Source: Eledone cirrhosa (Eukaryota). Taken from it: 64,000 nucleotides of DNA. The first letter of the stretch is position 1. The number at the start of each line of letters is the position of its first letter. The notes below the pieces were generated by a model. It was given only the letters and a program-made list of their open reading frames with translations, did not search any database and was not told the DNA's origin. The stretch lies in NCBI GenBank assembly GCA_964016885.1, contig OZ024761.1, positions 27,032,001 to 27,096,000 of the forward strand, in the 5' to 3' direction. Shown piece after piece: positions 1 to 64,000 of the stretch. Made by a program: the position numbers and the translations under genes.

Positions 1-12
1 AAACTCACAAAC

Positions 13-53
<41 letters not shown>

Positions 54-556
54 TCAGCCAAATTAAAGAACGTAAACATTATTACAAGTAGTGTAAACAT
101 GAATTAAAGAACATAAATGTACCACCAAGAAGGCTGTTTCAAGATATGCACTTCAAGAAGAAATACAACATGTGCTTACGTCTACGACATAATTATAGCT
201 GGAAAGGACATTCATTGAACATGAACAATCTACTAGAGATAGAAGACAACAGAAACGAATATATGTTATGATATTAAATATATTTCTTATACTGTCATGT
301 CTTTTCTTTAAAACGTTTGAATCTCAATAAGGTGGAACAGATATTAAATACATTTGTTATATCATTATACTTTAGCTTTAACTTTACTTATTATTTCTAA
401 CTCTTATTAGAAAGAATACAAACTTAATAAAATCCTATATCTGTATAAATATGTGTGTTTGTATTAAAGTAAATAATAATATGCATGTTGACGAGTTGTA
501 AAAACCAAGGAAGTCAATCTACAGTTCTACACTAACTCAGACGCCCCCCCGCCCAC

Positions 557-639
557 AAAAATAGACATGTTTCGTCTAATAAACGAATGTCAAATAATTG
601 TTTCGGAAATACCGATGTAACACTAAATATATTACCGGT
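557..639 (-). ncRNA. Candidate small RNA gene, cassette A (snRNA/SL-RNA-like, ~80 nt)
   Basis: The minus strand reads ACCGGTAATATATTTAGTGTTACATCG|GTATTTCCGAAACAATTATTTGACATTCGTTTATTAGACGAAACATGTCTATTTTT. It has a 5' hairpin (ACCG/CGGT plus GTAATA/TGTTAC), a U-rich tract, a 3' hairpin and a T5 run. Inferred starts in the other copies: 7992, 15099, 22250, 29346, 36478, 43596, 50716, 57809. Transcription is inferred. Confidence 0.4.
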
Positions 640-659
640 GCAACTATGTCAATTAAGCC

Positions 660-702
660 TTTTATAAACTCACTCTAGTCATTTCAAATCGTGTTGAGAG
701 TA
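660..702 (-). promoter_or_regulatory. PSE-like element (702-677) plus TATAAAA (666-660) upstream of cassette A
   Basis: TACTCTCAACACGATTTGAAATGACT lies at -63..-38, and TATAAAA begins 27 nt upstream of the conserved block. The spacing is identical in B and C. Confidence 0.45.
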
Positions 703-975
703 ACGGGAATAAGAAAAAATAAACCGTTTGCCGAAGTTTCTAAATTTGTTAAAAATAATAGCGAAATCCGTGTCCAATGTATAATAAACCGGGACATTCA
801 CTGAACATGACGAATCTACTACAGATAGAAGACATCAGAAACGACCATCCTACCTGAAATATTATATGTTATTTTAAATATATTTCTTTTACTATTATGT
901 TTTTTTTAAAAAGCTTGAGTCTGAATAAAGTGTAGAAAACTACAATTTAACTGTTGTTATATCATTATATTTTAG

Positions 976-1083
976 TTCAAATCCCGCCGAGGTTGACTTT
1001 GCCTTTCATCCTTACGGGGTCGATAAAATAAAGTACCAGTAATGCACTGGGTAACTGCTGGCCTTGTGCCTAAAGTAGAAACA
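976..1083 (+). mobile_element. 5'-truncated tRNA-derived SINE (Octopus-type) with a 12-bp target-site duplication; present only in copy 1
   Basis: The TSD ATTATATTTTAG is at 964-975 and 1084-1095, and copies 2-9 have a single empty site. The element begins with B-box-like (G)TTCAAATCCC. Its body, CGCCGAGGTTGACTTTGCCTTTCATCCTTACGGGGTCGATAAAATAAAGTACCAGT..GGCCTTGTGCC, matches my recollection of the abundant Octopus SINE. Confidence 0.88.
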
Positions 1084-1189
1084 ATTATATTTTAGATTCA
1101 ACTTAATAATAAAATCCGATATGTGTATAGATATAATGTGTGTGAAAATATAATAATAAACTAGTTATACACTAACGCAGAGGACATAA

Positions 1190-1268
1190 GAAATGTTACC
1201 TCTAACGACCGACTGCCAAACAGACTAAGGCTCAGATATACCGGTGTAAAGCTAAAAATGTTAACGGT
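1190..1268 (-). ncRNA. Candidate small RNA gene, cassette B
   Basis: The minus strand reads ACCGTTAACATTTTTAGCTTTACACCG|GTATATCTGAGCC(T/A)TAGTCTGTTTGGCAGTCGG. The 27-nt block aligns ungapped with A, C and D; the 3' end is uncertain. Starts in the other copies: 8503, 15610, 22761, 29857, 36989, 44107, 51227, 58320. Confidence 0.38.
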
Positions 1269-1288
1269 GGAACAATTTCAGTTTACCC

Positions 1289-1331
1289 TTTTATAGACAC
1301 ACTCCAGTCATTTCAAATCGTGTTCAGAGTA
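1289..1331 (-). promoter_or_regulatory. PSE-like element (1331-1306) plus TATAAAA (1295-1289) upstream of cassette B
   Basis: TACTCTGAACACGATTTGAAATGACT at -63..-38; TATAAAAG at -27. Confidence 0.45.
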
Positions 1332-1844
1332 CCGGGAATAAAATATACAAAAAAACATTTCCCGAAGTTTCTAAATCTGTTAAAGATAACAGCCAAATCT
1401 CTCAGTCTGTCTCCGATGTGTAATAAACGGTGACACACATATATATATAGAAAGAGAGAAACAGATATGTTTATATATATATATATTTATATGTGTGTGT
1501 GTGTATATTAGTGAATATAATAGTATGTATATAAATATGCGTGTAATTAAATGTATATTATTCATATACAGGTATTCCGCTGTATTTGCGTGTGTTATGG
1601 TCCTAGAGTACCCGAGTATATTGAAAAACCGCGAACATTGGAGGTGGTCCATAAAAGTGCCTATAAACCTCAAAATATAACGTAAACTATAATAAACAAT
1701 AGAGGGATCGCCTTTTGCGAAGGGGCGTCCAATAGACCGGCAAATACGATATATTGTGATTAGTAATTTAGCGTTAAAACAATATATATTGTCATGAAAT
1801 ATATAAATAGTTTTGACTGCTCTTTCTAGCATACTCTAGAAAAA

Positions 1845-1854
1845 ACCGGAAGTG
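1845..1854 (+). promoter_or_regulatory. Canonical ETS/GABP-type site ACCGGAAGTG in the spacer between the divergent cassettes B and C
   Basis: Exact match to the ETS class I consensus, present in all 9 copies. A single motif only, so function is unproven. Confidence 0.35.
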
Positions 1855-2129
1855 GAGAAAATTGAAAAACTTCTTCTTTTTCTTCCTCTAACTTTTCAAA
1901 CAAAAGAAAATTTTATGTAAACAAAAACGAAATTTTTGCCACGAACGATAACTCGTCTCTGACTTAAATCCAAATTTTGGATAAAAAAAGCGTGTATGAA
2001 GTTTTCATATACACACTTGTTATTACTAGCTAGTCCTTATTTTATTTTGTTTTGGGGTCTTTGACTCCTATTTCTAGCATGACAGACCTTTTCCTGTTGT
2101 TCACTATGCATGTATGCATAAATACATGG

Positions 2130-2510
2130 ATGTATGTACATATATATGTATATATATATAAACTTTAATATAATCTTACAATAAATATTTGCTCTAGGGT
2201 ATTTTATATATATATATATTATATACATAAAATCTTTATCGAGCTGTCTTCGGATTTTAGTTTTCACATTTATTATTACTATTTATATATATATAAATAT
2301 ATATATGTATGCGTTTATATATGTATATGATTATATATACATTTATATAGATTTAAATGTATGGAAAAGTATGGTTATATAGATACCTGTATATATATAT
2401 ATATTATAATATATATATATTTATATATATTTCTTTATATATATATGTGTGCATATATAAACACACACACACAAACACACACACATATATATATATATAT
2501 ATTTCTTTAT
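2130..2510. repeat. Compound (TA)n/(CA)n low-complexity tract (other simple tracts at 1440-1510, 3099-3142, 5084-5155), repeated in each unit
   Basis: Directly visible; the source of the I/Y/T/H-rich spurious ORFs. Confidence 0.9.
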
Positions 2511-2669
2511 ACACTAGCAATATATTGAGTACATTTTATTTAATGTGGTTTCCACCTGACAGGGTGAGTCACAGCTAATGGCATCTATTGCCCAGAGTAG
2601 AAGATTTAACTGCTATGTCTAGCAGGTTTGGAATCTAATATTTTCCAAACAATTTTCCTTTACAACCTC

Positions 2670-2695
2670 CACTATGAACTTGATTTCAAATTACC
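2670..2695 (+). promoter_or_regulatory. PSE-like element upstream of cassette C
   Basis: CACTATGAACTTGATTTCAAATTACC at -63..-38. TTGATAAT occupies the TATA position and is followed by GGTAAACTGAAAT, identical to cassette B. Confidence 0.42.
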
Positions 2696-2732
2696 AGGCA
2701 GTCGGTTGATAATGGTAAACTGAAATATCTAC

Positions 2733-2805
2733 ACCGGTAACTTAATTAGTGTTACACCGCTATTGTTCAAACATAATCTATTTGGCATTCCTTAACGAAA
2801 GGTAG
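2733..2805 (+). ncRNA. Candidate small RNA gene, cassette C
   Basis: ACCGGTAACTTAATTAGTGTTACACCG|CTATTGTTCAAACATAATCTATTTGGCATTCCTTAACGAAAGG, with a GTAAC/GTTAC stem; GT is replaced by CT. Starts in the other copies: 9966, 17083, 24214, 31330, 38461, 45576, 52684, 59793. Confidence 0.36.
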
Positions 2806-3098
2806 TTTGTTGTGTCGTCTTCAATAGAGTATGTATACATACACGTATTCCTAAACAGTTTGACATTTATTCATAAGAGGTAATGGTTTTATTTAGACCT
2901 CGTCTCTTTTAGAATATATATACTCACAACACATCCATAAATTAATGAATTTCTCTATAATATGATATTAACGTTTTTATTTTTTACGAAAAAGCGTATT
3001 GTATATGTAGTTATACATGCATTAAATTTAATATAAACACTCCGTTTGGGGCACAAATATTAATTATATTATTTTACATACACATCCATTATACAAAA

Positions 3099-3144
<46 letters not shown>

Positions 3145-3473
3145 ATTTATTTGTATCTTTGTGTAACTAGAATTACAGGTGATTCGCCCCACCTCCAAGT
3201 AATTGATACTGTGACAAGACGGTTTCAGTTGGGTTTTATTCCAGAATTAAAGCAACTGTAAATTGTAAATAAAATTATGAACGAAAACACTGTTGCAGCA
3301 TACATATAAACTTTATTGGCATATTAGAATTGTTTCAATATCGATATCTTTGGGTAGAATCATATATAGAAACAGAGATAGATTGATAGTGTGTGTGTTA
3401 TTTTTCACCTGAAATCAATATGCAAGCTGGCCCTTGTGTCTTCATTTTAAAGCGACATATTTCTACCTCCCGG

Positions 3474-3511
3474 TGATTTGAACTCAGTTTCAAGTTACTC
3501 GATAGTATAAT
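3474..3511 (+). promoter_or_regulatory. PSE-like element (3474-3499) plus TATAAT (3506-3511) upstream of cassette D
   Basis: TGATTTGAACTCAGTTTCAAGTTACT at -65..-40, preceded by TCCCG as in A and B. Confidence 0.4.
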
Positions 3512-3538
3512 GAAGCAGAGAGACTATAAAAACGCTAC

Positions 3539-3610
3539 ACCGGTGGCATATTTAGTTTTACACCGGTACGACGTGCATGAAAGAGGTAATGTTTTATTTG
3601 TCTTCTGTGT
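3539..3610 (+). ncRNA. Candidate small RNA gene, cassette D
   Basis: ACCGGTGGCATATTTAGTTTTACACCG|GTACGACGTGCATGAAAGAGGTAATGTTTTATTTGTC, with a perfect 7-bp stem ACCGGTG/CACCGGT; the 3' end is uncertain. Starts in the other copies: 10768, 17883, 25036, 32134, 39267, 46380, 53478, 60593. Confidence 0.38.
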
Positions 3611-3719
3611 TACAGGATAACACTAGTTTAATTTTTTTAATTTATCCTACATGTTTGTAATATATATTCTCAACATAGCTATGATTTTATCTCAATTAGT
3701 AATTTCAACACTTCGGAGG

Positions 3720-3895
3720 TTACTGCTCACATTTCATCTCTTCCACTAAGACACTCTCCACAGACTTTCCTCTCCTCGTATCATCACCTAATGTTGTGTG
3801 AATCGCCACAAAGCCAAAGTTTCTCATTTCTAGCCCTTCTTGTCCAGAATGTCAGCTCCATGGAACTCCCTGTTTACTTCTTTCTGTAACAACAA
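3720..3895 (+). mobile_element. Decayed 3' fragment of a non-LTR retrotransposon ORF2 (CR1/L2/Jockey-like), present in every unit
   Basis: Frameshifted translation gives HRLSS..SPNVV..SRMSAPWNSLFTS, resembling the C-terminal 'S(F/Y)FPRT..LWNSLP' motif of these LINEs. The region is locally higher in GC. Confidence 0.5.
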
Positions 3896-4987
3896 GGTTT
3901 ACAATACTTGAAGTACATTGAATTTGGTTTCGGTGTATCTATAATAAAAACAAACCCACCCCAAGCGTGTGTGTAAAATAAACGCAAGGTTTGACCGAAC
4001 AAGAATATAAAATTTATTCCTTCTGACATTTACATCTTTTACATGGTATTATATTTTCATCATTACAGTGTCGAGAAAATGAAGTATCAGTAAAGAACTG
4101 GGATTATTGCTGGAATTATACTAAAATTAGAAAGAATTATATGAAGGGTTTTATGTACATTAAACAATAAAATGACTACTACACTTAACGACACTTTGAT
4201 ATTAATAGACATATTAGTCTTCATAGTAACTTAAGAGTTTACTAGCTAGTTCATTTATGTGTGTTTGTCTTATCTGTAAAGAGAGTTTGAAATGGTATGA
4301 AAAGGTGTTGAATTGAAGCATGTTTATTTATATGCTGATAGTCATACCACGAGGGAGAGAAAAATAAAGCTTTAAATGGTATGACTACGTGTTCAAATTA
4401 AGCAAGTTTCTCATAGTATGAGGATAAAAAAAAATTAACGTTATAATAAGTTGATTCGAAAGCCAACCACTGCATTCCCTAGTTCTATGTCTTACCACTA
4501 GACTATAAGGACCTAGACAATTTTTTTGTGAATCTATATCTATATAAACTTATTTTCAGTCTAACAATAAAATAGCTTTAAATGTGTTAATTTTCACTAC
4601 ATATTTGTTGGTCTGTAGGTGGGCGTGTGGGTAGTAGTGGTTTATCTATGCATGCTTTATGTATGTATAGATTTGGGGGTAGTGTTTCAATCTTCTTTAT
4701 CTAAAATTAAAAGTATTTATATTTTTTTTTTAAATTAAAAGAACGCTCTCTATCTTCTGGGCTACCCGGGGCCACTATTATCTCGAAGCCACCTTTTTAG
4801 TTCCCCCTACGCCCGAACCTTCACTACCTAGCTACACAACCATTACCTACGATACAACATCACTTTACCACACGTCTACCAAGCTGCCGTAATTCTACTG
4901 TGCAAATTTGATATATTTAAATCTAATTTAGCATTTCTTCATTGAAGAACCATTTAGGGTTTACGGCATAAGCGAAAAAAAAAATAT

Positions 4988-6855
4988 TTACTATTTCATT
5001 AGCTCTGGCAGGTATCGAAAACCTCATATATAGATTCATTTTAATTTCACCTACGTCAGAATCACGCATACATATTATTAATTTAAAAAAAAAAAAAAAA
5101 TCATTTTCAGCGACAAAATACATACCTCCACTCGAGATATGTGTGTGTGTGTATATTTTTATTATTATTCTGAACTGTAGTTTTAATTAAAAAAATATAT
5201 ATTATACTATTTCCTGTGTCCTCGCAGATATTGCAACTACATCTCTCTAGATTCATTTAAATACATTGCATTTGACTTACGTGAAATTAAGTATCATATA
5301 ATTACTTTTTCAAATTTTGTTTTCAAGTATCAAAATAAAAATACATTAGTAAGGTTTTCCACCTCATAAATGTGTGGTGGTTATAGACACTTAACTATTG
5401 TTATAGGGCTGTCGTATTTACAACTATGTGGGCATCTAATCCTTCCATCCTGCTGGTCTAAAAACAGCCAATTTATTTTTCCAGAGAGAGACATTTATTA
5501 TGACTTTAAACGCTAATTTTTCACTTCACTTACGATTCCTTTTTCCTCTCTTTAGATTGAATAAACAAAACCCTTTTCCGTCTACAATTATATTCAACGT
5601 AGCTCATATCAGTCTTCACAGTAAAGATTTTGCTACATCTCATTCAAGCTGGTATGATAGTAACCACAAAGTAAAGTGTTTAGCTCAACATTTATTCCGT
5701 AGTAAGTGTCATAAGAAAGGTTTGTCTGTCTAAAAACCTAAGTAGATTTCAAATTTATTGCTAATTAAACAAAACTTTAAAATAATCCATACTAAAGCCA
5801 CAACCATTTATTATCTACGTCTCACCCGAAGAAAAAAAACGATCAAATTATTACGAGGAGTGTAGACAGATGGATAAAGCTAATAAACAATTAATTTATA
5901 CATATGCATGTACGTATTGTGTTTAAATATACTCCAACACAGACGGTGCCTACGAAAAACATAACATTACCGCCTATGAACAAATTTTGGCGTAATACTT
6001 ACTAAATCTATTTTACCATTTGCTTAATGAACAAGCACATACATTGTTTGATATAATGAAAAAAAAAATATATATATATATACATATTACTATTTCATAA
6101 GCTCTGGCAGGTATCGAAAACCTCATATATAGATTTATTTTAATTTCACTTACGTCGAAAACATATACATAATTATTTTTTTATAATTTATCGATTGGGT
6201 TTCCAATCTCAGAAATATCTCCACTAGAGATGTGTGTGTTTCTCTTTATTATTCCTTTGAAATGATTTTTAGTCCTGGTAGATGTTGAAATCCCATCAAT
6301 AGATTCATTTAAATATATTTTATTTGACTTACGTGAATTTAAAAAATGATATAATTATCTTTAAAATTTTCCTTTCCAGTACAAAAATAAAAATACATTA
6401 GTATGTATTTCAGTCACACAAATGCGTTGGTTTCATAGACACTTAACTATTGTTGCAGGGATGCCGTAAATAGCGTCATGTGGGCATTTATACTACCCGG
6501 TTGAGACAATCCCAGCCTCCTAGTATACAAATAGCCGATTAATTTTGCGAGAGAGAAAGAGATACTTTTATTATGTCTTTAAACGTTACTTTTGCGATTG
6601 AACTTTTCCTTTTTCCTCCCTTTAGACTGAATAAACCCAAACATTTTACGGCTACAATTCTATTCAACATTACGATATCTGCTTCAATCTGTTATTGGTG
6701 TGGTGGAGGAGTAGAACACAAAATAAAATGTCGAGTTAATTATTTACTCCGTAAAAAGTGTCAAACGGTGGCACACTGGTATAAGATTTGGTGGTATAAA
6801 CAAACTAACAAATAGATTTCAAATTTATCGGCAGCTAAACAAAACTTTAAAATAA
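4988..6855. repeat. Second old internal duplication: E (4988-5785) vs F (6087-6855)
   Basis: Colinear anchors GCTCTGGCAGGTATCGAAAACCTCATATATAGATT, CTCCACT(C/A)GAGAT, TAGATTCATTTAAATA, ATTTGACTTACGTGAA, ATAGACACTTAACTATTGTT, ATGTGGGCAT, CTTTAAACG, TAGATTTCAAATTTAT and AAACAAAACTTTAAAATAA. Confidence 0.92.
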
Positions 6856-7223
6856 GCAATAATGAAGACAATTCAGACCAAATCTCACTTCCATATTAGC
6901 CTTTCAATTCAGTAGACCCTAATTACTTTATTAATAATCACAAAACAAGGCCACTTATTCACACGAGTCCAGACAAAATATTCATTTAACAAGAATTACT
7001 ACAACGATAGTGCAAGAAAATCGTTGTTTCTAAATCAGAGAACGTTTCTATAACAAACACAAGCGTATTAAAAGTAACAGGAATATTCATATTGCATAGA
7101 ACCAGGAAATAACTGCTATCAAATAGATGTTCTAGTGGCTAAGAACTTAATAGTTCCAGTTGTAATTGTGTTACACATATTCAGTAAGTATTTGCTAATT
7201 GAAATTATACTTTAAGGTATACT

Positions 7224-14462
<7,239 letters not shown>

Positions 14463-14474
14463 AAACTCACAAAC

Positions 14475-14513
<39 letters not shown>

Positions 14514-15822
14514 TCAGCCAAATTAAAGAACGTAAACATTATTACAAGTAGTGTAAACATGAATTAATGAACATAAATGTACCACCAAGAAGGCTGCCTC
14601 AAGATATGCACTTCAAGAAGAAATACAACATATGCTTACGTCTACGACATAATTATGGCTGGAAAGGACATTCATTGAACATGAAGAATCTACTAGAGAT
14701 AGAAGACAACAGAAACGAATATTTGTTATGATATTAAATATATTTCTTATACTGTCATGGCTTTTCTTTAAAACGTTTGAATCTCAATAAGGTGGAACAG
14801 ATATTAATTACATTTGTTATATCATTATACTTTATCTTTAACTTTACTTATTATTTCTAACTCTTATTAGAAAGAACACAAACTTAATAAAATCCTATAT
14901 CTGTATAAATATGTGTGTTTGTATTAAAGTAAATAATAATATGCATGTTGACGAGTTGTAAAAACCAAGGAAGTCAATCTACAGTTCTACACTAACTCAG
15001 ACGCCCCCCCGCCCACAAAAATAGACATGTTTCGTCTAATAAACGAATGTCAAATAATTGTTTCGGAAATACCGATGTAACACTAAATATATTACCGGTG
15101 CAACTATGTCAATTAAGCCTTTTATAAACTCACTCTAGTCATTTCAAATCGTGTTGAGAGTAACGGGAATAAGAAAAAATAAACCGTTTGCCGAAGTTTC
15201 TAAATTTGTTAAAAATAATAGCGAAATCTGTGTCCAATGTATAATAAACCGGGACATTCACTGAACATGACAAATCTACTACAGATAGAAGACATCAGAA
15301 ACGACCATCCTACCTGAAATATTATATGTTATTTTAAATATATTTCTTTTACTATTATGTTTTTTTTTAAAAAAGATTGAGTCTGAATAAAGTGTAGAAA
15401 ACTACAATTTAACTGTTGTTATATCATTATATTTTAGATTCAACTTAATAATAAAATCCGATATGTGTATAGATATAATGTGTGTGAAAATATAATAATA
15501 AACTAGTTATACACTAACGCAGCCGACATAAGAAATGTTACCTCTAACGACCGACTGCCAAACAGACTATGGCTCAGATATACCGGTGTAAAGCTAAAAA
15601 TGTTAACGGTGGAACAATTTCAGTTTACCCTTTTATAGACACACTCCAGTCATTTCAAATTGTGTTCAAAGTACCGGGAATAAAATATACAAAAAAACAT
15701 TTCCCGAAGTTTCTAAATCTGTTAAAGATAACAGCCAAATCTCTCACTCTGTCTCCGATGTGTAATAAACGGTGACACACATATATATATAGAAAGAGAG
15801 AAACAGATATGTTTATATATAC

Positions 15823-15856
<34 letters not shown>

Positions 15857-17448
15857 ATATTAGTGAATATAATAGTATGTATATAAATATGCGTGTAATT
15901 AAATGTATATTATTCATATACAGGTATTCCGATGTATTTGCGTGTGTTATGGTCCTAGAGTACCCGAGTATATTGAAAAACCGCGAACATTGGAGGTGGT
16001 CCATAAAAGTGCCTATAAACCTCAAAATATAACGTAAACTATAATAAACAATAGAGGGATCGCCTTTTGCGAAGGGGCGTCCAATAGACCGGCAAATACG
16101 ATATATTGTGATTAGTAATTTAGCGTTAAAACAATATATATTGTCATGAAATATAGAAATAGTTTTGACTGCTCTTTCTAGCATACTCTAGAAAAAACCG
16201 GAAGTGGAGAAAATTGAAAAACTTCTTCTTTTTCTTCCTCTAACTTTTCAAACAAAAGAAAATTTTATGTAAACAAAAACGAAATTTTTGCCACGAACGA
16301 TAACTCGTCTCTGACTTAAATCCAAATTTTGGATAAAAAAAGCGTGTATGAAGTTTTCATATACACACTTGTTATTACTAGCTAGTCCTTATTTTATTTT
16401 GTTTTGGGGTCTTTGACTCCTATTTCTAGCATGGCAGACCTTTTCCTGTTGTTCACTATGCATGTATGCATAAATACATGGATGTATGTACATATATATG
16501 TATATATATATAAACTTTAATATAATCTTACAATAAATATTTGCTCTAGGGTATTTTATATATATATATATTATATACATAAAATCTTTATCGAGCTGTC
16601 TTCGGATTTTAGTTTTCACATTTATTATTACTATTTATATATATATAAATATATATATGTATGCGTTTATATATGTATATGATTATATATACATTTATAT
16701 AGATTTAAATGTATGGAAAAGTATGGTTATATAGATACCTGTATATATATATATATTATAATATATATATATTTATATATATTTCTTTATATATATATGT
16801 GTGCATATATAAACACACACACACAAACACACACACATATATATATATATATTTCTTTATACACTAGCAATATATTGAGTACATTTTATTTAATGTGGTT
16901 TCCACCTGACAGGGTGAGTCACAGCTAATGGCATCTATTGCCCAGAGTAGAAGATTTAACTGCTATGTCTAGCAGGTTTGGAATCTAATATTTTCCAAAC
17001 AATTTTCCTTTACAACCTCCACTATGAACTTGATTTCAAATTACCGGGCAGTCGGTTGATAATGGTAAACTGAAATATCTACACCGGTAACTTAATTAGT
17101 GTTACACCGCTATTGTTCAAACATAATCTATTTGGCATTCCTTAACGAAAGGTAGTTTGTTGTGTCGTCTTCAATAGAGTATGTATACATACACGTATTC
17201 CTAAACAGTTTGACATTTATTCATAAGAGGTAATGGTTTTATTTAGACCTCGTCTCTTTTAGAATAGATATACTCACAACACATCCATAAATTAATGAAT
17301 TTCTCTATAATATGATATTAACGTTTTTATTTTTTACGAAAAAGCGTATTGTATATGTAGTTATACATGCATTAAATTTAATATAAACACTCCGTTTGGG
17401 GTACAAATATTAATTATATTATTTTACATACACATCCATTATACAAAA

Positions 17449-17486
<38 letters not shown>

Positions 17487-20400
17487 CTATTTATTTGTAT
17501 CTTTGTGTAACTAGAATTACAGGTGATTCGCCCCACCTCCAAGTAATTGATACTGTGACAAGACGGTTTCAGTTGGGTTTTATTCCAGAATTAAAGCAAC
17601 TGTAAATTGTAAATAAAATTATGAACGAAAACACTGTTGCAGCATACATATAAACTTTATTGGCATATTAGAATTGTTTCAATATCGATATCTTTGGGTA
17701 GAATCATATATAGAAACAGAGATAGATTGATAGTGTGTGTGTTATTTTTCACCTGAAATCAATATGCAAGCTGGCCCTTGTGTCTTCATTTTAAAGCGAC
17801 ATATTTCTACCTCCCGGTGATTTGAACTCAGTTTCAAGTTACTCGATAGTATAATGAAGCAGAGAGACTATAAAAACGCTACACCGGTGGCATATTTAGT
17901 TTTACACCGGTACGACGTGCATGAAAGAGGTAATGTTTTATTTGTCTTCTGTGTTACAGGATAACACTAGTTTAATTTTTTTAATTTATCCTACATGTTT
18001 GTAATATATATTCTCAACATAGCTATGATTTTATCTCAATTAGTAATTTCAACACTTCGGAGGTTACTGCTCACATTTCATCTCTTCCACTAAGACACTC
18101 TCCACAGACTTTCCTCTCCTCGTATCATCACCTAATGTTGTGTGAATCGCCACAAAGCCAAAGTTTCTCATTTCTAGCCCTTCTTGTCCAGAATGTCAGC
18201 TCCATGGAACTCCCTGTTTACTTCTTTCTGTAACAACAAGGTTTACAATACTTGAAGTACATTGAATTTGGTTTCGGTGTATCTATAATAAAAACAAACC
18301 CACCCCAAGCGTGTGTGTAAAATAAACGCAAGGTTTGACCGAACAAGAATATAAAATTTATTCCTTCTGACATTTACATCTTTTACATGGTATTATATTT
18401 TCATCATTACAGTGTCGAGAAAATGAAGTATCAGTAAAGAACTGGGATTATTGCTGGAATTATACTAAAATTAGAAAGAATTATATGAAGGGTTTTATGT
18501 ACATTAAACAATAAAATGACTACTACACTTAACGACACTTTGATATTAATAGACATATTAGTCTTCATAGTAACTTAAGAGTTTACTAGCTAGTTCATTT
18601 ATGTGTGTTTGTCTTATCTGTAAAGAGAGTTTGAAATGGTATGAAAAGGTGTTGAATTGAAGCATGTTTATTTATATGCTGATAGTCATACCACGAGGGA
18701 GAGAAAAATAAAGCTTTAAATGGTATGACTACGTGTTCAAATTAAGCAAGTTTCTCATAGTATGAGGATAAAAAAAAATTAACGTTATAATAAGTTGATT
18801 CGAAAGCCAACCACTGCATTCCCTAGTTCTATGTCTTACCACTAGACTATAAGGACCTAGACAATTTTTTTGTGAATCTATATCTATATAAACTTATTTT
18901 CAGTCTAACAATAAAATAGCTTTAAATGTGTTAATTTTCACTACATATTTGTTGGTCTGTAGGTGGGCGTGTGGGTAGTAGTGGTTTATCTATGCATGCT
19001 TTATGTATGTATAGATTTGGGGGTAGTGTTTCAATCTTCTTTATCTAAAATTAAAAGTATTTATATTTTTTTTTTAAATTAAAAGAACGCTCTCTATCTT
19101 CTGGGCTACCCGGGGCCACTATTATCTCGAAGCCACCTTTTTAGTTCCCCCTACGCCCGAACCTTCACTACCTAGCTACACAACCATTACCTACGATACA
19201 ACATCACTTTACCACACGTCTACCAAGCTGCCGTAATTCTACTGTGCAAATTTGATATATTTAAATCTAATTTAGCATTTCTTCATTGAAGAACCATTTA
19301 GGGTTTACGGCATAAGCGAAAAAAAAAATATTTACTATTTCATTAGCTCTGGCAGGTATCGAAAACCTCATATATAGATTCATTTTAATTTCACCTACGT
19401 CAGAATCACGCATACATATTATTAATTTAAAAAAAAAAAAAAAAAAAATCATTTTCAGCGACAAAATACATACCTCCACTCGAGATATGTGTGTGTGTGT
19501 GTGTGTGTTTGTGTATATTTTTATTATTATTATTCTGAACTGTAGTTTTAATTAAAAAAATATATATTATACTATTTCCTGTGTCCTCGCAGATATTGCA
19601 ACTACATCTCTCTAGATTCATTTAAATACATTGCATTTGACTTACGTGAAATTAAGTATCATATAATTACTTTTTCAAATTTTGTTTTCAAGTATCAAAA
19701 TAAAAATACATTAGTAAGGTTTTCCACCTCATAAATGTGTGGTGGTTATAGACACTTAACTATTGTTATAGGGCTGTCGTATTTACAACTATGTGGGCAT
19801 CTAATCCTTCCATCCTGCTGGTCTAAAAACAGCCAATTTATTTTTCCAGAGAGAGACATTTATTATGACTTTAAACGCTAATTTTTCACTTCACTTACGA
19901 TTCCTTTTTCCTCTCTTTAGATTGAATAAACAAAACCCTTTTCCGTCTACAATTATATTCAACGTAGCTCATATCAGTCTTCACAGTAAAGATTTTGCTA
20001 CATCTCATTCAAGCTGGTATGATAGTAACCACAAAGTAAAGTGTTTAGCTCAACATTTATTCCGTAGTAAGTGTCATAAGAAAGGTTTGTCTGTCTAAAA
20101 ACCTAACAAGTAGATTTCAAATTTATTGCTAATTAAACAAAACTTTAAAATAATCCATACTAAAGCCACAACCATTTATTATCTACGTCTCACCCGAAGA
20201 AAAAAAACGATCAAATTATTACGAGGAGTGTAGACAGATGGATAAAGCTAATAAACAATTAATTTATACATATGCATGTACGTATTGTGTTTAAATATAC
20301 TCCAACACAGACGGTGCCTACGAAAAACATAACATTACCGCCTATGAACAAATTTTGGCGTAATACTTACTAAATCTATTTTACCATTTGCTTAATGAAC

Positions 20401-21591
20401 AAGCACATACATTGTTTGATATAATGAAAAAAAAAATATATATATATATACATATTACTATTTCATAAGCTCTGGCAGGTATCGAAAACCTCATATATAG
20501 ATTTATTTTAATTTCACTTACGTCGAAAACATATACATAATTATTTTTTTATAATTTATCGATTGGGTTTCCAATCTCAGAAATATCTCCACTAGAGATG
20601 TGTGTGTTTCTCTTTATTATTCCTTTGAAATGATTTTTAGTCCTGGTAGATGTTGAAATCCCATCAATAGATTCATTTAAATATATTTTATTTGACTTAC
20701 GTGAATTTAAAAAATGATATAATTATCTTTAAAATTTTCCTTTCCAGTACAAAAATAAAAATACATTAGTATGTATTTCAGTCACACAAATGCGTTGGTT
20801 TCATAGACACTTAACTATTGTTGCAGGGATGCCGTAAATAGCGTCATGTGGGCATTTATACTACCCGGTTGAGACAATCCCAGCCTCCTAGTATACAAAT
20901 AGCCGATTAATTTTGCGAGAGAGAAAGAGATACTTTTATTATGTCTTTAAACGTTACTTTTGCGATTGAACTTTTCCTTTTTCCTCCCTTTAGACTGAAT
21001 AAACCCAAACATTTTACGGCTACAATTCTATTCAACATTACGATATCTGCTTCAATCCGTTATTGGTGTGGTGGAGGAGTAGAACACAAAATAAAATGTC
21101 GAGTTAATTATTTACTCCGTAAAAAGTGTCAAACGGTGGCACACTGGTATAAGATTTGGTGGTATAAACAAACTAACAAATAGATTTCAAATTTATCGGC
21201 AGCTAAACAAAACTTTAAAATAAGCAATAATGAAGACAATTCAGACCAAATCTCACTTCCATATTAGCCTTTCAATTCAGTAGACCCTAATTACTTTATT
21301 AATAATCACAAAACAAGGCCACTTATTCACACGAGTCCAGACAAAATATTCATTTAACAAGAATTACTACAACGATAGTGCAAGAAAATCGTTGTTTCTA
21401 AATCAGAGAACGTTTCTATAACAAACACAAGCGTATTAAAAGTAACAGGAATATTCATATTGCATAGAACCAGGAAATAACTGCTATCAAATAGATGTTC
21501 TAGTGGCTAAGAACTTAATAGTTCCAGTTGTAATTGTGTTACACATATTCAGTAAGTATTTGCTAATTGAAATTATACTTTAAGGTATACT
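14463..21591. repeat. Repeat unit copy 3
   Basis: Direct comparison. Confidence 0.97.
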
Positions 21592-21603
21592 AAACTCACA
21601 AAC

Positions 21604-21664
<61 letters not shown>

Positions 21665-22946
21665 TCAGCCAAATTAAAGAACGTAAACATTATTACAAGT
21701 AGTGTAAACATGAATTAAAGAACATAAATGTACCACCAAGAAGGCTGCCTCAAGATATGCACTTCAAGAAGAAATACAACATATGCTTACGTCTACGACA
21801 TAATTATGGCTGGAAAGGACATTCATTGAACATGAAGAATCTACTAGAGATAGAAGACAACAGAAACGAATATTTGTTATGATATTAAATATATTTCTTA
21901 TACTGTCATGGCTTTTCTTTAAAACGTTTGAATCTCAATAAGGTGGAACAGATATTAATTACATTTGTTATATCATTATACTTTATCTTTAACTTTACTT
22001 ATTATTTCTAACTCTTATTAGAAAGAACACAAACTTAATAAAATCCTATATCTGTATAAATATGTGTGTTTGTATTAAAGTAAATAATAATATGCATGTT
22101 GACGAGTTGTAAAAACCAAGGAAGTCAATCTACAGTTCTACACTAACTCAGACGCCCCCCCGCCCACAAAAATAGACATGTTTCGTCTAATAAACGAATG
22201 TCAAATAATTGTTTCGGAAATACCGATGTAACACTAAATATATTACCGGTGCAACTATGTCAATTAAGCCTTTTATAAACTCACTCTAGTCATTTCAAAT
22301 CGTGTTGAGAGTAACGGGAATAAGAAAAAATAAACCGTTTGCCGAAGTTTCTAAATTTGTTAAAAATAATAGCGAAATCTGTGTCCAATGTATAATAAAC
22401 CGGGACATTCACTGAACATGACAAATCTACTACAGATAGAAGACATCAGAAACGACCATCCTACCTGAAATATTATATGTTATTTTAAATATATTTCTTT
22501 TACTATTATGTTTTTTTTTAAAAAAGATTGAGTCTGAATAAAGTGTAGAAAACTACAATTTAACTGTTGTTATATCATTATATTTTAGATTCAACTTAAT
22601 AATAAAATCCGATATGTGTATAGATATAATGCGTGTGAAAATATAATAATAAACTAGTTATACACTAACGCAGCCGACATAAGAAATGTTACCTCTAACG
22701 ACCGACTGCCAAACAGACTATGGCTCAGATATACCGGTGTAAAGCTAAAAATGTTAACGGTGGAACAATTTCAGTTTACCCTTTTATAGACACACTCCAG
22801 TCATTTCAAATTGTGTTCAAAGTACCGGGAATAAAATATACAAAAAAACATTTCCCGAAGTTTCTAAATCTGTTAAAGATAACAGCCAAATCTCTCACTC
22901 TGTCTCCGATGTGTAATATATATAGAAAGAGAGAAACAGATATGTT

Positions 22947-22987
<41 letters not shown>

Positions 22988-24579
22988 ATATTAGTGAATA
23001 TAATAGTATGTATATAAATATGCGTGTAATTAAATGTATATCATTCATATACAGGTATTCCGATGTATTTGCGTGTGTTATGGTCCTAGAGTACCCGAGT
23101 ATATTGAAAAACCGCGAACATTGGAGGAGGTCCATAAAAGTGCCTATAAACCTCAAAATATAACGTAAACTATAATAAACAATAGAGGGATCGCCTTTTG
23201 CGAAGGGGCGTCCAATAGACCGGCAAATACGATATATTGTGATTAGTAATTTAGCGTTAAAACAATATATATTGTCATGAAATATATAAATAGTTTTGAC
23301 TGCTCTTTCTAGCATACTCTAGAAAAAACCGGAAGTGGAGAAAATTGAAAAACTTCTTCTTTTTCTTCCTCTAACTTTTCAAACAAAAGAAAATTTTATG
23401 TAAACAAAAACGAAATTTTTGCCACGAACGATAACTCGTCTCTGACTTAAATCCAAATTTTGGATAAAAAAAGCGTGTATGAAGTTTTCATATACACACT
23501 TGTTATTACTAGCTAGTCCTTATTTTATTTTGTTTTGGGGTCTTTGACTCCTATTTCTAGCATGACAGACCTTTTCCTTTTGTTCACTATGCATGTATGC
23601 ATAAATACATGGATGTATGTACATATATATGTATATATATATAAACTTTAATATAATCTTACAATAAATATTTGCTCTAGGGTATTTTATATATATATAT
23701 ATTATATACATAAAATCTTTATCGAGCTGTCTTCGGATTTTAGTTTTCACATTTATTATTACTATTTATATATATATAAATATATATATGTATGCGTTTA
23801 TATATGTATATGATTATATATACATTTATATAGATTTAAATGTATGGAAAAGTATGGTTATATAGATACCTGTATATATATATATATATTATAATATATA
23901 TATATTTATATATATTTCTTTATATATATATGTGTGCATATATAAACACACACACACAAACACACACATATATATATATATATTTCTTTATACACTAGCA
24001 ATATATTGAGTACATTTTATTTAATGTGGTTTCCACCTGACAGGGTGAGTCACAGCTAATGGCATCTATTGCCCAGAGTAGAAGATTTAACTGCTATGTC
24101 TAGCAGGTCTGGAATCTAATATTTTCCAAACAATTTTCCTTTACAACCTCCACTATGAACTTGATTTCAAATTACCGGGCAGTCGGTTGATAATGGTAAA
24201 CTGAAATATCTACACCGGTAACTTAATTAGTGTTACACCGCTATTGTTCAAACATAATCTATTTGGCATTCCTTAACGAAAGGTAGTTTGTTGTGTCGTC
24301 TTCAATAGAGTATGTATACATACACGTATTCCTAAACAGTTTGACATTTATTCATAAGAGGTAATGGTTTTATTTAGACCTCGTCTCTTTTAGAATATAT
24401 ATACTCACAACACATCCATAAATTAATGAATTTCTCTATAATATGATATTAACGTTTTCATTTTTTACGAAAAAGCGTATTGTATATGTAGTTATACATG
24501 CATTAAATTTAATATAAACACTCCGTTTGGGGCACAAATATTAATTATATTATTTTACATACACATCCATTATACAAAA

Positions 24580-24641
<62 letters not shown>

Positions 24642-27600
24642 ATTTATTTGTGTCTTTGTGTAACTAGAATTACAGGTGATTCGCCCCACCTCCAAGTAAT
24701 TGATACTGTGACAAGACGGTTTCAGTTGGGTTTTATTCCAGAATTAAAGCAACTGTAAATTGTAAATAAAATTATGAACGAAAACACTGTTGCAGCATAC
24801 ATATAAACTTTATTGGCATATTAGAATTGTTTCAATATCGATATCTTTGGGTAGAATCATATATAGAAACAGAGATAGATTGATAGTGTGCGTGTTATTT
24901 TTCACCTGAAATCAATATGCAAGCTGGCCCTTGTGTCTTCATTTTAAAGCGACATATTTCTACCTCCCGGTGATTTGAACTCAGTTTCAAGTTACTCGAT
25001 AGTATAATGAAGCAGAGAGACTATAAAAACGCTACACCGGTGGCATATTTAGTTTTACACCGGTACGACGTGCATGAAAGAGGTAATGTTTTATTTGTCT
25101 TCTGTGTTACAGGATAACACTAGTTTAATTTTTTTAATTTATCCTACATGTTTGTAATATATATTCTCAACATAGCTATGATTTTATCTCAATTAGTAAT
25201 TTCAACACTTCGGAGGTTACTGCTCACATTTCATCTCTTCCACTAAGACACTCTCCACAGACTTTCCTCTCCTCGTATCATCACCTAATGTTGTGTGAAT
25301 CGCCACAAAGCCAAAGTTTCTCATTTCTAGCCCTTCTTGTCCAGAATGTCAGCTCCATGGAACTCCCTGTTTACTTCTTTCTGTAACAACAAGGTTTACA
25401 ATACTTGAAGTACATTGAATTTGGTTTCGGTGTATCTATAATAAAAACAAACCCACCCCAAGCGTGTGTGTAAAATAAACGCAAGGTTTGACCGAACAAG
25501 AATATAAAATTTATTCCTTCTGACATTTACATCTTTTACATGGTATTATATTTTCATCATTACAGTGTCGAGAAATGAAGTATCAGTAAAGAACTGGGAT
25601 TATTGCTGGAATTATACTAAAATTAGAAAGAATTATATGAAGGGTTTTATGTACATTAAACAATAAAATGACTACTACACTTAACGACACTTTGATATTA
25701 ATAGACATATTAGTCTTCATAGTAACTTAAGAGTTTACTAGCTAGTTCATTTATGTGTGTTTGTCTTATCTGTAAAGAGAGTTTGAAATGGTATGAAAAG
25801 GTGTTGAATTGAAGCATGTTTATTTATATGCTGATAGTCATACCACGAGGGAGAGAAAAATAAAGCTTTAAATGGTATGACTACGTGTTCAAATTAAGCA
25901 AGTTTCTCATAGTATGAGGATAAAAAAAAATTAACGTTATAATAAGTTGATTCGAAAGCCAACCACTGCATTCCCTAGTTCTATGTCTTACCACTAGACT
26001 ATAAGGACCTAGACAATTTTTTTGTGAATCTATATCTATATAAACTTATTTTCAGTCTAACAATAAAATAGCTTTAAATGTGTTAATTTTCACTACATAT
26101 TTGTTGGTCTGTAGGTGGGCGTGTGGGTAGTAGTGGTTTATCTATGCATGCTTTATGTATGTATAGATTTGGGGGTAGTGTTTCAATGTTCTTTATCTAA
26201 AATTAAAAGTATTTATATATTTTTTTTAAATTAAAAGAACGCTCTCTATCTTCTGGGCTACCCGGGGCCACTATTATCTCGAAGCCACCTTTTTAGTTCC
26301 CCCTACGCCCGAACCTTCACTACCTAGCTACACAACCATTACCTACGATACAACATCACTTTACCACACGTCTACCAAGCTGCCGTAATTCTACTGTGCA
26401 AATTTGATATATTTAAATCTAATTTAGCATTTCTTCATTGAAGAACCATTTAGGGTTTACGGCATAAGCGAAAAAAAAAATATTTACTATTTCATTAGCT
26501 CTGGCAGGTATCGAAAACCTCATATATAGATTCATTTTAATTTCACCTACGTCAGAATCACGCATACATATTATTAATTTAAAAAAAAAAAAAAAAAATC
26601 ATTTTCAGCGACAAAATACATACCTCCACTCGAGACATGCGTGTGTGTGTATATTTTTATTATTATTCTGAACTGTAGTTTTAATTAAAAAAATATATAT
26701 TATACTATTTCCTGTGTCCTCGCAGATATTGCAACTACATCTCTCTAGATTCATTTAAATACATTGCATTTGACTTACGTGAAATTAAGTATCATATAAT
26801 TACTTTTTCAAATTTTGTTTTCAAGTATCAAAATAAAAATACATTAGTAAGGTTTTCCACCTCATAAATGTGTGGTGGTTATAGACACTTAACTATTGTT
26901 ATAGGGCTGTCGTATTTACAACTATGTGGGCATCTAATCCTTCCATCCTGCTGGTCTAAAAACAGCCAATTTATTTTTCCAGACTTTAAACGCTAATTTT
27001 TCACTTCACTTACGATTCCCTTTTCCTCTCTTTACATTGAATAAACAAAACCCTTTTCCGTCTACAATTATATTCAACGTAGCTCATATCAGTCTTCACA
27101 GTAAAGATTTTGCTACATCTCATTCAAGCTGGTATGATAGTAACCACAAAGTAAAGTGTTTAGCTCAACATTTATTCCGTAGTAAGTGTCATAAGAAAGG
27201 TTTGTCTGTCTAAAAACCTAACAAGTAGATTTCAAATTTATTGCTAATTAAACAAAACTTTAAAATAATCCATACTAAAGCCACAACCATTTATTATCTA
27301 CGTCTCACCCGAAGAAAAAAAACGATCAAATTATTACGAGGAGTGTAGACAGATGGATAAAGCTAATAAACAATTAATTTATACATATGCATGTACGTAT
27401 TGTGTTTAAATATACTCCAACACAGACGGTGCCTACGAAAAACATAACATTACCGCCTATGAACAAATTTTGGCGTAATACTTACTAAATCTATTTTACC
27501 ATTTGCTTAATGAACAAGCACATACATTGTTTGATATAATGAAAAAAAAAATATATATATATATACATATTACTATTTCATAAGCTCTGGCAGGTATCGA

Positions 27601-28706
27601 AAACCTCATATATAGATTTATTTTAATTTCACTTACGTCGAAAACATATACATAATTATTTTTTTATAATTTATCGATTGGGTTTCCAATCTCAGAAATA
27701 TCTCCACTAGAGATGTGTGTGTTTCTCTTTATTATTCCTTTGAAATGATTTTTAGTCCTGGTAGATGTTGAAATCCCATCAATAGATTCATTTAAATATA
27801 TTTTATTTGACTTACGTGAATTTAAAAAATGATATAATTATCTTTAAAATTTTCCTTTCCAGTACAAAAATAAAAATACATTAGTATGTATTTCAGTCAC
27901 ACAAATGCGTTGGTTTCATAGACACTTAACTATTGTTGCAGGGATGCCGTAAATAGCGTCATGTGGGCATTTATACTACCCGGTTGAGACAATCCCAGCC
28001 TCCTAGTATACAAATAGCCGATTAATTTTGCGAGAGAGAAAGAGATACTTTTATTATGTCTTTAAACGTTACTTTTGCGATTGAACTTTTCCTTTTTCCT
28101 CCCTTTAGACTGAATAAACCCAAACATTTTACGGCTACAATTCTATTCAACATTACGATATCTGCTTCAATCTGTTATTGGTGTGGTGGAGGAGTAGAAC
28201 ACAAAATAAAATGTCGAGTTAATTATTTACTCCGTAAAAAGTGTCAAACGGTGGCACACTGGTATAAGATTTGGTGGTATAAACAAACTAACAAATAGAT
28301 TTCAAATTTATCGGCAGCTAAACAAAACTTTAAAATAAGCAATAATGAAGACAATTCAGACCAAATCTCACTTCCATATTAGCCTTTCAATTCAGTAGAC
28401 CCTAATTACTTTATTAATAATCACAAAACAAGGCCACTTATTCACACGAGTCCAGACAAAATATTCATTTAACAAGAATTACTACAACGATAGTGCAAGA
28501 AAATCGTTGTTTCTAAATCAGAGAACGTTTCTATAACAAACACAAGCGTATTAAAAGTAACAGGAATATTCATATTGCATAGAACCAGGAAATAACTGCT
28601 ATCAAATAGATGTTCTAGTGGCTAAGAACTTAATAGTTCCAGTTGTAATTGTGTTACACATATTCAGTAAGTATTTGCTAATTGAAATTATACTTTAAGG
28701 TATACT
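21592..28706. repeat. Repeat unit copy 4 (two private small deletions near 22918 and 26982)
   Basis: Direct comparison. Confidence 0.97.
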
Positions 28707-28718
28707 AAACTCACAAAC

Positions 28719-28759
<41 letters not shown>

Positions 28760-30069
28760 TCAGCCAAATTAAAGAACGTAAACATTATTACAAGTAGTGT
28801 AAACATGAATTAAAGAACATAAATGTACCACCAAGAAGGCTGCCTCAAGATATGCACTTCAAGAAGAAATACAACATATGCTTACGTCTACGACATAATT
28901 ATGGCTGGAAAGGACATTCATTGAACATGAAGAATCTACTAGAGATAGAAGACAACAGAAACGAATATTTGTTATGATATTAAATATATTTCTTATACTG
29001 TCATGGCTTTTCTTTAAAACGTTTGAATCTCAATAAGGTGGAACAGATATTAATTACATTTGTTATATCATTATACTTTATCTTTAACTTTACTTATTAT
29101 TTCTAACTCTTATTAGAAAGAACACAAACTTAATAAAATCCTATATCTGTATAAATATGTGTGTTTGTATTAAAGTAAATAATAATATGCATGTTGACGA
29201 GTTGTAAAAACCAAGGAAGTCAATCTACAGTTCTACACTAACTCAGACGCCCCCCCCGCCCACAAAAATAGACATGTTTCGTCTAATAAACGAATGTCAA
29301 ATAATTGTTTCGGAAATACCGATGTAACACTAAATATATTACCGGTGCAACTATGTCAATTAAGCCTTTTATAAACTCACTCTAGTCATTTCAAATCGTG
29401 TTGAGAGTAACGGGAATAAGAAAAAATAAACCGTTTGCCGAAGTTTCTAAATTTGTTAAAAATAATAGCGAAATCTGTGTCCAATGTATAATAAACCGGG
29501 ACATTCACTGAACATGACAAATCTACTACAGATAGAAGACATCAGAAACGACCATCCTACCTGAAATATTATATGTTATTTTAAATATATTTCTTTTACT
29601 ATTATGTTTTTTTTTAAAAAAGATTGAGTCTGAATAAAGTGTAGAAAACTACAATTTAACTGTTGTTATATCATTATATTTTAGATTCAACTTAATAATA
29701 AAATCCGATATGTGTATAGATATAATGTGTGTGAAAATATAATAATAAACTAGTTATACACTAACGCAGCCGACATAAGAAATGTTACCTCTAACGACCG
29801 ACTGCCAAACAGACTATGGCTCAGATATACCGGTGTAAAGCTAAAAATGTTAACGGTGGAACAATTTCAGTTTACCCTTTTATAGACACACTCCAGTCAT
29901 TTCAAATTGTGTTCAAAGTACCGGGAATAAAATATACAAAAAAACATTTCCCGAAGTTTCTAAATCTGTTAAAGATAACAGCCAAATCTCTCACTCTGTC
30001 TCCGATGTGTAATAAACGGTGACACACATATAAATATAGAAAGAGAGAAACAGATATGTTTATATATAC

Positions 30070-30103
<34 letters not shown>

Positions 30104-31695
30104 ATATTAGTGAATATAATAGTATGTATATAAATATGCGTGTAATTAAATGTATATTATTCATATACAGGTATTCCGATGTATTTGCGTGTGTTATGGT
30201 CCTAGAGTACCCGAGTATATTGAAAAACCGCGAACATTGGAGGTGGTCCATAAAAGTGCCTATAAACCTCAAAATATAACGTAAACTATAATAAACAATA
30301 GAGGGATCGCCTTTTGCGAAGGGGCGTCCAATAGACCGGCAAATACGATATATTGTGATTAGTAATTTAGCGTTAAAACAATATATATTGTCATGAAATA
30401 TATAAATAGTTTTGACTGCTCTTTCTAGCATACTCTAGAAAAAACCGGAAGTGGAGAAAATTGAAAAACTTCTTCTTTTTCTTCCTCTAACTTTTCAAAC
30501 AAAAGAAAATTTTATGTAAACAAAAACGAAATTTTTGCCACGAACGATAACTCGTCTCTGACTTAAATCCAAATTTTGGATAAAAAAAGCGTGTATGAAG
30601 TTTTCATATACACACTTGTTATTACTAGCTAGTCCTTATTTTATTTTGTTTTGGGGTCTTTGACTCCTATTTCTAGCATGACAGACCTTTTCCTGTTGTT
30701 CACTATGCATGTATGCATAAATACATGGATGTATGTACATATATATGTATATATATATAAACTTTAATATAATCTTACAATAAATATTTGCTCTAGGGTA
30801 TTTTATATATATATATATTATATACATAAAATCTTTATCGAGCTGTCTTCGGATTTTAGTTTTCACATTTATTATTACTATTTATATATATATAAATATA
30901 TATATGTATGCGTTTATATATGTATATGATTATATATACATTTATATAGATTTAAATGTATGGAAAAGTATGGTTATATAGATACCTGTATATATATATA
31001 TATTATAATATATATATATTTATATATATTTCTTTATATATATATGTGTGCATATATAAACACACACACACAAACACACACACATATATATATATATATT
31101 TCTTTATACACTAGCAATATATTGAGTACATTTTATTTAATGTGGTTTCCACCTGACAGGGTGAGTCACAGCTAATGGCATCTATTGCCCAGAGTAGAAG
31201 ATTTAACTGCTATGTCTAGCAGGTTTGGAATCTAATATTTTCCAAACAATTTTCCTTTACAACCTCCACTATGAACTTGATTTCAAATTACCGGGCAGTC
31301 GGTTGATAATGGTAAACTGAAATATCTACACCGGTAACTTAATTAGTGTTACACCGCTATTGTTCAAACATAATCTATTTGGCATTCCTTAACGAAAGGT
31401 AGTTTGTTGTGTCGTCTTCAATAGAGTATGTATACATACACGTATTCCTAAACAGTTTGACATTTATTCATAAGAGGTAATGGTTTTATTTAGACCTCGT
31501 CTCTTTTAGAATATATATACTCACAACACATCCATAAATTAATGAATTTCTCTATAATATGATATTAACGTTTTTATTTTTTACGAAAAAGCGTATTGTA
31601 TATGTAGTTATACATGCATTAAATTTAATATAAACACTCCGTTTGGGGCACAAATATTAATTATATTATTTTACATACACATCCATTATACAAAA

Positions 31696-31739
<44 letters not shown>

Positions 31740-34700
31740 ATTTATTTGTATCTTTGTGTAACTAGAATTACAGGTGATTCGCCCCACCTCCAAGTAATTG
31801 ATACTGTGACAAGACGGTTTCAGTTGGGTTTTATTCCAGAATTAAAGCAACTGTAAATTGTAAATAAAATTATGAACGAAAACACTGTTGCAGCATACAT
31901 ATAAACTTTATTGGCATATTAGAATTGTTTCAATATCGATATCTTTGGGTAGAATCATATATAGAAACAGAGATAGATTGATAGTGTGTGTGTTATTTTT
32001 CACCTGAAATCAATATGCAAGCTGGCCCTTGTGTCTTCATTTTAAAGCGACATATTTCTACCTCCCGGTGATTTGAACTCAGTTTCAAGTTACTCGATAG
32101 TATAATGAAGCAGAGAGACTATAAAAACGCTACACCGGTGGCATATTTAGTTTTACACCGGTACGACGTGCATGAAAGAGGTAATGTTTTATTTGTCTTC
32201 TGTGTTACAGGATAACACTAGTTTAATTTTTTTAATTTATCCTACATGTTTGTAATATATATTCTCAACATAGCTATGATTTTATCTCAATTAGTAATTT
32301 CAACACTTCGGAGGTTACTGCTCACATTTCATCTCTTCCACTAAGACACTCTCCACAGACTTTCCTCTCCTCGTATCATCACCTAATGTTGTGTGAATCG
32401 CCACAAAGCCAAAGTTTCTCATTTCTAGCCCTTCTTGTCCAGAATGTCAGCTCCATGGAACTCCCTGTTTACTTCTTTCTGTAACAACAAGGTTTACAAT
32501 ACTTGAAGTACATTGAATTTGGTTTCGGTGTATCTATAATAAAACAAACCCACCCCAAGCGTGTGTGTAAAATAAACGCAAGGTTTGACCGAACAAGAAT
32601 ATAAAATTTATTCCTTCTGACATTTACATCTTTTACATGGTATTATATTTTCATCATTACAGTGTCGAGAAAATGAAGTATCAGTAAAGAACTGGGATTA
32701 TTGCTGGAATTATACTAAAATTAGAAAGAATTATATGAAGGGTTTTATGTACATTAAACAATAAAATGACTACTACACTTAACGACACTTTGATATTAAT
32801 AGACATATTAGTCTTCATAGTAACTTAAGAGTTTACTAGCTAGTTCATTTATGTGTGTTTGTCTTATCTGTAAAGAGAGTTTGAAATGGTATGAAAAGGT
32901 GTTGAATTGAAGCATGTTTATTTATATGCTGATAGTCATACCACGAGGGAGAGAAAAATAAAGCTTTAAATGGTATGACTACGTGTTCAAATTAAGCAAG
33001 TTTCTCATAGTATGAGGATAAAAAAAAATTAACGTTATAATAAGTTGATTCGAAAGCCAACCACTGCATTCCCTAGTTCTATGTCTTACCACTAGACTAT
33101 AAGGACCTAGACAATTTTTTTGTGAATCTATATCTATATAAACTTATTTTCAGTCTAATAATAAAATAGCTTTAAATGTGTTAATTTTCACTACATATTT
33201 GTTGGTCTGTAGGTGGGCGTGTGGGTAGTAGTGGTTTATCTATGCATGCTTTATGTATGTATAGATTTGGGGGTAGTGTTTCAATCTTCTTTATCTAAAA
33301 TTAAAAGTATTTATATTTTTTTTTAAATTAAAAGAACGCTCTCTATCTTCTGGGCTACCCGGGGCCACTATTATCTCGAAGCCACCTTTTTAGTTCCCCC
33401 TACGCCCGAACCTTCACTACCTAGCTACACAACCATTACCTACGATACAACATCACTTTACCACACGTCTACCAAGCTGCCGTAATTCTACTGTGCAAAT
33501 TTGATATATTTAAATCTAATTTAGCATTTCTTCATTGAAGAACCATTTAGGGTTTACGGCATAAGCGAAAAAAAAAATATTTACTATTTCATTAGCTCTG
33601 GCAGGTATCGAAAACCTCATATATAGATTCATTTTAATTTCACTTACGTCAGAATCACGCATACATATTATTAATTAAAAAAAAAAAAAAAAAAATCATT
33701 TTCAGCGACAAAATACATACCTCCACTCGAGATATGTGTGTGTGTGTGTGTGTGTTTGTGTATATTTTTATTATTATTCTGAACTGTAGTTTTAATTAAA
33801 AAAATATATATTATACTATTTCCTGTGTCCTCGCAGATATTGCAACTACATCTCTCTAGATTCATTTAAATACATTGCATTTGACTTACGTGAAATTAAG
33901 TATCATATAATTACTTTTTCAAATTTTGTTTTCAAGTATCAAAATAAAAATACATTAGTAAGGTTTTCCACCTCATAAATGTGTGGTGGTTATAGACACT
34001 TAACTATTGTTATAGGGCTGTCGTATTTACAACTATGTGGGCATCTAATCCTTCCATCCTGCTGGTCTAAAAACAGCCAATTTATTTTTCCAGAGAGAGA
34101 CATTTATTATGACTTTAAACGCTAATTTTTCACTTCACTTACGATTCCTTTTTCCTCTCTTTAGATTGAATAAACAAAACCCTTTTCCGTCTACAATTAT
34201 ATTCAACGTAGCTCATATCAGTCTTCACAGTAAAGATTTTGCTACATCTCATTCAAGCTGGTATGATAGTAACCACAAAGTAAAGTGTTTAGCTCAACAT
34301 TTATTCCGTAGTAAGTGTCATAAGAAAGGTTTGTCTGTCTAAAAACCTAACAAGTAGATTTCAAATTTATTGCTAATTAAACAAAACTTTAAAATAATCC
34401 ATACTAAAGCCACAACCATTTATTATCTACGTCTCACCCGAAGAAAAAAAACGATCAAATTATTACGAGGAGTGTAGACAGATGGATAAAGCTAATAAAC
34501 AATTAATTTATACATATGCATGTACGTATTGTGTTTAAATATACTCCAACACAGACGGTGCCTACGAAAAACATAACATTACCGCCTATGAACAAATTTT
34601 GGCGTAATACTTACTAAATCTATTTTACCATTTGCTTAATGAACAAGCACATACATTGTTTGATATAATGAAAAAAAAAATATATATATATATACATATT

Positions 34701-35835
34701 ACTATTTCATAAGCTCTGGCAGGTATCGAAAACCTCATATATAGATTTATTTTAATTTCACTTACGTCGAAAACATATACATAATTATTTTTTTATAATT
34801 TATCGATTGGGTTTCCAATCTCAGAAATATCTCCACTAGAGATGTGTGTGTTTCTCTTTATTATTCCTTTGAAATGATTTTTAGTCCTGGTAGATGTTGA
34901 AATCCCATCAATAGATTCATTTAAATATATTTTATTTGACTTACGTGAATTTAAAAAATGATATAATTATCTTTAAAATTTTCCTTTCCAGTACAAAAAT
35001 AAAAATACATTAGTATGTATTTCAGTCACACAAATGCGTTGGTTTCATAGACACTTAACTATTGTTGCAGGGATGCCGTAAATAGCGTCATGTGGGCATT
35101 TATACTACCCGGTTGAGACAATCCCAGCCTCCTAGTATACAAATAGCCGATTAATTTTGCGAGAGAGAAAGAGATACTTTTATTATGTCTTTAAACGTTA
35201 CTTTTGCGATTGAACTTTTCCTTTTTCCTCCCTTTAGACTGAATAAACCCAAACATTTTACGGCTACAATTCTATTCAACATTACGATATCTGCTTCAAT
35301 CTGTTATTGGTGTGGTGGAGGAGTAGAACACAAAATAAAATGTCGAGTTAATTATTTACTCCGTAAAAAGTGTCAAACGGTGGCACACTGGTATAAGATT
35401 TGGTGGTATAAACAAACTAACAAATAGATTTCAAATTTATCGGCAGCTAAACAAAACTTTAAAATAAGCAATAATGAAGACAATTCAGACCAAATCTCAC
35501 TTCCATATTAGCCTTTCAATTCAGTAGACCCTAATTACTTTATTAATAATCACAAAACAAGGCCACTTATTCACACGAGTCCAGACAAAATATTCATTTA
35601 ACAAGAATTACTACAACGATAGTGCAAGAAAATCGTTGTTTCTAAATCAGAGAACGTTTCTATAACAAACACAAGCGTATTAAAAGTAACAGGAATATTC
35701 ATATTGCATAGAACCAGGAAATAACTGCTATCAAATAGATGTTCTAGTGGCTAAGAACTTAATAGTTCCAGTTGTAATTGTGTTACACATATTCAGTAAG
35801 TATTTGCTAATTGAAATTATACTTTAAGGTATACT
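28707..35835. repeat. Repeat unit copy 5
   Basis: Direct comparison. Confidence 0.97.
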
Positions 35836-35847
35836 AAACTCACAAAC

Positions 35848-35892
<45 letters not shown>

Positions 35893-37201
35893 TCAGCCAA
35901 ATTAAAGAACGTAAACATTATTACAAGTAGTGTAAACATGAATTAAAGAACATAAATGTACCACCAAGAAGGCTGCCTCAAGATATGCACTTCAAGAAGA
36001 AATACAACATATGCTTACGTCTACGACATAATTATGGCTGGAAAGGACATTCATTGAACATGAACAATCTACTAGAGATAGAAGACAACAGAAACGAATA
36101 TATGTTATGATATTAAATATATTTCTTATACTGTCATGTCTTTTCTTTAAAACGTTTGAATCTCAATAAGGTGGAACAGATATTAAATACATTTGTTATA
36201 TCATTATACTTTAGCTTTAACTTTACTTATTATTTCTAACTCTTATTAGAAAGAATACAAACTTAATAAAATCCTATATCTGTATAAATATGTGTGTTTG
36301 TATTAAAGTAAATAATAATATGCATGTTGACGAGTTGTAAAAACCAAGGAAGTCAATCTACAGTTCTACACTAACTCAGACGCCCCCCCGCCCACAAAAA
36401 TAGACATGTTTCGTCTAATAAACGAATGTCAAATAATTGTTTCGGAAATACCGATGTAACACTAAATATATTACCGGTGCAACTATGTCAATTAAGCCTT
36501 TTATAAACTCACTCTAGTCATTTCAAATCGTGTTGAGAGTAACGGGAATAAGAAAAAATAAACCGTTTGCCGAAGTTTCTAAATTTGTTAAAAATAATAG
36601 CGAAATCTGTGTCCAATGTATAATAAACCGGGACATTCACTGAACATGACAAATCTACTACAGATAGAAGACATCAGAAACGACCATCCTACCTGAAATA
36701 TTATATGTTATTTTAAATATATTTCTTTTACTATTATGTTTTTTTTTAAAAAAGATTGAGTCTGAATAAAGTGTAGAAAACTACAATTTAACTGTTGTTA
36801 TATCATTATATTTTAGATTCAACTTAATAATAAAATCCGATATGTGTATAGATATAATGTGTGTGAAAATATAATAATAAACTAGTTATACACTAACGCA
36901 GCCGACATAAGAAATGTTACCTCTAACGACCGACTGCCAAACAGACTATGGCTCAGATATACCGGTGTAAAGCTAAAAATGTTAACGGTGGAACAATTTC
37001 AGTTTACCCTTTTATAGACACACTCCAGTCATTTCAAATTGTGTTCAAAGTACCGGGAATAAAATATACAAAAAAACATTTCCCGAAGTTTCTAGATCTG
37101 TTAAAGATAACAGCCAAATCTCTCACTCTGTCTCCGATGTGTAATAAACGGTGACACACATATATATATAGAAAGAGAGAAACAGATATGTTTATATATA
37201 C

Positions 37202-37235
<34 letters not shown>

Positions 37236-38826
37236 ATATTAGTGAATATAATAGTATGTATATAAATATGCGTGTAATTAAATGTATATTATTCATATAC
37301 AGGTATTCCGATGTATTTGCGTGTGTTATGGTCCTAGAGTACCCGAGTATATTGAAAAACCGCGAACATTGGAGGTGGTCCATAAAAGTGCCTATAAACC
37401 TCAAAATATAACGTAAACTATAATAAACAATAGAGGGATCGCCTTTTGCGAAGGGGCGTCCAATAGACCGGCAAATACGATATATTGTGATTAGTAATTT
37501 AGCGTTAAAACAATATATATTGTCATGAAATATAGAAATAGTTTTGACTGCTCTTTCTAGCATACTCTAGAAAAAACCGGAAGTGGAGAAAATTGAAAAA
37601 CTTCTTCTTTTTCTTCCTCTAACTTTTCAAACAAAAGAAAATTTATGTAAACAAAAACGAAATTTTTGCCACGAACGATAACTCGTCTCTGACTTAAATC
37701 CAAATTTTGGATAAAAAAAGCGTGTATGAAGTTTTCATATACACACTTGTTATTACTAGCTAGTCCTTATTTTATTTTGTTTTGGGGTCTTTGACTCCTA
37801 TTTCTAGCATGACAGACCTTTTCCTGTTGTTCACTATGCATGTATGCATAAATACATGGATGTATGTACATATATATGTATATATATATAAACTTTAATA
37901 TAATCTTACAATAAATATTTGTTCTAGGGTATTTTATATATATATATATTATATACATAAAATCTTTATCGAGCTGTCTTCGGATTTTAGTTTTCACATT
38001 TATTATTACTATTTATATATATATAAATATATATATGTATGCGTTTATATATGTATATGATTATATATACATTTATATAGATTTAAATGTATGGAAAAGT
38101 ATGGTTATATAGATACCTGTATATATATATATATTATAATATATATATATTTATATATATTTCTTTATATATATATGTGTGCATATATAAACACACACAC
38201 ACAAACACACACACATATATATATATATATTTCTTTATACACTAGCAATATATTGAGTACATTTTATTTAATGTGGTTTCCACCTGACAGGGTGAGTCAC
38301 AGCTAATGGCATCTATTGCCCAGAGTAGAAGATTTAACTGCTATGTCTAGCAGGTTTGGAATCTAATATTTTCCAAACAATTTTCCTTTACAACCTCCAC
38401 TATGAACTTGATTTCAAATTACCGGGCAGTCGGTTGATAATGGTAAACTGAAATATCTACACCGGTAACTTAATTAGTGTTACACCGCTATTGTTCAAAC
38501 ATAATCTATTTGGCATTCCTTAACGAAAGGTAGTTTGTTGTGTCGTCTTCAATAGAGTATGTATACATACACGTATTCCTAAACAGTTTGACATTTATTC
38601 ATAAGAGGTAATGGTTTTATTTAGACCTCGTCTCTTTTAGAATATATATACGCATAACACATCCATAAATTAATGAATTTCTCTATAATATGATATTAAC
38701 GTTTTTATTTTTTACGAAAAAGCGTATTGTATATGTAGTTATACATGCATTAAATTTAATATAAACACTCCGTTTGGGGCACAAATATTAATTATATTAT
38801 TTTACATACACATCCATTATACAAAA

Positions 38827-38872
<46 letters not shown>

Positions 38873-41800
38873 ATTTATTTGTATCTTTGTGTAACTAGAA
38901 TTACAGGTGATTCGTCCCACCTCCAAGTAATTGATACTGTGACAAGACGGTTTCAGTTGGGTTTTATTCCAGAATTAAAGCAACTGTAAATTGTAAATAA
39001 AATTATGAACGAAAACACTGTTGCAGCATACATATAAACTTTATTGGCATATTAGAATTGTTTCAATATCGATATCTTTGGGTAGAATCATATATAGAAA
39101 CAGAGATAGATTGATAGTGTGTGTGTTATTTTTCACCTGAAATCAATATGCAAGCTGGCCCTTGTGTCTTCATTTTAAAGCGACATATTTCTACCTCCCG
39201 GTGATTTGAACTCAGTTTCAAGTTACTCGATAGTATAATGAAGCAGAGAGACTATAAAAACGCTACACCGGTGGCATATTTAGTTTTACACCGGTACGAC
39301 GTGCATGAAAGAGGTAATGTTTTATTTGTCTTCTGTGTTACAGGATAACACTAGTTTAATTTTTTTAATTTATCCTACATGTTTGTAATATATATTCTCA
39401 ACATAGCTATGATTTTATCTCAATTAGTAATTTCAACACTTCGGAGGTTACTGCTCACATTTCATCTCTTCCACTAAGACACTCTCCACAGACTTTCCTC
39501 TCCTCGTATCATCACCTAATGTTGTGTGAATCGCCACAAAGCCAAAGTTTCTCATTTCTAGCCCTTCTTGTCCAGAATGTCAGCTCCATGGAACTCCCTG
39601 TTTACTTCTTTCTGTAACAACAAGGTTTACAATACTTGAAGTACATTGAATTTGGTTTCGGTGTATCTATAATAAAAACAAACCCACCCCAAGCGTGTGT
39701 GTAAAATAAACGCAAGGTTTGACCGAACAAGAATATAAAATTTATTCCTTCTGACATTTACATCTTTTACATGGTATTATATTTTCATCATTACAGTGTC
39801 GAGAAAATGAAGTATCAGTAAAGAACTGGGATTATTGCTGGAATTATACTAAAATTAGAAAGAATTATATGAAGGGTTTTATGTACATTAAACAATAAAA
39901 TGACTACTACACTTAACGACACTTTGATATTAATAGACATATTAGTCTTCATAGTAACTTAAGAGTTTACTAGCTAGTTCATTTATGTGTGTTTGTCTTA
40001 TCTGTAAAGAGAGTTTGAAATGGTATGAAAAGGTGTTGAATTGAAGCATGTTTATTTATATGCTGATAGTCATACCACGAGGGAGAGAAAAATAAAGCTT
40101 TAAATGGTATGACTACGTGTTCAAATTAAGCAAGTTTCTCATAGTATGAGGATAAAAAAAAATTAACGTTATAATAAGTTGATTCGAAAGCCAACCACTG
40201 CATTCCCTAGTTCTATGTCTTACCACTAGACTATAAGGACCTAGACAATTTTTTTGTGAATCTATATCTATATAAACTTATTTTCAGTCTAACAATAAAA
40301 TAGCTTTAAATGTGTTAATTTTCACTACATATTTGTTGGTCTGTAGGTGGGCGTGTGGGTAGTAGTGGTTTATCTATGCATGCTTTATGTATGTATAGAT
40401 TTGGGGGTAGTGTTTCAATCTTCTTTATCTAAAATTAAAAGTATTTATATTTTTTTTTAAATTAAAAGAACGCTCTCTATCTTCTGGGCTACCCGGGGCC
40501 ACTATTATCTCGAAGCCACCTTTTTAGTTCCCCCTACGCCCGAACCTTCACTACCTAGCTACACAACCATTACCTACGATACAACATCACTTTACCACAC
40601 GTCTACCAAGCTGCCGTAATTCTACTGTGCAAATTTGATATATTTAAATCTAATTTAGCATTTCTTCATTGAAGAACCATTTAGGGTTTACGGCATAAGC
40701 GAAAAAAAAAATATTTACTATTTCATTAGCTCTGGCAGGTATCGAAAACCTCATATATAGATTCATTTTAATTTCACCTACGTCAGAATCACGCATACAT
40801 ATTATTAATTTAAAAAAAAAAAAAAAAATCATTTTCAGCGACAAAATACATACCTCCACTCGAGATATGTGTGTGTGTGTATATTTTTATTATTATTCTG
40901 AACTGTAGTTTTAATTAAAAAAATATATATTATACTATTTCCTGTGTCCTCGCAGATATTGCAACTACATCTCTCTAGATTCATTTAAATACATTGCATT
41001 TGACTTACGTGAAATTAAGTATCATATAATTACTTTTTCAAATTTTGTTTTCAAGTATCAAAATAAAAATACATTAGTAAGGTTTTCCACCTCATAAATG
41101 TGTGGTGGTTATAGACACTTAACTATTGTTATAGGGCTGTCGTATTTACAACTATGTGGGCATCTAATCCTTCCATCCTGCTGGTCTAAAAACAGCCAAT
41201 TTATTTTTCCAGAGAGAGACATTTATTATGACTTTAAACGCTAATTTTTCACTTCACTTACGATTCCTTTTTCCTCTCTTTAGATTGAATAAACAAAACC
41301 CTTTTCCGTCTACAATTATATTCAACGTAGCTCATATCAGTCTTCACAGTAAAGATTTTGCTACATCTCATTCAAGCTGGTATGATAGTAACCACAAAGT
41401 AAAGTGTTTAGCTCAACATTTATTCCGTAGTAAGTGTCATAAGAAAGGTTTGTCTGTCTAAAAACCTAACAAGTAGATTTCAAATTTATTGCTAATTAAA
41501 CAAAACTTTAAAATAATCCATACTAAAGCCACAACCATTTATTATCTACGTCTCACCCGAAGAAAAAAAACGATCAAATTATTACGAGGAGTGTAGACAG
41601 ATGGATAAAGCTAATAAACAATTAATTTATACATATGCATGTACGTATTGTGTTTAAATATACTCCAACACAGACGGTGCCTACGAAAAACATAACATTA
41701 CCGCCTATGAACAAATTTTGGCGTAATACTTACTAAATCTATTTTACCATTTGCTTAATGAACAAGCACATACATTGTTTGATATAATGAAAAAAAAAAT

Positions 41801-42954
41801 ATATATATATATACATATTACTATTTCATAAGCTCTGGCAGGTATCGAAAACCTCATATATAGATTTATTTTAATTTCACTTACGTCGAAAACATATACA
41901 TAATTATTTTTTTATAATTTATCGATTGGGTTTCCAATCTCAGAAATATCTCCACTAGAGATGTGTGTGTTTCTCTTTATTATTCCTTTGAAATGATTTT
42001 TAGTCCTGGTAGATGTTGAAATCCCATCAATAGATTCATTTAAATATATTTTATTTGACTTACGTGAATTTAAAAAATGATATAATTATCTTTAAAATTT
42101 TCCTTTCCAGTACAAAAATAAAAATACATTAGTATATATTTCAGTCACACAAATGCGTTGGTTTCATAGACACTTAACTATTGTTGCAGGGATGCCGTAA
42201 ATAGCGTCATGTGGGCATTTATACTACCCGGTTGAGACAATCCCAGCCTCCTAGTATACAAATAGCCGATTAATTTTGCGAGAGAGAAAGAGATACTTTT
42301 ATTATGTCTTTAAACGTTACTTTTGCGATTGAACTTTTCCTTTTTCCTCCCTTTAGACTGAATAAACCCAAACATTTTACGGCTACAATTCTATTCAACA
42401 TTACGATATCTGCTTCAATCTGTTATTGGTGTGGTGGAGGAGTAGAACACAAAATAAAATGTCGAGTTAATTATTTACTCCGTAAAAAGTGTCAAACGGT
42501 GGCACACTGGTATAAGATTTGGTGGTATAAACAAACTAACAAATAGATTTCAAATTTATCGGCAGCTAAACAAAACTTTAAAATAAGCAATAATGAAGAC
42601 AATTCAGACCAAATCTCACTTCCATATTAGCCTTTCAATTCAGTAGACCCTAATTACTTTATTAATAATCACAAAACAAGGCCACTTATTCACACGAGTC
42701 CAGACAAAATATTCATTTAACAAGAATTACTACAACGATAGTGCAAGAAAATCGTTGTTTCTAAATCAGAGAACGTTTCTATAACAAACACAAGCGTATT
42801 AAAAGTAACAGGAATATTCATATTGCATAGAACCAGGAAATAACTGCTATCAAATAGATGTTCTAGTGGCTAAGAACTTAATAGTTCCAGTTGTAATTGT
42901 GTTACACATATTCAGTAAGTATTTGCTAATTGAAATTATACTTTAAGGTATACT
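35836..42954. repeat. Repeat unit copy 6 (contains a copy-1-type tract at ~36065-36256)
   Basis: Direct comparison. Confidence 0.97.
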
Positions 42955-42966
42955 AAACTCACAAAC

Positions 42967-43009
<43 letters not shown>

Positions 43010-45941
43010 TCAGCCAAATTAAAGAACGTAAACATTATTACAAGTAGTGTAAACATGAATTAAAGAACATAAATGTACCACCAAGAAGGCTGCCTCAAGA
43101 TATGCACTTCAAGAAGAAATACAACATATGCTTACGTCTACGACATAATTATGGCTGGAAAGGACATTCATTGAACATGAAGAATCTACTAGAGATAGAA
43201 GACAACAGAAACGAATATTTGTTATGATATTAAATATATTTCTTATACTGTCATGGCTTTTCTTTAAAACGTTTGAATCTCAATAAGGTGGAACAGATAT
43301 TAATTACATTTGTTATATCATTATACTTTATCTTTAACTTTACTTATTATTTCTAACTCTTATTAGAAAGAACACAAACTTAATAAAATCCTATATCTGT
43401 ATAAATATGTGTGTTTGTATTAAAGTAAATAATAATATGCATGTTGACGAGTTGTAAAAACCAAGGAAGTCAATCTACAGTTCTACACTAACTCAGACGC
43501 CCCCCCCGCCCACAAAAATAGACATGTTTCGTCTAATAAACGAATGTCAAATAATTGTTTCGGAAATACCGATGTAACACTAAATATATTACCGGTGCAA
43601 CTATGTCAATTAAGCCTTTTATAAACTCACTCTAGTCATTTCAAATCGTGTTGAGAGTAACGGGAATAAGAAAAAATAAACCGTTTGCCGAAGTTTCTAA
43701 ATTTGTTAAAAATAATAGCGAAATCTGTGTCCAATGTATAATAAACCGGGACATTCACTGAACATGACAAATCTACTACAGATAGAAGACATCAGAAACG
43801 ACCATCCTACCTGAAATATTATATGTTATTTTAAATATATTTCTTTTACTATTATGTTTTTTTTAAAAAAAGATTGAGTCTGAATAAAGTGTAGAAAACT
43901 ACAATTTAACTGTTGTTATATCATTATATTTTAGATTCAACTTAATAATAAAATCCGATATGTGTATAGATATAATGTGTGTGAAAATATAATAATAAAC
44001 TAGTTATACACTAACGCAGCCGACATAAGAAATGTTACCTCTAACGACCGATGGCCATACAGACTATGGCTCAGATATACCGGTGTAAAGCTAAAAATGT
44101 TAACGGTGGAACAATTTCAGTTTACCCTTTTATAGACACACTCCAGTCATTTCAAATTGTGTTCAAAGTACCGGGAATAAAATATACAAAAAAACATTTC
44201 CCGAAGTTTCTAAATCTGTTAAAGATAACTGCCAAATCTCTCACTCTGTCTCCGATGTGTAATAAACGGCGACACACATATATATATAGAAAGAGAGAAA
44301 CAGATATGTTTATATATACGTATATATATATATATGTGTGTGTGTGTGTATATTAGTGAATATAATAGTATGTATATAAATATGCGTGTAATTAAATGTA
44401 TATTATTCATATACAGGTATTCCGATGTATTTGCGTGTGTTATGGTCCTAGAGTACCCGAGTATATTGAAAAACCGCGAACATTGGAGGTGGTCCATAAA
44501 AGTGCCTATAAACCTCAAAATATAACGTAAACTATAATAAACAATAGAGGGATCGCCTTTTGCGAAGGGGCGTCCAATAGACCGGCAAATACGATATATT
44601 GTGATTAGTAATTTAGCGTTAAAACAATATATATTGTCATGAAATATATAAATAGTTTTGACTGCTCTTTCTAGCATACTCTAGAAAAAACCGGAAGTGG
44701 AGAAAATTGAAAAACTTCTTCTTTTTCTTCCTCTAACTTTTCAAACAAAAGAAAATTTTATGTAAACAAAAACGAAATTTTTGCCACGAACGATAACTCG
44801 TCTCTGACTTAAATCCAAATTTTGGATAAAAAAAGCGTGTATGAAGTTTTCATATACACACTTGTTATTACTAGCTAGTCCTTATTTTATTTTGTTTTGG
44901 GGTCTTTGACTCCTATTTCTAGCATGACAGACCTTTTCCTGTTGTTCACTATGCATGTATGCATAAATACATGGATGTATGTACATATATATGTATATAT
45001 ATATAAACTTTAATATAATCTTACAATAAATATTTGCTCTAGGGTATTTTATATATATATATATTATATACATAAAATCTTTATCGAGCTGTCTTCGGAT
45101 TTTAGTTTTCACATTTATTATTACTATTTATATATATATAAATATATATATGTATGCGTTTATATATGTATATGATTATATATACATTTATATAGATTTA
45201 AATGTATGGAAAAGTATGGTTATATAGATACCTGTATATATATATATATTATAATATATATATATTTATATATATTTCTTTATATATATATGTGTGCATA
45301 TATAAACACACACACACAAACACACACACATATATATATATATATTTCTTTATACACTAGCAATATATTGAGTACATTTTATTTAATGTGGTTTCCACCT
45401 GACAGGGTGAGTCACAGCTAATGGCATCTATTGCCCAGAGTAGAAGATTTAACTGCTATGTCTAGCAGGTTTGGAATCTAATATTTTCCAAACAATTTTC
45501 CTTTACAACCTCCACTATGAACTTGATTTCAAATTACCGGGCAGTCGGTTGATAATGGTAAACTGAAATATCTACACCGGTAACTTAATTAGTGTTACAC
45601 CGCTATTGTTCAAACATAATCTATTTGGCATTCCTTAACGAAAGGTAGTTTGTTGTGTCGTCTTCAATAGAGTATGTATACATACACGTATTCCTAAACA
45701 GTTTGACATTTATTCATAAGAGGTAATGGTTTTATTTAGACCTCGTCTCTTTTAGAATATATATACTCACAACACATCCATAAATTAATGAATTTCTCTA
45801 TAATATGATATTAACGTTTTTATTTTTTACGAAAAAGCGTATTGTATATGTAGTTATACATGCATTAAATTTAATATAAACACTCCGTTTGGGGCACAAA
45901 TATTAATTATATTATTTTACATACACATCCATTATACAAAA

Positions 45942-45985
<44 letters not shown>

Positions 45986-48900
45986 ATTTATTTGTATCTT
46001 TGTGTAACTAGAATTACAGGTGATTCGCCCCACCTCCAAGTAATTGATACTGTGACAAGACGGTTTCAGTTGGGTTTTATTCCAGAATTAAAGCAACTGT
46101 AAATTGTAAATAAAATTATGAACGAAAACACTGTTGCAGCATACATATAAACTTTATTGGCATATTAGAATTGTTTCAATATCGATATCTTTGGGTAGAA
46201 TCATATATAGAAACAGAGATAGATTGATAGTGTGTGTGTTATTTTTCACCTGAAATCAATATGCAAGCTGGCCCTTGTGTCTTCATTTTAAAGCGACATA
46301 TTTCTACCTCCCGGTGATTTGAACTCAGTTTCAAGTTACTCGATAGTATAATGAAGCAGAGAGACTATAAAAACGCTACACCGGTGGCATATTTAGTTTT
46401 ACACCGGTACGACGTGCATGAAAGAGGTAATGTTTTATTTGTCTTCTGTGTTACAGGATAACACTAGTTTAATTTTTTTAATTTATCCTACATGTTTGTA
46501 ATATATATTCTCAACATAGCTATGATTTTATCTCAATTAGTAATTTCAACACTTCGGAGGTTACTGCTCACATTTCATCTCTTCCACTAAGACACTCTCC
46601 ACAGACTTTCCTCTCCTCGTATCATCACCTAATGTTGTGTGAATCGCCACAAAGCCAAAGTTTCTCATTTCTAGCCCTTCTTGTCCAGAATGTCAGCTCC
46701 ATGGAACTCCCTGTTTACTTCTTTCTGTAACAACAAGGTTTACAATACTTGAAGTACATTGAATTTGGTTTCGGTGTATCTATAATAAAAACAAACCCAC
46801 CCCAAGCGTGTGTGTAAAATAAACGCAAGGTTTGACCGAACAAGAATATAAAATTTATTCCTTCTGACATTTACATCTTTTACATAGTATTATATTTTCA
46901 TCATTACAGTGTCGAGAAAATGAAGTATCAGTAAAGAAATGGGATTATTGCTGGAATTATACTAAAATTAGAAAGAATTATATGAAGGGTTTTATGTACA
47001 TTAAACAATAAAATGACTACTACACTTAACGACACTTTGATATTAATAGACATATTAGTCTTCATAGTAACTTAAGAGTTTACTAGCTAGTTCATTTATG
47101 TGTGTTTGTCTTATCTGTAAAGAGAGTTTGAAATGGTATGAAAAGGTGTTGAATTGAAGCATGTTTATTTATATGCTGATAGTCATACCACGAGGGAGAG
47201 AAAAATAAAGCTTTAAATGGTATGACTACGTGTTCAAATTAAGCAAGTTTCTCATAGTATGAGGATAAAAAAAAATTAACGTTATAATAAGTTGATTCGA
47301 AAGCCAACCACTGCATTCCCTAGTTCTATGTCTTACCACTAGATTATAAGGACCTAGACAATTTTTTTGTGAATCTATATCTATATAAACTTATTTTCAG
47401 TCTAACAATAAAATAGCTTTAAATGTGTTAATTTTCACTACATATTTGTTGGTCTGTAGGTGGGCGTGTGGGTAGTAGTGGTTTATCTATGCATGCTTTA
47501 TGTATGTATAGATTTGGGGGTAGTGTTTCAATCTTCTTTATCTAAAATTAAAAGTATTTATATTTTTTTTTAAATTAAAAGAACGCTCTCTATCTTCTGG
47601 GCTACCCGGGGCCACTATTATCTCGAAGCCACCTTTTTAGTTCCCCCTACGCCCGAACCTTCACTACCTAGCTACACAACCATTACCTACGATACAACAT
47701 CACTTTACCACACGTCTACCAAGCTGCCGTAATTCTACTGTGCAAATTTGATATATTTAAATCTAATTTAGCATTTCTTCATTGAAGAACCATTTAGGGT
47801 TTACGGCATAAGCGAAAAAAAAAATATTTACTATTTCATTAGCTCTGGCAGGTATCGAAAACCTCATATATAGATTCATTTTAATTTCACCTACGTCAGA
47901 ATCACGCATACATATTATTAATTTAAAAAAAAAAAAAAAAAAATCATTTTCAGCGACAAAATACATACCTCCACTCGAGATATGTGTGTGTGTTTGTGTA
48001 TATTTTTATTATTATTCTGAACTGTAGTTTTAATTAAAAAAATATATATTATACTATTTCCTGTGTCCTCGCAGATATTGCAACTACATCTCTCTAGATT
48101 CATTTAAATACATTGCATTTGACTTACGTGAAATTAAGTATCATATAATTACTTTTTCAAATTTTGTTTTCAAGTATCAAAATAAAAATACATTAGTAAG
48201 GTTTTCCACCTCATAAATGTGTGGTGGTTATAGACACTTAACTATTGTTATAGGGCTGTCGTATTTACAACTATGTGGGCATCTAATCCTTCCATCCTGC
48301 TGGTCTAAAAACAGCCAATTTATTTTTCCAGAGAGAGACATTTATTATGACTTTAAACGCTAATTTTTCACTTCACTTACGATTCCTTTTTCCTCTCTTT
48401 AGATTGAATAAACAAAACCCTTTTCCGTCTACAATTATATTCAACGTAGCTCATATCAGTCTTCACAGTAAAGATTTTGCTACATCTCATTCAAGCTGGT
48501 ATGATAGTAACCACAAAGTAAAGTGTTTAGCTCAACATTTATTCCGTAGTAAGTGTCATAAGAAAGGTTTGTCTGTCTAAAAACCTAACAAGTAGATTTC
48601 AAATTTATTGCTAATTAAACAAAACTTTAAAATAATCCATACTAAAGCCACAACCATTTATTATCTACGTCTCACCCGAAGAAAAAAAACGATCAAATTA
48701 TTACGAGGAGTGTAGACAGATGGATAAAGCTAATAAACAATTAATTTATACATATGCATGTACGTATTGTGTTTAAATATACTCCAACACAGACGGTGCC
48801 TACGAAAAACATAACATTACCGCCTATGAACAAATTTTGGCGTAATACTTACTAAATCTATTTTACCATTTGCTTAATGAACAAGCACATACATTGTTTG

Positions 48901-50073
48901 ATATAATGAAAAAAAAAATATATATATATATACATATTACTATTTCATAAGCTCTGGCAGGTATCGAAAACCTCATATATAGATTTATTTTAATTTCACT
49001 TACGTCGAAAACATATACATAATTATTTTTTTATAATTTATCGATTGGGTTTCCAATCTCAGAAATATCTCCACTAGAGATGTGTGTGTTTCTCTTTATT
49101 ATTCCTTTGAAATGATTTTTAGTCCTGGTAGATGTTGAAATCCCATCAATAGATTCATTTAAATATATTTTATTTGACTTACGTGAATTTAAAAAATGAT
49201 ATAATTATCTTTAAAATTTTCCTTTCCAGTACAAAAATAAAAATACATTAGTATGTATTTCAGTCACACAAATGCGTTGGTTTCATAGACACTTAACTAT
49301 TGTTGCAGGGATGCCGTAAATAGCGTCATGTGGGCATTTATACTACCCGGTTGAGACAATCCCAGCCTCCTAGTATACAAATAGCCGATTAATTTTGCGA
49401 GAGAGAAAGAGATACTTTTATTATGTCTTTAAACGTTACTTTTGCGATTGAACTTTTCCTTTTTCCTCCCTTTAGACTGAATAAACCCAAACATTTTACG
49501 GCTACAATTCTATTCAACATTACGATATCTGCTTCAATCTGTTATTGGTGTGGTGGAGGAGTAGAACACAAAATAAAATGTCGAGTTAATTATTTACTCC
49601 GTAAAAAGTGTCAAACGGTGGCACACTGGTACAAGATTTGGTGGTATAAACAAACTAACAAATAGATTTCAAATTTATCGGCAGCTAAACAAAACTTTAA
49701 AATAAGCAATAATGAAGACAATTCAGACCAAATCTCACTTCCATATTAGCCTTTCAATTCAGTAGACCCTAATTACTTTATTAATAATCACAAAACAAGG
49801 CCACTTATTCACACGAGTCCAGACAAAATATTCATTTAACAAGAATTACTACAACGATAGTGCAAGAAAATCGTTGTTTCTAAATCAGAGAACGTTTCTA
49901 TAACAAACACAAGCGTATTAAAAGTAACAGGAATATTCATATTGCATAGAACCAGGAAATAACTGCTATCAAATAGATGTTCTAGTGGCTAAGAACTTAA
50001 TAGTTCCAGTTGTAATTGTGTTACACATATTCAGTAAGTATTTGCTAATTGAAATTATACTTTAAGGTATACT
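42955..50073. repeat. Repeat unit copy 7
   Basis: Direct comparison. Confidence 0.97.
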
Positions 50074-50085
50074 AAACTCACAAAC

Positions 50086-50130
<45 letters not shown>

Positions 50131-53050
50131 TCAGCCAAATTAAAGAACGTAAACATTATTACAAGTAGTGTAAACATGAATTAATGAACATAAATGTACC
50201 ACCAAGAAGGCTGCCTCAAGATATGCACTTCAAGAAGAAATACAACATATGCTTACGTCTACGACATAATTATGGCTGGAAAGGACATTCATTGAACATG
50301 AAGAATCTACTAGAGATAGAAGACAACAGAAACGAATATTTGTTATGATATTAAATATATTTCTTATACTGTCATGGCTTTTCTTTAAAACGTTTGAATC
50401 TCAATAAGGTGGAACAGATATTAATTACATTTGTTATATCATTATACTTTATCTTTAACTTTACTTATTATTTCTAACTCTTATTAGAAAGAACACAAAC
50501 TTAATAAAATCCTATATCTGTATAAATATGTGTGTTTGTATTAAAGTAAATAATAATATGCATGTTGACGAGTTGTAAAAACCAAGGAAGTCAATCTACA
50601 GTTCTACACTAACTCAGACGCCCCCCCGCCCACAAAAATAGACATGTTTCGTCTAATAAACGAATGTCAAATAATTGTTTCGGAAATACCGATGTAACAC
50701 TAAATATATTACCGGTGCAACTATGTCAATTAAGCCTTTTATAAACTCACTCTAGTCATTTCAAATCGTGTTGAGAGTAACGGGAATAAGAAAAAATAAA
50801 CCGTTTGCCGAAGTTTCTAAATTTGTTAAAAATAATAGCGAAATCTGTGTCCAATGTATAATAAACCGGGACATTCACTGAACATGACAAATCTACTACA
50901 GATAGAAGACATCAGAAACGACCATCCTACCTGAAATATTATATGTTATTTTAAATATATTTCTTTTACTATTATGTTTTTTTTTAAAAAAGATTGAGTC
51001 TGAATAAAGTGTAGAAAACTACAATTTAACTGTTGTTATATCATTATATTTTAGATTCAACTTAATAATAAAATCCGATATGTGTATAGATATAATGCGT
51101 GTGAAAATATAATAATAAACTAGTTATACACTAACGCAGCCGACATAAGAAATGTTACCTCTAACGACCGACTGCCAAACAGACTATGGCTCAGATATAC
51201 CGGTGTAAAGCTAAAAATGTTAACGGTGGAACAATTTCAGTTTACCCTTTTATAGACACACTCCAGTCATTTCAAATTGTGTTCAAAGTACCGGGAATAA
51301 AATATACAAAAAAACATTTCCCGAAGTTTCTAAATCTGTTAAAGATAACAGCCAAATCTCTCACTCTGTCTCCGATGTGTAATAAACGGTGACACACATA
51401 TATATATAGAAAGAGAGAAACAGATATGTTTATATATATATATATATATGTGTGTATATTAGTGAATATAATAGTATGTATATAAATATGCGTGTAATTA
51501 AATGTATATTATTCATATACAGGTATTCCGCTGTATTTGCGTGTGTTATGGTCCTAGAGTACCCGAGTATATTGAAAAACCGCGAACATTGGAGGTGGTC
51601 CATAAAAGTGCCTATAAACCTCAAAATATAACGTAAACTATAATAAACAATAGAGGGATCGCCTTTTGCGAAGGGGCGTCCAATAGACCGGCAAATACGA
51701 TATATTGTGATTAGTAATTTAGCGTTAAAACAATATATATTGTCATGAAATATATAAATAGTTTTGACTGCTCTTTCTAGCATGCTCTAGAAAAAACCGG
51801 AAGTGGAGAAAATTGAAAAACTTCTTCTTTTTCTTCCTCTAACTTTTCAAACAAAAGAAAATTTTATGTAAACAAAAACGAAATTTTTGCCACGAACGAT
51901 AACTCGTCTCTGACTTAAATCCAAATTTTGGATAAAAAAAAGCGTGTATGAAGTTTTCATATACACACTTGTTATTACTAGCTAGTCCTTATTTTATTTT
52001 GTTTTGGGGTCTTTGACTCCTATTTCTAGCATGACAGACCTTTTCCTGTTGTTCACTATGCATGTATGCATAAATACATGGATGTATGTACATATATATG
52101 TATATATGTATAAACTTTAATATAATCTTACAATAAATATTTGCTCTAGGGTATTTTATATATATATATATTATATACATAAAATCTTTATCGAGCTGTC
52201 TTCGGATTTTAGTTTTCACATTTATTATTACTATTTATATATATATAAATATATATATGTATGCGTTTATATATGTATATGATTATATATACATTTATAT
52301 AGATTTAACTGTATGGAAAAGTATGGTTATATAGATACCTGTATATATATATATATTATAATATATATATATTTATATATATTTCTTTATATATATATGT
52401 GTGCATATATAAACACACACACACAAACACACACACACATATATATATATATATTTCTTTATACACTAGCAATATATTGAGTACATTTTATTTACTGTGG
52501 TTCCCATGGGCAGGGTGAGTCACAGCTAATTGCATCTACTACCCCGAGTAGAAGATTTAACTGCTGTGTCTAGCAGGTTTGGAATCTAATATTTTTCAAA
52601 CAAGTTTCCTTTACAACCTCCACTATGAACTTGATTTCAAATTACCGGGCAGTCGGTTGATAATGGTAAACTGAAATATCTACACCGGTAACTTAATTAG
52701 TGTTACACCGCTATTGTTCAAACATAATCTATTTGGCATTCCTTAACGAAAGGTAGTTTGTTGTGTCGTCTTCAATAGAGTATGTATACATACACGTATT
52801 CCTAAACAGTTTGACGTTTATTCATAAGAGGTAATGGTTTTATTTAGACCTCGTCTCTTTTAGAATATATATACTCACAACACATCCATAAATTAATGAA
52901 TTTCTCTATAATATGATATTAACGTTTTTATTTTTTACGAAAAAGCGTATTGTATATGTAGTTATACATGCATTAAATTTAATATAAACACTCCGTTTGG
53001 GGCACAAATATTAATTATATTATTTTACATACACATCCATTATACAAAAA

Positions 53051-53089
<39 letters not shown>

Positions 53090-56000
53090 TTGTATCTTTG
53101 TGTAACTAGAATTACAGGTGATTCGCCCCACCTCCAAGTAATTGATACTGTGACAAGACGGTTTCAGTTGGGTTTTATTCCAGAATTAAAGCAACTGTAA
53201 ATTGTAAATAAAATTATGAACGAAAACACTGTTGCAGCATACATATAAACTTTATTGGCATATCAGAATTGTTTCAATATCGATATCTTTGGGTAGAATC
53301 ATATATAGAAACAGAGATAGATTGATAGTGTGTGTGTTATTTTTCACCTGAAATCAATATGCAAGCTGGCCCTTGTGTCTTCATTTTAAAGCGACATATT
53401 TCTACCTCCCGGTGATTTGAACTCAGTTTCAAGTTAGTCGATGGTATAATGAAGCAGAGAGACTATAAAAACGCTACACCGGTGGCATATTTAGTTTTAC
53501 ACCGGTACGACGTGCATGAAAGAGGTAATGTTTTATTTGTCTTCTGTGTTACAGGATAACACTAGTTTAATTTTTTTAATTTATCCTACATGTTTGTAAT
53601 ATATATTCTCAACATAGCTATGATTTTATCTCAATTAGTAATTTCAACTCTTCGGAGGTTACTGCTCACATTTCATCTCTTCCACTAAGACACTCTCCAC
53701 AGATTTTCCTCTCCTCGTATCATCACCTAATGTTGTGTGAATCGCCACAAAGCCAAAGTTTCTCATTTCTAGCCCTTCTTGTCCAGAATGTCAGCTCCAT
53801 GGAACTCCCTGTTTACTTCTTTCTGTAACAACAAGGTTTACAATACTTGAAGTACATTGAATTTGGTTTCGGTGTTTCTATAATAAAAACAAACCCACCC
53901 CAAGCGTGTGTGTATAATAAACGCAAGGTTTGACCGAACAAGAATATAAAAATTATTCCTTCTGACATTTACATCTTTTACATGGTATTATATTTTCATC
54001 ATTACAGTATCGATAAAATGAAGTATCAGTAAAGAACTGGGATTATTGCTCGTCTTATACTAAAAGTAAAAAGAATTATATTAAGGGGTTTATGTACATT
54101 AAACAATAAAATGACTACTACACTTAACGACACTTTGATATTAATAGACATATTAGTCTTCATAGTAACTTAAGAGTTTACTAGCTAGTTCATTTATGTG
54201 TGTTTGTCTTATCTGTAAAGAGAGTTTGAAATGGTGTTGAATTGAAGCATGTTTATTTATATGCTGATAGTCATACCACGAGGAAGAGAAAAATAAAGCT
54301 TTAAATGGTATGACTACGTGTTCAAATTAAGCAAGTTTCTCATAGTATGAGGATAAAAAAAAATTAACGTTATAATAAGTTGATTCGAAAGCCAACCACT
54401 GCATTCCCTAGTTCTATGTCTTACCACTAGACTATAAGGACCTAGACAATTTTTGTGTGAATCTATATCTATATAAACTTATTTTCAGTCTAACAATAAA
54501 ATAGCTTTAAATGTGTTAATTTTCACTACATATTTGTTGATCTGTAGGTGGGCGTGTGGGTAGTAGTGGTTTATCTATGCATGCTTTATGTATGTATAGA
54601 TTGGGGGTAGTGTTTCAATCTTCTTTATCTAAAATTAAAAGTATTTATATTTTTTTTAAATTAAAAGAACGATCTCTATCTTCTGGGCTACCCGGGGCCA
54701 CTATTATCTCGAAGCCACCTTTTTAGTTCCCCCTACGCTCGAACCTTCACTACCTAGCTACACAACCATTACCTACGATACAACATCACTTTACCACACG
54801 TCTACCAAGCTGCCGTAATTCTACTGTGCAAATTTGATATATTTAAATCTAATTTAGCATTTCTTCATTGAAGAACCATTTAGGGTTTACGGCATAAGTG
54901 AAAAAAAAAATATTTACTATTTCATTAGCTCTGGCAGGTATCGAAAACCTCATATATAGATTCATTTTAATTTCACCTACGTCAGAATCACGCATACATA
55001 TTATTAATTTAAAAAAAAAAAAAAAATCATTTTCAGCGACAAAATACATACATCGATAGGGTTTCAAATCTGAGAAATACCTCCACTCGAGATATGTGTG
55101 TGTGTGTTTGTGTATATTTTTATTATTATTCTGAACTGTAGTTTTAATTAAAAAAATATATATTATACTATTTCCTGTGTCCTCGCAGATATTGCAACTA
55201 CATCTCTCTAGATTCATTTAAATACATTGCATTTGACTTACGTGAAATTAAGTATCATATAATTACTTTTTCAAATTTTGTTTTCAAGTATCAAAATAAA
55301 AATACATTAGTAAGGTTTTCCACCTCATAAATGTGTGGTGGTTATAGACACTTAACTATTGTTATAGGGCTGTCGTATTTACAACTATGTGGGCATGTAA
55401 TCCTTCCATCCTGCTGGTCTAAAAACAGCCAATTTATTTTTCCAGAGAGATACATTTATTATGACTTTAAACGCTAATTTTGCACTTCACTTATGATTCC
55501 TTTTTCTTCTCTTTAGATTGAATAAACAAAACCCTTTTCCGTCTACAATTATATTCAACGTAGCTCATAGTCTTCACAGTAAAGATTTTGCTACATCTCA
55601 TTCAAGCTGGTATGATAGTAACCACAAAGTAAAGTGTTTAGCTCAACATTTATTCCGTAGTAAGTGTCATAAGAAAGGTTTGTCTGTCTAAAAACCTAAC
55701 AAGTAGATTTCAAATTTATTGCTAATTAAACAAAAGTTTAAAATAATCCATATTAAAGCCACAACCATTTATTATCTACGTCTCACCCGAAGAAAAAAAA
55801 CGATCAAATTATTACGAGGAGTGTAGACAGATGGATAAAGCTAATAAACAATTAATTTATACATATGCATGTACGTATTGTGTTTAAATATACTCCAACA
55901 CAGACGGTGCCTACGAAAAACATAACATTACCGCCTATGAACAAATTTTGGCGTAATACTTACTAAATCTATTTTACCATTTGCTTAATGAACAAGCACA

Positions 56001-57184
56001 TACATTGTTTGATATAATGAAAAAAAAAATATATATATATATACATATTACTATTTCATAAGCTCTGGCAGGTATCGAAAACCTCATATATAGATTTATT
56101 TTAATTTCACTTACGTCGAAAACATATACATAATTATTTTTTTATAATTTATCGATTGGGTTTCCAATCTCAGAAATATCTCCACTAGAGATGTGTGTGT
56201 TTCTCTTTATTATTCCTTTGAAATGATTTTTAGTCCTGGTAGATGTTGAAATCCCATCAATAGATTCATTTAAATATATTTTATTTGACTTACGTGAATT
56301 TAAAAAATGATATAATTATCTTTAAAATTTTCCTTTCCAGTACAAAAATAAAAATACATTAGTATGTATTTCAGTCACACAAATGCGTTGGTTTCATAGA
56401 CACTTAACTATTGTTGCAGGGATGCCGTAAATAGCGTCATGTGGGCATTTATACTACCCGGTTGAGACAATCCCAGCCTCCTAGTATACAAATAGCCGAT
56501 TAATTTTGCGAGAGAGAAAGAGATACTTTTATTATGTCTTTAAACGTTACTTTTGCGATTGAACTTTTCCTTTTTCCTCCCTTTAGACTGAATAAACCCA
56601 AACATTTTACGGCTACAATTCTATTCAACATTACGATATCTGCTTCAATCCGTTATTGGTGTGGTGGAGGAGTAGAACACAAAATAAAATGTCGAGTTAA
56701 TTATTTACTCCGTAAAAAGTGTCAAACGGTGGCACACTGGTATAAGATTTGGTGGTATAAACAAACTAACAAATAGATTTCAAATTTATCGGCAGCTAAA
56801 CAAAACTTTAAAATAAGCAATAATGAAGACAATTCAGACCAAATCTCACTTCCATATTAGCCTTTCAATTCAGTAGACCCTAATTACTTTATTAATAATC
56901 ACAAAACAAGGCCACTTATTCACACGAGTCCAGACAAAATATTCATTTAACAAGAATTACTACAACGATAGTGCAAGAAAATCGTTGTTTCTAAATCAGA
57001 GAACGTTTCTATAACAAACACAAGCGTATTAAAAGTAACAGGAATATTCATATTGCATAGAACCAGGAAATAACTGCTATCAAATAGATGTTCTAGTGGC
57101 TAAGAACTTAATAGTTCCAGTTGTAATTGTGTTACACATATTCAGTAAGTATTTGCTAATTGAAATTATACTTTAAGGTATACT
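50074..57184. repeat. Repeat unit copy 8 (divergent internal segment at ~51450-55760)
   Basis: Direct comparison; clustered substitutions and indels. Confidence 0.97.
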
Positions 57185-58532
57185 AAACTCACAAACGTTT
57201 ATATATATATATATATATATGCCTCAGCCAAATTAAAGAACGTAAACATTATTACAAGTAGTGTAAACATGAATTAAAGAACATAAATGTACCACCAAGA
57301 AGGCTGCCTCAAGATATGCACTTCAAGAAGAAATACAACATATGCTTACGTCTACGACATAATTATGGCTGGAAAGGACATTCATTGAACATGAAGAATC
57401 TACTAGAGATAGAAGACAACAGAAACGAATATTTGTTATGATATTAAATATATTTCTTATACTGTCATGGCTTTTCTTTAAAACGTTTGAATCTCAATAA
57501 GGTGGAACAGATATTAATTACATTTGTTATATCATTATACTTTATCTTTAACTTTACTTATTATTTCTAACTCTTATTAGAAAGAACACAAACTTAATAA
57601 AATCCTATATCTGTATAAATATGTGTGTTTGTATTAAAGTAAATAATAATATGCATGTTGACGAGTTGTAAAAACCAAGGAAGTCAATCTACAGTTCTAC
57701 ACTAACTCAGACGCCCCCCCGCCCACAAAAATAGACATGTTTCGTCTAATAAACGAATGTCAAATAATTGTTTCGGAAATACCGATGTAACACTAAATAT
57801 ATTACCGGTGCAACTATGTCAATTAAGCCTTTTATAAACTCACTCTAGTCATTTCAAATCGTGTTGAGAGTAACGGGAATAAGAAAAAATAAACCGTTTG
57901 CCGAAGTTTCTAAATTTGTTAAAAATAATAGCGAAATCTGTGTCCAATGTATAATAAACCGGGACATTCACTGAACATGACAAATCTACTACAGATAGAA
58001 GACATCAGAAACGACCATCCTACCTGAAATATTATATGTTATTTTAAATATATTTCTTTTACTATTATGTTTTTTTTAAAAAAAGATTGAGTCTGAATAA
58101 AGTGTAGAAAACTACAATTTAACTGTTGTTATATCATTATATTTTAGATTCAACTTAATAATAAAATCCGATATGTGTATAGATATAATGTGTGTGAAAA
58201 TATAATAATAAACTAGTTATACACTAACGCAGCCGACATAAGAAATGTTACCTCTAACGACCGACTGCCAAACAGACTATGGCTCAGATATACCGGTGTA
58301 AAGCTAAAAATGTTAACGGTGGAACAATTTCAGTTTACCCTTTTATAGACACACTCCAGTCATTTCAAATTGTGTTCAAAGTACCGGGAATAAAATATAC
58401 AAAAAAACATTTCCCGAAGTTTCTAAATCTGTTAAAGATAACAGCCAAATCTCTCACTCTGTCTCCGATGTGTAATAAACGGTGACACACATATATATAT
58501 AGAAAGAGAGAAACAGATATGTTTATATATAC

Positions 58533-58566
<34 letters not shown>

Positions 58567-60158
58567 ATATTAGTGAATATAATAGTATGTATATAAATAT
58601 GCGTGTAATTAAATGTATATTATTCATATACAGGTATTCCGATGTATTTGCGTGTGTTATGGTCCTAGAGTACCCGAGTATATTGAAAGACCGCGAACAT
58701 TGGAGGTGGTCCATAAAAGTGCCTATAAACCTCAAAATATAACGTAAACTATAATAAACAATAGAGGGATCGCCTTTTGCGAAGGGGCGTCCAATAGACC
58801 GGCAAATACGATATATTGTGATTAGTAATTTAGCGTTAAAACAATATATATTGTCATGAAATATATAAATAGTTTTGACTGCTCTTTCTAGCATACTCTA
58901 GAAAAAACCGGAAGTGGAGAAAATTGAAAAACTTCTTCTTTTTCTTCCTCTAACTTTTCAAACAAAAGAAAATTTTATGTAAACAAAAACGAAATTTTTG
59001 CCACGAACGATAACTCGTCTCTGACTTAAATCCAAATTTTGGATAAAAAAAGCGTGTATGAAGTTTTCATATACACACTTGTTATTACTAGCTAGTCCTT
59101 ATTTTATTTTGTTTTGGGGTCTTTGACTCCTATTTCTAGCATGACAGACCTTTTCCTGTTGTTCACTATGCATGTATGCATAAATACATGGATGTATGTA
59201 CATATATATGTATATATATATAAACTTTAATATAATCTTACAATAAATATTTGCTCTAGGGTATTTTATATATATATATATTATATACATAAAATCTTTA
59301 TCGAGCTGTCTTCGGATTTTAGTTTTCACATTTATTATTACTATTTATATATATATAAATATATATATGTATGCGTTTATATATGTATATGATTATATAT
59401 ACATTTATATAGATTTAAATGTATGGAAAAGTATGGTTATATAGATACCTGTATATATATATATATTATAATATATATATATTTATATATATTTCTTTAT
59501 ATATATATGTGTGCATATATAAACACACACACACAAACACACACACATATATATATATATATTTCTTTATACACTAGCAATATATTGAGTACATTTTATT
59601 TAATGTGGTTTCCACCTGACAGGGTGAGTCACAGCTAATGGCATCTATTGCCCAGAGTAGAAGATTTAACTGCTATGTCTAGCAGGTTTGGAATCTAATA
59701 TTTTCCAAACAATTTTCCTTTACAACCTCCACTATGAACTTGATTTCAAATTACCGGGCAGTCGGTTGATAATGGTAAACTGAAATATCTACACCGGTAA
59801 CTTAATTAGTGTTACACCGCTATTGTTCAAACATAATCTATTTGGCATTCCTTAACGAAAGGTAGTTTGTTGTGTCGTCTTCAATAGAGTATGTATACAT
59901 ACACGTATTCCTAAACAGTTTGACATTTATTCATAAGAGGTAATGGTTTTATTTAGACCTCGTCTCTTTTAGAATAGATATACTCACAACACATCCATAA
60001 ATTAATGAATTTCTCTATAATATGATATTAACGTTTTTATTTTTTACGAAAAAGCGTATTGTATATGTAGTTATACATGCATTAAATTTAATATAAACAC
60101 TCCGTTTGGGGTACAAATATTAATTATATTATTTTACATACACATCCATTATACAAAA

Positions 60159-60196
<38 letters not shown>

Positions 60197-63100
60197 CTAT
60201 TTATTTGTATCTTTGTGTAACTAGAATTACAGGTGATTCGCCCCACCTCCAAGTAATTGATACTGTGACAAGACGGTTTCAGTTGGGTTTTATTCCAGAA
60301 TTAAAGCAACTGTAAATTGTAAATAAAATTATGAACGAAAACACTGTTGCAGCATACATATAAACTTTATTGGCATATTAGAATTGTTTCAATATCGATA
60401 TCTTTGGGTAGAATCATATATAGAAACAGAGATAGATTGATAGTGTGTGTGTTATTTTTCACCTGAAATCAATATGCAAGCTGGCCCTTGTGTCTTCATT
60501 TTAAAGCGACATATTTCTACCTCCCGGTGATTTGAACTCAGTTTCAAGTTACTCGATAGTATAATGAAGCAGAGAGACTATAAAAACGCTACACCGGTGG
60601 CATATTTAGTTTTACACCGGTACGACGTGCATGAAAGAGGTAATGTTTTATTTGTCTTCTGTGTTACAGGATAACACTAGTTTAATTTTTTTAATTTATC
60701 CTACATGTTTGTAATATATATTCTCAACATAGCTATGATTTTATCTCAATTAGTAATTTCAACACTTCGGAGGTTACTGCTCACATTTCATCTCTTCCAC
60801 TAAGACACTCTCCACAGACTTTCCTCTCCTCGTATCATCACCTAATGTTGTGTGAATCGCCACAAAGCCAAAGTTTCTCATTTCTAGCCCTTCTTGTCCA
60901 GAATGTCAGCTCCATGGAACTCCCTGTTTACTTCTTTCTGTAACAACAAGGTTTACAATACTTGAAGTACATTGAATTTGGTTTCGGTGTATCTATAATA
61001 AAAACAAACCCACCCCAAGCGTGTGTGTAAAATAAACGCAAGGTTTGACCGAACAAGAATATAAAATTTATTCCTTCTGACATTTACATCTTTTACATGG
61101 TATTATATTTTCATCATTACAGTGTCGAGAAAATGAAGTATCAGTAAAGAACTGGGATTATTGCTGGAATTATACTAAAATTAGAAAGAATTATATGAAG
61201 GGTTTTATGTACATTAAACAATAAAATGACTACTACACTTAACGACACTTTGATATTAATAGACATATTAGTCTTCATAGTAACTTAAGAGTTTACTAGC
61301 TAGTTCATTTATGTGTGTTTGTCTTATCTGTAAAGAGAGTTTGAAATGGTATGAAAAGGTGTTGAATTGAAGCATGTTTATTTATATGCTGATAGTCATA
61401 CCACGAGGGAGAGAAAAATAAAGCTTTAAATGGTATGACTACGTGTTCAAATTAAGCAAGTTTCTCATAGTATGAGGATAAAAAAAAATTAACGTTATAA
61501 TAAGTTGATTCGAAAGCCAACCACTGCATTCCCTAGTTCTATGTCTTACCACTAGACTATAAGGACCTAGACAATTTTTTTGTGAATCTATATCTATATA
61601 AACTTATTTTCAGTCTAACAATAAAATAGCTTTAAATGTGTTAATTTTCACTACATATTTGTTGGTCTGTAGGTGGGCGTGTGGGTAGTAGTGGTTTATC
61701 TATGCATGCTTTATGTATGTATAGATTTGGGGGTAGTGTTTCAATCTTCTTTATCTAAAATTAAAAGTATTTATATTTTTTTTTAAATTAAAAGAACGCT
61801 CTCTATCTTCTGGGCTACCCGGGGCCTCTATTATCTCGAAGCCACCTTCTTAGTTCCCCCTACGCCCGAACCTTCACTACCTAGCTACACAACCATTACC
61901 TACGATACAACATCACTTTACCACACGTCTACCAAGCTGCCGTAATTCTACTGTGCAAATTTGATATATTTAAATCTAATTTAGCATTTCTTCATTGAAG
62001 AACCATTTAGGGTTTACGGCATAAGCGAAAAAAAAAATATTTACTATTTCATTAGCTCTGGCAGGTATCGAAAACCTCATATATAGATTCATTTTAATTT
62101 CACCTACGTCAGAATCACGCATACATATTATTAATTTAAAAAAAAAAAAAAAAAATCATTTTCAGCGACAAAATACATACCTCCACTCGAGATATGTGTG
62201 TGTGTGTGTGTGTGTGTGTTTGTGTATATTTTTATTATTATTCTGAACTGTAGTTTTAATTAAAAAAATATATATTATACTATTTCCTGTGTCCTCGCAG
62301 ATATTGCAACTACATCTCTCTAGATTCATTTAAATACATTGCATTTGACTTACGTGAAATTAAGTATCATATAATTACTTTTTCAAATTTTGTTTTCAAG
62401 TATCAAAATAAAAATACATTAGTAAGGTTTTCCACCTCATAAATGTGTGGTGGTTATAGACACTTAACTATTGTTATAGGGCTGTCGTATTTACAACTAT
62501 GTGGGCATCTAATCCTTCCATCCTGCTGGTCTAAAAACAGCCAATTTATTTTTCCAGAGAGAGACATTTATTATGACTTTAAACGCTAATTTTTCACTTC
62601 ACTTACGATTCCTTTTTCCTCTCTTTAGATTGAATAAACAAAACCCTTTTCCGTCTACAATTATATTCAACGTAGCTCATATCAGTCTTCACAGTAAAGA
62701 TTTTGCTACATCTCATTCAAGCTGGTATGATAGTAACCACAAAGTAAAGTGTTTAGCTCAACATTTATTCCGTAGTAAGTGTCATAAGAAAGGTTTGTCT
62801 GTCTAAAAACCTAACAAGTAGATTTCAAATTTATTGCTAATTAAACAAAAGTTTAAAATAATCCATATTAAAGCCACAACCATTTATTATCTACGTCTCA
62901 CCCGAAGAAAAAAAACGATCAAATTATTACGAGGAGTGTAGACAGATGGATAAAGCTAATAAACAATTAATTTATACATATGCATGTACGTATTGTGTTT
63001 AAATATACTCCAACACAGACGGTGCCTACGAAAAACATAACATTACCGCCTATGAACAAATTTTGGCGTAATACTTACTAAATCTATTTTACCATTTGCT

Positions 63101-64000
63101 TAATGAACAAGCACATACATTGTTTGATATAATGAAAAAAAAAATATATATATATATACATATTACTATTTCATAAGCTCTGGCAGGTATCGAAAACCTC
63201 ATATATAGATTTATTTTAATTTCACTTACGTCGAAAACATATACATAATTATTTTTTTATAATTTATCGATTGGGTTTCCAATCTCAGAAATATCTCCAC
63301 TAGAGATGTGTGTGTTTCTCTTTATTATTCCTTTGAAATGATTTTTAGTCCTGGTAGATGTTGAAATCCCATCAATAGATTCATTTAAATATATTTTATT
63401 TGACTTACGTGAATTTAAAAAATGATATAATTTTCTTTAAAATTTTCCTTTCCAGTACAAAAATAAAAATACATTAGTATGTATTTCAGTCACACAAATG
63501 CGTTGGTTTCATAGACACTTAACTATTGTTGCAGGGATGCCGTAAATAGCGTCATGTGGGCATTTATACTACCCGGTTGAGACAATCCCAGCCTCCTAGT
63601 ATACAAATAGCCGATTAATTTTGCGAGAGAGAAAGAGATACTTTTATTATGTCTTTAAACGTTACTTTTGCGATTGAACTTTTCCTTTTTCCTCCCTTTA
63701 GACTGAATAAACCCAAACATTTTACGGCTACAATTCTATTCAACATTACGATATCTGCTTCAATCTGTTATTGGTGTGGTGGAGGAGTAGAACACAAAAT
63801 AAAATGTCGAGTTAATTATTTACTCCGTAAAAAGTGTCAAACGGTGGCACACTGGTATAAGATTTGGTGGTATAAACAAACTAACAAATAGATTTCAAAT
63901 TTATCGGCAGCTAAACAAAACTTTAAAATAAGCAATAATGAAGACAATTCAGACCAAATCTCACTTCCATATTAGCCTTTCAATTCAGTAGACCCTAATT
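57185..64000. repeat. Repeat unit copy 9 (truncated by the window end)
   Basis: Direct comparison. Confidence 0.97.

Follow-up and report, generated by a model that had tools for sequence, protein, structure and literature searches.

Diverged cassettes in a tandem array of Eledone cirrhosa: candidate small-RNA genes with a spliced-leader-like layout

Introduction

The window considered here, which is the whole stretch of 64,000 nucleotides that was analysed from the octopus Eledone cirrhosa (contig OZ024761.1, positions 27,032,001 to 27,096,000), is occupied by a tandem array in every unit of which four short and mutually similar cassettes occur. The question that these raise is whether they are genes, as was proposed in an earlier note that saw in them a family of promoters with small RNAs, or something else that the array has carried along. 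The best explanation, to be held tentatively at a probability of roughly 0.38, is that the cassettes A to D are paralogous modules of ~175 bp representing Pol II snRNA-type small-RNA genes laid out like spliced leader (SL) RNA genes, some of them degenerate, in a homogenised tandem array.

The array and its unit

Nine near-identical units of ~7.1 kb follow one another in tandem and, with four cassettes (A-D) in each, give 36 blocks in the window.

51..64000, no strand assigned: tandem array of nine ~7.1-kb units, with (TA)n separating the units
Unit starts: near 51, 7398, 14511, 21662, 28757, 35890, 43007, 50128 and 57221, the ninth unit (start near 57221) being incomplete because the window end cuts it

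Comparison of the nine units gives a divergence of only 7-75 substitutions per ~7 kb, so that the 36 blocks amount to just four independent sequences. None of the 121 columns that vary among units falls inside a block, as against ~2 expected, which is not a significant difference. The array is thus tandem, multicopy and under concerted evolution, as is looked for in SL RNA genes. The unit also contains another old duplication, E/F (576 matches and 163 mismatches, with an identical run of 36 nt), and several dispersed-repeat pieces; one such piece lies just upstream of cassette B.

When the stretch was compared with seven sequencing runs it was found in four, and in runs X1 and X2 (one sample) the unit is abundant and present in several variant classes. 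Run X4 (organism B, share 0.05) was considered as possible evidence of conservation in a second species, and rejected: its matches, mostly dispersed repeats together with low-depth patches of the unit, one of them 188/191 alike, look like carry-over.

The four cassettes

The coordinates given here are those of the first unit.

Cassette A
678..709, minus strand: upstream element (-70..-39), PSE-like by position only
660..666, minus strand: TATAAAA at -27
611..639, minus strand: 29-nt block, predicted hairpin (z -2.4)
569..577, minus strand: degenerate donor position at +66, AC|GAA replacing AG|GTA
555..563, minus strand: T5 run, containing the sole AT4-6G Sm-like word in any cassette
524..546, minus strand: shared 3' motif, 3' of a variable G run

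Cassette B
1307..1338, minus strand: upstream element
1289..1295, minus strand: TATAAAA at -27
1240..1268, minus strand: 29-nt block, T5 at +11, weak predicted hairpin (z 0.05)
1195..1203, minus strand: donor-like GAG|GTAA after +69
1164..1185, minus strand: shared 3' motif, a possible 3'-end signal

Cassette C
2663..2694, plus strand: upstream element, the most diverged of the four
2733..2761, plus strand: 29-nt block (z -0.2)
2798..2806, plus strand: donor-like AAG|GTAG after +69
2814..2835, plus strand: shared 3' motif
2846..2892, plus strand: C2, in which the 3' half of the module recurs incompletely (nhmmer E 0.0012)
2876-2884, plus strand: donor-like GAG|GTAA of C2, a second donor-like site by C

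Cassette D
3467..3498, plus strand: upstream element, with no homology to A, B or C farther upstream
3525..3531, plus strand: TATAAAA at -14, differing in position from that of A/B
3539..3567, plus strand: 29-nt block, predicted hairpin (z -3.3), T4 at +18
3582..3590, plus strand: donor-like GAG|GTAA after +47, the linker lacking ~22 nt relative to B and C
3600..3621, plus strand: shared 3' motif with a small hairpin

Much of what the earlier note described is borne out. The blocks have the positions, strands and letters it gave them and are unchanged in 9/9 units (36 matches), while their search pattern, which was derived from the blocks themselves, finds nothing in 100 shuffles of the sequence at up to 3 mismatches. 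The upstream element does end 38, 38, 38 and 40 nt 5' of the block in A, B, C and D respectively, TATAAAA lies at -27 in A and B, and a C|A step begins all four blocks. TATAAAA is at -14 in D and cassette C has none. The module is longer than the note supposed, extending from about -70 to +105, with a donor-like site and a 3' part in addition.

Other statements need qualification. The four loci are indeed diverged, but their independence was overstated: A and B belong to one tandem duplication of ~510 bp, ~80% alike throughout, and their two TATA boxes therefore constitute a single observation. The spacer is variable in most pairs (12-18/38), but not in A/B (29/38) or B/C (23/38). As to the supposed lack of flanking similarity of C and D to A and B, this holds for the upstream flank of D (p 0.36-0.77) but fails upstream of C, where 61/99 aligned columns agree with B between -175 and -70 (p ~0.005), and downstream of both (B/C p 0.013; B/D p 0.009).

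Conservation among the copies

The columns invariant across A-D number 13/22 at -60..-39, 10/38 in the spacer and 18/29 in the block; the region after +70, with 6/30, is less conserved than the block. This island-like conservation has a column-permutation p of 0.05 when one window is considered and of 0.002 when two are, which favours the leader-like reading, as does the finding that homology of cassette D to the others ends at ~-70, the edge of the element.

The main rival explanation, possible though doubtful, is that the cassettes are neutral relics, a segment of 200-300 bp having been anciently duplicated/inverted, having drifted, and having later been amplified as a macrosatellite for unrelated reasons, with the block as merely its best-preserved patch. 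This would account for the A/B block identity of 23/29, no higher than that of the flanks (~80%), and for that of B/C, which at 22/29 is just modestly above the upstream flank; both count against the leader-like reading. The homology of B and C also extends, with similar identity, well beyond the module; permutation with one window gives a p of only 0.05; and the presence in the same unit of the E/F duplication (with its 36-nt identical run) and of dispersed-repeat pieces would fit such a history. Neutral drift is harder to reconcile with block identities of 22-24/29 in all six pairs whatever the age of the split, with a second conserved island at a fixed distance (the two-window p of 0.002), with the stop of the D homology at the element's edge, or with the spacing. 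The B/C alignment runs over 142 nt at 65% identity with 0 gaps, where the other duplications in the unit, with 33 gaps to 228 mismatches, would lead one to expect 7.2 (P 0.0007); for gap-free spacing in the six pairs over -70..+29, P ranges from 0.007 to 0.34. Signs of constraint on the module, as judged from these comparisons, are modest.

The upstream element

A matrix made from any three of the upstream elements ranks the fourth in the top 4 of 14,016 unit positions, cassette C scoring 15.9 bits as against 14.9 for the next site. Further copies above 5 bits in the unit, E/F included, were not found beyond the cassettes' own reverse strands. Such reverse-strand matches arise within the element itself, which is an imperfect palindrome with two TT(G/C)AA half-sites 11 bp apart, and this counts against the leader-like reading; imperfect palindromes are not known to be typical of PSEs. 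Compared with the PSEA core ATTC-CAA, which is that of fly, only ATTC-C is common, and in A and B alone.

Palindromic elements might also suggest the termini or copies of a small dispersed transposon, particularly with a dispersed-repeat piece just upstream of B, which has many unlike flanks at 8601-8639 in X4. This is the least probable of the explanations considered, in view of the X1 depth, which over the cassettes equals the unit level (~1100-1800) where a dispersed repeat at 8830-9299 reaches 6600-7800; in addition, RAD reads over A, B and C number only 2-5 per direction, and among the rows listed only 6% of X1 contigs run into unlike sequence, with few of the loose ends listed lying at cassettes.

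Donor-like sites and the 3' part

The layout of the module is an upstream element, the 29-nt block, a variable linker of fixed length, AG|GTA, a T-rich stretch and a 3' motif. The splice-donor-like AG|GTA follows +69 in B and C and +47 in D, and is lost in A. All three AGAGGTAA words of the unit, and 4/8 of its AGGTAR words, are found downstream of a block and on its strand, and 3/6 TATAAAA words lie within spacers; these counts favour the leader-like reading. Against it, the donor words are homologous and hence not independent, and cassette A has lost its donor, yet its upstream part is as conserved as in the others. Cassette D is apparently a deletion form of the module: two loose contig ends at D +29, among those listed for run X1 (one contig each), point to a form of D with ~22 more linker bases, which would place the donor at +69/+70.

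Donors recognised in SL RNA genes are of the form G|GTA after a leader, the exon ending in WWG or GAG (PMC3795323), and sites of this kind are present in B, C, C2 and D, though not in A. Leader lengths reported are 22-25, 36-39 and 46 nt (PMC3795323 among the sources), as compared with 69 nt here in B and C and 47 in D. As an Sm site, AT4-6G or one of its known variants was looked for at 10-60 nt past the donor; cassettes B, C and D have none, nor any AT4-6G over 200 nt, while AT5G is found in cassette A only, 11 nt after the dead donor. With a leader that is too long and no canonical Sm site after the donor, the cassettes fall outside the SL class proper.

The donors could also belong to short cis-spliced non-coding genes, of which the cassettes would be core promoters and first exons (TATA, initiator, a 47-69-nt exon and an intron donor). 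The TATAAAA at -27 in A/B, the C|A start, the T-rich sequence directly after AG|GTA and an acceptor-like CAG|G that lies 3' of D in the conserved cores of E/F would all be in keeping with this, but the explanation is made unlikely by the absence or displacement of TATA in C and D, by the next cassette lying within 500-800 bp, by A and B being directed away from the E/F sense strand, and by the lack of a coding frame (0/8 scanned ORFs, out of 42 stop-to-stop ORFs, have a Pfam match above cut-off; one match is sub-threshold).

Predicted folding

The block hairpin is predicted to pair in 32/36 cells, and the two A-to-G changes in D retain pairing as G-U. No compensatory pair changes occur in it, covariation being at shuffle level (254/500), and the hairpins of B and C are not stable (z 0.05 and -0.2), which counts against the leader-like reading. 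In SL RNA genes stem-loops are looked for near the donor and the Sm site; here a second hairpin is predicted in every cassette, differing between cassettes, with whole-module z from 0 to -2.2. Of the 80-nt windows of the unit, the 16 with the greatest stability include only one from a cassette (B, z -1.9); most are microsatellite folds, and a pre-miRNA was rejected on these grounds.

The ends of the block are self-complementary, and it is conceivable, albeit quite unlikely, that both islands act as DNA, each being a protein-binding site and an imperfect palindrome. In one variant the 27-nt block would be the real PSE, ending ~41 nt before AG|GTA, with the RNA starting near +70. The TT(G/C)AA half-sites and the self-complementary block ends speak for sites of this kind, and the block-to-GTA distance in B and C would suit that from a PSE to a start; but the block changes in D are G-U compatible, the dominant D form is 22 nt short in this very spacing, and the sequence after +70 (6/30 invariant) is less conserved than the block.

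Searches against known RNAs

The earlier note did not recognise U1-U7, U11, U12, 5S, tRNA, Y or vault RNA in the cassettes, and a check with Rfam covariance models agrees: at gathering score over the 64 kb, 0/4227 families matched. U1-U7, U11, U12, U4atac, U6atac, 5S, Y, vault and 7SK gave nothing at E<=10, cassette C being covered in these searches by wide scans only, and a tRNA search of the stretch found 0 tRNAs. Weak Rfam matches were rejected, namely mir-297 and similar families (on microsatellites), mir-1175, and snoR23 (25 bits against a cut-off of 70, on the opposite strand). The strict block pattern had 0 matches in metagenome contigs; the loose pattern had 0 in viral contigs and, in metagenome contigs, one chance match inside a long protein-coding frame. 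Six 14-letter block words were absent from the published literature searched, which also held no report of SL RNA or of such an array in a cephalopod.

Proposed reading

The promoter-plus-small-RNA interpretation of the earlier note is plausible, and the best available, but not in its U6-type form with TATA plus PSE, transcribed by Pol III, which fails on account of T5 at B +11 and T4 at D +18, inside the block. An explanation by type 3 Pol III genes, terminated by a T run, is very improbable: only A fits, its TATA preceding the G at +4 by ~30 nt and its first T5 following at +79, after a hairpin, whereas C has no T4 until +155 and neither C nor D has TATA at the expected position.

What supports a small-RNA gene is the orientation, the fixed spacing and the gap-free alignment. 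In the preferred, leader-like reading, the -70..-39 element would be the binding site of a SNAPc-type factor, and transcription by Pol II would begin at the A of ACCG or close to it, giving a capped RNA of perhaps ~85-110 nt whose 5' end could fold into a hairpin. The donor would then be used by the spliceosome, which would release the capped 5' part as an exon resembling a leader, and the array would provide the high copy number that such RNAs require. Cassette A, without its donor, and cassette D, with its shortened linker, would be degenerate or variant copies that concerted evolution has carried with the rest. That these are SL RNA genes in the full sense, with a capped leader of 47-69 nt trans-spliced to some mRNAs, would imply an independent, so far unreported molluscan origin, an unusually long leader and a non-canonical Sm site, and is improbable; molluscs are not listed among trans-splicing groups, which tells against the leader-like reading also.

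If the cassettes are transcribed, they would form an abundant small RNA family outside every Rfam family, in a cephalopod, a group studied for its unusual RNA biology. Were the donor used in trans, molluscs would be added to the small number of animal groups that practise spliced-leader trans-splicing, and the annotation of cephalopod mRNA 5' ends would change; if neutral, the array is a macrosatellite of the ordinary kind, containing old internal duplications.

Comparison with known systems

SL RNA genes, for which flatworms, Hydra, rotifers, nematodes and chaetognaths served as the comparison (PMC7986045, PMC12582326, PMC3795323), form tandem arrays and have a GGTA donor, with little sequence common between phyla (PMC12582326, PMC3795323). 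The cassettes share with them the tandem multicopy array, an exon-like 5' part ending GAG/AAG before GTA, a T-rich stretch after the donor (that of D resembling the interrupted trematode Sm-like motif) and the occurrence in one genome of several gene variants, among them some whose donor is dead. They differ in that the conserved part is the 5' end of the exon-like part rather than the donor side, that the T-rich stretch is found at 4-15 nt past the donor rather than at 10-60, and that conserved 3' hairpins are absent.

With Pol II snRNA genes (insect PSEA/PSEB, PMC1761439) they have in common a conserved upstream element of 22-32 bp at a strict distance from the start, here a putative one (38/38/38/40 nt, gap-free). 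They are distinguished by having no Rfam match to U1/U2/U4/U5/U7/U11/U12/U4atac, by a semi-palindromic element, by TATAAAA in A/B, and by the presence in each unit of four diverged genes, not all in one orientation. In the human RNU2 array, too, the tandem units are multi-kb in length and contain microsatellites. Type 3 Pol III genes (U6, 7SK, Y RNA, nematode sbRNA) have an upstream element and TATA, with no internal T run; A and B resemble them in the upstream element and TATA near -27 to -30, but the blocks of B and D contain T runs, C and D have no TATA there, and Rfam gives no match. Lastly, macrosatellites, or complex satellite DNA, are made of multi-kb units ~99% alike, with repeat fragments, microsatellites and internal duplications, and the present array, with ~99%-alike units of just such composition, conforms to this description; what sets it apart is a module with fixed internal spacing that recurs four times, in two orientations.

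Anatomy and kinship of the cassettes

The four cassettes of the array unit, all versions of one module of about 175 bp, are positioned by their block starts (+1) in the first unit as follows:
639, minus strand: cassette A
1268, minus strand: cassette B
2733, plus strand: cassette C
3539, plus strand: cassette D

All four 29-nt blocks lie where the earlier note had placed them and are unchanged in every unit (36 matches, and none in 100 shuffles), and the spacing reported there also holds, the upstream element (-70 to -39) ending 38 nt ahead of the block in A, B and C and 40 nt ahead of it in D. In a leave-one-out test, a matrix built from three cassettes places the upstream element of the fourth among the four best-scoring of 14,016 positions, by a narrow margin in the case of C. 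TATAAAA is indeed present at -27 in A and B, with D carrying it at -14 and C having none. The upstream element (e.g. window 3473-3498) contains two TT(G/C)AA half-sites 11 bp apart, and since the G/C letter toggles among cassettes the pair of half-sites can be read in direct or in inverted orientation. Such a pattern suggests a dimeric binder. That the cassettes are DNA-level sites, or that the block is itself the snRNA-type upstream promoter element (PSE), seems quite unlikely.

The supposition that the cassettes are four independent loci must be abandoned: A and B belong to a tandem duplication of about 510 bp, roughly 80% alike from -190 to +330, while C is homologous to B beyond the cassette, beginning at -175 (61/99 columns match, p 0.005), and it is only in D that upstream homology past -70 is missing. 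The module also extends past the block, through a variable linker, a splice-donor-like AG|GTA and a T-rich stretch to a shared motif ending near +105; this continuation, like the kinship of the loci, was missed in the earlier note. In B and C the AG|GTA follows +69, in D it follows +47, and A has AC|GAA at the matching place. The 3' half of the module is present twice in C, the second copy including a separate AG|GTAA, and all three AGAGGTAA words in the unit are these donor-like sites.

Organisation of the array

The window, with a G+C content of 30%, holds nine units of about 7.1 kb separated by (TA)n and differing pairwise by 7-75 substitutions. Unit 8 (window 50128-57199) is the most divergent, with 55-75 differences from the others, followed by unit 1. 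Only unit 1 has a SINE-like insertion of about 100 nt between A and B (window ~975-1083), flanked by a direct repeat of about 18 nt seen as overlapping BLAST hits; it is recent and has yet to be homogenised. The repeat pieces here and upstream of C resemble SINE-like repeats of octopuses, which suggests that the DNA is probably from an octopus. The G run after cassette A (window ~543-555) varies among units from 7 to 13 G, possibly through sequencing error.

A further old duplication (E/F), of about 1.1 kb and 78% alike, contains an identical 36-nt core, its sites being:
4984-5080 and 6087-6180: E/F sites, first unit
12213-12308 and 13323-13416: the same sites, unit 2

Within this core lie a CAG|G resembling a splice acceptor and a word resembling a TATA box; the upstream element of A-D was not found in E/F. 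Two possible readings of the core are a conserved splice acceptor followed by a short last exon and a promoter of another type. That the cassettes are first exons of cis-spliced non-coding genes is an unlikely reading.

Evidence for and against constraint

Columns invariant across A-D make up 18/29 of the block, 13/22 of the upstream core and 10/38 of the spacer between the two, and column permutation of the islands they form gave p 0.05 with one window and 0.002 with two. Block identity is 22-24/29 in all six cassette pairs. The B/C alignment (142 nt, 65% identity) has no gaps against 7.2 predicted from the unit's other duplications (P 0.0007), and for gap-free alignment of the six pairs over -70 to +29 the P values are 0.064, 0.007, 0.19, 0.055, 0.34 and 0.03. 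Against constraint, however, the A/B block (23/29) does not exceed its flanks and the B/C block does so only modestly. None of the 121 columns variable among units lies in a block, which is not significant. A hairpin in the block pairs in 32/36 cells; three changes affect one side of a pair and none affects both. Its predicted fold is stable only in A and D (z -2.4 and -3.3, versus 0.05 in B and -0.2 in C). The evidence of selection is thus modest, and that the cassettes are neutral relics within a macrosatellite is the main rival reading, somewhat less probable than the one preferred below. As known here from DNA alone, the module family is real, structured and uncatalogued.

Variants and abundance in sequencing runs

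Four of seven listed sequencing runs were compared against unit 2. X1 and X2, which derive from a single sample of organism A, cover 30/30 bins. Contigs over the cassettes have single-contig depths of about 130-500, versus 4-12 for minor contigs, suggesting a large array, even though depth does not equal copy number. Unit variants fall into several classes, one with a different A-B spacer type; among the 40 differences listed out of 806, none is in a block and three are in upstream elements, each new letter being already present in another cassette or unit.

Among the loose ends listed for X1 (contigs continuing into unlike sequence), two, of one contig each, lie at D +29 (window 3567; unit 2: 10796), and indicate that D also exists with a linker about 22 bases longer; in that form the donor would be back at +69/+70. 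D in the window therefore looks like a deletion form and, since this shorter form dominates X1 and fills all nine window units, the deletion would have swept the array. The cassettes have the depth of the unit as a whole, which sets them apart from the dispersed repeat at 8830-9299; on this evidence, and with loose ends judged among those listed, they do not appear to behave like dispersed transposons, and that they are transposon ends is highly improbable.

Known families and literature

No Rfam family reaches gathering score across the 64 kb; the matches in looser scans were either driven by microsatellites or far below threshold, the tRNA search found none, and none of the 8 ORFs scanned (of 42) exceeded the Pfam cut-off. 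A loose block pattern has one chance match in a metagenome contig, inside a long open frame (L001:180-1160, minus strand) that is by eye ubiquitin-specific protease-like and unrelated to the cassettes. Cassette A alone fits the layout of a U6-type Pol III gene, but T5 at +11 in B and T4 at +18 in D make Pol III genes very unlikely.

In the literature searched, with most subscription papers outside reach, neither this array nor any cephalopod spliced leader (SL) RNA was found to be described. In the accessible parts of the sources, molluscs are missing from the trans-splicing animal groups listed in PMC7986045, mollusc matches in PMC3795323 are merely putative, unconfirmed and in the supplement, an octopus small-RNA study (PMC9699675) names trans-splicing only as a circRNA filter, leaders are reported to be absent in one annelid (PMC7854359), and PMC11703226, PMC12460157, PMC13652810, PMC12220107 and PMC7854359 contain nothing on this locus.

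Comparison with SL RNA genes and snRNA promoters

Our preferred reading, with a probability of roughly 0.38, is that the cassettes are Pol II snRNA-type genes with a layout like that of SL RNA genes. Anatomy, fixed spacing and the array are its demonstrated part; beyond this, the cassettes would be bound by a factor and transcribed from a start site, their RNA would be capped, and the donor-like site would be used in splicing. With the fly PSEA core the upstream element has only ATTC-C in common, in A/B, in what is accessible of PMC1761439, and the corresponding part of PMC2770079 characterises the snRNA promoters of schistosomes as highly derived, so that comparing promoters across phyla decides nothing.

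On the accessible parts of the sources, SL RNA genes are matched in the donor (PMC3795323) and the tandem array (PMC12582326), but the leader-like part is longer than reported leaders (22-25, 36-39 and 46 nt), and AT4-6G is absent 10-60 nt past the donor in B, C and D (values for comparison from PMC7986045). As a set, the criteria for SL RNA genes do not admit the cassettes, and true SL trans-splicing from the array is improbable. Yet flatworms have non-canonical Sm-like sites and copies with a dead donor (PMC12582326, in part), so that these failures weaken the proposition that the cassettes are SL genes more than the proposition that they work like them.

Follow-up and report, generated by a model that had tools for sequence, protein, structure and literature searches.

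Four paralogous cassettes in a 7.12-kb tandem repeat: possible lineage-specific small-RNA genes with spliced-leader-like signs

The window analysed here, a stretch of DNA of 64,000 nucleotides, contains short repeated cassettes which a sequence-only reading had likened to spliced-leader (SL) RNA genes, with a 27-nt leader, a GT donor paired with the 5′ end and a U-rich, Sm-like tract downstream, and the question is whether the cassettes are such genes or represent something else. Repeat comparison established that the window consists of nine head-to-tail copies of a unit of approximately 7.12 kb, the ninth being truncated by the window end, and that units 1 to 8 differ from one another at 6 to 75 positions over about 7050 to 7130 aligned bases. 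Unit 8 (50127-57219) is the most divergent, with 55 to 75 differences from the other copies, followed by unit 1 (50-7396). The G+C content of the window is approximately 30%, and AT and AC microsatellites are present. Each unit harbours four cassettes that are paralogs of one another; A and B lie on the minus strand, C and D on the plus, and all four are present in each of the nine units: a block pattern gave 36 matches (4 × 9) versus none in 100 shuffles, this pattern having been written from the first unit's own four blocks and being circular for unit 1. Our preferred reading, held tentatively, is that the cassettes may represent a family of small-RNA genes of snRNA type that is specific to the lineage. 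The first unit and its cassettes are laid out as follows.

50 to 7396, no strand assigned: first full tandem unit, from repeat comparison.
609 to 641, minus strand: block of cassette A, with 27 nt (639-613) followed by GTA, and a palindromic hexamer repeated at a 23-nt period.
557 to 608, minus strand: 3′ part of cassette A, with a T-rich tract (599-590), a hairpin (591-564) and a T5 run (561-557).
1238 to 1270, minus strand: block of cassette B, with 27 nt (1268-1242) followed by GT (1241-1240), and a T5 run inside.
1172 to 1237, minus strand: 3′ part of cassette B, with a T-rich tract (1226-1216), a second GT (1199), a second T-rich tract and an AG ending at 1172.
2731 to 2827, plus strand: cassette C, with its block (2733-2759) followed by CT, a tract (2775-2785), a second GT (2802) and an AG ending at 2827.
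3537 to 3615, plus strand: cassette D, with its block (3539-3565), GT (3566), a second GT (3586), a tract (3590-3600) and an AG ending at 3615.

The 27-nt blocks were confirmed at the positions previously assigned to them, as were the GTA that follows in A, B and D, the CTA (not GT) that follows the block of C in all nine copies, and the coordinates claimed for the four T-rich tracts. Across the four cassettes, the region far upstream has 2 invariant columns out of 25, an upstream element (-75 to -41) has 14 out of 35, the spacer 7 out of 27, the block 20 out of 33, the stretch just past the block none out of 14 and a later AG-GTA segment 5 out of 17, a profile that indicates constraint on the block and on the upstream element. 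The drop in conservation that had been described just after GTA is thus present (from 20/33 to 0/14), but conservation resumes from about +45 to +100. Of the 113 sites that vary among the array copies none lies within the four blocks, a weak signal given that approximately 1.7 were expected there, and six variable sites occur among the nine copies in the 70 nt after the GT of B. In cassette B of unit 7, three changes lie in and next to the T-rich tract. The A and B units are 74-75% identical, in an alignment that reaches well past the cassettes. The repeats, the conservation profile and the spacings are direct observations, and the gene-like frame of the earlier proposal, namely an upstream element, a short 5′ block, a tandem array and persistence in a related organism, was upheld.

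This persistence was seen in contigs of one sample of the related organism, here organism B (runs X2 to X4, which are a single sample and in which contig depths are not copy numbers), as these span cassettes A and B alike, with differences scattered along them, at least five of which fall within 1209-1228 (among 40 of 188 rows). Within the main organism-B contig the first U of the B tract is changed, and among the array copies that tract is altered in one of nine. None of the runs listed for 540-1420 is annotated as RNA. A further run, X1, which is guessed to be RNA, covers 8 of the 30 bins, chiefly at the SINE-like piece below and outside the cassettes, and is silent on expression.

974 to 1088, no strand assigned: SINE-like fragment belonging to an interspersed repeat of very high copy number, from summed contig depth.

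The piece is a very high-copy repeat, as its summed contig depth is about 1e7, as compared to hundreds to thousands alongside; we take it to be an octopus SINE, and the octopus or cephalopod label used here rests on that assumption. The insertion, in the B unit, is missing from one organism-B contig (joint 975-1107), and an older, decayed copy of the SINE-like repeat lies at 4055-4142. A metagenome scan with the full block pattern gave no matches, and 69 metagenome matches to an 18-mer were attributed to chance, as none of the 69 has the upstream hexamer at two or fewer mismatches and none has a flank match at E <0.2.

The small-RNA reading draws first on the region upstream of the blocks, where the following features were located.

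680 to 714, minus strand: upstream element of cassette A, putatively PSE-like, from column conservation and PSEA likeness.
661 to 666, minus strand: TATAAA at -27 of cassette A, from motif position.
1309 to 1343, minus strand: upstream element of cassette B, 94% identical to that of A over -72 to -41.
1290 to 1295, minus strand: TATAAA at -27 of cassette B, from motif position.
2658 to 2692, plus strand: upstream element of cassette C, without TATA at -27.
3462 to 3498, plus strand: upstream element of cassette D, partly palindromic (16/26).

Between A and B the upstream element is kept at 94% identity versus 78% for the block, and its centre lies approximately 54 nt before ACCG, the putative start; animal PSE centres are placed 50-55 bp upstream in the excerpt of PMC1761439. 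The 21-mer of A from -64 (703-683) agrees at 9 of 11 positions with the Drosophila U6:96Ab PSEA over that site's 5′ half (sequence from PMC4227766), a half-match in the top three of the unit's 14458 positions, although the reference is from Drosophila, not a mollusc, and the comparison was picked after the likeness was noticed. The same half agrees at 7, 6 and 5 of 11 positions in B, C and D, respectively, and the full 21-mer matches A at only 11/21 (top 1%), while the gap between the PSEA-like segment and TATA is approximately 14 bp as compared to 12 in Drosophila. Insect PSEs evolve fast. The TATA that had been noted for the cassettes together with a PSE is present, as TATAAA at -27, in A and B but not in C and D. 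A joins TATA to a terminal T-run (T5 at +79 to +83), which follows its hairpin directly, whereas in B, which also has TATA, a T5 run falls at +12 within the block; B, C and D have no terminator where A has one. In sense orientation neither AATAAA nor ATTAAA occurs in the 581 nt after the start of A or the 481 nt after that of B. Of the 3′ hairpins previously noted in A and C, that of A is clear (591-564, 11-bp), but that of C is no better than shuffles (z +1.2 to +1.6). Over eight cassette folds z ranged from -2.0 to +1.6, with A giving the best value of about -1.9 and no cassette clearly surpassing its shuffles, and a pre-miRNA was rejected as no long stable hairpin was found among them. The T5 run of A at 561-557 is possibly a Pol III stop, a pyrimidine tract or an Sm match of the SLIDR type.

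These properties liken the cassettes to SNAPc-dependent genes, be they of the U6 type with PSE and TATA or of the Pol II snRNA type, in the distance of the upstream element, the TATA of A and B, the purine start, the hairpin and T5 of A and the lack of a polyadenylation signal in A and B, and set them apart in that no Rfam family is matched, C and D are without TATA and B has an internal T5. In favour of small-RNA genes we counted the element at PSE distance, the TATA of A and B, the missing polyadenylation signals of A and B and the hairpin with T5 of A, together with the invariance of the blocks, the coverage in organism B and the lack of an Rfam or protein relative; counted against were weak folds, no covariation, weak PSEA likeness and no terminator in B to D, and the downstream GT and AG that fit splicing. 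The Rfam search of the whole 64 kb, SL models included, yielded no match at the gathering score, none of 27 weak matches (E up to 10, first unit) falls on any cassette, and a tRNA scan of the window found no genes.

From these features we infer the identity of the promoter, transcription with its start and end, the polymerase and the function of the RNA, in a scheme that would run as follows. The conserved element some 55 nt upstream is predicted to bind SNAPc, transcription would begin at ACCG, and the predicted product would be a non-polyadenylated RNA of approximately 80-100 nt for which use as a spliced leader is improbable. The constrained first 31 nt, with a copy of the palindromic hexamer at either end, may form a protein-recognised 5′ hairpin or act as an intragenic promoter element, and the GT at +28, as part of the hexamer motif, need not be a splice donor. 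Cassette A would be the most complete copy, possessing the element, TATA, the 3′ hairpin and T5, while C (without TATA and with the second hexamer broken) and B (with an internal T5 and a variable 3′ part) may be diverged or decaying variants. A lineage-specific gene of snRNA type is known from Drosophila, the LU snRNA (PMC4053861, in part). Should this reading be correct, the array would hold an undescribed octopus small-RNA family without an Rfam match, and the upstream element would be the first candidate cephalopod PSE, useful for locating small-RNA genes and for U6-type expression tools. Among known small RNAs, U7 snRNA is similar in its short length (as predicted here) and in having a 3′ hairpin downstream of a T-rich tract of non-canonical sequence, as in A; it was rejected as the cassettes contain no U7-type Sm site within two mismatches and no Rfam U7 match, and the 5′ part of a cassette is about twice the length of that of U7.

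A rather unlikely alternative is that each cassette combines a promoter with the short first exon of a non-coding Pol II transcript spliced in cis, the T-rich tracts then being intron interior or pyrimidine tract. The exon would be either the 27-nt block or approximately 70 nt ending at the second GT, joined to a local acceptor, an arrangement that we consider doubtful but that draws on signals in the downstream block, of which two copies were found without a leader.

2854 to 2929, plus strand: leaderless second copy of the downstream block, with tract, GT (2880) and pyrimidine-AG ending at 2912.
5917 to 5984, minus strand: further leaderless copy of the downstream block, from a profile match.

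The former is in the training set of the later profile, and an earlier profile built without it matched it at E 0.07; the latter is outside the training set and matched at E 1.5e-4. Both are also without a promoter. Five of the six copies of the downstream block retain the second GT within an AG-GTA context (B 1199, C 2802, D 3586 and, in the leaderless copies, 2880 on the plus and 5970 on the minus strand), A having lost it, and it ranks 16 to 43 among 847 GTs, above the first GT of A (190) and B (74); the first GT of D ranks 10. These ranks come from generic splice matrices that were not trained on octopus. The presence of a second GT with a pyrimidine-AG downstream makes local cis-splicing possible as well, and the intervals from the first GT to the AG, 81 nt in A (612-532), 70 in B and 50 in D, are of short-intron size, in keeping with the local cis-splicing that the sequence-only reading had itself named as a refutation. 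With the generic matrix the AG of D ranks first of 703, but the homologous AGs of the leaderless copy (2912), C, B and A rank 28, 96, 138 and 468. The cassettes resemble the first exon and short intron of a spliced lncRNA in having a GT after a short exon, a pyrimidine-AG 50-81 nt on and a TATA at -27 that suits an mRNA-type promoter, and differ in the weak acceptors and missing polyadenylation signals of A and B. A mirtron was rejected as seven GT-AG intervals gave z of -1.4 to +0.7 with no stable hairpin, which also counts against the cis-splicing alternative.

There is likewise no common open frame, as stops occur in A, B and C. One frame yields LHRY-like words in all four cassettes; it stays open throughout D and over part of A, where it ends in a stop, and contains stops within B and C, and the substitutions of one frame looked synonymous. 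A profile of the frame from A and D, searched against 1.84 billion proteins, returned a single match, P0001, a six-fold repeat ORF with weak stretches and a single member, which is not a credible relative. A protein-coding exon was rejected, the shared frame being broken by stops and P0001 being the only match.

The cis-splicing alternative gains from intervals elsewhere in the unit, in a paralog pair, E (4918-5800) and F (6003-6870), which are 67% identical over 941 nt. On the minus strand the pair contains four GTRRGT..AG intervals of 50-59 nt (5054-5005, 5280-5222, 6153-6104 and 6332-6275), which have strong donor-like starts and are more conserved than the sequence on either side. E and F also share, on the plus strand, a conserved pyrimidine-AG followed by AATAAA (5555, 6625), the AG being lost in one array copy.

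The preferred small-RNA reading has also to be weighed against the unlikely case that the cassettes are DNA-level elements of a macrosatellite, either paired factor-binding sites or an old duplicated repeat, which yield no discrete RNA. A 9-nt direct repeat makes up the block: the palindrome ACCGGT and its neighbouring bases, nine in all, return with a 23-nt period, completely in D and nearly so in A, B and C, and in C and D the repeat reaches 3 nt upstream of the supposed start, for which DNA sites are better suited than an RNA stem. The upstream element is itself partly palindromic (14-16/26), the cassettes have no stable fold, the alignment of the A and B units continues far past the cassettes, and the downstream block recurs, as seen above, in places lacking both leader and promoter. 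Palindrome scores of 14 or more are, however, frequent, being reached in 702 of 7214 windows of the unit; conservation ends abruptly at +31, and in A the order of element, TATA, purine start, hairpin and T5 is spaced as in a small-RNA gene.

The hexamer repeat bears equally on the SL question. In that reading A, B and D would be SL RNA genes that supply a capped 27-nt leader for trans-splicing, from the GT to acceptors in unrelated pre-mRNAs, with C a donor-less pseudogene, and we judge it improbable; an octopus SL trans-splicing system with A, B and D as a polymorphic family of 27-nt leaders, which would be the first mollusc case and one more independent origin among animals, is an equally remote prospect. 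The likeness to the SL RNA genes of flatworms, nematodes, Hydra and chaetognaths lies in a conserved 5′ segment that ends exactly at GTA, with a GGTA junction in A, B and D, in a donor within a predicted stem (A and D), in a T-rich tract downstream, in a tandem array with concerted evolution, and in lengths (27 nt, and 80-100 nt overall) inside known ranges. SL exons have WWG ends and a GGTA junction (excerpt of PMC3795323), while flatworm leaders end in AUG, and tandem arrays and donor-less pseudogenes occur among their genes (PMC12582326, in part). Those of the cassettes end in TCG (A) or CCG (B, C and D), neither WWG nor AUG. The GT represents the last two bases of the second ACCGGT copy, and as this palindromic copy both provides the GT and pairs with the first, two of the SL-like signs amount to one fact. 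A 6-bp 5′ stem was predicted by RNAalifold, with two-sided changes in none of its six pairs and 2 of 24 cells unpaired. The claimed pairing of the 5′ end with the donor held in D (ensemble probability 0.89-1.0) and variably in A (0.36-0.98), but hardly in B (at most 0.12), and in C it ranged from 0 to 0.61, without covariation.

The Sm-like tracts were no more uniform. None of the four cassettes has a canonical RAU4-6GR site downstream of the donor. UVUUUGG, given in the available part of PMC12582326 as the core conserved among the SL RNAs of flatworms, occurs in B and C alone, 19 nt after the junction, and in 1.8% of random 55-nt windows; its presence in both is one ancestral event and the best point of the sequence-only reading, although C is without a donor, and B, the sole cassette with both GT and this core, hardly forms stem I and has a variable tract. 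A passes the SLIDR default, which in the excerpt of PMC7986045 consists of GT and then AT4-6G 20-60 nt on, at its T5 run, with AT4-6G 50 nt past the donor (5.2% by chance), and D passes neither this nor the flatworm core. The Schistosoma mansoni site and leader start put forward in the sequence-only reading agree with the same excerpt of PMC7986045, and the tract of D matches that site at 9 of 12 positions (P about 0.05), the same tract elsewhere matching at 7-8 of 12. The first tract of D has been removed by a 22-nt deletion, and its remaining tract is the counterpart, in the alignment, of another T-rich tract, the second, at +72 to +85 of A, B and C; it is not homologous to the tracts named for those cassettes, so the four cannot be treated as one Sm-like site, and a pattern loose enough to fit all of them is found in 17% of random windows. 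The second T-rich tract is on average 14-45% unpaired, and when it was examined the tracts were given as 57-86% paired. A stem enclosing it looked compensatory by eye and was rejected, as it needs register shifts and is broken in eight of nine B copies.

An Sm site common in position and rule is lacking, each cassette fitting a different rule at a different site. Together with the derivation of the GT and its pairing from the hexamer, the failure of the WWG rule and the local acceptor-like AG 50-81 nt downstream, this leaves the SL-specific parts of the interpretation unsupported. C has no GT in any copy, the stem of B hardly forms and no Rfam SL model is matched, and the cassettes were not filed as SL RNA genes because two of the features listed for that class were looked for and were absent.

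The literature offers little precedent. SL trans-splicing is patchy among animals (PMC12460157 and PMC2481426, each in part), SL-like matches in molluscs were left undecided and excluded in the excerpt of PMC3795323, a spliced leader goes unmentioned in the available part of an octopus Iso-seq and small-RNA study (PMC9699675), and the listings and abstract openings searched contain no report from cephalopods or other molluscs. Six short cassette motifs are absent from 24,410 characters of the supplement text of PMC9699675, and five short motifs retrieved unrelated papers only, among the matches listed, from full-text literature. Were the SL reading true after all, molluscs would join the patchy list of trans-splicing animals, with a bearing on the frequency with which snRNA-type genes give rise to SL RNAs, and octopus mRNA 5′ ends would need to be re-read.

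Several further features of the unit were noted. E and F were considered as fifth and sixth cassettes and rejected, as the four-cassette profile misses both and only one of eight pairwise tests (B versus F) stood out; F at 6730-6830 on the minus strand has a faint likeness to the promoter and block start of B, equalled by 2 of 200 controls. The A and B units share a 53-nt stretch at approximately 89% identity (792-853 and 206-257), an AG-GT site at 853-854 adjoins it, and a 14-nt piece at A's copy of it is kept in organism B and lost in the window. Between the divergent B and C cassettes, a GC-richer patch at 1600-1860, which may be a shared enhancer, contains a short hairpin near 1705-1730 and, near 1845-1855, what we take to be an ETS-like motif.
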